This document shows, one piece after another, positions 1 through 64,000 of a stretch of 64,000 nucleotides of DNA. The notes below the pieces were generated by a model that did no database searches, was not told the DNA's origin, and saw only the letters and a program-made list of their open reading frames with translations. The position numbers and the translations under genes were made by a program. This DNA comes from Octopus sinensis. Taxonomy: Eukaryota. Where the stretch lies: positions 124,001 through 188,000 of the forward strand of contig NW_021836180.1 in assembly GCF_006345805.1 (NCBI RefSeq). The letters run 5' to 3'. Within the stretch, counting starts at the first letter, position 1; each line of letters starts with the position of its first letter.

Positions 1-834
1 ATGTAGCTTGTTATTCTCTTTAAGTGAACATTTTTCTGGTTGAAATACCCCGAAAAATGACGACACAGCAGTCAAATAATCGTAAAAAATAGGGATTTTC
101 ATAGAAAATATAGCACCTTTTTGATGTAAACAAGCTTTGGTGTTAACAAGGTCCGATTTCAATTTTTTCTTCCACAGACGGAAGAGCAAGCCTTATTCTA
201 TCATACACTCAATTTTGGTCAACTTGTGCCGCAGGGTCTCGGAGGAGATAGTGTTAGTTGAAGGCTACCAAACCTGCCACACACAGACAACTTCAGCTTT
301 ATATATATAGAGATACACACACACACACACACACACACATAAATGTGTGTGTGTTTTTGTATGTACGTTTTTGTATATATTTATACATTTGTGTGTCTAG
401 ATAGCTAGCTATCTATAAACACACACACACATACACGTATGTATATGTATTCTTTTATTCATTTCAGTTATTTGACTACGTCCATGCTGGAGTACCGTCT
501 TAAATCAAACAAATCAACCCCAGGTCTTATACCTTGTATGCCTACTACTTATTCTATTGGTCTCTTTTGCCGACTGTTAGGTTATGAGGATGTAAACACA
601 CCAACATTGGTTGTCAAGTGATGGTGGGGGATACAAACACAGACACACACAAATATACACTCGCAGAGATACCCGGCCTTCGTGGGATTAAAATGGCATA
701 GATTTTTATTGTTTTACTTGTTTCAGTCATCTGACTGCAGCCATGCTGGAGCACCGCCATTGGTCAAGAAATCAACCACAGGATTTATTCTTTGTAAGCC
801 GAGTACTCATTCTGTCAGTGTCTTATACCAAACT

Positions 835-1066
835 TATTTCTTTACTACCCACAAGGGGCTAAACACAGAGGGGACAAACAAGGACAGACAAATGGATTAA
901 GTCGATTATATCGACCCCTGTGCGTAACTGGTACTTATTTAATCAACCCCGAAAGGATGAAAGGCAAAGTCGACCTCGGCGGAATTTGAACCCAGAACGT
1001 AACAGCAGATGAAATATGGCTACGCATTTCGCCCAGTGTGCTAACAACTCTGCCAGCTTGCCGCCT
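835..1066 (-). mobile_element. tRNA-derived SINE (family 2), nested in another SINE (~710-1230)
   Basis: Head GGCGGCAAGCTGGCAGA..GTTCAAATTCCGCCGAGGTCGACTTTGCC. Relatives at 15136-15320, 15712-15945, 40989-41207 and 56845-57078. Confidence 0.7.
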
Positions 1067-1249
1067 TTGCTAAGTTACAGGAATGTAAACACAGCAACAC
1101 CAGTTAGCAAGCAATTGTTGGGCTACAAACACAAAACATGCACACACATACACATATACACGACAGTCTTCTTTCAGTTTCCGAGTACGAAATCCACTTA
1201 CAAGGTTTTGGTTGACCTGAGGCTATAATAAGCATATATATATTATATA

Positions 1250-2044
1250 TATAGTAGCTGACATACCCCGTAATTTCCAGGAAAGCGGGCTCATCCCTTA
1301 GTTCTGTTCTCATAATTGTTTTGCTAATTCAGTAACAACAATACAAAGTATGTAGCCCTTAAAGTATGTAGCCTTGAGAATACCGAACTGTCTTACAAAG
1401 GATCTTGTTTTTTGGAATTCCCAATAAGTTATGAATACTCAAATTGTGAAGTCAGTTATGTAATAACATGAAATTTATTACCCTATAGTAAGAATTCAAA
1501 TAATGTAGCCCCAAAAAGGGCTTTAATATGTTCCCAGAGTATATAGATTTTAGGAGGAAATACTAAATGCTTTTGTGCGTTCCCAGAGAATATTCCCCTC
1601 AGCAGCGCTAGTGTTGCTATATTTGTGAATAAGTCACTAACCGAAATAAGTGGATCTATTGTTTAGGAGAATACTATTTACTTGTTTAAGCGTTGTCTTG
1701 GATAAATTGAGAAAATAACTAAAACACTTCAAATACTAAGAAATAAGCATAATGAAAATGAATGGGTTATTTCCCTTGATGGTTATTTCCAGGAGGGAAT
1801 GGGTTATTTCCCTTGGAAGCTTAAAATAATTACTCACACCGTTCACTCATGCCCAAATGTTATTCCTCTTGCTGTTTACCCGAACATTTTTTCGAAATCA
1901 ATTAATACTTAAAACCTCCCCAGATACATAAGGAATGTACGTTTGAAGTTTAAGAAAAATTGGTCAAGCCATTTTGATGCAAAAACGAGAACATACCGAT
2001 ACACACACACACGCACAAACACTTTCAGTTTTAATATATAAGAT
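1250..2044 (+). mobile_element. Non-autonomous Helitron/Helentron (HINE/DINE-like) element (copy at ~27416-28260)
   Basis: Starts TAGTAGCTGACATACCCCG and ends GGTCAAGCCATTTTG..(AC)n..ACTTTCAGTTTTAATATATAAG. A similar terminus is at 1-311. Family assignment is by resemblance only. Confidence 0.4.
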
Positions 2045-3189
2045 TACTGGCTTCTTTCAGTTTCTGTCTACCAAATCCACTCACAAGGTTTTAGTTGTCC
2101 CAAGGCTGTAATAGAAGACACTCGCCCATGATGCCACGCAGTGAGACTGAACCTGGAACCATGTGGTTGGGAAGCAGGCTTCTTACCACAAAGCCATGCT
2201 GTGCCTTACATATATACGTGTGGATATATGCACACATATATACAAAAAAGATGTATGCATATGAAATATAATGGGTGTATGTGTGTGTTTGTGTGACCAA
2301 CTAGAAGTACATAGAACTGAATACGGCATGCAAAAAGTAAATAAAAAAAATTTTCTACGTAAATTAATGAACAATCAAATTTTGACAGTTCTGAGGGATA
2401 TACCGAAAGAATGTCCGTTTAACTTTTATATTTTTCTTTGTTTCAGTTATTAAGACTGTGGCCATGCTGGGACATCGTCTTGAAGAATGTTTTTACTTGT
2501 ATGAATTGATCCCAGAACTATTTTCTTTTTTCTTTATGTCTGGAACTTATTCATTAGTTTCTTTAGCCAAACCGCTAAGTTACAGAGATGAAAACACCAA
2601 CACTGGTTGTCAAATGGTGGCGGGGGGGGGGGGCAAACACTGACACACACACACCTGACAGGCTTCTTCTAGTTTCCATCTACCAAATCCACTCACAGGG
2701 CTTTGGTCGGTCCAAGGCTCTCGTAGATAATGCATACCCAAGGTGCCATGCAGTGGGACTGAACCCGAAACTATGTGGTTGGGAAGCAAGCTTCCTACCA
2801 CACAGTCCTCTTACAATGAATAGATGTTTAGCAGACTCTCTCTCTCTCTGTTATATATACATGAGTACGGACGTAGTAGATAACAGCTAGCCTTTGGCCA
2901 CTGTTTTGCACCCTGTTGTATTGGTTGGTATTGGCGCACTTTTGTCTCTTGCTCTGTTACACACCAATGTGCAACCCAACCAATCGAAGCCTTCTATCAA
3001 CCGTGTAGTGTACTAAAGGGGCCTTTCTCATCACCTCTCCTTCGCATGGTCGTTTACAGATAATACACCTGACATCCTGTCTGACAGGTACGGGACTTAA
3101 ATAGGAAGATCGCCTCGGTTTTATTTAAGTTCTATCTTTATGCCATCTTTATTACCTCTGGCATTTTAAAAGCTTTATATAATACAAAG

Positions 3190-3223
<34 letters not shown>

Positions 3224-4122
3224 GTATGTGAATTCGGAACGTCTGTGTGAGAGAGTGTGCATGTGAGAGGAAGAGAGTAAAAGTGAGAGGAAATGTGTGA
3301 GGCAGAGAGAAAGGGGGAGAATGTGTATGTGAAGGCGCGGAAGAGACAGATTGAATGCGTTCATGTATGAAAGAGAAAGAGAAGTATTTCAGTGAAAACG
3401 AAGCAGCTCCTTAGAAGTTGCTCAATTTGCACGAAATAGCAGCCAATTCTTTTGAAATCTCATCCTACCGTCTTAAATAAAGAAATACACCCAGGACTAT
3501 GTTATCCTGTATATATGAAAAGGCGCACGCATGGAGCAGGTTTGATCATAGGTGTCGCTCGATCAGTGTTGTCATGGAGTTACGATAACACGTAACTCTT
3601 AGTGATGAGAGAATATAAACAGATGAAAAGCAACTGAGAAATTATAGACACAAATCAATTAGATAAGAAAAACATTGATTTGGTCACTCGACAACAGTTA
3701 TCGCAGTTCAATAAAAACACATTTTAACAACTTCCTATAGCAAAGAAAATGTAATTTCACTGACCCGAAAGAGTTAAATATGTAAGGAAAGAAAAAAAAA
3801 TGGATAAAGAAAAGTTGAAAATCAATTAAAAAATGAAAATGGATTAATTCGGGGGGGAACCGTTGAATAAAACAAAACGATTTATCATAGTCGAAGTAGA
3901 TATCTAACAATTTTTTATGTATTTATCGAAGTTAAAGTAGATATCTAACAACTTCTTGAGGCAAAAGAGGCGTGGCTGTGTGGTAAAAAGCTTGCTTTCC
4001 AATTACATTGTCACGGATTCGGTTCAACTGCGTAGCACCTTGGACAGGTGTTTTGCACTGTAGCCTTCGACCAACCAAAGCCTTCTGAGTTTTTTTTTTT
4101 AGAATGGAGGATATGAGGAGTG

Positions 4123-4366
4123 GGTACTATTTAAAAAGAGTGGTCCCGGTGCGCGCACTCGTGTACTCGCGCAACAGCGCTAGCTAGTCGTGACTAGTCG
4201 ATCCTAAAACGACTACCTAGCAAAGTAAATAAAACACAAAATAACTCTTTTTTTTTTACACAAAGTAAATAAAACACAAAAACACACAGTAAGGATCGAC
4301 CAGTCACGACTAGCTGGCGCGGATGCGCGAGTACGCGCACCGGGATCACTCTCTGTATATAGTATC
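4123..4366. mobile_element. MITE with GC-rich TIRs, Merlin-like (copy at 30338-30579; left half at 61393-61512)
   Basis: Ends GGTACTAT...ATAGTATC, ~75-bp inverted arms (GAGTGGTCCCGGTGCGCG..GATCCT / AGGATC..GCACCGGGATCACTC), 9-bp TSD TGAGGAGTG/TTAGGAGTG with one mismatch. Confidence 0.7.
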
Positions 4367-6129
4367 TTAGGAGTGTTCGCCAGGATGATTTAAACTAATA
4401 GGTATGTAACCCAAATTCCTGACAGTAACATATAAATATATATGTGAAGCGAGTGTCCTACTCATCTCTTTCCAAAAGCATAAAAGTCCGTACGTTTTAC
4501 GCATGCGTAGATTTCACCTGAAACAGCAGACGACAAAATATGAAGCCCTCACCAGAAAACTCGATATGCTAGAAATAACAGCTAAACGTCCGAAAATATC
4601 TTTTCCTCAGCTTAACGCCCTTTTTTCTTTCTTTTTTTCTTTTCTCTAAATCTTAACTCTCCGTATCTATTTGAATCTTGTTGCCATGCTACAAATTATC
4701 TTCGTGTTGTGTTTATAAAGAAATAGTAAATAATTCGTACCGAAAATTTTGTTAAATATGCGTATTTGTATCAAGTTGAACTGCAACGAACCTGTGTGTG
4801 CTGCTACAGCCAATGCCACCATATTTCAAGCAGGGGTATTAGAAAAGTTTTCCATTACAATTTGTGATTAAATTAATAAGTAAGATTAATATTTATAATG
4901 AATTTGCCATTTTCGATGGGTGTGCACCGCACACCAAGCACATCCAGAATATACGCCCAGCGTGTGTGTGTGTTTCCTAAGAAAATTTGAAATGAAAAAT
5001 TCTTTTTGGATCTTTTCTTTTAGATGGACGGAATTTTCTAGTTAACTAAAAAAATTTGAAACTTCGTATACTGGTAGAATGTGTCAAAACAAAACATTAT
5101 TGGATCCTTTTTTTTTTTTCCATATTCATAAACACCGTATGTTTCCAGGAGGATTAAACAGAAAAAAAAAAAATTTTTTAAAAAGTGAAAAATTTTAAAA
5201 TTGGGGGGGGGGGGATTAAAATTTTGAAAACGTATTTTTATTTAAGCAAAGTCGCTCGTAATCTCCGATTTCGAAAACGTAGGAATCCAAAGAAAGTTAT
5301 GAAAAAAAAAAAAAAAAAAAACAGAAGGGGTGCTTGCACTTTACCCCCACCAAGAAACCGATAGAATATGTGCTAGGTTTTAAAAATATGTCCTGGGGTC
5401 GATTTGTTCGACTAAAACACATCAAGGCGGTGCTCCAGCATGACCGCAGTCAAATGCCTGAAACAAGTAAAAGATAAAAGGTACCCATCACACAAGTGCG
5501 TCTCCCACCCGACATCGACGGAAGCTGTATAGTGACCAAAATTACTTTGTCGATTCATTCGACTAAGATTCCTTAAGGCGGTGCCCCAGCATGACCACAA
5601 TCAAATCACTGGAACAAATAAATGATAAAAGAAAGGTAACAACTGGCCCCATGGCAAAATAACGGGTTAACATGCAGTTTACAGATGAAAAAAGAAAATA
5701 GTGTCAATATAAAAGTGAAAGCGAATTGCAATGAAAATTAGAGGCGTCAATATCGCCATCCTATAATTTCAAGTGGAAAATATATCTTCATAGACAAGGG
5801 CGGAAAATAAGTCCGAATTAAAAAATTAAAAAGCATTTCCCAAATAATGAATATAAATCATTTATAGAGAAAATAAATATTGATTATGTCACTTGTCAAT
5901 GATGATCGAAGTCCAATATAGATGTTTTAGCAACTTTTTACAGAAAAGTAAAAGCAATATCACCAACTTCGAGGAAATAGATTTCAAAAAGGGGTAAAAA
6001 TACGTTTAAAAGCAATAGAAAAACTAATGAGCACAAACTAATTATAAGAAAAGACTGTTGTTTAGATTAAGTCATTTGTCAATTATCACGGTCCATGAAG
6101 AAGCTTTAAAATTATCGCAGTAAGTTGTT

Positions 6130-6305
6130 ACTTACCTGTTGAGAGAAATAAAAGGTGAAATATGTCTCGTTGATAAGTTTAAAGTTTATAATTCAAGAGG
6201 ATAAAATAAACAACGAGTATATATCCGGGTTTCTTTTCTGCCAAAAGAAATTGTACGAAACGGAACTGCGTATATATGAAGTGGAAAGTAATCTTACAGA
6301 TTGGT
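6130..6305 (-). promoter_or_regulatory. Candidate promoter plus non-coding first exon, unit 1
   Basis: Perfect donor CAG|GTAAGT at 6130-6138, TATATA boxes at ~6218-6224 and ~6271-6277, CCAAT at 6300-6304. Conserved in all three units. Not confirmed by transcripts. Confidence 0.45.
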
Positions 6306-6710
6306 TGAATATCTTAATAGCTTAGAAGTTCTGTTCTCCACGTAAAATGCATCAACAGAAAAGTACGAGCAACCCGGTTAAGCGAGAAACGTAAATTCAT
6401 TAATAAAACAAATTTTAAGTATAATACCAAAGCAGATGATGAACCAGATTATATAATGGTGCGCCACCAACAACAAATTAGACGGAGAAGGGGAGGACGA
6501 AGAGAGAGAGAGAGAAAGAGAGAGGAGGCGTGGGAGAGGCCAGCAACGCCCATCAATGCATTTATATTGACAATTACGAAAACCTCTTTCTACAACCACT
6601 TGGGACCTCTTGGTGTTCAATTGATATTTTTCTTACTTTTTATTTCCTTTTTTCTCCTCTTCGCTCCTGTTTGTGTTCGGTTTGGATTTGTATTTTAATG
6701 TGGTTTTATG

Positions 6711-6744
<34 letters not shown>

Positions 6745-8723
6745 GACCTTTATATAAATAAATAACGTGAAATACACGAAGAGACGAACAAAAAGACAAA
6801 TAAGTCATTCAAGCCTTTATTCTTCAGTCAGAAACTGATCCCTCATCGCAGATTTCGGCTGTTTAATTCTGAGATCCGCTCTGAATCAGCCAGCCACAGA
6901 AGGAAAGAATGAAACGCAACAGAGACGAACAGGAAACAAAAAAATCTTTTTTGGGGACAGTAACGATTGAAAACATGAATGACACAGGCGCCCTACGGCT
7001 TTGAGACAAAAAGAGAGACACAAAAATAATAATAATATGTATATATATATATTCCTCTTTATATATATAGTGAGATACTACAATAAACATATTTCGATTG
7101 GAAAAACAACAAAAAATGAGGAATGTAAAAACTAATTGCGAAACGAAATAGTTTCATTTGGTGTAAACGGATGCAATATGTATCCTTGTGTAAATAATAT
7201 TATCATAGTTAAACCAAGCTGTGAATAAGCCAAAGATTTGGTGTTGGTGTTGATAGCTAATCGTATATCTCTTGTGTGCCATGTTTGTCATTGTAGATTC
7301 TGTGATCAAATCCTGGAGGGGGTTTCCTCAATGCAAGGGGTCTATCCTGCATACATTGTAACGTATAGTCTGTTATTCAATTACTTGTTTTAATTATTGG
7401 ACATCTGCCATGTTGGGGCACTGTTTTCAGAGGTTTAGTTATCTTTTCGCTTTGACCGGCAGATTTTAAAAATAATTTCTTTGTAACTAAACACTTTTAA
7501 ACTTCGTATACCGGTAGAATGTGTTTATAAAACATCTTTTTCTCTTGGCTTTCTTGAGAGAATTATGTAGTTTGTAAGCTATTTGTTGTTTAATTTCTTG
7601 CATTTCGGCAATTTCAACCAATCAATGACGTCTATTGAGGTGAATTTTTTTTTAACCCTGAAATACTGTAAATGTGTGTGTTTCTTTTGATGAAAGGGTG
7701 TTTTAAGAGAGATTTGCTATATTTGTAGTAGCTCAAGTTACCAGACACACACACACGTGTGTGTGTGTGTGTGTGTGTGCATGTGTGTTTTGTTGTGGGG
7801 AAAAAAATACTTTCTCTCGGAATATTTTGCACGATAATTTTTAAAGAAATCTGGTCATCTTTCTTACTGCCAACCATCGCACTTCAGATTACAATTGTTA
7901 ATTGTTGGAAGTCAAGTAGACTGAGATGCACATATACTGTTACCGTATAGAGTGGAAGTTCAATACGAAGTCTTGAACTCATTATCCTGTGGTTAGTAAC
8001 CCATTACCTTAAAGTTGAAACCATTAAGTCTTTAAACATTATTTTGTTTGGTTTTCTTTCGACTGTTGCCATGATGATGTATCGCCTTCAAAAATTTAAT
8101 TGATCATACTGACCTCAATACGTATTTCAATCTGGCATTTATTTTATAGATCTCTGCTTGATGAACTTCTAACTTGGAGACATAGTGGGACGAATGACTG
8201 TGTAGTTGAGAAGTTTGCTTCCCAACCATATGGTTCCATGTTCAGTCGCTTTGCATAGTAGCTTGGGCAAGTGTTTTCTACTATAGCCCCTAGATCAACC
8301 ACAGATATCTGACTGAATTTGGTAAACGGAAACTGCAGGGTTGTTAATCACAAAATGACCGAAAAGCATGTTCATAAGGTAGAGTTGTTTGCTTCATGTT
8401 CCACGTGTGCTAATTCTGCCCGTAAGAAAGAAACAATGTGACTGTAGGTCATTACACCTGGGCAACTATACACCTAAAACCACACTAATAGCTTAGGAGT
8501 GAAATTTAGGATTTCACAGTTTTCTGTGAATTGATTTTGATAAAACTTTTCCCAGCTGGTTTGCACACTATAGCAACACTATTGTTTTGTTTTCATTATT
8601 TTGCGTAACGTCCTTTCATTTTTTTTTATTTCAGATTCTTCAGTTTTTGGGTGTACCACACTAATAACTTTTAAATGAAAATAGTCTATCTAGACATTTT
8701 TCCAGAAAGTGAAGGGGGATCTT

Positions 8724-9447
8724 TACCTTTTGACTGACAGATTTTAAAAATAATTTTTTGTAACTAAACACTTTCAAACTTCGTATACTGGTAGAATGTG
8801 TCACATAAAACATCTTTTAATCTTGGCGTTGTTGAGAAAATTCTGTATTTTGGAAGTTATTTCTTGTTAAAGTTGTCGTATTTTGGTAATTTCAACCAAT
8901 CAATGACGTGTATTCAGCTGAATAAAATTACTGCTGTTGTTTGTTAACTACAACTATTGGCGTGTTTGTCACTGTTATTTTTGACATTGTTCATGCATTT
9001 GTACTGGTTTTAGCTTTAAGGTGTTAGGGTTAGGATTTTAGGGTTAAGGTTTTAGGGTTAGGGTTTTAGAGTTAGGTTTAAGGTTTTAGGGTTAGGGTTG
9101 GGGTTTTAGGGTTAGGGTTACGGAAAAAAATGAAAAATGAAGCACGAACAATTATGGTGGTGCTATAAAGTAAACATGCTTCAGATACACTCGTTTATTC
9201 ATACAAACGTAACTGAGATTAAATATGTCATAAATAAAACGACAAACGAAATATACACTGCCGGAAGTTGTTGATAAGAAACAACAGCATTAATTTTATT
9301 CATCTGAATACACGTCATTGATTGGTTGAAATTACCGAAATATGACAACTTTAACAAGAAATAACTTCCAAAATTTGAGAATTTTCTGTGACACATTCTT
9401 ACCAGTATACGAAGTTTGAAAGTGTTTAGTTACAAAAATTATTTTTG
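8724..9447. mobile_element. Foldback element with ~200-bp TIRs around degenerate (TTAGGG)n (copy at ~34950-35674)
   Basis: Arms at ~8750-8955 and ~9267-9447 are reverse complements. Telomere-like repeats at 9011-9120. Single-arm relatives at ~5030-5290 and ~7440-7640. Confidence 0.7.
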
Positions 9448-10266
9448 TTACAAAACTTTACAACCATGATATTTAGGGTTCAGTCCCACAAGACAATACC
9501 TTCAGCAAGTGTCTTCTATTATAGCCGAGAGCAGACCAATTCCTTGTGAGTGTGTTTGGTACACAGGAACAGGGTGGAGGCCCATTTTGTGTGTGTGTGT
9601 GAGTGTGTTTATTATACCTCCTCATAATTTAGCTGTTCTACCATAGAGACTGATGGAATAACTACCCAATTTTAAAATAAATGAGTTTTGGGGTTGATGT
9701 GTTTAACTAAAAAATGCCTTTTAGGTTGTGACTTAGAATGGCTGCAGTCCAACGACCAAAATGAGTTGTGGATAAAAGACGGGATATGGTATACACATAG
9801 TTACATTAAAATTCCGATTCACAAAACGTGTACAGGGCCAGAAATGTGTGTAGAGTATGTAATTGATTTAATCAATTTTATTTCTTAATTGGCCATTCTT
9901 TTATGGACATCAAAAGCATAAAAAGCAAAGCCAAGATTGGTGACTATTGCACCTACAGCTAAAAAAAGAAAAAAATCAAATAATTCAGTTCCATGCAGAG
10001 TTAAATGTTCAGTACTCAGTTTGAATGTCTTTAAACTTCATATATTCATATTGCACACAGAAAATAACACAAGTTCAATAAATATAAGGATTATGGTTTT
10101 ATATTTTATTATATTTTACAGCTGTATAGATATATAAAATATTTGTTTATTGATCTGTTACAGGAATTAGCTGAGTAAAAGTAATGATATACAAGTTAAA
10201 ATGTTAAGGTATTTTTCTCAGTTATACAGTAGTGAAAGTCTTAAAATATGAAATAAACAGAAATTG

Positions 10267-11038
10267 TTAGGCAACCATTTTGTTTTTTATGAAGTTTGTA
10301 GCTTTTTCTAGTAACTTCTCTGAATACAGTGGTTGTATATTCTGAGATTCCAGCCACACAATTGCTTTCTTTTCAATAAATTCCCATTCACAGTGCTGGG
10401 AAGCTAATTTTTCTCTTAGTACAGCAACAACAAGAGCTGTAGCCCATACTTTATCACTAACAGATGGATTCTCTTTGTTCAGATCCTTAAGAGAAATATT
10501 GAGAGCTTGAGCCAATTGATCATCTAGATTCCAGAAACCAGAGAAAGCTTGTAGATCAACCAAACCTGTTAAAATGTCCTTAATTGTTCCCTTTGAAGAG
10601 GTTAAGTCTGAGTGAGGTGACTGTCTTGAATTCTCAGCATTTATACTTAAGGAATTATTTATGGAAGCATACATTCCAGCTATATCTTCTCTCGGACGTA
10701 CTGGCATTGGCATAGAGTGTTGTAAAACTCTGTTGTAAAACTTACGGAACATTCTTACTATTGCAGGAACATTCTTACTACGAGAACGCCTGGCTTTAGG
10801 TGTAAATGTCCTAGAGACTGTTTGAATAGCAACTGGAACATGTTCATCCAAAGCAACAAAACTTGTGTACTTTGAAACTAAATTAGCCATTGTACCCAAA
10901 TCGATAATCTCTGATTTTATTTCATCACCTTTACCCAAATCTTCATTTAATTCCAATTCCTGTATTTTCCTTTTCACACAAAGACGGTGTATTGTCATTT
11001 CCTTATTATTCTGTCCCAACAACCTTGCTTCAAAATCA
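10267..11038 (-). pseudogene. VWA5A-like copy A, 3' fragment only (VIT, vWA and splice acceptor deleted)
   Basis: Nearly identical to the 3' third of copy C. At 11038/11039 the sequence jumps from the equivalent of 37265 to the equivalent of 39774, a 2.5-kb deletion. Confidence 0.85.
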
Positions 11039-12043
11039 GTGAAGACATTTGACTTTGCTAACACTGAATATGGATTCCATAAGTTTTGTGATAAAACTCT
11101 TCCAACATATTCCTGTGTCTTACAACACTACCCAACAAGTTGTACTTTTGGTCTTTAGTGTTTGTTCTATATTATCCCATCATGAAACTAAAATGGATTC
11201 ATCTTAATTTTCATTCTTTTACTTGTTTCAGTTATTAAACTGCGACCATACTGGGGCACTGACTTGAAGATGTGAGTAGAGCAAATCTCTTAACAGAAAT
11301 CCAGAATAAGATGTACACATAAATGTCAAGGTTTTTCAAATAGTATCTAATATCATAAGAATGATAGTAATGATGAACCAAGATAAAATACAGATGTGAT
11401 AAACGTAGGATAGAGTTTTATACAATTATTTGTCTCAGATATTTATTTATTAAACCCCGTTTCGTTAAGGAATTTCTAATGACAAAAGACAATATGAAGC
11501 CTGGTGAGTAATGAACCTATAGCTACATAATGATTATTTTACTTAGTTTTGTAGAGTTAAATGCTTGCTACTCAGTTTGAATGTCTTTAACTGTTTCTCT
11601 ACTATATTTCAGTTGAAATGCATGGCATTTGTTTTGATTAATTTTCAAAATAATGAAGAATTTAGTGATATAACTTTGTCATTATTAAGCTGGTGTTTGG
11701 GACATAAACTACAACGATGTTTTGAGGGAAGGTTATAATTTCATAACAAACAGGAAGTTTGTGTCACTGAATCCCCAAAAGTGCGTAAATGGTTTTTTTC
11801 AATCTTGTTTTTAGTCTTGGAAATATATTTACATTTCACACAAAAAAATAACACAAAATCAACAAATATAGGATTATGGCTCTATATTTCATTATATTTT
11901 ACAGCTGTATAGATATATAAAATATTTGTTTACAGATATTTTAGAGGAATTAGTAAAGTATTGATATACAAGTTAAAATGTTAAGGTATTTTTCTCGGTT
12001 ATACAGTAGTGAAAGTTTTAAAATATGAAATAAACAGAAATCG

Positions 12044-14338
12044 CTAGGCAACCATTTTGTTTTTTATGAAGTTTGTAGCTTTTTCTAGTAACTTCTCTGA
12101 ATTCATTGGTTGTATATTCTGAGATTCCAGCCACTCAATTGCTTTCTTTTCCATTAATTCCCATTCACAATGCTGGGAAGCTATTTTTTCTCTTAGTACA
12201 GCAACAACAAGAGCTGTAGCCCATACTTTATCACTAAGAGATGGATTCTCATCGTTCAGATCCTTAAGAGAAATATTGAGAGCTTGAGCCAATTGATCAT
12301 CTAGATTCCAGAAACCAGAGAAAGCTTGTAGATCAACCAAACATGTTAAAATGTCCTTAATTGTTCCCTTTGAAGAGGTTAAGTCTGAGTGAGGCGACTG
12401 TCTTGAATTCTCAGCATTTATACTTAAGGAATTATTTATGGAAGCATACATTCCAGCAATAACTTCTCTTGGACGTACTGGCATTGGCTCTGATTGTTGT
12501 AAAACTTTTTTGGACTTACACAAAAGTTTTGGTTGTGGCGAAGAAGCACAATAACGTATGGCTCTATGTTTTGGAGCTGCCATAGAGGCCATTTGAAAAT
12601 CCAATCGAACATGTTCATCCAAACCAACAAAACTTGTGTACTTTGAAACTAAATTAGCCATTGTACCCAAATCGATAATCTCTGATTTTATTTCATCACC
12701 TTTACCCAAATCTTCATTTAATTCCAATTCCTGTATTTTCCTTTTCACACAAAGACGGTGTATTGTCATTTCCTTATTATTCTGTCCCAACAGACTTGCT
12801 TCAAAATCAAGTGAAAAGTCTGATTCACCAATTTTACCACAAAGATTCAATTTCACATTTTTGCAACTAGTCTCAGCTTCATGCAAAACTAGATAAAGGA
12901 TTAATTTTTCTTCACTGAAAATACATGGCAGCCTTTCTGGAACTGAAATAAAGGATAATTCTTTATTGTTTTCACCATGTTTAGCAGAGAGACAAACCGA
13001 AGATACAAATGGTTGCATTGACAATTTTAATAAACGCATAACTTTTGCCTTAAGGTTGTCGTTTGTCATCACAAACTCTGCTTGTCCCTTCCCTGCGCGG
13101 GCAATACCTTTGACCAATTCTGTAGAAGCTCCAGAACCAATACCAATTGTGAAGTATCGTGTGTTGTTTACTTGTGACTTGACCAATTGAATGACATCGT
13201 TTGTGTTGTAGACAGCACCATCAGTTATTAAGAATACTTGTCGATGGAAATTTTGAAATGGTTTTTTGTCAGAGAGTGATTTCAGTGCACTAAGAATTTC
13301 TGTCCCTCCCGAAGCATATAGATTTTTCTGAAATTTCAATGCTTCATTCAGAGAATCTTCACTATATTCTCGGCTTCCTTCTTTGAACAGAAATTCAAAA
13401 TCATTATTGAAGCTGATAGCATTAAATGAGCAACCCAAAGGTAAACTTTTTAAGAAAAGTAACAAAGTATCTTTTGCTGCTTCAATTTTCTCTCCAGTCA
13501 TGCTTCCTGAGCGATCAATAACAAAAATATAGTCATTAGCGGCAGATTGTTTTACTTGCGGAAGTTCTGGAAACACATTTATCATCATAATATCTTTAGA
13601 AAACATTCCTTTAGAATTCTCATCTCTTTTCTCTAAAATTACTTGTGGTTTTTCTACATCTTCATAGTACACTTGCAGAAGAAGGTCTTTCTCAAAATTG
13701 AATTCCTTTGCCATTCTCACAGTAGCATGACACTTGTTATCCTGATATTCCACGTTAACTGGATGTTCTGATTTGATGTCTTTGATTTGTGAATTCCAGT
13801 TGACAGAGGCATTGAAACTAAACTCTTTTGGTTTAGGTGCATTTTGATAATTTTCATCTGCAGGTTTAAGACCATATCTGGGATTAAGCACAAATGGCAT
13901 ATGAAATTTCACTGCCCCATCAACTTCACAAGAAAGTTCAGAAACAAGGCATATTTGTAAATGGATCTTTTCATTTGCTGGAATATTACCTAAACTATAC
14001 TCAAAAATATCGCCAGATGTACTTGTCTCTCGCAACAAAATGGCAGACTGACCTTTATCTACAGCTTGTTTGTATTCCTTTTTGGCAACATCTTTGTCTT
14101 TAGATTTGGCAACTAAATGGACATCACCAATTTTAGCTTCGAATTTATATACGGCACTGTCTTCTTCCACAGGGAAAACAAACTTAGCTTCTGTCTTGTG
14201 TTGGCTTTCATTTATATATTCAGCCTCGATGTTGACGTGTGACGTAAAACCATTAATGGAAATCGTGTGTGTGGCATAGAGAAGAGAAACCTTTGTTTTA
14301 TTTTCACAGATGATTCCAAATACCATTAGTCTATTCAT
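12044..14338 (-). CDS. VWA5A: VWA5A-like protein (VIT + vWA + C-terminal helical region), copy B, intact 764 aa, intronless CDS
   Basis: Open 764-aa ORF. N-terminal VIT domain (EAKFVFP..SAVYKFEAKIG..GDIFEYSLGNIPANE), vWA MIDAS elements FVIDRSGSM, GGTE and LITDG, and C-terminal LQAFSGFW..VWATALVVA..W..EKKA..WL typical of VWA5A/PARP4-type proteins. No hydrophobic signal peptide. The symbol is a family-level call. Confidence 0.9.
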   Translation of the reverse strand: MNRLMVFGIICENKTKVSLLYATHTISINGFTSHVNIEAEYINESQHKTEAKFVFPVEEDSAVYKFEAKIGDVHLVAKSKDKDVAKKEYKQAVDKGQSAILLRETSTSGDIFEYSLGNIPANEKIHLQICLVSELSCEVDGAVKFHMPFVLNPRYGLKPADENYQNAPKPKEFSFNASVNWNSQIKDIKSEHPVNVEYQDNKCHATVRMAKEFNFEKDLLLQVYYEDVEKPQVILEKRDENSKGMFSKDIMMINVFPELPQVKQSAANDYIFVIDRSGSMTGEKIEAAKDTLLLFLKSLPLGCSFNAISFNNDFEFLFKEGSREYSEDSLNEALKFQKNLYASGGTEILSALKSLSDKKPFQNFHRQVFLITDGAVYNTNDVIQLVKSQVNNTRYFTIGIGSGASTELVKGIARAGKGQAEFVMTNDNLKAKVMRLLKLSMQPFVSSVCLSAKHGENNKELSFISVPERLPCIFSEEKLILYLVLHEAETSCKNVKLNLCGKIGESDFSLDFEASLLGQNNKEMTIHRLCVKRKIQELELNEDLGKGDEIKSEIIDLGTMANLVSKYTSFVGLDEHVRLDFQMASMAAPKHRAIRYCASSPQPKLLCKSKKVLQQSEPMPVRPREVIAGMYASINNSLSINAENSRQSPHSDLTSSKGTIKDILTCLVDLQAFSGFWNLDDQLAQALNISLKDLNDENPSLSDKVWATALVVAVLREKIASQHCEWELMEKKAIEWLESQNIQPMNSEKLLEKATNFIKNKMVA

Positions 14339-14354
14339 GTTTGCAATGAAAGTG

Positions 14355-14378
14355 CTAGATAAAATAGAAGGAGAAACA
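14355..14378 (-). other. Splice acceptor upstream of copy B (same in D at ~44299-44322)
   Basis: Minus strand TTTCTCCTTCTATTTTATCTAG|CACTTTCATTGCAAAC-ATG: polypyrimidine tract plus AG, 16 nt before the ATG. Confidence 0.6.
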
Positions 14379-15339
14379 TCTTATTTAGAAATGATATATA
14401 CATGTTGCATTTAAAAGGTTATTTTATTTTTGGTGAGAGATGATAGTGCTAAGTAAATATGACTTCTAATTGCCAGGTCCATTGACAGCAGTTATCCTGA
14501 TAATGTTCTTGGAGGTGCACATGTATGTGTGTGTGGAAGTATGAAGAATCTATTACCACTGCTGTTGCTGCTACAACTCCTACTACTACAAAAAGTACTG
14601 TTGCCACTGGTTGTGCCCTTGTGCTGGTGAATGAGGTAGAGATGGTACACAAATGATGACAATGTTGTCAGAGACAATCATATTTTGCTCCAGCTTGACC
14701 TTGTTCCTCCACAATGATAGTGAAAAGTGTATTGCCCATGACAATCCCATCTCTGTACATACACAGCTTATCTAGTTCTACATTATATAGTGTGATCCTC
14801 CTCATTTAGAGATGGCTGAGTGTGATATGAGGGAGAATTTGTTACTGTTTCTTGTTGGTATGTTATTGTTGTTGAAACTTAAGTCAAACCTAAACAGACA
14901 AAACTATAATAAAAATAAATTCTAGTCACAATCAAGCCATCTCTCATGACACAGTTTATCTTAGACTATATCATCCTATGTGTTCTTCCTATGTTTTAAA
15001 GACTGCAGGTCATGACTTGAGAGAGGTGCTTGTTACTTATAGCAGGTCAATAAACCCCATAGTGTATATTGAATTGGCTCATTATGTTTACTGTTGTTGT
15101 TGTTGTTGTTATCATCATCATTATCATCATCATCAAAGCGGCAAACTCGCAGAATCGTTAGCATGCTGGGTGAAATGCTTAGCCGTATTTTGTCTGCTGC
15201 TATGTTCTGATTTCAAATTCTGGTCAACTTTGATTTTCATCCTTTCCGAGTCGATAAATTAAGTACCAGTTAAACACTGGGGTCAATGTAATCAACTAGT
15301 CCCCTCCCACCAAATTTCAGGATTATTATTATTATTATG

Positions 15340-15676
15340 TGAAGGTGCAAGGCTCAGTGGTTAGAGCATCGAGCTTACAATCGTGAGGTTGTGAGTTCAA
15401 ATCTCGGAGCGGGCTGCGTGTTGTGTTCTTGAGCAAGACACTTTATTTCACATTGCTCTAGTTCACTGAGCTGTAGAAATGAGTTGTGACGTCACAGGTG
15501 CCAAGCTGTATTGGCCCTTTTGCCTTTCCCTTGGATAACACTGGTGGTGTGGAGAGGGGAGGCTGGAATGCGTGGGCGACTGCCGGTCTTCCATAAACAA
15601 CCTTGCCCGGACTTGTGCCTGAGAGGGTAACTTTCAAGGTGCAATCCCATGGTCAGTCATGACCGAAGAGGGTCTC
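15340..15676 (+). mobile_element. tRNA-derived SINE (family 3)
   Basis: A box GGCTCAGTGG and B box GAGTTCAAATC followed by a body shared with 19066-19400, 45280-45615 and 53291-53628. Confidence 0.7.
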
Positions 15677-16315
15677 AGCTCAGCATTATTATTATTATCA
15701 TAATTATTATTAAGGCAGTGAGCAGGCAGAATCGTTAGCATACCAGGCAAAATGCTAACCAGTATTTTACTTGTCTTCACAGTCTGAGTTTAAATTATGC
15801 CAAGGTTGACTTTGCCTTTCATCCTCTTAGGGTCAATAAAATAAGTACCAGTTGATCATCGGTGTTTACATTGATCACTGGAGTCGATGTAGTGTACTTC
15901 CCCTTTCCTGAAAACTGCTGGCCTTGTGCCAAAATTTGAAACTATTATCATTTTTTGTCAGGGCATGGATTGGTAGAATCACTGGCGCATGGGGTAAAAT
16001 GTTATGTGTTGTTTCTTCTGGCTCTTTATGTCCTGAGTTCAAATCCCACCAAGGTCAATTTTGCCTTTATTCTTTCAGATTCAACAAAATCAAGAAACAG
16101 TTAAATACTGGTGTCCATGGTACCAATTAAGCCCCTTCTACTCCCATTTCAAAATTTCAGGCCCTTTGCCCACATTAGAAATTATGATTTGTATTAATTA
16201 TTATCTCGTCAGTGATGAGTGAGCAGACTCGTTAGAATGTTGAACAAAATATTTAGTGGTATTTCATTCACTAAAACTGCTGGCCTTGTGCCAAAATCTG
16301 AAATCATTATCTGTG

Positions 16316-16346
<31 letters not shown>

Positions 16347-16649
16347 CAGTAGTAGTACAAATGGGAGTAGTAGAAGCAGCAGCTTTAGTCATTTTTATTT
16401 TAGCTCAGACATGATTAAGGTAACCTAATTTCAAAGGTATTCTAACCATTAAAATCCTGTCTTTTTGTTAATTGAAGGAGGCTTGGCACTAGTTCTAGCA
16501 TGTTGAGTGACTACATAGCATAAGAATGAAAGTAATTTTAAGGAATGCTCTCAAAAGCTATTCAAATGAACAGATATTGCCCTCAAATTTCGAAATGCAT
16601 AAAAATACAGCAATCGGTCATAGACTCATGTCATGTATTAATTATATAT

Positions 16650-17047
16650 ACTCTTCTACTTGTTTCAGTCATTTGACTGTGGCCATGCTGGAGCACCGCC
16701 TTAAGTCGAACAAATCGACCCCAGGACTTATTCTTTGTAAGCCTAGTACTTATTCTATTGGTCTCTTTTGCTGAACTGCTAAGTTACGGGGATGTAAACA
16801 CACCACCATCGGTTGTCAAGCTATGTTGGGGAGAACAAACACAAACACATAAACACTCACACAAGTATACATATATATATATATATATACGACGGGCTTA
16901 GTTTCCATCTACCAAATCCACTCACAAGGCTTGGTTGGCCCGAGGCTATAGTAGAAGGCACTTGCCCAAGGTGCCATGCAGTGGGAATGAACCTGGAACC
17001 ATGTGGTTGGTAAGCAAACTACTTACCTCACAGCCACTCCTGCACCT
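16650..17047 (-). mobile_element. tRNA-derived SINE (family 1, octopus OR/OK-like)
   Basis: Head AGGAGTGGCTGTG..GGTTC, internal (TA)n(TG)n, tail CCAGCATGGCCACAGTCAAATGACTGAAACAAGTA. Copies at 20505-20900 and 46715-47108. Confidence 0.75.
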
Positions 17048-20000
17048 ATATAAAAAATGAAATATGCAGCATGTTGACAGAGCGGCTAACTGGCTTCCAT
17101 ACCAGTGGCACATAAAAAGCACCATTCGTGTGTGATCGTTACCAGTATTGCCTTACTAGCACTTGTGCCCGTGCTAGTAGGGTGCCAAGAGCACCATCCG
17201 AGTGTGATTGTTGCCACAGGGCACCATTCATGCATGAACGTTACCAGCGCGGCCTTACTGGCACCTGTGCCGGTAGCACGTGTAAAAAGATTCGAGCGAG
17301 GTCATTGCCAGTACCGCCTGACTGGCCTCCGTGCAGATGGCATGTAAAAAGCACTCACTACACTCTCGGAGTGGTTGGCGTTAGGAATGGCATCCAGCTG
17401 TAGAAACTCTGCCAGATCAAGATTGGAGCCCGGTGCAGCCATCTGGTTTGCCAGCCCTCAGTCAAAATCGTCCAACCCGTGCTAGCATGGAAAGCGGACG
17501 TTAAACGATGATGATGATGATGATGTGAATTTCGTGCGCAGAAACTGTGTGGAAGCCATCTTTGTGTCTGAGTATAATATATATATGAATATATGTGTGT
17601 GTGTTTGTGTGTATGAGCACAGGTGTAGCTGTGTGGTAAGAAGTTTGCTTCCCAACCATATGCTTCTAGGTTCAGTCCCACAGGGTGGAACATTTGAGCA
17701 AATGTCTTCTACTATAGCCTCGGGGACAAGTGAAGCCTAATAAGTGGATTTGGTAGACAGAATCAGAAAGAAGCACAGTGTGTGTATGTGTGTGAGAGAG
17801 AGAGTATTTCTTTATTCACCACAAGGTTGAGAAAAAGAGGGGACAAAACAAACGTTGGGGTCAGGGTATCGAATGAGACGAAACGTATGAATAAACAAAC
17901 AATTAAAATCTATACAATTAAATGAGAATGAGTGAATAACAAAAAATGAAGCAGAGGACGCAGTTGACCCCACAAACCCCATACTCACACTGAAGACTTT
18001 GCTTTCTCCTTTTTTACATTCTCAATTAAACAGGTTCTTTCACTCGCAACATATTTGCTATAGACTTCTATCTTTTACGAAACACACTTTGCGACAGGCA
18101 TTTCTTCTCCAGCCTTATTTTCCGTTTCATGTGGAAAACGAAAAAGTTGATTAGCTGGAGACTGGAGATAAACATGCCTGTTGCAATCCTTTTACTCTCG
18201 TCTCTTTCACCATAGCAACTACCGAGATAAAAAACAGGCTCGCTCCCCCTAAGAGTCCGTGTAAGTATGAAGAATCTATTACCACTGCTGCTGTTGCTGC
18301 TACAACTCCTACTACTACAAAAAGTACTGTTGCCACTGGTTGTGCCCTTGTGCTGGTGAATGATGAGGTAGAGATGGTACACAAATGATGACAATGTTGT
18401 CAGAGACAATCATATTTTGCTCCAGCTTGACCTTGTTCCTCCACAATGATAGTGAAAAGTGTATTGCCCATGACAATCCCATCTCTGTACATGCACAGCT
18501 TATCTAGTTCTACATTATATAGTGTGATCCTCCTCATTTAGAGATGGCTGAGTGTGATATGAGGGAGAATTTGTTACTGTTTCTTGTTGGTATGTTATTG
18601 TTGTTGAAACTTAAGTCAAACCTAAACAGACAAAACTATAATAAAAATAAATTCTAGTCACAATCAAGCCATCTCTCATGACACAGTTTATCTTAGACTA
18701 TATCATCCTATGTGTTCTTCCTATGTTTTAAAGACTGCAGGTCATGACTTGAGAGAGGTGCTTGTTACTTATAGCAGGTCATAAACCCCATAGTGTATAT
18801 TGAATTGGCTCATTATGTTTACTGTTGTTGTTGTTGTTATCATCATCATTATCATCATCATCAAAGCGGCAAACTCGCAGAATCGTTAGCATGCTGGGTG
18901 AAATGCTTAGCCGTATTTTGTCTGCTGCTATGTTCTGATTTCAAATTCTGGTCAACTTTGTTTTTCATCCTTTCCGAGTCGATAAATTAAGTACCAGTTA
19001 AACACTGGGGTCAATGTAATCAACTAGTCCCCTCCCACTAAATTTCAGGATTATATTATTATTATGTGAAGGTGCAAGGCTCAGTGGTTAGAGCATCGAG
19101 CTTACAATCGTGAGGTTGTGAGTTCAAATCCTGGAGCGGGCTGCGTGTTGTGTTCTTGAGCAAGACACTTTATTTCACGTTGCTCTAGTTCACTGAGCTG
19201 TAGAAATGAGTTGTGACGTCACAGGTGCCAAGCTGTATGGCCTTTGCCTTTCCCTTGGATAACACTGGTGGTGTGGAGAGGGGAGGCTGGTATGCATGGG
19301 CGACTGCCGGTCTTCCATAAACAACCTTGCCCGGACTTGTGCCTGAGAGGGTAACTTTCAAGGTGCAATCCCATGGTCAGTCATGACCGAAGAGGGTCTC
19401 AGCTCAGCATTATTATTATTATCATAATTATTATTAAGGCAGTGAGCAGGCAGAATCGTTAGCATACCAGGCGAAATGCTAACCAGTATTTTACTTGTCT
19501 TCACAGTCTGAGTTTAAATTCTGCCAAGGTTGGCTTTGCCTTTCATCCTCTTAGGGTCAATAAAATAAGTACCAGTTGATCATCCGTGTTTACATTGATC
19601 ACTGGAGTCGATGTAGTGTACTTCCCCTTTCCCTGAAACTGCTGGCCTTGTGCCAAAATTTGAAACTATTATCATTTTTTGTCAGGGCATGGATTGTGTA
19701 GAATCACTGGCGCATGGGGTAAAATGTTATGTGTTGTTTCTTCTGGCTCTTTATGTCCTGAGTTCAAATCCCACCAAGGTCAATTTTGCCTTTATTCTTT
19801 CAGATTCAACAAAATCAAGAAACAGTTAAATACTGGTGTCCATGGTACCAATTAAGCCCCCTTCTACTCCCATTTCAAAATTTCAGGCCCTTTGCCCACA
19901 TTAGAAATTATGATTTGTATTAATTATTATCTCGTCAGTGATGATGAGTGAGCAGACTCGTTAGAATGTTGAACAAAATATTTAGTGGTATTTCATTCAG

Positions 20001-20163
20001 CTCTTATTTTCTGAATTGAAATTTTGCTGAGGTCAGCTTGGCCTTCATGTAGTGGAGGGTTGAGAAATCCAAGTACCAGTCATGTATTGAGGTTAATGTA
20101 ACCAATAATCTCCTGCCACTAAAACTGCTGGCCTTGTGCCAAAATCTGAAATCATTATCTGTG

Positions 20164-20197
<34 letters not shown>

Positions 20198-22288
20198 CAG
20201 TAGTAGTACAAATGGGAGTAGTAGAAGCAGCAGCTTTAGTCATTTTTATTTTAGCTCAGACATGATTAAGGTAACCTAATTTCAAAGGTATTCTAACCAT
20301 TAAAATCCTGTCTTTTTGTTAATTGAAGGAGGCTTGGCACTAGTTCTAGCATGCATGTTGAGTGACTACATAGCATAAGAATGAAAGTAATTTTAAGGAA
20401 TGCTCTCAAAAGCTATTCAAATAAACTGATATTGCCCTCAAATTTCGAAATGCATAAAAATACAGCAATCGGTCATAGACTCATGTCATGTATTAATTAT
20501 ATATACTCTTCTACTTGTTTCAGTCATTTGACTGTGGCCATGCTGGAGCACCGCCTTAAGTCGAACAAATCGACCCCAGGACTTATTCTTTGTAAGCCTA
20601 GTACTTATTCTATTGGTCTCTTTTGCTGAACTGCTAAGTTACGGGGATGTAAACACACCACCATCGGTTGTCAAGCTATGTTGGGGAGAACAAACACAAA
20701 CACATAAACACTCACACAAGTATACATATATATATATATATACGACGGGCTTAGTTTCCATCTACCAAATCCACTCACAAGGCTTTGGTTGGCCCGAGGC
20801 TATAGTAGAAGGCACTTGCCCGAGGTGCCATGCAGTGGGAATGAACCTGGAACCATGTGGTTGGTAAGCAAACTACTTAGCTCACAGCCACTCCTGCACC
20901 TATATAAAAAATGAAATATGCAGCATGTTGACAGAGCAGCTAACTGGCTTCCATACCAGTGGCACATAAAAAGCACCATTCGCGTGTGATCGTTACCAGT
21001 ATTGCCTTACTAGCACTTGTGCGCGTGCTAGTAGGGTGCCAAGAGCACCATCCGAGTGTGTGATTGTTGCCACAGGGCACCATTCATGCATATGAACGTT
21101 ACCAGCGCGGCCTTACTGGCACCTGTGCCGGTAGCACGTGTAAAAAGATTCGAGCGAGGTCATTGCCAGTACCGCCTGACTGGCCTCCGTGCAGATGGCA
21201 TGTAAAAAGCACTCACTACACTCTCGGAGTGGTTGGCGTTAGGAATGGCATCCAGCTGTAGAAACTCTGCCAGATCAAGATTGGAGCCCGGTGCAGCCAT
21301 CTGGTTTGCCAGCCCTCAGTCAAAATCGTCCAACCCGTGCTAGCATGGAAAGCGGACGTTAAACGATAATGATGATGATGATGTGAATTTCGTGCGCAGC
21401 GAAGAAACTGTGTGGAAGCCATCTTTGTGTCTGAGTATAATATATATATGAATATATGTGTGTGTGTTTGTGTGTATGAGCACAGGTGTAGCTGTGTGGT
21501 AAGAAGTTTGCTTCCCAACCATATGCTTCTAGGTTCAGTCCCACAGGGTGGAACATTTGAGCAAATGTCTTCTACTATAGCCTCGGGGACAAGTGAAGCC
21601 TAATAAGTGGATTTTGGTAGACAGAATCAGAAAGAAGCACAGTGTGTGTATGTGTGTGTGAGAGAGAGAGTATTTCTTTATTCACCATAAGGTTGAGAAA
21701 AAGAGGGGACAAAACAAACGTTGGGGTCAGGGTATCGAATGAGACGAAACGTATGAATAAAACAAACAAACAATTAAATCTATACAATTAAATGAGAATG
21801 AGTGAATAACAAAAAATGAAGCAGAGGACGCAGTTGACCCCACAAACCCCATACTCACACTGAAGACTTTGCTTTCTCCTTTTTTACATTCTCAATTAAA
21901 AGGTTCTTTCACTCGCAACATATTGCTATAGACTTCTATCTTTTACGAAAACACACTTTGCGACAGGCATTTCTTCTCCAGCCTTATTTTCCGTTTCATG
22001 TGGAAAACGAAAAAGTTGATTAGCTGGAGACTGGAGATAAACATGCCTGTTGCAATTCCTTTACTCTCGTCTTCTTTCACCATAGCAACTACCGAGAGAA
22101 AAACAGGGCTCGCTCTCCTAAGAGTCCGTGTATCTCCTTTTGTCCTCCACCACAACTGGTGTTTGTTTGCTTAAGTGTATGTAACTTAGCAGTTCGACAA
22201 AATAACCAACAGAATGAGAACCAGGGTTAAACAAAAAAATATTGAGTCAATTCGTTTTGGCTAAAATCTCTTCAAGATGGTGCCCCAG

Positions 22289-25200
22289 TGTGGAATGACG
22301 TCAGCAGCTGGACGTCAGCAGCCGGGTGCGTTGACCGGAAGCTAGGGCAACCGGAAGGGGTCAGCGTCAGGCGTGCGCAGGGAGCGGGGAGGGGAATTGC
22401 GCCCTTTCCAACGTGGGTCGTGGAGGTGACAAGACGTGTGAGGACGTCGCTAAGGGTTTGGGCTAGCAGCTGCTATCGTTAGTGTTCGGGTCGGGGCTGT
22501 GTGGAAGGACTAGTCACCGCTGGAGGGTCTCCGTCACTAAGAAGAGAAGGTAGGTGCCTCTATATTCAAATCGCGCACACACTACAAGCTATTTCGGCCA
22601 TTCTTAAACATTTACATTGTTTCAACACGATGTCCGCAAAAATTAGGATCGCCAGTGACGTCATCAGACCTTTTAATAGCGAAGGCGATTGTAGTGGCCT
22701 GGATTCGCAAAATCAGGCTGGTGGCAAGACTGCAGGGCATAAGCGACGTGGCGAGTCTTTATGGGCGTGTATTTAGAAGGGAGTGCGTTAACGCTATACC
22801 TAGAGATGGATGAAGAGGAACGGCTCAGCGAGAGAGAATATAGAGACGACGTTGTGTGATGCCTACACGGAATGCGAGTACACAGCTTTTGCTAAGCTAG
22901 GTGCAATCAGGTGGACGGGAGGCCAAGTGGATGACTTTGCATCAGAAGTTAGAAGGCTGGCGACTCTGGCCGGGTTTGCGGGAGAGGGACTGAGAGAGAG
23001 CAGCCCGATTGGGTTCGTGAATGGGTTTCCCCGACGATGTAGGGATTCACCTACAACGACTGCCCGGGGTTAAAAAGATGCCGTTGAGCGAACTTGTAGC
23101 TCAGGCTCGCGTGTTGACGAGACACTCTGGGCGGAAGGCGATAGCGATGGCGGTGCGGACTGGAGGCGCGTAAAGACGGACGACGTCCCGAGAGAAAGAG
23201 GTACAGAAGCTTACCGTGCAACGACAGCGGCCGTTCTCAGGACGGTGTTTTAGATGCCAGGGACCCACACATGGCGCGGGACTGTATGCAAGCGGGGCCC
23301 GTTTGCTATCGATGCAGGCAGACAGGGCACATTGCCCGTGATTGCGACCAGGGAAACGACCGCGGGGAAATTGCTGCTTCTCGAACTTTCCCCTCAAATG
23401 AGTAGAGGTGGCTATTGGAGACACTGCCATTGATTGACGTGGAGGCCGAGGGGGGGAGACGTTCAGGCCCTTGTGGATACGGGCTGTACGACCCCCTGGG
23501 TGACTTAGAGGGTGACGAAGGAATGGAACGGGGTGAGTAGTGTCCGGGCGTGCGGCGGTCGCGGCAGTGAAATCCGTTGCAGAGGCAGCAGAAGGTAGAG
23601 ATAGTGTGTGCGCGGCACGACGCTAAGGCTGCAGGCAATTGTGGCCGAACGAACATGATGAGATGTATAGAGGAGTTGACTGGGGATGGGGATGGATGCC
23701 ATCAACTGCCTCGGTGGCGTCGTGTGTGGGAAATGAGGTCATGTTCGGAAGCGTGGGGGCGTCGTGCACTGCAAGTCAGGATCGCCAGAGAGAGCAGAGC
23801 CCCGCGAGGGACTGCGCAGCTTACCACCATCGAGGACAAAGACTTTCAGGCTGCGTTCGATGGTCAGCGTGGTGGGACGATAGAGTGGCGATGGAAGGAC
23901 GGCCCCCGACGCTGGAGAACAGGGTGAGCTGTTACCAGCATACCCTGAAAGGCCACGCCAGAGTCGAGTTTGAAGACGAGGTGGAGAGGTGGATCGAGGA
24001 AGGGGTCCTTGTCCTTGGAAGGAGGAGGTAGCGGGCGGAGTGCTACTCCTGATGGCGGTGGTTGCAGCCTACGAAGGGAAAAGTCAGACCGGTGCTGGAC
24101 TTCAGGGAGCTAAACCAGCACATATCGTGTCACACGGGAGGTGAGGCGACAGACGTTCTGTGCGAGGCATTACGTAAGTGGAGACAGTCGCTGAGGCGGC
24201 GCGATTTGTCGACTTGAGATCGGCATACTTGCAGCTCCATGTGAGCGACAAACTGTGGCGATATCAGCTTGTGCGGTACAAGGGCCGGACGTTCTGTCTA
24301 ACCAGGCTGGGTTTCGGGCTGAATTCCGCTCCGAAAGATCATGGCGGCAGTGCTTAGGTCCGTCCTAGGGAAAGACGGCAAGATTAGAAAGGCCACCAGC
24401 TCCTACATTGACGACATTTTGGTGGACGAAACTGTAGTGCCAGCCGACGAGGTAGTTAGACATCTGGAGGAGTTCGGACTGATTGCTAAGCCACCGGAGT
24501 CGATTGAAGGGGGAGCCGCGCTGGGGCTGAAGCTGCGAAGAGTTGGATCAGGTGAATTGGTGTTCTGGAGAGGAAATGAATCCCAGAGCTGAGTTCCAGC
24601 GTCAGCAGGAGAGAGCTGTTCTCGGTGTGTGGGAAGTTGGTCGGTCACTACCCGATCGCTGGATGGCTGCGCACGTGCGTGTAGTTACACCAAAGACGAG
24701 CAGAAAGGAGAGAGGTGGGCGGGCGCCAAGGTGGGAGAAGGGACGCGGTGGCGATGATGCAGGAATCCTAGAGAGGACAAGAGCGGAAGACCCGGTCGGG
24801 GGGGGGGGAACTGGTACGTGCAAGACGAAATGCGGGACTGTCTGGTGTGATGCTAGCAGTATAGCGATAGGGGTGGTATTGGCAATCGAAGGCACTGCGT
24901 GGTGGAGGACGCGGCCTGGCTTTGGAAAGCAGATGATTTCAACCACATCAATGTCGCCGAATTAGACGCGGCTGCTGAAAGGGGTGAACTTGGCCTTGAA
25001 ATGGGGGCTGCGCACAATTGAATCCGGACGGATTCGGCACTGTGCTTGGCTGGGTAGGATCGGTGATCACCGGTGACAGGAGAGTGCGACGAAAGGTGCT
25101 GTGGAGATGTTAGTGAAGCGCCGTCTAGGAGTTCTAGGTGAATTGATCGCCGAGTTCGGACTGAAGCTGAACGTGGTTTTCGAGCCTTCGGAGAAAAACG

Positions 25201-26578
25201 AGAGAAGGGACAGGGCGGAAGTACTGACCAGGGTGAAAAGAGCGTGGTTGGAAGAACTGGAGGAGGCCGGAAAGGGATAGCTGTGGCGTGTTGGTTGGAT
25301 GACTCTGAACTGAAGAAACTGCATGATATGCATCACCTGGGTGTGGACAGGACCCTGTATCTGGCAAAAAAAATTGATGCTGACGTCACTAGGAGAAGCG
25401 TCCGGAAGGTGGTCGGGGCTGAGCTTGTGAGGTGTCAGTCCATCAACCCTGCTCCGTGTGGGCATGACAGGGAAGCCTTTCCGTGGAGCAGGACTGGAAA
25501 AAGCTAGCTGTGGATGTGACACACTACCGTCAGCAAATGTACCTCTCCATGATCGACTGCGGGGCCGGGCCGGCTGGCCATTTTGGAGGAGTTGAGATCG
25601 GGCATTGCTGACGAGATTGCGCAGATCCTGAACAGGATATTTTTAGAGAGAGGTCCCGTGGAAGAACTACTGATGGACAAGGGCAGCGTTTCGTTCGGAA
25701 GCATTGAGGGTTTATGCTTGATCGGTGGAATGTGCGACGCTTGTTCAGAGCAGCGTATAGGCTGAGCGGTAACGGGATCGTGGAGAGGCACCATGGCACA
25801 TACGGACAGTCAAGGCCATAGCGGAAAGAGGGTACATTTCGCCACTTGAAGCAGTTTTTTTGGTACAACTTGTCTCCCCGATCTGGACAAGCTGAGGAAT
25901 CTGTGCTGCAGAGAGCTGTGTTTCAAATATGAATGGAGGGCACCCGAGCAAAGTGCCGGAGGGTCACGAGAGAAGAGAAGGGACCCGTTGCGTGTGAAAA
26001 TAGGGGGAGGAAGTCTGGGTCAAGCCACCAAAGGCGCGCTGTACGTCTCAATGGAGCAGAGGAACGGTGACGGCGATCAATTCCAGAAGCAACGTATCCG
26101 TAGATGGAACACCACGACACGTCTTGGACCTTCGCAAGATTGTTGCTTCAACGGACGATGATTCTGGAGGGGGGAGAGAACGAGGAGGCCCAGCTTCAGA
26201 AGATCTCGACGAGCAAGCGCTCTCCCGGTTGGATGGTGGACTACAACATGGAGCGGAGAGATTGTGATCTTTAAGATCGGTGGGGTGTGGGTGGCGTGTG
26301 GGATGACGTCAGCAGCCGGGTGCGTTGACCGGAAGCTAGGGCAACCGGAAGGGGCCAGCGTCAGGCGGCGTGGTGCGCAGGAGCGGGGAATTGCGCCCTT
26401 TCAACGTGGGTCGTGGAGGTGACAAGAATGTGTGAGGACGTCGCTAAGGGTTTGGGCTAGCAGCTGCTATCGTTTAGTGTTCGGGTCGGGGCTGTGTGGA
26501 AGGACTAGTCACCGTGGAGGGGTCTCCGTCACTAAGAAGAGAAGGTAGGTGCCTCTATATCAAATCGCACACACTACA
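22289..26578 (+). mobile_element. Second copy of the same LTR retrotransposon insertion, indel-riddled
   Basis: Same flanks and CCCAG TSD (22284-22288 and 26579-26583), LTRs at 22289-22586 and 26297-26578, many small indels relative to 48485-52694. Confidence 0.92.
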
Positions 26579-29405
26579 CCCAGTATGGCCACATCTCTAA
26601 TGACTGAAGCAATGTATATATATATATAAATATGAGGTAACAAACAAAGGAAAAAATTCCTTCAAAGGTATGTGTAAAACATCCAATTCACTTGTATGTT
26701 GTTGAATACCACATAAATATGGTATAATGTAAATTACGTATAATAAATTAAATAGAGAGTTACAAATGACAATCAAATAATTATTTATATCATAATATAA
26801 CATAATATACTATGAATATAATATAAGAAACAATCATTTAAAAAAACAAAATAGCAAACATTTGTTTCGACTTATATACATTTTTTAATATATAAACAAT
26901 TTCAATTCCCTTATATATAAGCCTCATCAGGGGCAAGGTGCTGTGAATTGTAGAAAGAACTTCTTCATTTGTGTTGTGTCATGTCTTCAATATTTTGAAG
27001 AATTGTATTATTGAAGTGAAATATTTCAGTCCCGCATCACTGCGTCTTGTTCATCTCATTTCGCTAGTCGCTCTCTTTTATTCAACTTGCTCTTACGACC
27101 ATACTCGCTTCATGGAGTATGGTTGAAAGGCAAAGTCGACCTCGGCGGAATTTGAACCCAGAACGTAACAGCAGATGAAATATGGCTACGCATTTCGCCC
27201 AGTGTGCTAACAACTCTGCCAGCTTGCCGCCTTTGCTAAGTTACAGGAATGTAAACACAGCAACACCAGTTAGCAAGCAATTGTTGGGCTACAAACACAA
27301 AACATGCACACACATACACATATACACGACAGTCTTCTTTCAGTTTCCGAGTACGAAATCCACTTACAAGGTTTTGGTTGACCTGAGGCTATAATAAGCA
27401 TATATATATTATATATATAGTAGCTGACATACCCCGTAATTTCCAGGAAAGCGGGCTCATCCCTTAGTTCTGTTCTCATAATTGTTTTGCTAATTCAGTA
27501 ACAACAATACAAAGTATGTAGCCCTTAAAGTATGTAGCCTTGAGAATACCGAACTGTCTTACAAAGGATCTTGTTTTTTGGAATTCCCAATAAGTTATGA
27601 ATACTCAAATTGTGAAGTCAGTTATGTAATAACATGAAATTTATTACCCTATAGTAAGAATTCAAATAATGTAGCCCCAAAAAGGGCTTTAATATGTTCC
27701 CAGAGTATATAGATTTTAGGAGGAAATACTAAATGCTTTTGTGCGTTCCCAGAGAATATTCCCCTCAGCAGCGCTAGTGTTGCTATATTTGTGAATAAGT
27801 CACTAACCGAAATAAGTGGATCTATTGTTTAGGAGAATACTATTTACTTGTTTAAGCGTTGTCTTGGATAAATTGAGAAAATAACTAAAGGAGAATACTA
27901 TTTACTTGTTTAAGCGTTGTCTTGGATAATTGAGAAAATAACTAAAACACTCAAATACTAAGAAATAAGCATAATGAAAATGAATGGGTTATTCCCCCTT
28001 GATGGTTATTCCAGGAGGGAATGGGTTATTTCCCTTGGAAGCTTAAAATAATTACTCACACCGTTCACTCATGCCCAAAGTTATTCCTCTTGCTGTTTAC
28101 CCGAACATTTTTTCGAAATCAATTAATACTTAAAACCTCCCCAGATACATAAGGAATGTACGTTGAAGTTTAAGAAAATTGGTCAAGCCATTTTGATGCA
28201 AAAACGAGACATACCGATACACACACACACGCACAACCACTTTCAGTTTTAATATATAAGATTTACTGGCTTCTTTCAGTTTCTGTCTACCAAATCCACT
28301 CACAAGGTTTTAGTTGTCCCAAGGCTGTAATAGAAGACACTCGCCCATGATGCCACGCAGTGAGACTGAACCTGGAACCATGTGGTTGGGAAGCAGGCTT
28401 CTTACCACAAAGCCATGCTGTGCCTTACATATATACGTGTGGATATATGCACACATATATACAAAAAAGATGTATGCATATGAAATATAATGGGTGTATG
28501 TGTGTTTGTGTGACCAACTAGAAGTACATAGAACTGAATACGGCATGCAAAAAGTAAATAAAAAAAATTTTCTACGTAAATTAATGAACAATCAAATTTT
28601 GACAGTTCTGAGGGATATACCGAAAGAATGTCCGTTTAACTTTTATATTTTTCTTTGTTTCAGTTATTAAGACTGTGGCCATGCTGGGACATCGTCTTGA
28701 AGAATGTTTTTACTTGTATGAATTGATCCCAGAACTATTTTCTTTTTTCTTTATGTCTGGAACTTATTCATTAGTTTCTTTAGCCAAACCGCTAAGTTAC
28801 AGAGATGAAAACACCAACACTGGTTGTCAAATGGTGGCGGGGGGGGGGGCAAACACTGACACACACACACCTGACAGGCTTCTTCTAGTTTCCATCTACC
28901 AAATCCACTCACAGGGCTTTGGTCGGTCCAAGGCTCTCGTAGATAATGCATACCCAAGGTGCCATGCAGTGGGACTGAACCCGAAACTATGTGGTTGGGA
29001 AGCAAGCTTCCTACCACACAGTCCTCTTACAATGAATAGATGTTTAGCAGACTCTCTCTCTCTCTGTTATATATACATGAGTACGGACGTAGTAGATAAC
29101 AGCTAGCCTTTGGCCACTGTTTTGCACCCTGTTGTATTGGTTGGTATTGGCGCACTTTTGTCTCTTGCTCTGTTACACACCAATGTGCAACCCAACCAAT
29201 CGAAGCCTTCTATCAACCGTGTAGTGTACTAAAGGGGCCTTTCTCATCACCTCTCCTTCGCATGGTCGTTTACAGATAATACACCTGACATCCTGTCTGA
29301 CAGGTACGGGACTTAAATAGGAAGATCGCCTCGGTTTTATTTAAGTTCTATCTTTATGCCATCTTTATTACCTCTGGCATTTTAAAAGCTTTATATAATA
29401 CAAAG

Positions 29406-29439
<34 letters not shown>

Positions 29440-32338
29440 GTATGTGAATTCGGAACGTCTGTGTGAGAGAGTGTGCATGTGAGAGGAAGAGAGTAAAAGT
29501 GAGAGGAAATGTGTGAGGCAGAGAGAAAGGGGGAGAATGTGTATGTGAAGGCGCGGAAGAGACAGATTGAATGCGTTCATGTATGAAAGAGAAAGAGAAG
29601 TATTTCAGTGAAAACGAAGCAGCTCCTTAGAAGTTGCTCAATTTGCACGAAATAGCAGCCAATTCTTTTGAAATCTCATCCTACCGTCTTAAATAAAGAA
29701 ATACACCCAGGACTATGTTATCCTGTATATATGAAAAGGCGCACGCATGGAGCAGGTTTGATCATAGGTGTCGCTCGATCAGTGTTGTCATGGAGTTACG
29801 ATAACACGTAACTCTTAGTGATGAGAGAATATAAACAGATGAAAAGCAACTGAGAAATTATAGACACAAATCAATTAGATAAGAAAAACATTGATTTGGT
29901 CACTCGACAACAGTTATCGCAGTTCAATAAAAACACATTTTAACAACTTCCTATAGCAAAGAAAATGTAATTTCACTGACCCGAAAGAGTTAAATATGTA
30001 AGGAAAGAAAAAAAAATGGATAAAGAAAAGTTGAAAATCAATTAAAAAATGAAAATGGATTAATTCGGGGGGGAACCGTTGAATAAAACAAAACGATTTA
30101 TCATAGTCGAAGTAGATATCTAACAATTTTTTATGTATTTATCGAAGTTAAAGTAGATATCTAACAACTTCTTGAGGCAAAAGAGGCGTGGCTGTGTGGT
30201 AAAAAGCTTGCTTTCCAATCACATTGTCACGGATTCGGTTCAACTGCGTAGCACCTTGGACAGGTGTTTTGCACTGTAGCCTTCGACCAACCAAAGCCTT
30301 CTGAGTTTTTTTTTTAGAATGGAGGATATGAGGAGTGGGTACTATTTAAAAAGAGTGGTCCCGGTGCGCGCACTCGTGTACTCGCGCAACAGCGCTAGCT
30401 AGTCGTGACTAGTCGATCCTAAAACGACTACCTAGCAAAGTAAATAAACACAAAATAACTTTTTTTTTTTACACAAAGTAAATAAAACACAAAAACACAC
30501 AGTAAGGATCGACCAGTCACGACTAGCTGGCGCGGATGCGCGAGTACGCGCACCGGGATCACTCTCTGTATATAGTATCTTAGGAGTGTTCGCCAGGATG
30601 ATTTAAACTAATAGGTATGTAACCCAAATTCCTGACAGTAACATATAAATATATATGTGAAGCGAGTGTCCTACTCATCTCTTTCCAAAAGCATAAAAGT
30701 CCGTACGTTTTACGCATGCGTAGATTTCACCTGAAACAGCAGACGACAAAATATGAAGCCCTCACCAGAAAACTCGATATGCTAGAAATAACAGCTAAAC
30801 GTCCGAAAATATCTTTTCCTCAGCTTAACGCCCTTTTTTCTTTCTTTTTTTCTTTTCTCTAAATCTTAACTCTCCGTATCTATTTGAATCTTGTTGCCAT
30901 GCTACAATTATCTTCGTGTTGTGTTTATAAAGAAATAGTAATAATTCGTACCGAAAATTTTGTTAAATATGCGTATTTGTATCAAGTTGAACTGCAACGA
31001 ACCTGTGTGTGCTGCTACAGCCAATGCCACCATATTTCAAGCAGGGGTATTAGAAAAGTTTTCCATTACAATTTGTGATTAAATTAATAAGTAAGATTAA
31101 TATTTATAATGAATTTGCCATTTTCGATGGGTGTGCACCGCACACCAAGCACATCCAGAATATACGCCCAGCGTGTGTGTGTGTTTCCTAAGAAAATTTG
31201 AAATGAAAAATTCTTTTTGGATCTTTTCTTTTAGATGGACGGAATTTTCTAGTTAACTAAAAAAATTTGAAACTTCGTATACTGGTAGAATGTGTCAAAA
31301 CAAAACATTATTGGATCCTTTTTTTTTTTTCCATATTCATAAACACCGTATGTTTCCAGGAGGATTAAACAGAAAAAAAAAAAATTTTTTAAAAGTGAAA
31401 AATTTTAAAATTGGGGGGGGGGGGATTAAAATTTTGAAAACGTATTTTTATTTAAGCAAAGTCGCTCGTAATCTCCGATTTCGAAAACGTAGGAATCCAA
31501 AGAAAGTTATGAAAAAAAAAAAAAAAAAAAACAGAAGGGGTGCTTGCACTTTACCCCCACCAAGAACCGATAGAATATGTGCTAGGTTTTAAAAATATGT
31601 CCTGGGGTCGATTTGTTCGACTAAAACACATCAAGGCGGTGCTCCAGCATGACCGCAGTCAAATGCCTGAAACAAGTAAAAGATAAAAGGTACCCATCAC
31701 ACAAGTGCGTCTCCCACCCGACATCGACGGAAGCTGTATAGTGACCAAAATTACTTTGTCGATTCATTCGACTAAGATTCCTTAAGGCGGTGCCCCAGCA
31801 TGACCACAATCAAATCACTGGAACAAATAAATGATAAAAGAAAGGTAACAACTGGCCCCATGGCAAAATAACGGGTTAACATGCAGTTTACAGATGAAAA
31901 AAGAAAATAGTGTCAATATAAAAGTGAAAGCGAATTGCAATGAAAATTAGAGGCGTCAATATCGCCATCCTATAATTTCAAGTGGAAAATATATCTTCAT
32001 AGACAAGGGCGGAAAATAAGTCCGAATTAAAAAATTAAAAAGCATTTCCCAAATAATGAATATAAATCATTTATAGAGAAAATAAATATTGATTATGTCA
32101 CTTGTCAATGATGATCGAAGTCCAATATAGATGTTTTAGCAACTTTTTACAGAAAAGTAAAAGCAATATCACCAACTTCGAGGAAATAGATTTCAAAAAG
32201 GGGTAAAAATACGTTTAAAAGCAATAGAAAAACTAATGAGCACAAACCAATTATAAGAAAAGACCGTTGTTTAGATTAAGTCATTTGTCAATTATCACGG
32301 TCCATGAAGAAGCTTTAAAATTATCGCAGTAAGTTGTT

Positions 32339-32515
32339 ACTTACCTGTTGAGAGAAATAAAAGGTGAAATATGTCTCGTTGATAAGTTTAAAGTTTATAA
32401 TTCAAGAGGATAAAATAAACAACGAGTATATATCCGGGTTTCTTTTCTGCCAAAAGAAATTGTACGAAACGGAACTGCGTATATATGAAGTGGAAAGTAA
32501 TCTTACAGATTGGTT
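32339..32515 (-). promoter_or_regulatory. Candidate promoter plus leader exon, unit 2 (would serve copy B)
   Basis: Copy of 6130-6305, with donor CAG|GTAAGT at 32339-32347. Confidence 0.45.
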
Positions 32516-32918
32516 GAATATCTTAATAGCTTAGAAGTTCTGTTCTCCACGTAAAATGCATCAACAGAAAAGTACGAGCAACCCGGTTAAGCGAGAAACG
32601 TAAATTCATTAATAAAACAAATTTTAACTATAATACCAAAGCAGATGATGAACCAGATTATATAATGGTGCGCCACCAACACAAATTAGACGGAGAAGGG
32701 GAGGACGAAGAGAGAGAGAGAGAAAGAGAGAGGAGGCGTGGGAGAGGCCAGCAACGCCCATCAATGCATTTATATTGACAATTACGAAAACCTCTTTCTA
32801 CAACCACTTGGGACCTCTTGGTGTTCAATTGATATTTTTCTTACTTTTTATTTCCTTTTTTCTCCTCTTCGCTCCTGTTTGTGTTCGGTTTGGATTTGTA
32901 TTTTAATGTTGTTTTATG

Positions 32919-32970
<52 letters not shown>

Positions 32971-35900
32971 CTTTATATAAATAAATAACGTGAAATACAC
33001 GAAGAGACGAACAAAAAGACAAACAAGTCATTCAAGCCTTTATTCTTCAGTCAGAAACTGATCCCTCATCGCAGATTTCGGCTGTTTAATTCTGAGATCC
33101 GCTCTGAATCAGCCAGCCACAGAAGGAAAGAATGAAACGCAACAGAGACGAACAGGAAACAAAAAATCTTTTTTGGGGACAGTAACGATTGAAAACATGA
33201 ATGACACAGGCACCCTACGGCTTTGAGACAAACAGAGAGACACAAAAATAATAATAATATGTATATATATATATATATTCCTCTTTATATATATAGTGAT
33301 ATACTACAATAAACATATTTCGATTGGAAAAACAACAAAAAATGAGGAATGTAAAAACTAATTGCGAAACGAAATAGTTTCATTTGGTGTAAACGGATGC
33401 AATATGTATCCTTGTGTAAATAATATTATCATAGTTAAACCAAGCTGTGAATAAGCCAAAGATTTGGTGTTGGTGTTGATAGCTAATCGTATATCTCTTG
33501 TGTGCCATGTTTGTCATTGTAGATTCTGTGATCAAATCCTGGAGGGGGTTTCCTCAATGCAAGGGGTCTATCCTGCATACATTGTAACGTATAGTCTGTT
33601 ATTCAATTACTTGTTTTAATTATTGGACATCTGCCATGTTGGGGCACTGTTTTCAGAGGTTTAGTTATCTTTTCGCTTTGACCGGCAGATTTTAAAAATA
33701 ATTTCTTTGTAACTAAACACTTTTAAACTTCGTATACCGGTAGAATGTGTTTATAAAACATCTTTTTCTCTTGGCTTTCTTGAGAGAATTATGTAGTTTG
33801 TAAGCTATTTGTTGTTTAATTTCTTGCATTTCGGCAATTTCAACCAATCAATGACGTCTATTGAGGTGAATTTTTTTTTAACCTTGAAATACTGTAAATG
33901 TGTGTGTTTCTTTTGATGAAAGGGTGTTTTAAGAGAGATTTGCTATATTTGTAGTAGCTCAAGTTACCAGACACACACACACGTGTGTGTGTGTGTGTGT
34001 GTGTGCATGTGTGTTTTGTTGTGGGGAAAAAAATACTTTCTCTCGGAATATTTTGCACGATAATTTTTAAAGAAATCTGGTCATCTTTCTTACTGCCAAC
34101 CATCCCACTTCAGATTACAATTGTTAATTGTTGGAAGTCAAGTAGACTGAGATGCACATATACTGTTACCGTATAGAGTGGAAGTTCAATACGAAGTCTT
34201 GAACTCATTATCCTGTGGTTAGTAACCCATTACCTTAAAGTTGAAACCATTAAGTCTTTAAACATTATTTTGTTTGGTTTTCTTTCGACTGTTGCCATGA
34301 TGATGTATCGCCTTCAAAAATTTAATTGATCATACTGACCTCAATACGTATTTCAATCTGGCATTTATTTTATAGATCTCTGCTTGATGAACTTCTAACT
34401 TGGAGACATAGTGGGACGAATGACTGTGTAGTTGAGAAGTTTGCTTCCCAACCATATGGTTCCATGTTCAGTCGCTTTGCATAGTAGCTTGGGCAAGTGT
34501 TTTCTACTATAGCCCCTAGATCAACCACAGATATCTGACTGAATTTGGTAAACGGAAACTGCAGGGTTGTTAATCACAAAATGACCGAAAAGCATGTTCA
34601 TAAGGTAGAGTTGTTTGCTTCATGTTCCACGTGTGCTAATTCTGCCCGTAAGAAAGAAACAATGTGACTGTAGGTCATTACACCTGGGCAACTATACACC
34701 TAAAACCACACTAATAGCTTAGGAGTGAAATTTAGGATTTCACAGTTTTCTGTGAATTGATTTTGATAAAACTTTTCCCAGCTGGTTTGCACACTATAGC
34801 AACACTATTGTTTTGTTTTCATTATTTTGCGTAACGTCCTTTCATTTTTTTTTATTTCAGATTCTTCAGTTTTTGGGTGTACCACACTAATAACTTTTAA
34901 ATGAAAATAGTCTATCTAGACATTTTTCCAGAAAGTGAAGGGGGATCTTTACCTTTTGACTGACAGATTTTAAAAATAATTTTTTGTAACTAAACACTTT
35001 CAAACTTCGTATACTGGTAGAATGTGTCACATAAAACATCTTTTAATCTTGGCGTTTTTGAGAAAATTCTGTATTTTGGAAGTTATTTCTTGTTAAAGTT
35101 GTCGTATTTTGGTAATTTCAACCAATCAATGACGTGTATTCAGCTGAATAAAATTACTGCTGTTGTTTGTTAACTACAACTATTGGCGTGTTTGTCACTG
35201 TTATTTTTGACATTGTTCATGCATTTGTACTGGTTTTAGCTTTAAGGTGTTAGGGTTAGGATTTTAGGGTTAAGGTTTTAGGGTTAGGGTTTTAGAGTTA
35301 GGTTTAAGGTTTTAGGGTTAGGGTTGGGGTTTTAGGGTTAGGGTTACGGAAAAAAATGAAAAATGAAGCACGAACAATTATGGTGGTGCTATAAAGTAAA
35401 CATGCTTCAGATACACTCGTTTATTCATACAAACGTAACTGAGATTAAATATGTCATAAATAAAACGACAAACGAAATATACACTGCCGGAAGTTGTTGA
35501 TAAGAAACAACAGCATTAATTTTATTCATCTGAATACACGTCATTGATTGGTTGAAATTACCGAAATATGACAACTTTAACAAGAAATAACTTCCAAAAT
35601 TTGAGAATTTTCTGTGACACATTCTTACCAGTATACGAAGTTTGAAAGTGTTTAGTTACAAAAAATTATTTTTGTTACAAAACTTTACAACCATGATATT
35701 TAGGGTTCAGTCCCACAAGACAATACCTTCAGCAAGTGTCTTCTATTATAGCCGAGAGCAGACCAATTCCTTGTGAGTGTGTTTGGTACACAGGAACAGG
35801 GTGGAGGCCCATTTTGTGTGTGTGTGTGAGTGTGTTTATTATACCTCCTCATAATTTAGCTGTTCTACCATAGAGACTGATGGAATAACTACCCAATTTT

Positions 35901-36493
35901 AAAATAAATGAGTTTTGGGGTTGATGTGTTTAACTAAAAAATGCCTTTTAGGTTGTGACTTAGAATGGCTGCAGTCCAACGACCAAAATGAGTTGTGGAT
36001 AAAAGACGGGATATGGTATACACATAGTTACATTAAAATTCCGATTCACAAAACGTGTACAGGGCCAGAAATGTGTGTAGAGTATGTAATTGATTTAATC
36101 AATTTTATTTCTTAATTGGCCATTCTTTTATGGACATCAAAAGCATAAAAAGCAAAGCCAAGATTGGTGACTATTGCACCTACAGCTAAAAAAAGAAAAA
36201 AATCAAATAATTCAGTTCCATGCAGAGTTAAATGTTCAGTACTCAGTTTGAATGTCTTTAAACTTCATATATTCATATTGCACACAGAAAATAACACAAG
36301 TTCAATAAATATAAGGATTATGGTTTTATATTTTATTATATTTTACAGCTGTATAGATATATAAAATATTTGTTTATTGATCTGTTACAGGAATTAGCTG
36401 AGTAAAAGTAATGATATACAAGTTAAAATGTTAAGGTATTTTTCTCAGTTATACAGTAGTGAAAGTCTTAAAATATGAAATAAACAGAAATTG

Positions 36494-38792
36494 TTAGGCA
36501 ACCATTTTGTTTTTTATGAAGTTTGTAGCTTTTTCTAGTAACTTCTCTGAATACAGTGGTTGTATATTCTGAGATTCCAGCCACACAATTGCTTTCTTTT
36601 CAATAAATTCCCATTCACAGTGCTGGGAAGCTAATTTTTCTCTTAGTACAGCAACAACAAGAGCTGTAGCCCATACTTTATCACTAACAGATGGATTCTC
36701 ATCGTTCAGATCCTTAAGAGAAATATTGAGAGCTTGAGCCAATTGATCATCTAGATTCCAGAAAACAGAGAAAGCTTGTAGATCAACCAAACCTGTTAAA
36801 ATGTCCTTAATTGTTCCCTTTGAAGAGGTTAAGTCTGAGTGAGGTGACTGTCTTGAATTCTCAGCATTTATACTTAAGGAATTATTTATGGAAGCATACA
36901 TTCCAGCTATATCTTCTCTCGGACGTACTGGCATTGGCATAGAGTGTTGTAAAACTCTGTTGTAAAACTTACGGAACATTCTTACTATTGCAGGAACATT
37001 CTTACTACGAGAACGCCTGGCTTTAGGTGTAAATGCCCTAGAGACTGTTTGAATAGCAACTGGAACATGTTCATCCAAAGCAACAAAACTTGTGTACTTT
37101 GAAACTAAATTAGCCATTGTACCCAAATCGATAATCTCTGATTTTATTTCATCACCTTTACCCAAATCTTCATTTAATTCCAATTCCTGTATTTTCCTTT
37201 TCACACAAAGACGGTGTATTGTCATTTCCTTATTATTCTGTCCCAACAACCTTGCTTCAAAATCAAGTGAAAAGTCTGATTCACCAATTTTACCACAAAG
37301 ATTCAATTTCACATTTTTGCAACTAGTCTCAGCTTCATGCAAAACTAGATAAAGGATTAAATTTTCTTCACTGAAAATACATGGCAGCCTTTCTGGAACT
37401 GAAATAAAGGATAATTCTTTATTGTTTTCACCATGTTTAGCAGAGAGACAAACCGAAGATACAAATGGTTGCATTGACAATTTTAATAAACGCATAACTT
37501 TTGCCTTAAGGTTGTCGTTTGTCATCACAAACTCTGCTTGTCCCTTCCCTGCGCGGGCAATACCTTTGACCAATTCTGTAGAAGCTCCAGAACCAATACC
37601 AATTGTGAAGTATCGTGTGTTGTTTACTTGTGACTTGACCAATTGAATGACATCGTTTGTGCTGTAGACTTCACCATCAGTTATTAAGAATACTTGTCGA
37701 TGGAAATTTTGAAATGGTTTTTTGTCAGAGAGTGATTTCAGTGCACTAAGAATTTCTGTTCCTCCTGAAGCATATAGATTTTTCTGGAATTTCAATGCTT
37801 CATTCAGAGAATCTTCACTATATTCTTGGCTTCCTTCTTTGAACAGAAATTCAAAATCATTATTGAAGCTGATAGCATTAAATGAGCAACCCAAAGGTAA
37901 ACCTTTTAAGAAAAGTAACAAGGTATCTTTTGCTGCTTCAATTTTCTCTCCACTCATGCTTCCTGAGCAATCAATAACAAAAATATAGTCATTAGCGGCA
38001 GATTGTTTTACTTGCGGAAGTTCTGGAAACACATTTATCATCATAATATCTTTAGAAAACATTCCTTTAGAATTCTCATCTCCTTTCTCTAAAATTACTT
38101 GTGGTTTTTCTACATCTTCATAGTACACTTGCAGAAGAAGGTCTTTCTCAAAATTGAATTCCTTTGCCATTCTCACAGTAGCATGACACTTGTTATCCTG
38201 ATATTCCACGTTAACTGGATGTTCTGATTTGATGTCTTTGATTTGTGAATTCCAGTTGACGGAGGCATTGAAACTAAACTCTTGGTTTAGGTGCATTTTG
38301 ATAATTTTCATCTGCAGGTTTAAGACCATATCTGGGATTAAGCACAAATGGCATATGAAATTTCACTGCCCCATCAACTTCACAAGAAAGTTCAGAAACA
38401 AGGCATATTTGTAAATGGATCTTTTCATTTGCTGGAATATTACCTAAACTATACTCAAAAATATCGCCAGATGTACTTGTCTCTCGCAACAAAATGGCAG
38501 ACTGACCTTTATCTACAGCTTCTTTGTATTCCTTTTTGGCAACATCTTTGTCTTTAGATTTGGCAACTAAATGGACATCACCAATTTTAGCTTCGAATTT
38601 ATATACGGCACTGTCTTCTTCCACAGGGAAAACAAACTTAGCTTCTGTTTTGTGTTGGCTTTCATTTATATATTCAGCCTCGATGTTGACGTGTGACGTA
38701 AAACCATTAATGGAAATCGTGTGTGTGGCATAGAGAAGAGAAACCTTTGTTTTATTTTCACAGATGATTCCAAATACCATTAAACAATCCAT
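36494..38792 (-). CDS. VWA5A: VWA5A-like copy C, 2-bp frameshift at ~38282 (766 aa if repaired); pseudogene or sequencing error
   Basis: ORFs 38274..38831 (likely ATG at 38792, MDCLMVFG) and 36494..38347 join if 2 T are restored (CTCTTGG vs CTCTTTTGG in B/D). MIDAS reads DCSGS. Confidence 0.85.
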
Positions 38793-38808
38793 ATTGTATT
38801 TAAAATAC

Positions 38809-38830
38809 CTGTATAGAAAAAAAATAAACA
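38809..38830 (-). other. Splice acceptor upstream of copy C (unrelated to the B/D acceptor)
   Basis: Minus strand TGTTTATTTTTTTTCTATACAG|GTATTTTAAATACAAT-ATG. Confidence 0.65.
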
Positions 38831-39147
38831 AAAATTAATGCAAAAAACCCCCAAAAATGGAATTATTGAGGATCCTGATGATAATTACATGTAAAGATCA
38901 AAATAGGAAAAAAATTCATATATAAATATGGCATGTTAGTCATGATTGCCACTTGTAACATGTCACCTAGTACAGTCTGTACCATATCTGAACTGTCAAC
39001 GACTAAACTGGCAAAAACACCAAGAGTGCTTGGTGGGTAGGATGCTATCTGGATGCATTGAAGGATGTAAAATCTGTCAAAGACCTGCCAAAGGTTTGGT
39101 GAAGTGAAGAGAGGCACAGGCCATTCAATTACATAAAATTTATATAC

Positions 39148-39780
39148 ATTGATCCCTTGCTACTACGCAGTTCAACTATCGCAGATTTTTAAAATATATA
39201 TATATGAACACCTAAAATTTTTCATTTAATCCATTAAAATATTAATAATAAATATTATTTACTAGTCTAGGAACAACAAAACAAGCATAAAATAGCAAAA
39301 AAGCATATACAGGGGTATTTGAACTTAAGACAGGCTGTGATTGGTGCAATGGAGAGAGATGATGAATTGCAGCTTTCTATTTTGTAATCTGGCCTGTGAT
39401 TGGTGCTTTGTCTGACGCTCAGATCTGCAGCATCTTCCCTTTCGCGGCCATTTCGCTTCAGGCTTTCTCGCTTAGTGGTTTACTGTACTATTTTACGCTG
39501 TGCAGTGTGTAATTCTTTTTGTTTCTTTGTGTTGAATTTTGCATTTTCATCCCCTGCAATGGCTCCCAAGCGTGCTGCTTCTTCCAAGGCTGATACTGAG
39601 CCTAAATGCAAACGAAGAATGATGTCGATTGCTGAGAAGGTGAAACTTCTGGATATGTTGAAGGAAGGGAGAACTTTCGCTGCCATTTTAGCGTGAACAG
39701 ATCCACTGTTCACTACATCAAGAAGGATGAGGCTAACATTAGGAAAACGGCTGCCATCACCTTTAATATGTCGGTGAAGA
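39148..39780 (+). mobile_element. Tigger/pogo DNA transposon 5' fragment
   Basis: TIR-like GATCCCTTGCTACTACGCAGTTCAACTATCGCAG. From the ATG at 39559: MAPKRAASSK..KRRMMSIAEKVKLLDMLKEGRTFAA..NRSTVHYIKKDEANIR, a CENP-B-type HTH, frameshifted and truncated. Confidence 0.8.
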
Positions 39781-40224
39781 CATTTGACTTTGCTAACACT
39801 GAATATGGATTCCATAAGTTTTGTGATAAAACTCTTCCAACATATTCCTGTGTCTTACAACACTACCCAACAAGTTGTACATTTGGTCTTTAGAGTTTGT
39901 TCTATATTATCCCATCATGAAACTAAAATGGATTCATCATAATTTTCATTCTTTTACGCGTTTCAGTTATTAAACTCCAACCATACTGGGGCACTGACTT
40001 GAAGATGTGAGTAGAGCAAATCTCTTAACAGAAATCCAGAATAAGATGTACACATAAATGTCAAGGCTTTTCAAATAGTTTCTAATATCATAAGAATGAT
40101 AGTAATGATGAACCAAGATAAAATACAGATGTGATAAACGTAGGATAGAGTTTTATACAATTATTTGTCTCAGATATTTATTTATTAAACCCTGTTTCTT
40201 TAAAGAATTTCTAATGACAAAAGA

Positions 40225-40783
40225 TGAGTCTATCGTGAATATTGTCGTGCCACCTTCCTTGAAACTGGAAGGAAGAACCATTTTCATTGTACTTGTGGCT
40301 ATAGTGAAAGAATGTGTATGTGTATTATTTGAAGAGGAAGGTGAGAGTAGAGAGGGAAGTTTTGTCTAGTGAATGTTTAAAAAAAAGATGGGTGAATGTA
40401 GCAAGGATGGCATGTGTGAATGACAGAGCCAGCTTGAGCATAATCCTACGAACCAAAAAAAAAAAAGGGGAAAAGAGAGCCACTTACTGTAATGTGTTTA
40501 TTTTTGCATGACACTATTGCCGAAGGTTTTCGTGGTCTTTTCTGTAGGCTTTTCTTTCCATGGATAAACTTAATCTGTTTTCTCTTTTTACATTGACATT
40601 TCTGTGATACACGATCCCTATTGATTACACTCCCACCACCATTTTTTTTTTTCACGATCCCTTTTGATCGGAATTCGACCAACTTTTTTTTCTTCTTTTC
40701 TTCTTCTTCCCCAAAAGAAAAGCTCTACTTTGTATTTTTTCCCCTCTGTATTTCAGTCCTGTGTGGCCAGTAAAGAAACATAT
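40225..40783 (+). mobile_element. 5'-truncated L1/Tx1-like LINE, absent from unit 1
   Basis: ORF2 C-terminus-like text (ESIVNIVVPP..IFIVLVAIVKECV..LKRKVRVERE..KKRWVNVARM) and a T-rich 3' UTR. Imperfect TSD TAATGACAAAAGA/TAATGACCGAAGA. Empty site at ~11477-11490. Confidence 0.6.
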
Positions 40784-41388
40784 AATGACCGAAGACAATG
40801 TGAACCTACAGCTAAATAATGATTGTTTTCCTCAATTTAGTAGTGTTAAATGCTGAGAACTCTGTTTAAATATCTCTAACTAATTCTCTACCATATCTCT
40901 GCTGAATTGCATTGCCTTTGTTCCAATTAATTTTCAAAATAATGAAGAATTTAGTGATATAACTTTGTCATTATTAAGCTGGTGTTTTAGGGCAGCAAGC
41001 TGGCAGAATCTTTAGCACCCTGGGCAAAATGCTTTGCGGTATTTCATCTGTCATCACATTCTAAGTTCAAATTCTACCAAGGTCGACTTTGCTCATCATC
41101 CTTTCGGGGTCGATCAAATAAGTACCAGTTACGTACTGGGGTCGATGTAATCGACTTAATCTCTTCCCACAAATTTGAGGCCTTGTACTTCCAGTAGAAA
41201 GGATTACTAAACTGGTGTTTGGGACATAAATTAGAATAATATTTTGATGGAAGGTTACAATTTAGATAACATAAAAGTAAGAAGTTTGTCACAGAACCTG
41301 CAAAGTCTTGGAAATATATTCACACTTGATACACACAAAAAAAAATAAATAATAATAATAACACAAAATCAACAATTACAGGATTATG

Positions 41389-41720
41389 TTACGTTCATAT
41401 ATTTGATGAGCAAGATTTTTTTATGTGAAGTTGTGTGTTGAAACATAGACGCACATAGAGATATACACATGCGCAAATGAAGACACATACAATAGAAACA
41501 CAAAATGGCTGACAGTTAGTAAGGTGAGACACAAATAAGAAAGAAGAAAGCAAAGGACCACTGATGTGGTCACAGGAGTGTGACGAAAGAACTCTGGCCG
41601 AAATAAGATTAAGATTAATGTAAAAAATAAATAACACTGAAGCAAAGTAACACCAAATATATAGTGCGTGTGTTTTTATTGGCTAAACTGGCAAAATGAC
41701 CATTCCGAAATACAACAATA
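41389..41720 (+). mobile_element. Penelope-like fragment with a degenerate hammerhead, absent downstream of copy B
   Basis: Flanked by duplicated AGGATTATG. Contains CTGATGT-G-GTCACA-GGAG-TGTGAC-GAAA and ends ...CCGAAATACAACA. Confidence 0.45.
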
Positions 41721-41895
41721 TAGGATTATGGCTTTATATTTTATTATATTTTATAGCTGTATAGATATATGAAATATTTGTTTACAGATATTTTAGAGGA
41801 ATTAGTAAAGTATTGATATATAAGTTAAAATGTTAAGGTATTTTTCTCAGTTATACAGTAGTGAAAGTTTTAATATATGAAATAAACAGAAATCG

Positions 41896-44282
41896 CTAGG
41901 CAACCATTTTGTTTTTTATGAAGTTTGTAGCTTTTTCTAGTAACTTCTCTGAATTCATTGGTTGTATATTCTGAGATTCCAGCCACTCAATTGCTTTCTT
42001 TTCCATTAATTCCCATTCACAATGCTGGGAAGCTAATTTTTCTCTTAGTACAGCAACAACAAGAGCTGTAGCCCATACTTTATCACTAATAGATGGATTC
42101 TCTTTGTTCAGATCCTTAAGAGAAATACTGAGAGCTTGAGCCAACTGATCGTCTAGATTCCAGAAACCAGAGAAAGCTTGTAGACCAACCAAACATGTTA
42201 AAATATCTTTATTTGTTGACCCAGAAGACATAAAGGATTCCTCATCAGTCACACGTCGTACTTTAAATGGGGGAGGCATGCAACTTGAATCCACAGAATC
42301 AGCACCAAAAGAATCACCATCATCAGAGTCATCCTCCAATTCATCATCAATGTCATCTACTCTTTCAGCAACTACAGAATTTTGATTGTATGCTTGTGGT
42401 GAAGCTAAACACATCATTGGCATGCAACGCCTTTTCATAAATTCTGGAACATGTTTCTTCACACCAAACGCTTTTATTCGTGACGAAGAAACATAACCAC
42501 ACATGGCACTACGTGTTGGAGCTACCAGAGAGGCCATTTGAAAATCCAATCGAACATGTTCATCCAAACCAACAAAACTTGTGTACTTTGAAACTAAATT
42601 AGCCATTGTACCCAAATCGATAATCTCTGATTTTATTTCATCACCTTTACCCAAATCTTCATTTAATTCCAATTCCTGTATTTTCTTTTCACACAAAGAC
42701 GGTGTATTGTCATTTCCTTATTATTCTGTCCCAACAGACTTGCTTCAAAATCAAGTGAAAAGTCTGTTTCACCAATTTTACCACAAAGATTCAATTTCAC
42801 ATTTTTGCAACTAGTCTCAGCTTCATGCAAAACTAGATACAGGATTAATTTTTCTTCACTGAAAATACATGGCAGCCTTTCTGGAACTGAAATAAAGGAT
42901 AATTCTTTATTGTTTTCACCATGTTTAGCAGAGAGACAAACCGAAGATACAAATGGTTGCATTGACAATTTTAATAAACGCATAACTTTTGCCTTAAGGT
43001 TGTCATTTGTCATCACAAACTCTGCTTGTCCCTTCCCTGCGCGGGCAATACCTTTGACCAATTCTGTAGAAGCTCCAGAACCAATACCAATTGTGAAGTA
43101 TCGTGTGTTGTTTACTTGTGACTTGACCAATTGAATGACATCGTTTGTGTTGTAGACTTCACCATCAGTTATTAAGAATGCTTGTCGATGGAAATTTTGA
43201 AATGGTTTTTTGACAGAGAGTGATTTCAGTGCACTAAGAATTTCTGTCCCTCCCGAAGCAAATAGATTTTTCTGGAATTTCAATGCTTCATTCAGAGAAT
43301 CTTCACTATATTCTCGGCTTCCTTCTTTGAACAGAAATTCAAAATCATTATTGAAGCTGATAACATTAAATGAGCAACCCAAAGGTAAACTTTTTAAGAA
43401 AAGTAACAAAGTATCTTTTGCTGCTTCAATTTTCTCTCCACTCATGCTTCCTGAGCGATCAATAACAAAAATATAATCATTAGCGGCAGTTTGTTTTACT
43501 TGCGGAAGTTCTGGAAACACATTTATCATCATAATATCTTTAGAAAACATTCCTTTAGAATTCTCATCTCCTTTCTCTAAAATTACTTGTGGTTTTTCTA
43601 CATCTTCATAGTACACTTGCAGAAGAAGGTCTTTCTCAAAATTGAATTCCTTTGCCATTCTCACAGTAGCATGACACTTGTTATCCTGATATTCCACGTT
43701 AACTGGATGTTCTGATTTGATGTCTTTGATTTGTGAATTCCAGTTGACGGAGGCATTGAAACTAAACTCTTTTGGTTTAGGTGCATTTTGATAATTTTCA
43801 TCTGCAGGTTTAAGACCATATCTGGGATTAAGCACAAATGGCATATGAAATTTCACTGCCCCATCAACTTCACAAGAAAGTTCAGAAACAAGGCATATTT
43901 GTAAACGGATCTTTTCATTTGCTGGAATATTACCTAAACTATACTCAAAAATATCGCCAGATGTACTTGTCTCTCGCAACAAAATGGCAGACTGACCTTT
44001 ATCTACAGCTTGTTTGTATTCCTTTTTGGCAACATCTTTGTCTTTAGATTTGGCAACTAAATGGACATCACCAATTTTAGCTTCGAATTTATATACGGCA
44101 CTGTCTTCTTCCACAGGGAAAACAAACTTAGCTTCTGTCTTGTGTTGGCTTTCATTTATATATTCAGCCTCGATGTTGACGTGTGACGTAAAACCATTAA
44201 TGGAAATCGTGTGTGTGGCATAGAGAAGAGAAACCTTTGTTTTATTTTCACAGATGATTCCAAATACCATTAGTCTATTCAT
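41896..44282 (-). CDS. VWA5A: VWA5A-like copy D, 1-bp frameshift at ~42685 (795 aa if repaired); pseudogene or sequencing error
   Basis: ORFs 42663..44282 and 41896..42696 join if one C is restored (TTTTCTTTTC here vs TTTTCCTTTTC in the other copies). 10 aa differences from B over the first ~533 aa, plus a unique acidic linker. Confidence 0.85.
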
Positions 44283-46376
44283 GTTTGCAATGAAAGTGCT
44301 AGATAAAATAGAAGGAGAAACATCTTATTTAGAAATGATATATACATGTTGCATTTAAAAGGTTATTTTATTTTTGGTGAGAGATGATAGTGCTAAGTAA
44401 ATATGACTTCTAATTGCCAGGTCCATTGACAGCAGTTATCCTGATAATGTTCTTGGAGGTGCACATGTATGTGTGTGTGGAAGTATGAAGAATCTATTAC
44501 CACTGCTGTTGCTGCTACAACTCCTACTACTACAAAAAGTACTGTTGCCACTGGTTGTGCCCTTGTGCTGGTGAATGAGGTAGAGATGGTACACAAATGA
44601 TGACAATGTTGTCAGAGACAATCATATTTTGCTCCAGCTTGACCTTGTTCCTCCACAATGATAGTGAAAAGTGTATTGCCCATGACAATCCCATCTCTGT
44701 ACATGCACAGCTTATCTAGTTCTACATTATATAGTGTGATCCTCCTCATTTAGAGATGGCTGAGTGTGATATGAGGGAGAATTTGTTACTGTTTCTTGTT
44801 GGTATGTTATTGTTGTTGAAACTTAAGTCAAACCTAAACAGACAAAACTATAATAAAAATAAATTCTAGTCACAATCAAGCCATCTCTCATGACACAGTT
44901 TATCTTAGACTATATCATCCTATGTGTTCTTCCTATGTTTTAAAGACTGCAGGTCATGACTTGAGAGAGGTGCTTGTTACTTATAGCAGGTCAATAAACC
45001 CCATAGTGTATATTGAATTGGCTCATTATGTTTACTGTTGTTGTTGTTGTTATCATCATCATTATCATCATCATCAAAGCGGCAAACTCGCAGAATCGTT
45101 AGCATGCTGGGTGAAATGCTTAGCCGTATTTTGTCTGCTGCTATGTTCTGATTTCAAATTCTGGTCAACTTTGTTTTTCATCCTTTCCGAGTCGATAAAT
45201 TAAGTACCAGTTAAACACTGGGGTCAATGTAATCAACTAGTCCCCTCCCACTAAATTTCAGGATTATTATTATTATTATGTGAAGGTGCAAGGCTCAGTG
45301 GTTAGAGCATCGAGCTTACAATCGTGAGGTTGTGAGTTCAAATCCTGGAGCGGGCTGCGTGTTGTGTTCTTGAGCAAGACACTTTATTTCACGTTGCTCT
45401 AGTTCACTGAGCTGTAGAAATGAGTTGTGACGTCACAGGTGCCAAGCTGTAATGGCCTTTGCCTTTCCCTTGGATAACACTGGTGGTGTGGAGAGGGGAG
45501 GCTGGTATGCATGGGCGACTGCCGGTCTTCCATAAACAACCTTGCCCGGACTTGTGCCTGAGAGGGTAACTTTCAAGGTGCAATCCCATGGTCAGTCATG
45601 ACCGAAGAGGGTCTCAGCTCAGCATTATTATTATTATCATAATTATTATTAAGGCAGTGAGCAGGCAGAATCGTTAGCATACCAGGCGAAATGCTAACCA
45701 GTATTTTACTTGTCTTCACAGTCTGAGTTTAAATTCTGCCAAGGTTGGCTTTGCCTTTCATCCTCTTAGGGTCAATAAAATAAGTACCAGTTGATCATCG
45801 GTGTTTACATTGATCACTGGAGTCGATGTAGTGTACTTCCCCTTTCCCTGAAAACTGCTGGCCTTGTGCCAAAATTTGAAACTATTATCATTTTTTGTCA
45901 GGGCATGGATTGGTAGAATCACTGGCGCATGGGGTAAAATGTTATGTGTTGTTTCTTCTGGCTCTTTATGTCCTGAGTTCAAATCCCACCAAGGTCAATT
46001 TTGCCTTTATTCTTTCAGATTCAACAAAATCAAGAAACAGTTAAATACTGGTGTCCATGGTACCAATTAAGCCCCTTCTACTCCCATTTCAAAATTTCAG
46101 GCCCTTTGCCCACATTAGAAATTATGATTTGTATTAATTATTATCTCGTCAGTGATGAGTGAGCAGACTCGTTAGAATGTTGAACAAAATATTTAGTGGT
46201 ATTTCATTCAGCTCTTTATTTTCTGAATTGAAATTTTGCTGAGGTCAGCTTGGCCTTCCATGTAGTGGAGGGTTGAGAAATCCAAGTACCAGTCATGTAT
46301 TGAGGTTAATGTAACCAATAATCTCCTGCCACTAAAACTGCTGGCCTTGTGCCAAAATCTGAAATCATTATCTGTG

Positions 46377-46410
<34 letters not shown>

Positions 46411-48821
46411 CAGTAGTAGTACAAATGGGAGTAGTAGAAGCAGCAGCTTTAGTCATTTTTATTTTAGCTCAGACATGATTAAGGTAACCTAATTTCAAAG
46501 GTATTCTAACCATTAAAATCCTGTCTTTTTGTTAATTGAAGGAGGCTTGGCACTAGTTCTAGCATGTTGAGTGACTACATAGCATAAGAATGAAAGTAAT
46601 TTTAAGGAATGCTCTCAAAAGCTATTCAAATAAACTGATATTGCCCTCAAATTTCGAAATGCATAAAAATACAGCAATCGGTCATAGACTCATGTCATGT
46701 ATTAATTATATATACTCTTCTACTTGTTTCAGTCATTTGACTGTGGCCATGCTGGAGCACCGCCTTAAGTCGAACAAATCGACCCCAGGACTTATTCTTT
46801 GTAAGCCTAGTACTTATTCTATTGGTCTCTTTTGCTGAACTGCTAAGTTACGGGGATGTAAACACACCACCATCGGTTGTCAAGCTATGTTGGGGAGAAC
46901 AAACACAAACACATAAACACTCACACAAGTATACATATATATATATATATACGACGGGCTTAGTTTCCATCTACCAAATCCACTCACAAGGCTTTGGTTG
47001 GCCCGAGGCTATAGTAGAAGGCACTTGCCCGAGGTGCCATGCAGTGGGAATGAACCTGGAACCATGTGGTTGGTAAGCAAACTACTTAGCTCACAGCCAC
47101 TCCTGCACCTATATAAAAAATGAAATATGCAGCATGTTGACAGAGCAGCTAACTGGCTTCCATACCAGTGGCACATAAAAAGCACCATTCGCGTGTGATC
47201 GTTACCAGTATTGCCTTACTAGCACTTGTGCGCGTGCTAGTAGGGTGCCAAGAGCACCATCCGAGTGTGATTGTTGCCACAGGGCACCATTCATGCATGA
47301 ACGTTACCAGCGCGGCCTTACTGGCACCTGTGCCGGTAGCACGTGTAAAAAGATTCGAGCGAGGTCATTGCCAGTACCGCCTGACTGGCCTCCGTGCAGA
47401 TGGCATGTAAAAAGCACTCACTACACTCTCGGAGTGGTTGGCGTTAGGAATGGCATCCAGCTGTAGAAACTCTGCCAGATCAAGATTGGAGCCCGGTGCA
47501 GCCATCTGGTTTGCCAGCCCTCAGTCAAAATCGTCCAACCCGTGCTAGCATGGAAAGCGGACGTTAAACGATAATGATGATGATGATGTGAATTTCGTGC
47601 GCAGAAACTGTGTGGAAGCCATCTTTGTGTCTGAGTATAATATATATATGAATATATGTGTGTGTGTTTGTGTGTATGAGCACAGGTGTAGCTGTGTGGT
47701 AAGAAGTTTGCTTCCCAACCATATGCTTCTAGGTTCAGTCCCACAGGGTGGAACATTTGAGCAAATGTCTTCTACTATAGCCTCGGGGACAAGTGAAGCC
47801 TAATAAGTGGATTTGGTAGACAGAATCAGAAAGAAGCACAGTGTGTGTATGTGTGTGTGAGAGAGAGAGTATTTCTTTATTCACCATAAGGTTGAGAAAA
47901 AGAGGGGACAAAACAAACGTTGGGGTCAGGGTATCGAATGAGACGAAACGTATGAATAAACAAACAATTAAAATCTATACAATTAAATGAGAATGAGTGA
48001 ATAACAAAAAATGAAGCAGAGGACGCAGTTGACCCCACAAACCCCATACTCACACTGAAGACTTTGCTTTCTCCTTTTTTACATTCTCAATTAAACAGGT
48101 TCTTTCACTCGCAACATATTTGCTATAGACTTCTATCTTTTACGAAACACACTTTGCGACAGGCATTTCTTCTCCAGCCTTATTTTCCGTTTCATGTGGA
48201 AAACGAAAAAGTTGATTAGCTGGAGACTGGAGATAAACATGCCTGTTGCAATTCCTTTTACTCTCGTCTTCTTTCACCATAGCAACTACCGAGAGAAAAC
48301 AGGCTCGCTCCTCCCTAAGAGTCCGTGTATCTCCTTTTGTCCTCCACCACAACTGGTGTTTGTTTGCTTAAGTGTATGTAACTTAGCAGTTCGACAAAAT
48401 AACCAACAGAATGAGAACCAGGGTTAAACAAAAAATATTGGAGTCAATTCGTTTGGCTAAAATCTCTTCAAGATGGTGCCCCAGTGTGGAATGACGTCAG
48501 CAGCTGGACGTCAGCAGCCGGGTGCGTTGACCGGAAGCTAGGGCAACCGGAAGGGGTCAGCGTCAGGCGTGCGCAGGGAGCGGGGAATTGCGCCCTTTCC
48601 AACGTGGGTCGTGGAGGTGACAAGACGTGTGAGGACGTCGCTAAGGGTTTGGGCTAGCAGCTGCTATCGTTAGTGTTCGGGTCGGGGCTGTGTGGAAGGA
48701 CTAGTCACCGCTGGAGGGTCTCCGTCACTAAGAAGAGAAGGTAGGTGCCTCTATATTCAAATCGCGCACACACTACAAGCTATTTCGGCCATTCTTAAAC
48801 ATTTACATTGTTTTCAACACG

Positions 48822-49586
48822 ATGTCCGCAAAAATTAGGATCGCCAGTGACGTCATCAGACCTTTTAATAGCGAAGGCGATGTAGTGGCCTGGATTCGCA
48901 AAATCAGGCTGGTGGCAAGACTGCAGGGCATAAGCGACGTGGCGAGTCTTATGGCGCTGTATTTAGAAGGGAGTGCGTTAACGCTATACCTAGAGATGGA
49001 TGAAGAGGAACGGCTCAGCGAGGAGAATATAGAGCGACGCTTGTGTGATGCCTACACGGAATGCGAGTACACAGCTTTTGCTAAGCTAGGTGCAATCAGG
49101 TGGACGGGAGGCCAAGTGGATGACTTTGCATCAGAAGTTAGAAGGCTGGCGACTCTGGCCGGGTTTGCGGGAGAGGGACTGGAGAGAGCAGCCCGATTGG
49201 CGTTCGTGAATGGGTTCCCCGACGATGTAGGGATTCACCTACAACGACTGCCCGGGGTTAAAAAGATGCCGTTGAGCGAACTTGTAGCTCAGGCTCGCGT
49301 GTTGACGAGACACTCTGGGCGGAAGGCGATAGCGATGGCGGTGACGGAGGCGCGTAAAGACGGACGACGTCCCGAGAAAGAGGTACAGAAGCTTACCGTG
49401 CAACGACAGCGGCCGTTCTCAGGACGGTGTTTTAGATGCCAGGGACCACACATGGCGCGGGACTGTATGCAGCCGGGGCCCGTTTGCTATCGATGCAGGC
49501 AGACAGGGCACATTGCCCGTGATTGCGACCAGGGAAACGACCGCGGGGAAATTGCTGCTTCTCGAACTTTCCCCTCAAATGAGTAG
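48822..49586 (+). CDS. gag: Gag with two CCHC zinc knuckles
   Basis: 254-aa ORF containing CFRCQGPHMARDC and CYRCRQTGHIARDC. Confidence 0.9.
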   Translation: MSAKIRIASDVIRPFNSEGDVVAWIRKIRLVARLQGISDVASLMALYLEGSALTLYLEMDEEERLSEENIERRLCDAYTECEYTAFAKLGAIRWTGGQVDDFASEVRRLATLAGFAGEGLERAARLAFVNGFPDDVGIHLQRLPGVKKMPLSELVAQARVLTRHSGRKAIAMAVTEARKDGRRPEKEVQKLTVQRQRPFSGRCFRCQGPHMARDCMQPGPVCYRCRQTGHIARDCDQGNDRGEIAASRTFPSNE

Positions 49587-52402
49587 AGGTGCTATTGGAG
49601 ACACTGCCATTGATTGACGTGGAGGCCGAGGGGGAGACGTTCAAGGCCCTTGTGGATACGGGCTGTACGACCACCCTGGTGACTTAGAGGGTGACGAAGG
49701 AATGGAACGGGGTGAGTAGTGTCCGGGCGGTCGACGGCAGTGAAATCCGTTGCAGAGGCAGCAGCAAGGTAGAGATAGTGGTGCGCGGCACGACGCTAAG
49801 GCTGCAGGCAATTGTGGCCGAACGCATGATAGATGGAGTTGACGTGGTGATGGGGATGGATGCCATCAACTGCCTCGGTGGCGTCAGTGTTGTGGGAAAT
49901 GAGGTCATGTTCGGAAGCGTGGGGGCGTCGTGCACTGCAAGTCAGGATCGCCAGAGAGAGCAGAGCCCCGCGAGGGACTGCGCAGCTTACACCATCGAGG
50001 ACAAAGACTTTCAGGCTGCGTTCGATGGTCAGCGGTGGACGATAGAGTGGCGATGGAAGGACGGGCCCCCGACGCTGGAGAACAGGGTGAGCTGTTACCA
50101 GCATACCCTGAAAGGCCACGCCAGAGTCGAGTTTGAAGACGAGGTGGAGAGGTGGATCGAGGAAGGGGTCCTTGTCCCTTGGAAGGAGGAGGTAGCGGGC
50201 GGAGTGCTACTCCTGATGGCGGTGGTGCAGCCTACGAAGGGAAAAGTCAGACCGGTGCTGGACTTCAGGGAGCTAAACCAGCACATATCGTGTCACACGG
50301 GAGGTGAGGCGACAGACGTTTCTGGCGAGGCATTACGTAAGTGGAGACAGTCGACTGAGGCAGCGACGATTGTCGACTTGAGATCGGCATACTTGCAGCT
50401 CCATGTGAGCGACAAACTGTGGCGATATCAGCTTGTGCGGTACAAGGGCCGGACGTTCTGTCTAACCAGGCTGGGTTTCGGGCTGAATTCCGCTCCGAAG
50501 ATCATGGCGGCAGTGCTTAGGTCCGTCCTAGGGAAAGACGGCAAGATTAGAAAGGCCACCAGCTCCTACATTGACGACATTTTGGTGGACGAAACTGTAG
50601 TGCCAGCCGACGAGGTAGTTAGACATCTGGAGGAGTTCGGACTGATTGCTAAGCCACCGGAGTCGATTGAAGGGGGAGCCGCGCTGGGGCTGAAGCTGCG
50701 AAGAGTTGGATCAGGTGAATTGGTGTTCTGGAGAGGAAATGAAATCCCAGAGCTGAGTTCCAGCGTCAGCAGGAGAGAGCTGTTCTCGGTGTGTGGGAAG
50801 TTGGTCGGTCACTACCCGATCGCTGGATGGCTGCGCACGGCGTGTAGTTACACCAAGAGACGAGCAGAAGGAGAGAGGTGGGGCGACAAGGTGGGAGAAG
50901 GGACGGTGGCGATGATGCAGGAAATCCTAGAGAGGACAAGAGCGGAAGACCCGGTCGGGGGGAACTGGTACGTGCCCAAGACGAAATGCGGGACTGTCTG
51001 GTGTGATGCTAGCAGTATAGCGATAGGGGTGGTATTGGCAATCGAAGGCACTGCGGTGGAGGACGCGGCCTGGCTTTGGAAAGCAGATGATTTCAACCAC
51101 ATCAATGTCGCCGAATTAGACGCGCTGCTGAAAGGGGTGAACTTGGCCTTGAAATGGGGGCTGCGCACAATTGAAATCCGGACGGATTCGGCCACTGTGC
51201 TTGGCTGGGTAGGATCGGTGATCACCGGTGACAGGAGAGTGCGGACGAAAGGTGCTGTGGAGATGTTAGTGAAGCGCCGTCTAGGAGTTCTAGGTGAATT
51301 GATCGCCGAGTTCGGACTGAAGCTGAACGTGGTTTTCGAGCCTTCGGAGAAAAACAGGGCGGACGTACTGACCAGGGTGAAAAGAGCGTGGTTGGAAGAA
51401 CTGGAGGAGGCCCGGAAAGGGATAGCTGTGGCGTGTTGGTTGGATGACTCTGAACTGAAGAAACTGCATGATATGCATCACCTGGGTGTGGACAGGACCC
51501 TGTATCTGGCAAAAAAAATTGATGCTGACGTCACTAGGAGAAGCGTCCGGAAGGTGGTCGGGAGCTGTGACAGGTGTCAGTCCATCAACCCTGCTCCGTG
51601 TGGGCATGAACAGGGAAGCCTTTCCGTGGAGCAGGACTGGAAAAGGCTAGCTGTGGATGTGACACACTACCGTCAGCAAATGTACCTCTCCATGATCGAC
51701 TGCGGGCCGGGCCGGCTGGCCATTTGGAGGAGTTGAGATCGGGCATTGCTGACGAGATTGCGCAGATCCTGAACAGGATATTTTTAGAGAGAGGTCCCGT
51801 GGAAGAACTACTGATGGACAACTGGGCAGCGTTTCGTTCGGAAGCATTGAGGGTTATGCTTGATCGGTGGAATGTGCGACGCTTGTTCAGAGCAGCGTAT
51901 AGGCTGAGCGGTAACGGGATCGTGGAGAGGCACCATCGGACAGTCAAGGCCATAGCGGAAAGAGGGTACATTTCGCCACTTGAAGCAGTTTTTTTGGTAC
52001 AACTTGTCTCCCCGATCTGGACAAGCTGAGGAATCTGTGCTGCAGAGAGCTGTGTTCAAATATGAATGGAGGCACCCGAGCAAAGTGCCGGAGGGTCACG
52101 AGGAAGAGAAGGGACCCGTTCGCGTGAAAATAGGGGAGGAAGTCTGGGTCAAGCCACCAAAGGCGCGCTGTACGTCTCAATGGAGCAGAGGAACGGTGAC
52201 GGCGATCAATTCCAGAAGCAACGTATCCGTAGATGGAACACCACGACACGTCTTGGACCTTCGCAAGATTGTTGCTTCAACGGACGATGATTCTGGAGAG
52301 GGGGAGAACGAGGAGCCCAGCTTCAGAAGATCTCGACGAGCAAGGCGCTCTCCCGGTTGGATGGTGGACTACAACATGGAGCGGAGAGATTGTGATCTTT
52401 AA
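49583..52402 (+). pseudogene. pol: Pol (protease, RT, RNase H, integrase), disrupted
   Basis: Protease ALVDTGC just upstream of the 49691 ORF, with an in-frame TAG at 49685. RT motifs RPVLDFRELN, DLRSAYLQ, FGLNSAP, YIDD. RNase H DAS..AELD..TDS..AD. Integrase HHCC (HDMHH..CDRC) and D-D-E (VDVTH, MDN, VERHH). Frameshifts at ~51728 and ~51990. Confidence 0.9.
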
Positions 52403-52970
52403 GATCAGGGTGGCGTGTGGGATGACGTCAGCAGCCGGGTGCGTTGACCGGAAGCTAGGGCAACCGGAAGGGGCCAGCGTCAGGCGTGCGCAGGGAGCGG
52501 GGAATTGCGCCCTTTCCAACGTGGGTCGTGGAGGTGACAAGATGTGTGAGGACGTCGCTAAGGGTTTGGGCTAGCAGCTGCTATCGTTAGTGTTCGGGTC
52601 GGGGCTGTGTGGAAGGACTAGTCACCGTTGGAGGGTCTCCGTCACTAAGAAGAGAAGGTAGGTGCCTCTATATTCAAATCGCGCACACACTACACCCAGT
52701 ATGGCCACAGTCTAATGACTGAAGCAAATGTATATATATATATAAATATGAGGTAACAAACAAAGGAAAAAATTCCTTCAAAGGTATGTGTAAAACATCC
52801 AATTCACTTGTATGTTGGTTGAATACCACATAAATATGGGTATAATGTAAATTACGTATAATAAATTAAATAGAGAGTTACAAATGACAATCAAATAATT
52901 TATTTATATCATAATATAACATAATATACTATGAATATAATATAAGAAACAATCATTTAAAAAAACAAAA

Positions 52971-53056
52971 TAGCCAACAATTTGTTTCGACTTATATACA
53001 TTTTTTAATATATAAACAATTCAATTCCCTTATATATAAGCCTCATCAGGGCAACT
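52971..53056 (-). ncRNA. Type I hammerhead ribozyme, Penelope-type (copy at ~26851-26935)
   Basis: Minus strand TTGCC-CTGATGA-GGCTTATATA..TATATAAGTC-GAAA-CAAATTG-TT-GGC: intact core, paired stem II, minimal near-palindromic stem III, 3-bp stem I. Confidence 0.6.
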
Positions 53057-53729
53057 GGTGTGTAGAAAGACTTCTTCAGTGTTATGTGTCATGTCTTCAA
53101 TATTTTGAAGAATTGTATTATTCGGAAGTGAAATATTTTCAGTCCCGCATCACTGCGTCTTGTTCCATCATTTCGCTCGCTTTCTCTTTTTATTCTACTC
53201 GCTGGCATTCATTATTGTTAGGCCCTCAAAAGCGGCGAGCTGGTAGAATCGTTAGGATGCTGCACAAATATATTAGCAGTATTTCTTCCGGTGAAGGTGT
53301 ATGGTTCAGTGGTTAAAGCGTCGATCTTACGACCATGAGGTTGTGAGTTCGAGTCCCAGACCGGGCTGCATGTTGTGTTCTTGAGCAAGACACTTTATTT
53401 CGCGTTGCTCCACTTCACTCAGCTGTAGAAATGAGTTGCGACGTCACAGGTGCCAAGCTGTATCAGCCCCTTTGCCTTTCCCTTGGATAACACTGGTGGC
53501 GTGAAGAGGGGAGGTCAGTATGCATGGGCGACTGCTGGTCTTCCATAAACAACCTTGCCCGGACTTGTGCCTCGGAGGGTAACTTTCTAGGTGCAATCCC
53601 ACGGTCAGTCATGACCGAAAGGGGTCTCAATTCAAATTCAATAAGGGAATTGAATCGTTTGTATATTAAAAAATGTATATAAGTCGAAACAAATTGTTGG
53701 CTGTTTTGTTTTTTCAAATAATTGTTAGT

Positions 53730-53959
53730 TACTCTTTTACTTGTTTCAGTCATTTGACTCCGGCCATGCTGGAGCACCGTCTTTAATCGAGCAACTCGAC
53801 CCCGGGACTTATTCTCTTGTAAGCCTAGTACTTATTCTATCGGTCTCTTTTGCCAAACCGCTAAGTAACGGGGACATAAACACACCAGCATCGGTTGTCA
53901 AGCAATGCTAGGGGGACAAACACAGACACACAAACGCACACACATACACACACACACAT

Positions 53960-54012
<53 letters not shown>

Positions 54013-54198
54013 CATATATATATATACATATATACGACGAGCCTCTTTCAGTTTCCGTCTACCAAATCCACTCACAAGGCTTTGGTCGGCCCGAGGCTAT
54101 AGTAGAAGACACTTGCCCAAGGTGCCATGCAGTGGGACTGAACCTGGAACCATGTGGCTGGTTAGCAAGCTACTTACCACACAGCCACTCCTGCACCT
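53730..54198 (-). mobile_element. SINE family 1, full length
   Basis: Same head, microsatellite and tail structure. Further copies at 54950-55372 (-) and 56207-56626 (+). Confidence 0.75.
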
Positions 54199-54304
54199 AT
54201 ATTATATTATATTCATAGTATATTATGTTATAATGTAAATAGATAATTGGATTGTCCTTTGTACAGCTTTCCTCATCCATTCATAGTACATGACCATACC
54301 AATG

Positions 54305-54942
54305 AGAGACGTTTGTGTTGGTATGGTCATATACTGTGGATGGATGAGGAGAGCTGTGAAGAAGTGCCACTCCCAAACAGTGGTAGGAATCCAGGGTAGA
54401 GGGAGACCCAAGAAGACATAGGATGAGGTGGTGAAGCATGACCTTCAAATATTAAGCCTCACAGAGGCAATGACAAAAGACCGAGACCTCTGGAGGTATG
54501 CTGTGACTGAGAAGACCCCGCAAATAAAGTGAATCTTCAGTTGTAACCTACACCAGTGTTGCATAGCCAGCCCACTCAAAAGTACCTTGGATCGTAGAAT
54601 GACATGCCATTCTTGAGGTGACCTATTGAGTCAAGTAGATCAACATCAAATCAAATGGAAATTGTAGTTGTGAGCCCGTGCTGGTAGCACGTAAAAAGCA
54701 CCATCCAAATGTGGCCAATGCCAGTGCCGCTTTGACTGGCTTCCGTGCTGGTGGCATGTAAAAGGCACCCACTACACTCTTGGAGTGGTTGGTGTTAGGA
54801 AGGACATCCAGCTGTAGAAATACTGCCAGGTCAGATTGGGGCCTAGTGCAGCCTCCTGGTTTCCCAGACCCCAGTCGAACCGTCCAACACATGCCAGCAT
54901 GAAAAACGGACGTTAAACGATGATGATGATGATGATGATGAT
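54305..54942 (+). mobile_element. RTE-clade LINE 3' fragment
   Basis: ERRLCWYGH..GRGRPKKT*DEVVKHDL..MTKDRDLWRYAV (RTE ORF end), then 3' UTR and (TGA)n tail. Related 3' UTR fragments at ~17080-17525, 20930-21382, 47142-47587 (+) and 58260-59030 (-). Confidence 0.75.
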
Positions 54943-55168
54943 TGATATTACTCTTTACTCTTTTACTTGTTTCGGTCATTTGACTGCGGCCATGCTAGAG
55001 CACCACCTTTAACTGAGCAACTCGACCCCGGGACTTATTCTTTTGTAAGCCCAGTACTTATTCTATCAGGCTCTTTTGCCGAACCGCTAAGTAATGGGGA
55101 CATAAACACACCAGTATCGCTTGTCAAGCAATGCTAGGGGGACAAACACAGACACACAAACACACACA

Positions 55169-55210
<42 letters not shown>

Positions 55211-55449
55211 TACGATGGGCTTCTTTCAGTTTCCGTCTACCAAATCCACTCACAAGGCTTTGGTTGGCCCGAGGCTATAGTAGAAGAAACTTGCCCAAGG
55301 TGCCACGCAGTGGGACTGAACCCGGAACCATGTAGTTGGTAAACAAGCTACTTACCACACAGCCACTCCTGCACGAGCGCCTATTAATAATAATACTGTA
55401 ATTGTTCCACTGTTGTTGTTTTTTTGTTTTCCCGTTTGGATTAAAATTA

Positions 55450-55502
<53 letters not shown>

Positions 55503-55719
55503 GCACCTTCTGTCTGCTATTTTTTACTTGTTTCAATTATTGAACTGCAATGATACTGGGGCAGTGACCTGAAGGGGTCAGTCAAATAAATCAACCCCAT
55601 TACTTATTTTCAAGCCTGGTGCTTATTCTGTCGTCTTTTGCTGAACCTCTAAGTCACAGAGACATAAACAAGCGAATAGCAGCTGTCAAGAGGTGGTGGG
55701 AGACAAACATAAGCATAAA

Positions 55720-56010
55720 GACACGCACACACACACACACACATATACACACACCCATATACATACACACACACACACATACATACACACACACACATAC
55801 ACACACACATGCACACACACACGCACACACACGTGCACACACATACACACGCACACACACATACACATGCACACAGACATACACATGCACATGCACACAC
55901 ACACGCACACATACACACGCACACACACAAACACACGCACACACTCACACATACACACGCACACACACATACACACACAGATATATGTCCATATGGGTGT
56001 GTGTGTGTGA
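55720..56010. repeat. Long compound (CA)n/(TACA)n microsatellite
   Basis: About 260 bp of CA-type repeats followed by a short TG run. Source of the spurious H/T and C/V ORFs. Confidence 0.9.
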
Positions 56011-57385
56011 GATCACTTGTGAGGTCTCTCATGAATGCTAAATGGTAACATGGAATCCAGTACATCCTATTTACTTCATGGTTGAATTGCTGTCAACTGA
56101 ACAAGCAACCCTACCAGGCTAACCTGGTGAGAAGGGGTTGCTAGAAACCCAGCAGGACATGAAGGAGGGGCCACCATTGGCATATTGATGGGAATCTCAA
56201 CAGATACAGGAGTGGCTGTGTGGTAATTAGCTTGCTAACCAACTATATGGTTCCGGGTTCAGTCCCACTGCATGGCATCTTGGGCAAGTGTCTTCTGCTA
56301 TAGCCCCGGGCCGACCAATGCCTTGTGAGTGGATTTGGTAGATGGAAACTGAAAGAGGCCCGTCGTATATATGTATATATATATATACATGTGTGTATGT
56401 GTGTGTGTTTGTGTGTCTGTGTTTGTCCCCCTAGCATTGCTTGACAACCGATGCTAGTGTGTTTACATCCCCGTTACTTAGCGGTTCGGCAAAAGAGACC
56501 GATAGAATAAGTACTGGGCTTACAAAAGAATAAATCCAGGGGTCGAGTTGCTCGATTAAAAGGCGGTGCTCCAGCATGGCCGCAGTCAAATGACTGAAAC
56601 AGGTAAAAGAGTAAAAAGAGTAAAAGAGAGACTTCAACACAATGCTCTTTTTGTTCAGTGGTCAGCACGTAGTAGAAAAACTTGGCAGAGATATGCTACA
56701 TGTTCAGATCAGATGTTAGGATTGCCTGCATGGACCCATATTACAGACCAACAACATCCACCATGTCACTGATTGTCCTCTGATGATCCTCATTCAAATT
56801 TATGCAAAACTTTACTTGGTATTATACTAGGCTACACAGGTTTCTTATTTCTTTATTGCCCACAAGGGGCTAAACATAGAGGGGACAAACAAGGATAGAC
56901 AAAGGGATTAAGTCGATTACATTGACCCCAGTGCGTAACTGGTACTTAATTTATCGACCCCGAAAGGATGAAAGGCAAAGTCGACCTCGGCAGAATTTGA
57001 ACTCAGTACGTAATGTCAGATGAAATACTGCTAAGCATTTTGTGTGGCGCGCTAACATTTCTGCCAGCTTGCCACCTTGCTGAACAGTCATCTCACAAGT
57101 ACAATTTAGGCTGTGAAGCTCTTAAATTTTGTTACTAATCAGCATATATTCACTGAAAATTAAATTAAAAGTGTGTATTTTTATTAATATAAAAACATTT
57201 AAGATCAACACTAATTAAATTTCAAATAAAATGCCTAAGAACATAACTAAGAAAATCACAAAATTCACTGAGCAAAATATCAACACAATCTTTCAGTATT
57301 TGATCTAACTTAGGTTTTGTTTTTGACTTCTAAAAGTGTATTATTAGTTTGAAAAAAAAATTAAGATCACAGTTATATGATGATA

Positions 57386-57698
57386 TGTGGAGGCACAATG
57401 GCCCAGTAGTTAGGGCAGTGGAGTCGCAGTTTCGATTTCCAGACCGGGCGTTGTGTCTGTTTATAGAGCAAAAACATCTAAAGCTCCACGAGGTTCCAGC
57501 AGGGGGTGGCGGCGACCCCTGTTGTACTCTTTTGCCCCAACTTTCTCTCACTCTCTCTTCCTGTTTCTTGAGTAATGCTGCGATGGACTGGCATCCTGTC
57601 CAGCAGGGGGGGGGGGACACATATGCCATAGAAACCGGGAAACTGGGCCCATGAACCTGGCTAGGCTTGAAAACGGTATATAAATAAAATAAATAGAA
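57386..57698 (+). mobile_element. tRNA-derived SINE (family 4) with TSD
   Basis: TGGCCCAGTAGTTAGGGCAG head, A-rich tail, flanked by duplicated TATATGATGATA. Confidence 0.6.
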
Positions 57699-60423
57699 TA
57701 TATGATGATATAGTAAGGATAAAATACCTGTAAGAAAAATTAGCTTTAGTTTAGGAATTTTAAATTAATTTAAACATACAACTTCTCACAACAAAAATGA
57801 ACACGTGACTGTGCTGTCAAAGCTGTCACACACCCATTGTTATTAATTTTTTGCCTTTTCCCCATTATTCTATGATATGCCTGGTACTATATTATGATAC
57901 AATGAGCTGAGTTGCACAGTGCTATTTCAGGATACATGCCAATTTCAAGCAGAGGTATAACAAAAGTTTTCCACTATGATTTATGATTAAATTAATAAGT
58001 AAGATCAATGTTCATAATGAATTTGCCATTTTCGATGATGGTGCAGCGCACACCTAGAACATCCAGGATATACACCCCTGCTCAGTATGTTCTTTCTACC
58101 AACCATGGCCAGATGTTTCCCTCATGCATGTTTGGATGCTGAAGAATTTAACAAAGTTTTCATTCCAACTTCTGCATAATCTTTCATTTCATTTCTTCTA
58201 TATGTGGTGTCCACTCTGTCAATTTGCTATTCCATTTATTGTCCTTTCTTTAAAACACATATCATCATCATTGTTTAATGCCCGCTTTCCATGCTAGCAT
58301 GGGTTGGACGATTTTGACTGTGGGCTGGCGAACCAGATGGCTGCACCAGGCTCCAGTCTTGATCTGGCAGAGTTTCTACAGCTGGATACCCTTCTGATAG
58401 TGTAGTGGGTGCTTTTTACGTGCCATCAGCACGGAGGCCTGTCAGGCCATACTGGCAATGACCTTTTACACATGCTACCGGCACAGGTGCCAGTAAGGCA
58501 ATGCTGGTAATGATCACGCACGAATGGTGCCCTCTACCAATGATCACGCTCGGATGGTGCTCTTAGCATCCTACTAGCACGGGTACAAGTGCCAGTAAGG
58601 CAACGCTGGTAATGATCACACTTGAATGGTGCCTTTTATGTACTACTGGTATGGAAGCCTGTTAGCCGCTCTAACATCTGCTTTCCATGCTGGCATGGGT
58701 TGGACGATTTGACTGAGGACTGGTGAACCAGATGGTTGCACCAGGCTTCAATCTTGATCTGGCAGAGTTTCTACAGCTGGATGCCCTTCCTAACACCAAC
58801 CACTTCGAGACTGTAGTGGGTGCTTTTACATGCCACTGGCACGAGGGCCAGTCAGGCAGTACTGGCAATGGCCACACTCAAATGGTGTTTTTTATGTGCC
58901 ACCTGCACAGGAGCCAGTCCAGCGGCACTGGCAACGACCTCGCTCAAATGTTTTTTCACATGCCACCGGCACAAGTGCCAGTAAGGGGACGCTGGTAACA
59001 ATCACACTCGAATGGTGCTTTTTACGTCCCTACCAAAAAAACCATTTCAGAATTTTTTTTTTTCCAGGTAATATCTGTTAAATTTGTTGCTGCTCTTATC
59101 CTGTTGATTCTCCACTTATCCATTTTTGTTAATCTTTAGCGTTCTCCTTTCCATGGTTCTTTGTGTTGATCTTAATTTATTTTCAAAACTTTTGCTGGTA
59201 GTCTATGTTACCATAAGCAAAACACACTGGCTGAAGACCTTTCCTTTTGAGCATAGCAAAATTACTACTTATGATTTGATCCAATGTACCAAAAGCTGCA
59301 CATCCCCATAGTATTTGTTGTCCACTTTCTTTGGGTATGAGACTAAACTGCATTCTGCTGCCAACTCATGTCAAGTCATTGTGACAGAGTAGACTCATCA
59401 AACCAGTGTGGTCTTGAACCTGAAGTCAAGGCCTCCAGTTCTCAGCAGCACTTTTGATATAACCCATCAAATTAGGAATTTTTAATGACCAAAGTGGCAT
59501 AGATGCTGTCTTCAGATCGAGATTGGTACTTTGTTTTAAAAATAAACAAAATTTAATATGAAGAAGTGATTAGGCACATCTGTGGTTATAGGTGCAGGTG
59601 TTGCTGTGGGGTTGACTATGTGGTCTCAGGTTCAATCCCACAGGGTGTCGCATTGGGCAAATGTCTTGTACTTTGATCCTGGGCCAACCAAAACCTTGTG
59701 AGTGGATTTGGTTAACAGAAACTGAAAGAAACCAGCGTATCTACCTACCTGCCTGCCCCCCCACCCTACCTACTTGCTTATCAACGTACCTGCCTGCGCA
59801 CATATAGTTGTGATGCATGTGCCCACTGGTTGTCAAATAGTGGCGGGGGGGGGGACAAACACTGACACACACACCTGACAGGCTTCTTGTAGTTTCCATC
59901 TACCAAATCCACTCATAGGGCTTTGGTCGGTCCAAGGCTTTCGTAGATAATGCATAACCAAGGTGCCATGCAGTGGGACTGAACCCGAAACTATGTGATT
60001 GGGAAGCAAGCTTCCTACCACACAGTCCTCTTACAATGAATAGATGTTTAGCAGACTCTCTCTCTCTCTGTTATATATACATGAGTACGGACGTAGTAGA
60101 TAACAGCTAGCCTTTGGCCACTGTTTTGCACCCTGTTGTGTCCACTACTTTCATTGGTTGGTATTGGCGCACTTTTGTCTCTTGCTCTGTTACACACCAA
60201 TGTGCAACCCAACCAATCGAAGCCTTCTATCAACCGTGTAGTGTACTAAAGGGGTCTTTCTCGTCACCTCTCCTTCGCATGGTCGTTTACAGATAATACA
60301 GCTGACATCCTGTCTGACAGGTACGGGACTTAAATAGGAAGATCGCATCGGTTTTATTTAAGTTCTATCTTTATGCCATCTTTATTACCTCTGGCATTTT
60401 AAAAGCTTTATATAATACAAAGC

Positions 60424-60462
<39 letters not shown>

Positions 60463-61512
60463 GTATGTGAATTCGAAACGTCTGTGAGAGAGTGTGCATG
60501 TGAGAGGAAGAGAGTAAAAGTGAGAGGAAATGTGTGTGTGTGAAGCAGAGAGAAAGAGAGAGAGAGAGAGAGAAATGGGGAGAATGTGTGTGTGTGAATG
60601 TGTGTTTGAAGGCGCGGAAGAGACAGATTGAATGCGTTTATGTATGAAAGAGAAAGAAAAGTATTTCAGTGAAAACGAAGCAGCTCCTTAGAAGTTGCTC
60701 AATTTGCACGAAATAGCAGCCAATTCTTTTGAAATCTCATCCTACCGTCTTAAATAAAGAAATACACGCAGGACTATGTTATCCTGTATATATGAAAAGG
60801 CGCATGCATGGAGCAGGTTTGATCATAGGTGTCGCTCGATCAGTGTTGTCATGGAGTTACGATAACACGTAACTCTTAGTGATGAGAGAATATAAACAGA
60901 TGAAAAGCAACTGAGAAATTATAGGCACAAATCAATTAGATAAGAAAAACATTGATTTGGTCACTCGACAACAGTTATCGCAGTTCAATAAAGCACATTT
61001 TAACAACTTCCTATAGCAAAGAAAATGTAATTTCACTGACCCGAAAGAGTTAAATATGTAAGGGAAAAAAAGGATAAAGGAAAGTTGAAAATCAATTAAA
61101 AATTGAAAATGGATTAATTCGGGGGGAAACCGTTGAATAAAACAAAACGATTTATCATAGTCGAAGTAGATATCTAACAATTTTTTATGTATTTATCGAA
61201 GTTAAAGTAGATATCTAACAACTTCTTGAGGCAAAAGAGGCGTGGCTGTGTGGTAAAAAGCTTGCTTTCCAATCACATTGTCACGGATTCGGTTCAACTG
61301 CGTAGCACCTTGGACAGGTGTTTTGCACTGTAGCCTTCGACCTACCAAAGCCTTCTGAGTTTTTTTTTTTAGAATGGAGGATATGAGGAGTGGGTACTAT
61401 TTAAAAAGAGTGGTCCCGGTGCGCGCACTCGTGTACTCGCGCAACAGCGCTAGCTAGTCGTGACTAGTCGATCCTAAAACGACTACCTAGCAAAGTAAAT
61501 AAAACACACAAA

Positions 61513-61656
61513 TAGGAGTGGCTGTGTGGTAAGTAGCTTGCTAACCAACCACATGGTTCCGGGTTCAGTCCCACTGGCATGTTGGGCAAGTGTCTTCTGC
61601 TATAGCCCCGGGCCTTGTGAGTGGATTTGGTAGACGGAAACTGAAAGAAGCCTGTC

Positions 61657-61715
<59 letters not shown>

Positions 61716-61926
61716 TGTGTGTATATGTTTGTGTGTTTTGTTTGTCCCCCTAGCATTGCTTGACAACCGATGCTGTGTGTTTACGGTTCGGCAAAAGAGA
61801 CCGATAGAATAAGTACTAGGCTTACAATGAATAAGTTCCGGGGTAGAATTGCTCGACTAAAGGCGGTGCTCCAGCATGGCGGCAGTCAAATAACTGAAAC
61901 AGGTAGAAGAGTAAAAAGAGTAAGAG
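61513..61926 (+). mobile_element. SINE family 1, specific to unit 3
   Basis: Full head-to-tail copy, absent at the equivalent site (~4240-4438) in units 1 and 2. Confidence 0.75.
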
Positions 61927-63584
61927 TATATGTGAAGCGAGTATCCCACTCATCTCTTTCCAAAAGTATAAAAGTCCGTACGTTTTACGCATGCGTAGAT
62001 TTCACCTGAAACAGCAGACGACAAAATATGAAGCCCTCACCAGAAAACTCGATATGCTAGAAATAACAGCTAAACGTCCGAAAAATATCTTTTCCTCAGC
62101 TTAACGCCCTTTTTTCTGTTCTCTAAATCTTAACTCTCTGTATCTATTTGAATCTTGTTGCCATGCTACAAATTATCTTCGTGTTGTGTTTATAAAGAAA
62201 TAGTATTTGTATCAAGTTGAACTGCAACGAACCTGTGTGTGCTGCTACAGCCAATGCCACCATATATCAAGCAGGGGTATTAGAAAAGTTTTCCATTACA
62301 ATTTATGATTAAATTAATAAGTAAGATTAATATTTATAATGAATTTGCTATTTTCGATGGGTGTGCACCGCACACCAAGCACATCCAGAATATACGCCCC
62401 TGATATGTATGTGTGTGTGTGTGTGTGTGTGTTTCCTAAGAAAATTTGAAATGAAAAATTCTTTTTGGATCTTTTCTTTTTGATGGACGGAATTTTCTAG
62501 TTAACTAAAAAATTTGAAACTTCGTATACTGGTAGAATGTGTCAAAAGAAAACATTATTGGATCCTTTTTTTTTTCCATATTCATAATCACCGTATGTTT
62601 CCAGCAGGATTAAACAGAAAAAAATATGTTTTAAAACTGAAAAATTAAAAAATTGGGGTGGAGAAGGGGGGGGTTAAATTTTGAAAACGTGTTTTTATTT
62701 AAGCAAAGTCGCTCGTAATCTCCGATTTCGAAAACGTAGGAATCCAAAGAAAGTTATGAAAAAAAAAAAAAAAAAAACAGAAGGGGTGCTTGCACTTTAC
62801 CCCCACCAAGAAACCGATAGAATATGTGCTAGGTTTTAAAAATATGTCCTGGGGTCGATTTGTTCGACTAAAACACATCAAGGCGGTGCTCCAGCATGAC
62901 CGCAGTCAAATGCCTGAAACAAGTAAAAGATAAAAGGTACCCATCACACAAGTGCGTCTCCCACCCGACATCGACGGAAGCTGTATAGTGACCAAAATTA
63001 CTTTGTCGATTCATTCGACTAAGATTCCTTAAGGCGGTGCCCCAGCATGACCACAATCAAATCACTGGAACAAATAAATGATAAAAGAAAGGTAACAACT
63101 GGCCCCATGGCAAAATAACGGGTTAACATGCAGTTTACAGATGAAAAAAGAAAATAGTGTCAATATAAAAGTGAAAGCGAATTGCAATGAAATTAAAGGC
63201 GTCAATATCGCCATCCTATAATTTCAAGTGGAAAATATATCTTCATAGACAAGGGAGGAAAATAAGTCCGAATTAAAAAATAAAAAAGCATTTCCCAAAT
63301 AATGAATATAAATCATTTATAGAGAAAATAAATATTGATTATGTCACTAGTCAATGATGATCGAAGTCCAATATAGATGTTTTAGCAACTTTTTACAGAA
63401 AAGTAAAAGCAATATCACCAACTTCGAGGAAATAGATTTCAAAAAGGGGTAAAAATACGTTTAAAAGCAATAGAAAAACTAATGAGCACAAACTAATTAT
63501 AAGAAAAGACCGTTGTTTAGATTAAGTCATTTGTCAATTATCACGGTCCACGAAGAAGCTTTAAAATTATCGCAGTAAGTTGTT

Positions 63585-63760
63585 ACTTACCTGTTGAGAG
63601 AAATAAAAGGTGAAATATGTCTCGTTGATAAGTTTAAAGTTTATAATTCAAGAGGATAAAATAAACAACGGGTATATATCCGGGTTTCTTTTCTGCCAAA
63701 AGAAATTGTACGAAACGGAACTGCGTATATATGAAGTGGAAAGTAATCTTACAGATTGGT
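63585..63760 (-). promoter_or_regulatory. Candidate promoter plus leader exon, unit 3 (would serve copies D/C)
   Basis: Copy of 6130-6305, with donor at 63585-63593. Confidence 0.45.
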
Positions 63761-64000
63761 TGAATATCTTAATAGCTTAGAAGTTCTGTTCTCCACGTAA
63801 AATGCATCAACAGAAAAGTACGAGCAACCCGGTTAAGCGAGAAACGTAAATTCATTAATAAAACAAATTTTAAGTATAATACCAAAGCAGATGATGAACC
63901 AGATTATATAATAGTGCCCCACCAACAACAAATTAGACAGAGATGGGGAGGACGAAGAGAGAGAAAGAGAAAGAGAGAGGAGGCGTGGGAGAGGCCAGCA

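Follow-up and report, generated by a model that had tools for sequence, protein, structure and literature searches.

Genes of a VWA5A-like array in Octopus sinensis show localized diversifying selection among paralogs. The array combines a constant scaffold with variable linker cassettes and mosaic copies, and an excess of amino acid change is found only in the head, approximately the first 35 codons, of the basic-type linker. We are largely confident that selection is acting on this head. The fuller reading, in which the excess reflects diversifying selection on a surface for a variable partner, possibly a pathogen protein, appears reasonably probable, and a host-pathogen interface as the cause, suggested by analogy, is plausible and held tentatively. 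As judged from sequence alignment, the selected head occupies the position equivalent to exon 30 of PARP4.

Array copies and linker types

The window analyzed here (the whole stretch of DNA, 64,000 nucleotides) contains four copies, A, B, C and D, in duplicated blocks of roughly 26 kb. The genome holds at least 12 copies, at least ten on C12651 and at least two on C16, and beyond these a more distant paralog is found on C10225. The relevant features are the following (other copies are labeled c and x).

10265..11043, minus strand: copy A, a 3' fragment only (core end, A/C-type basic linker and C-terminal domain; head 10729-10836)
12044..14338, minus strand: copy B, an intact VWA5A-like gene with one exon and one ORF, coding for 764 aa (VIT domain, VWA domain, disordered linker, helical C-terminal domain)
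13502..13516, minus strand: MIDAS motif D275-x-S277-x-S279 in the VWA domain of B (coordinates computed from residue numbers)
12506..12607, minus strand: linker head of B, aa 578-611, the segment under diversifying selection
12533..12583, minus strand: the 17 codons singled out by the first-pass annotation, aa 586-602, the densest part of the B linker head
12359..12607, minus strand: basic-type linker of B, aa 578-660, predicted to be disordered; omega 2.7 over seven copies
12047..12358, minus strand: helical domain at the C-terminus of B, a likely homologue of MINT, the domain of PARP4 that interacts with MVP
36492..38792, minus strand: copy C, full-length, with A/C-type basic linker (head 36956-37063), lacking 2 nt in its 5' part as assembled here
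41896..44282, minus strand: copy D, VWA5A-like, lacking 1 nt near 42685 as assembled here, through an error or because it is a pseudogene
42466..42552, minus strand: linker head of D, homologous to the B head and containing 42478-42528
42205..42465, minus strand: junction and acidic-type linker of D, the acidic linker being common to c2
42454-42465, minus strand: junction of D, resembling the linker start of other copies

VWA5A-type proteins are widespread and, to our knowledge, poorly characterized in function. The protein encoded by B contains an N-terminal VIT domain (PF08487, E 4e-28) and a VWA domain (PF13768, E 7e-23) whose MIDAS-motif residues are invariant in all 85 sequences of the family alignment, as are T346 and D373. 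The nearest named database proteins are VWA5A-like proteins of Octopus, and most of the named ones among the best 120 matches bear this label; the octopus protein probably belongs to the VWA5A clade and is neither PARP4 nor ITIH4. In the AlphaFold2 model of B, the core and the C-terminal domain are predicted with confidence, and pLDDT is below 50 at residues 577-659. The C-terminal domain is folded and helical in the model (pLDDT 92) and can be aligned across 66 homologues. No hydrophobic stretch was seen by eye at the N-terminus, and the protein is probably not secreted.

Outside the linker, the full-length copies are ~96-99% identical to B. The linkers are 90-170 aa long and belong to a basic type (B, c9 and c10; A, C and x11) or an acidic type (c2, c1 and x12), the two being strongly different in charge. 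Across copies, four to five different residues are found at each of the positions 586, 591, 592 and 594. Searches of the protein collection for further B-type linkers yielded one and four matches, with no new linker of that type among them.

Several linkers are composite. In copy D, a B-type head is joined, through a junction like the linker starts of other copies, to a c2-type acidic linker, and c9 combines A-type and B-type segments, a mosaicism that suggests gene conversion or unequal exchange. The first-pass annotation, which compared B with D, mentions neither the mosaic nature of D nor its frameshift (one missing base), which lies upstream of the head; in D, the compared segment stops a few codons short of the mosaic junction. 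In the A-type heads, there is an out-of-frame repeat of 15 nt at offset 20, indicative of a short templated duplication. Small deletions are present in C and c2, and c9 and c10 carry more than 20 indels each, in the case of c9 together with a stop in the linker tail. These indels and frameshifts are probably in part long-read errors; should D, c9 and c10 be genuine pseudogenes, some of their divergence arose without selection.

Several additional observations concern the array and its surroundings. Copies c3 and c4 (C12651:108066-112136) are nearly identical to A and B (10268-14338), with one difference in 2295 nt for B; either the duplication is very recent or the assembly contains the region twice. 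Copy c1 (C12651:74553-77052) has a 168-aa acidic linker with an apparent internal duplication and, in its VWA domain, a G278R replacement at the MIDAS-adjacent glycine together with a cluster of substitutions. The paralog lineage represented by C10225:32633-34333 (proteins P0009-P0011) has a short linker of 50-51 aa that is well conserved in two Octopus species and Argonauta, in contrast to the variable linkers of the array. Two NCBI models, XP_036356118.1 and XP_036356115.1, have a B-type core followed by an A-type 3' end (10265-14338); in XP_036356118.1, the switch lies between residues 516 and 571, where there is a single AG/GT site. Either the annotation has mixed up tandem duplicates or the last exon is an alternative one. 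A contig of run X1 spans the B-A gap (10992-11951), and no B-to-A joint is found among 15 of 26 joints in sequencing-run contigs. A GC-rich LTR-retrotransposon-like element is located at 48732-51736 on the plus strand (zinc knuckle, RVT_3, DUF7047 and integrase zinc domain); it is duplicated with the array unit, a second copy being at ~22300-27000, and the first copy has no long ORF. Finally, short interstitial telomere-like (TTAGGG-type) tracts are found at 9006-9120 and 35232-35346, downstream of A and C.

Selection on the basic-type linker head

The first-pass annotation drew attention to the alignment of B 12533-12583 with D 42478-42528, both of which are in frame with their own ORFs on the minus strand. 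Its description of this pair is accurate: the 51 bases contain 13 nucleotide differences that alter the amino acid in 12 of the 17 codons (one codon has two differences), none of them synonymous; the quoted codons are exact, and at each of three gap penalties the gap-free alignment is uniquely optimal. Its caution about a short segment was equally apt. Because the segment was chosen by eye, the B/D pair alone is only suggestive, with a probability of 0.015-0.031 for zero synonymous differences among 13 at a neutral synonymous share of 0.235-0.28, for which 1053 non-coding differences served as a guide to transition bias and CpG effect, and a maximum likelihood p of 0.012. Over the whole alignable head, B and D are separated by 19 steps, one of which is synonymous (P ~0.03). 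The D letter recurs in c9 or c10 at four of the 13 differences and the B letter at eight, one site counting for both; at two, neither letter is present in these copies.

The comparison is between paralogs, not of within-population polymorphism, and was performed with our own codon-model code rather than codeml. Copies c3 and c4 (identical to A and 1 nt different from B, respectively) and the C10225 paralog (82%) were left out, as were c9 and c10 from the core counts; columns 22-29 of the A-type copies and D beyond column 30 (column 34 in the whole-linker codon-model test) were masked or left out. The head limits were set after the alignment had been seen, and the whole-linker test is the only one that is not post hoc. 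In this test (seven copies, 86 codons), omega is 2.73, with an LRT p of 0.003 against omega = 1 (0.006 with doublets); without c9 and c10, omega is 2.8 (p 0.011, or 0.029 with doublets). For the head of the seven copies, the fit contains no synonymous change and omega is at its upper bound (p 2e-6); the signal is retained without B and D (p 0.0004) and also with B, D, C and x11 only, i.e., without the indel-rich c9 and c10 (p 8e-5). For the whole linker of the seven copies, M2a is preferred over M1a (p 0.0004; 0.007 with doublet mutations).

The diversifying selection proposed in the first-pass annotation is thus recovered in a single linker type, over its initial ~35 codons, but does not extend to the rest of the linker, where the basic tail is neutral-like (omega 0.75, p 0.57), or to the acidic types, which are likewise neutral-like (synonymous steps 7/36, 10-11/46 and 11-12/59). 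The core is conserved (omega 0.35, p 1e-6), and omega for the C-terminal domain is 0.58 (p 0.21). Tree-free minimum counts, in which the path with the most synonymous steps is taken, give at most one synonymous step out of 31 in the 17 codons (18 of these steps are new beyond the B/D pair, again with at most one synonymous), at most five out of 54 in the head and 11 out of 76 in the whole basic linker. As to the synonymous changes that additional copies might bring, a point raised in the first-pass annotation, they remain scarce within the 17 codons, whereas the most conservative count for the basic linker outside them is up to 11 of 49, which is neutral-like.

Nonsynonymous steps per codon in the head (49/37) are about four times those in the adjacent tail (16/49), and the synonymous rate in the head is not higher than in the tail; the Fisher test of head versus tail gives p = 0.069. 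Extra alleles by codon position number 15/28/9 in the head versus 24/18/40 in the core. A suppressed synonymous rate, as expected from RNA-level constraint, is not favored because it is the nonsynonymous rate that rises relative to the tail.

Contigs of sequencing runs indicate the presence of a sequence, not its expression; X1 is only guessed to be RNA, and no RNA run was among those listed in the run search. Contigs of runs X1 and X10 match the B linker (12428-12636) letter for letter, as does run X13 over the 186 bases at 12428-12613. Because the linker is exact in three of the four runs, B is not a long-read artefact, as the first-pass annotation had argued. In run X12, one contig has 29 other letters over 10200-12900, and five c9/c10/A-type letters are found in two contigs at 12520-12532, next to the 17 codons. 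The B linker is also identical in a run labeled as another organism. Compared to the O. vulgaris protein P0006, the c1 linker has no substitution and one proline indel, with four substitutions in the core, which suggests that the change is episodic or paralog-specific. The C-type protein of O. vulgaris differs from x11 at three head positions and one tail position and brings two further residue states to the head.

Alternative explanations

If constraint were merely relaxed, linkers would drift at omega of about 1 while gene conversion resets the flanks, and chance along with the choice of segment would account for the rest. The tail and the acidic linkers do fit an omega of about 1, several copies are broken in the assembly, and the B/D pair alone is, as indicated above, weak. 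To these points we can oppose 1043 neutral simulations that allowed for CpG effects, 5% doublets, 0-6 conversion tracts and faster evolution of the head. The observed fraction is reached in none of the 1043 runs for the 17 codons, in three for the head and in 14 for the whole linker, and a best-window scan of the simulated data, which corrects for the choice of segment, produces no match in 1043. The fraction test is conservative because the simulations had fewer steps on average than observed (57, 44 and 23 versus 76, 54 and 31 for linker, head and 17 codons, respectively). Given also that the signal survives the removal of B and D, relaxed constraint as the only cause is largely refuted and appears improbable. 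Micro-duplications, template switching or out-of-frame conversion tracts could mimic clusters of nonsynonymous changes, and the repeat in the A-type heads, the junction in D and the adjacent mismatches that make up 79 of the 1053 non-coding differences speak for this. Nevertheless, the signal survives masking of the repeat tract and the doublet term, all substitution classes are present, the five other frames all contain stops and the gap-free B/D alignment is optimal, so a templated process is very unlikely to be the explanation. Sequencing or assembly error, for which the many indels in some copies on the contig and the almost exact duplication of A/B in c3/c4 might speak, has a negligible probability: about 25% of randomly placed substitution errors should still be synonymous, the B linker is exact in three of four runs, and the five c9/c10/A-type letters beside the 17 codons recur in two contigs of another run. 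Three further candidates were rejected. An overlapping or shifted reading frame is not found, the gene frame being the only one of six that is stop-free in all four B-type copies; A-to-I editing or the imprint of a retro-copy does not match the A/G differences in only 7 of 44 variable columns; and there is no gapped optimum for B/D that would indicate an alignment slip.

A different matter is whether selection, although real, is driven by something other than pathogens, with the heads diverging after duplication for internal roles such as localization, a degron, autoinhibition or binding of a host partner. The c1 and B linkers are stable between taxa, the basic and acidic types differ sharply in charge, and in Dictyostelium development, Vwa1 works together with an F-box protein (PMC10539598). 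Conversely, the repeated change at residues 586, 591, 592 and 594 fits recurrent conflict better than a one-off retuning, and selection in PARP4 was interpreted by its authors as the outcome of host-pathogen conflict (PMC4038475). We consider internal roles unlikely to be the main cause.

Under the preferred reading, diversifying selection on a surface for a variable partner, gene conversion or recent duplication would keep the cores and C-terminal domains alike, unequal exchange would swap and fuse linker cassettes, as in D, and selection would have driven the heads apart after duplication, in episodes. Most likely, the head would contact a variable partner, either as a PARP4-like binding loop or as an ITIH4-like bait. 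A much broader proposal sees in the disordered linker that joins the VIT-VWA core to the MINT-like end an ancient device of the whole VWA5A/PARP4 family for sensing pathogens or baiting proteases, from which octopus would have made a repertoire of swappable cassettes: a constant scaffold in tandem copies with fused cassettes, possibly with the alternative last exon A spliced to core B, and maybe vault-borne. Taken as a whole, this combination is unlikely. The octopus array is a candidate cephalopod intracellular immune gene family, and paralogs that are 96-99% identical except for the linker amount to a ready-made swap experiment.

Relationship to VWA5A, PARP4 and ITIH4

Human VWA5A/BCSC-1 and Dictyostelium Vwa1-5 are described as intracellular VIT-VWA proteins, and VWA5A and Vwa1 have in common a C-terminal domain of 101 aa and lineage-specific expansions (PMC10539598). 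The octopus proteins resemble this clade in the VIT domain, the VWA domain with an intact MIDAS, the ~100-aa C-terminal domain and lineage-specific expansion but differ in forming a tandem array of single-ORF genes whose cores are near-identical and whose linker types can be swapped. In the literature searched, we found no published report of the octopus array or of a selected VWA5A linker; supplementary tables of selection screens may list VWA5A.

In ITIH4, residues 633-713 form an unstructured, variable protease-bait region, and capture is MIDAS-dependent (PMC7793589). The octopus core match ends at ITIH4 residue 607, and both proteins have a VIT-VWA core with a MIDAS followed by an unstructured (in octopus, predicted), variable segment. 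Unlike ITIH4, which is a plasma protein, the octopus protein shows no hydrophobic N-terminus by eye and has a different C-terminal domain. By analogy, the octopus linker may work like the variable regions of PARP4 and ITIH4.

The closest parallel is PARP4, the best match of the octopus core among solved structures (E 4e-98), although the match covers only PARP4 residues 610-1194 and 1545-1641. Residue 575 of B is aligned with PARP4 1180 and, weakly, residues 665-694 with PARP4 1574-1603. Exon 30 of PARP4 (residues 1223-1582) is disordered, variable in length and, in both primates and bats, under positive selection (PMC4038475), and the MINT domain docks on MVP repeats 3-4 (PMC12280208). The profile match between the octopus C-terminal domain and MINT has a c-E of 6e-6 and an independent E of 1.1, and the structural model aligns with PARP4 MINT over 92 residues (Z 6.7, rmsd 3.4, rank 2 of 48,161 chains), the top match being a trypanosome VWA protein (Z 11.9); Foldseek with this domain gives no match at E <= 0.001, and PARP4 is not listed. 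Because the Z score is middling, homology to MINT is likely, not proven. A multi-exon gene for MVP (major vault protein) is present in this genome (C26:23457761-23478072); prediction of a complex between the C-terminal domain and one MVP exon scored 0.00, which is neither support nor counter-evidence.

A homologous core and an end domain that is likely to be homologous flank a disordered (in octopus, predicted), length-variable, positively selected segment in both proteins, and in octopus, too, the selected segment lies between the core and the C-terminal domain. Unlike PARP4, the octopus protein lacks PARP and BRCT domains (no such Pfam match), its linker is 90-170 aa long versus about 360 in PARP4, and the diversity is between paralogs of one genome rather than between orthologs. 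No sequence similarity is detectable between the octopus and PARP4 linkers, and no target of the fast-evolving region of PARP4 is reported in the papers considered. The octopus array would add another, independent instance of selection at the PARP4-equivalent position, and its occurrence in a PARP-less mollusc relative suggests that the interface is tied to the VIT-VWA scaffold rather than to ADP-ribosylation. Tandem families with a fast-evolving loop are a well-known pattern; the notable part is the positional parallel with PARP4.

What the first reader, a model, noticed from the sequence alone, without database searches (positions are those of the whole stretch)
12044..12625. Copy B is a mosaic of D-type and A/C-type segments (gene conversion shuffling)
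B has the D-type acceptor, N-terminus (MNRL) and linker start (GLDEHVRLDFQMAS). It switches to A/C-type for VLQ..PMPVRPRE.IAGMYASINNSLSINAENSRQSPHSDLTSSKGTIKDILT, then returns to D-type at the end (ELMEKKAIEW..QPMNSEK, TAG stop and flank). Single sites also cross-sort: LNDEN in B and C vs LNKEN in A and D; LTC in B and D vs LTG in A and C. Inference: patchwork conversion between neighbours creates new linker combinations while homogenising the scaffold.
Basis: partly seen in the sequence, partly recalled or inferred. Interest (0 to 1): 0.7.

Follow-up and report, generated by a model that had tools for sequence, protein, structure and literature searches.

The report
Swappable linkers in octopus VWA5A array
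Tandem octopus copies of a VWA5A-like gene are about 99% identical in their core but carry very different linker types, likely because DNA exchange between copies evens out the scaffold and reshuffles old linkers; copy B is a real linker type rather than a simple patchwork of its neighbours, and copy D is likely the clearer hybrid.

Summary
The sequence pattern is there. Copy B's first switch is not an assembly chimera: short-read contigs from 3 of 4 runs laid span it with no mismatch. No record spans all of B.

The reading 'B = D + A/C + D' needs correcting:
- Only 23 linker bases are D-specific. The rest of B's prefix differs from D at 19 of 86 sites.
- B's linker is collinear with A/C's throughout.
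- LTC/LTG is the ordinary AC|BD pattern. Only the LND/LNK codon cross-sorts.
- Most 'D-type' tail residues are ancestral.
- D looks like the hybrid: a 35-codon B-like prefix in front of a complete second-class linker, which O. vulgaris carries without the prefix.

Family-wide exchange is supported: scaffolds sort by species, while linkers sort by class across species. This is ordinary concerted evolution with a divergence peak, not found described for this family. B and D prefixes differ by 15 replacement and 0 silent changes (P about 0.01, uncorrected). A bait-like role, as in ITIH4, is possible but untested.

The parts
12044..14338 (-). Copy B: intact single-ORF VWA5A-like gene (VIT 25-130, vWA 271-422 with DxSxS/T/D metal-site residues, linker about 572-660, helical C-terminal domain 661-764)
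12584..12606 (-). Linker start identical to D and unlike A/C (RLDFQMAS codons); the only D-specific identical stretch of the linker
12458..12583 (-). Hypervariable linker part with 21 B-only columns. Over 12606-12521 B differs from D at 19 of 86 and from C at 33 of 83; over 12520-12458 from C at 11 of 63. A further variant exists in run X1.
12344..12457 (-). 'S module' (AGMYASINN...SSKGTI), shared by A, B and C (B-C 1 of 114), not homologous to D's linker
12044..12364 (-). C-terminal helical domain (CTD). B is closer to C down to about 12239 and closer to D from 12170 to the stop.
12251..12253 (-). LND (B, C) versus LNK (A, D) codon: the only four-gamete-incompatible sites among the four copies
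10267..11043 (-). Copy A: 5'-truncated S-class copy. It equals C minus about 2.5 kb (37272-39770), with GTGAA microhomology at the junction; the junction is spanned by zero-difference contigs in X1 and X2.
36494..38792 (-). Copy C: S-class linker, MDCL start and a different upstream acceptor region; 2-base frameshift near 38284
41896..44282 (-). Copy D: MNRL start, 1-base frameshift near 42686
42454..42558 (-). D's 35-codon B-like linker prefix (15 replacement and 0 silent differences from B in the first 29 codons)
42212..42453 (-). D's complete acidic 'V-class' linker, starting with its own HVPE, homologous to O. vulgaris P0007 and P0006
955..27091 (.). Tandem unit 1 (holds A and B)
27121..53203 (.). 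Tandem unit 2 (holds C and D); 0.1-0.6% substitutions from unit 1 in the five long stretches compared, but only 85% identical in the B/D 3' flank

Best explanation
These are tandem octopus VWA5A-like paralogs with a near-identical VIT-vWA core and C-terminal domain but several very different linker classes, likely kept that way by repeated DNA exchange between copies (gene conversion and/or unequal crossing-over) that homogenises the scaffold and moves old linkers between scaffolds. Shown: B carries a complete basic 'S-class' linker, collinear with A/C's, whose first 50 codons are 30% diverged from A/C and whose last 38 are nearly identical; D carries a B-like 35-codon prefix followed by a whole acidic 'V-class' linker. 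Inferred: a fairly recent tract covering the S module and the start of the tail (about 12457-12239) passed between the B and A/C lineages, in an unknown direction; B's distal tail comes from a V-class-type scaffold; D arose by out-of-register recombination at the short ACATGTTC motif found at both of its linker starts. The linker is likely the disordered loop between the core and the C-terminal domain. Linker classes too different to pair would be swapped whole, by tracts anchored in the scaffold on both sides.
For: Sharp rate step inside a collinear linker (44 of 146 versus 1 of 114). One incompatible codon among A-D. Tail affinity changes from C to D (max-chi-square permutation P 0.009 with the three linker-edge sites). 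Scaffold sorts by species: 6 of 208 columns are shared by both O. bimaculoides copies against all five sinensis/vulgaris copies, and 0 by the same-linker-class pair P0008/P0010; AU test of that pair P 0.047. Linkers sort by class across species (P0001-P0007 142 and P0010-P0008 146, against P0001-P0010 62). D-P0007 linker score 314, aligning from D's residue 36. Contigs in X1 and X2 show a V-class linker directly after DEHV, without the prefix, and X2 has a contig that leaves the scaffold at 12365 and rejoins at 12620. Start type assorts independently of linker class: P0006 is MNRL + V, P0007 is MDCL + V. Disordered loop before the CTD: PMC10539598 (passages).
Against: No tract signal in the core (best run P 0.19), and only 1 of 9 run tests under 0.05, uncorrected. 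The tail breakpoint drops to P 0.064 without the linker-edge sites. The S module's B-C identity is not higher than the core rate (Fisher P 1.0) or clearly higher than the tail rate (P 0.19), so fast change in the prefix alone could give the step. The scaffold tree has no starred branch (bimaculoides pair 90/95), and one column joins P0009 with its own linker class. Outgroups were proteins only, some of them partial gene models. The full-length fold was unusable (pLDDT 36), so disorder is not shown here.
Confidence: 0.65

Rival explanations
1. The two 26-kb units are two haplotypes written in tandem by the assembler, so B and D (and A and C) are alleles, and B versus D is an old allelic linker polymorphism reshuffled by ordinary recombination as well as paralog exchange.
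For: Units differ by few substitutions and many indels (13 mismatches and 15 gap openings in 8022 columns; 4 and 21 in 3750; 21 and 122 in 5139). There is an extra 3.7-kb repeat inside unit 1. Divergence peaks locally at the B/D linker and 3' flank.
Against: It does not remove paralog exchange: O. vulgaris has three copies with different linkers listed with the same longest-contig length, and P0002 suggests a further B-like copy. A and B lie 1 kb apart on one unit, joined by overlapping zero-difference contigs in X1 (10992-11666, 11637-11920). Contig depth cannot give copy number.
Confidence: 0.15
2. One reading: B was recently built from a D-type gene by a conversion patch copied from neighbouring A or C.
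For: B sits at D's position in the unit and shares D's upstream region, start and distal tail; the S module is almost identical to A/C.
Against: 19 of 86 differences from D in the prefix, 21 B-only columns, and no clean breakpoint. The six listed letters of the X1 variant are all the A letters inside B's supposed D-type or transition zone, which points to shared ancestry of B and A/C linkers there. B's 3' flank is only 85% like D's. The same 209 bases occur unchanged in runs of two organism labels, so B's linker is not private to this assembly.
Confidence: 0.12
3. No exchange: recent duplications (birth and death) plus very fast point and indel evolution of an unconstrained loop, with the LND codon arising twice.
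For: Weak tract statistics, an unresolved scaffold tree and only one incompatible codon among A-D.
Against: The LND/LNK difference is two base changes in one codon shared across units. Linker classes predate the split from O. bimaculoides while scaffolds carry species-specific residues. D's doubled linker start needs a recombination.
Confidence: 0.06
4. B is a polishing or consensus chimera of collapsed paralogs.
For: The sequence is indel-rich, and several B-only letters (12184, 13214, 13215, 13497, 13627) are replaced in the contigs of all four runs. The link from the S module to the distal tail is not spanned by any record.
Against: Zero-difference contigs of 186-209 bases across the first switch in 3 of 4 runs from 3 studies; S module + LTC in 2 runs; LND + B-only 12238 in X1. 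A chimera could not create 21 B-only columns. P0002 shares B's KR and GAV residues.
Confidence: 0.02

Closest known systems
VWA5A/BCSC-1 and Dictyostelium Vwa1-5 (PMC10539598: passages and section 22 read)
   Same: VIT + vWA core, a poorly conserved loop, then a helical CTD of about 100 residues; lineage-specific amplification (five D. discoideum paralogs).
   Different: Here the copies are 98-99% identical in the core, with discrete exchangeable linker classes; the passages read describe no such homogenisation.
Divergence peak under gene conversion: human red/green opsin exon 5 (PMC3924837, three passages read)
   Same: Low paralog divergence on both sides of a short, highly divergent, replacement-rich segment.
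   Different: The opsin peak surrounds two known functional sites; here the peak is a whole loop with non-alignable classes and no known function.
Clustered protocadherins, regional homogenisation sparing EC2-EC3 (PMC1852091, five passages read)
   Same: Tandem paralogs with homogenised domains around a divergent, possibly positively selected part.
   Different: Their variable part is a folded adhesion domain with a known specificity role; here it is likely a disordered loop, and GC3 was not tested.
ITIH4 protease-susceptible region and alpha-2-macroglobulin bait region (PMC7793589: abstract and six passages read)
   Same: vWA-containing relative (ITIH4 matches B's vWA region at E 1.3e-10) whose long, variable segment acts as a cleavable bait, with complex formation depending on the vWA domain.
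   Different: ITIH4 is a single-gene plasma protein; the octopus proteins belong to a likely intracellular clade and vary between paralogs. No cleavage is shown here.
PARP4 (VIT-vWA ... MINT; PMC12280208, passages read)
   Same: Best solved relative (E 5.7e-36); the CTD profile also hits PARP4 1569-1642 (E 0.0017; Z 6.5, rmsd 3.7, 94 aligned); long disordered regions join its domains.
   Different: No PARP or BRCT family was found in B; vault binding is untested.

Membership tests
VWA5A/Vwa1-like proteins | N-terminal VIT domain followed by vWA domain | tested here: met
   PF08487 E 4e-28, PF13768 E 7e-23
VWA5A/Vwa1-like proteins | C-terminal helical CTD of about 100 residues after a variable loop | tested here: met
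   Model pLDDT 93, six helices; best match T. brucei VWFA protein 9e5c, Z 11.7, rmsd 2.5, 96 aligned
VWA5A/Vwa1-like proteins | Intracellular (no signal peptide); tree placement in the VWA5A clade | not tested
   No signal-peptide tool and no family-wide tree were run; the names come from database labels
Concerted evolution by interlocus exchange | Paralogs within a species more alike than same-class copies between species | tested here: met
   6 of 208 species-diagnostic columns versus 0 for P0008/P0010; AU P 0.047, borderline; branch 90/95 not starred
Concerted evolution by interlocus exchange | Sites incompatible with one tree of the copies | tested here: met
   2 of 23 informative sites, one codon; start type independent of linker class
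Gene conversion (strict sense) | Statistically significant shared tracts between named copies | tested here: inconclusive
   1 of 9 run tests at P 0.039; max-chi-square P 0.009 or 0.064 by site set
Gene conversion (strict sense) | Non-reciprocal transfer with unrecombined flanks | not testable with these tools
   B and D share the 5' flank, but their 3' flanks are 85% alike, which fits crossing-over as well
Divergence peak kept by selection | Replacement changes in excess of silent ones in the peak | tested here: inconclusive
   B-D prefix 15:0, P 0.009-0.013, uncorrected among 13 comparisons; none of the five B-A prefix segments is significant (P 0.21-0.91)
ITIH4/alpha-2-macroglobulin-type bait proteins | Long hypervariable segment next to a vWA domain with its metal site | tested here: met
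   Linkers of 80-160 residues, net charge +8 to -15; DRSGS, T and D metal-site residues read from the sequence (motif definition recalled)
ITIH4/alpha-2-macroglobulin-type bait proteins | Cleavage in the segment leads to an inhibitory or signalling complex | not testable with these tools
   Needs biochemistry
PARP4 MINT (vault-binding) domain | Fold and sequence homology to MINT | tested here: inconclusive
   E 0.0017; Z 6.5, tied with unrelated helical barrels at Z 6.3
PARP4 MINT (vault-binding) domain | Binds major vault protein | not tested
   No complex job was run

The most novel reading that the evidence does not exclude
The octopus VWA5A array is a family of intracellular protease sensors or traps. 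A fixed VIT-vWA/CTD chassis is kept uniform by conversion, while the loop is an interchangeable bait cassette, old enough to be shared between species, diversified by positive selection and recombined into new baits such as D's prefix + V fusion. Cleavage by a pathogen or host protease would release the CTD from the vWA domain, in the manner of ITIH4's bait region.
Probability: 0.15. Interest if true: 0.75.

Novelty: new member of a known kind. Interest (0 to 1): 0.42.

Why it matters
Concerted evolution with a divergent island is textbook, so the mechanism is not new. What is useful is the gene: VWA5A has no settled function, and this array points at the loop before the CTD as the part that varies, with several old classes riding on one scaffold. 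That makes a bait or autoinhibition model testable with natural variants. It also matters for annotation: no database protein with B's linker was returned by the three searches, and one O. sinensis model (P0003) reads as B's core joined to A's tail.

Tried and rejected
1. No whole genome is held and the cluster-member look-up could not be made, so other loci and the coordinates of P0002/P0003 were not seen.
2. GENECONV-like run tests on B, C and D found nothing in the core or in core + tail.
3. The full-length AlphaFold model (14 near-identical rows) was unusable (pLDDT 36). Foldseek gave no match at E 0.001 for the CTD model, and a single-sequence PDB search of the CTD gave none.
4. No S-class linker was returned from another named species in searches covering 48-156, 140-448 and 420-1337 residues or among the 50% representatives. 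This is no proof of absence, and the origin of the S module is unexplained; it has no other match in the window.
5. X1 shows no cover over A's linker (10482-10904) while X2, X8 and X9 do. This could be presence/absence variation, but missing cover in contigs is not evidence.
6. Contig depths were not used for copy number or for phasing.
8. A real B-to-A splice for P0003 was considered: an AG|GT lies at about 12699, but the matching acceptor in A has no pyrimidine tract, and such a joint would be invisible. I read it as a probable annotation artefact, unproven.
9. The earlier-findings look-ups were empty.
10. Literature: 'octopus' + 'VWA5A' gave 0 papers; the spelled-out name gave 1 shrimp paper; 'VWA5A' + 'gene conversion' gave 2 papers, on reptiles by their listing; none of the 15 rows listed mentions VWA5A; one search was seen as a listing only. 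The library lacks most subscription papers, and no supplements were read (the alignments in the supplement of PMC10539598 may bear on family placement).

Full report
Setting. The window holds four minus-strand copies of a VIT + vWA gene: A (10267-11043, 3' part only), B (12044-14338, intact), C (36494-38792) and D (41896-44282); C and D each have a small frameshift. The nearest named proteins are Octopus sinensis VWA5A-like models: one is D apart from the frameshift region, and one is exactly B's residues 1-571 plus A's last 243. The window is therefore very probably O. sinensis. It is built of two tandem units of about 26 kb (955-27091 and 27121-53203); A matches C and B matches D by position. 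The units differ by 0.1-0.6% substitutions with many indels in the five long stretches compared, but by 15% in the B/D 3' flank and 13 of 454 bases upstream of A/C.

The observation. All motifs are as described. B versus C differs at 23 of 1730 core bases, 44 of 146 in the first part of the linker, 1 of 114 in the S module and 11 of 300 in the tail. B versus D differs at 16 of 1731, 19 of 86 in the prefix and 8 of 300 in the tail; the rest of their linkers is not homologous. Among scaffold sites informative for all four copies, 21 of 23 group AC|BD and 2 of 23 (one codon, LND/LNK) group AD|BC. LTC/LTG is part of the majority pattern, so it is not a cross-sorting site.

Is B real? Of 24 runs listed, 18 hold half or more of the sampled words of 12040-12700; I laid 4 of them, all kept as contigs. 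Records with no difference span the first switch in X2 and X8 (12428-12636) and X9 (12428-12613); the longer span holds 27 B=D, 51 B=C and 21 B-only columns. X1 and X2 join the S module to the LTC site, X1 holds LND together with B's private letter at 12238, and X1 has the ELME/AIEW/PMN/TAG tail (2 differences in 306). Against: no record spans module to distal tail; X2 and X8 show V rather than E at the AIEW site in their tail contigs; and five B-only letters are replaced in all four runs (contigs drop rare variants). X9 may be the assembly's own source and is not counted as independent. X8 carries a second organism label; whether it is truly another species I cannot tell.

Who is the mosaic? 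Outgroups change the reading. O. vulgaris P0006 and P0007 have an acidic 'V-class' linker that starts directly after DEHV. D's linker aligns to P0007's from D's residue 36 (score 314), while B aligns to A over its whole length (244), to D over the first 41 residues only (92) and to P0007 not at all (39). D has ACATGTTC at both its first linker start (42558) and the internal one (42453), 35 codons apart. Loose ends in X1 (12607) and X2 (10833) show V-class linkers without the prefix. So D is best read as prefix + V. B's exact D-specific identity covers 23 linker bases (12606-12584). X1 also has a variant of 12477-12597 with 11 differences from B; the 6 listed are all the A letters, which fits common descent of the B and A/C linkers across that zone. 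In the tail, C (LTC), LM (ELME) and N (PMN), like G before the linker, are the outgroup states and A/C are derived; only E of AIEW is a derived state shared by B, D, P0006 and P0007.

Evidence for exchange. In 208 scaffold columns, the two O. bimaculoides copies share 6 residues absent from all five sinensis/vulgaris copies, although their linkers belong to different classes whose best matches lie in O. vulgaris (142 and 146, against 62 between themselves). The same-class pair P0008/P0010 shares no private column and is rejected as a clade at P 0.047. One column goes the other way and the tree has no starred branch. A, D, P0001 and P0014 were left out of that tree (partial, broken or redundant). 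Within the window, tract tests are weak: 1 of 9 run tests gave P under 0.05, and the tail breakpoint has P 0.009 or 0.064 depending on three edge sites. Exchange is therefore well supported for the family over time and only moderately for particular tracts in B; conversion and unequal crossing-over are not separated.

Selection. The first 29 linker codons of B and D differ by 15 replacement and 0 silent changes (P 0.009-0.013), and the six listed X1 letters change 5 codons, all replacements. The core shows pN/pS near 0.5. None of the five B-versus-A prefix segments is significant, and the B-D value would not survive correction for the 13 comparisons run. Diversifying selection is suggested, not shown.

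What the linker is. The tail folds confidently as a six-helix domain, closest to the C-terminal domain of a trypanosome VWFA protein (Z 11.7) and weakly to PARP4's vault-binding MINT (Z 6.5; profile E 0.0017). Boland et al. [quoted passage not shown] The variable segment is that loop by position (inference; my full-length model was too poor to show disorder). In ITIH4, a vWA relative, a long variable segment is a cleavable bait and complex formation needs the vWA domain (PMC7793589, abstract and passages). That analogy underlies the novel case; nothing here tests it, and relaxed constraint on a spacer remains a fair alternative.

Comparison with what is known. A divergence peak amid converted sequence is described for red/green opsins (PMC3924837, passages), and regional homogenisation sparing a variable part for protocadherins (PMC1852091, passages). 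The array works like these. I found no paper on octopus VWA5A or on its exchange in the held library, which lacks most subscription papers.

Verdict. Observation confirmed; interpretation partly supported, with the polarity corrected (B is a genuine linker class, D the likelier hybrid). It is a new member of a known kind, with a modest, testable lead on VWA5A function. Interest 0.42.

Noticed in passing
window 10267-14338; proteins P0002, P0003: P0003 equals B 1-571 plus A's last 243 residues exactly, so it may be an annotation that splices B's core onto the truncated A. P0002 is the same with T281S, hinting at a further B-like copy elsewhere.
   Followed up: partly
window 11036-11043 versus 37271/39771: A is C minus about 2.5 kb with GTGAA microhomology; the junction is real (spanned by zero-difference contigs in X1 and X2), and in X1 overlapping contigs run from B's 3' flank into it.
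   Followed up: yes
window 14336-14400, 38790-38860, 44280-44344: Two upstream acceptor/start classes (MNRL in B and D, MDCL in C) also occur in O. vulgaris and O. bimaculoides proteins (MNRL/MNKL, MDCL/MDYL) and assort independently of linker class.
   Followed up: partly
window 12650-12731: DNA-type runs X8 and X9 hold a contig with 8 listed differences from B just before the linker: a more diverged paralog not in this window.
   Followed up: no
window 14533-18263 versus 18259-22132: A 3.7-kb direct repeat inside unit 1, absent from unit 2; either real or an assembly stutter.
   Followed up: partly
window 59824-64000: Start of a third, older unit-like copy, about 94% identical to 2601-6545.
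   Followed up: no
window 48822-51736 and about 22500-26500: Retrotransposon-like ORFs (zinc knuckle; DUF7047, RVT_3, integrase zinc finger). The unit-1 copy differs mostly by indels (122 gap openings, 21 mismatches), which suggests sequence error.
   Followed up: partly
window 39480-39780: Within the stretch missing from A, a short plus-strand reading looks like the start of a Tigger/CENP-B-type transposase (recalled resemblance, not tested).
   Followed up: no
window 9015-9125: Short degenerate TTAGGG-like interstitial repeat.
   Followed up: no
proteins P0008, P0014: A third linker class with an internal repeat (two CLS.TFRR-like blocks in P0008) is shared by O. vulgaris and an unnamed record (score 426).
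   Followed up: partly
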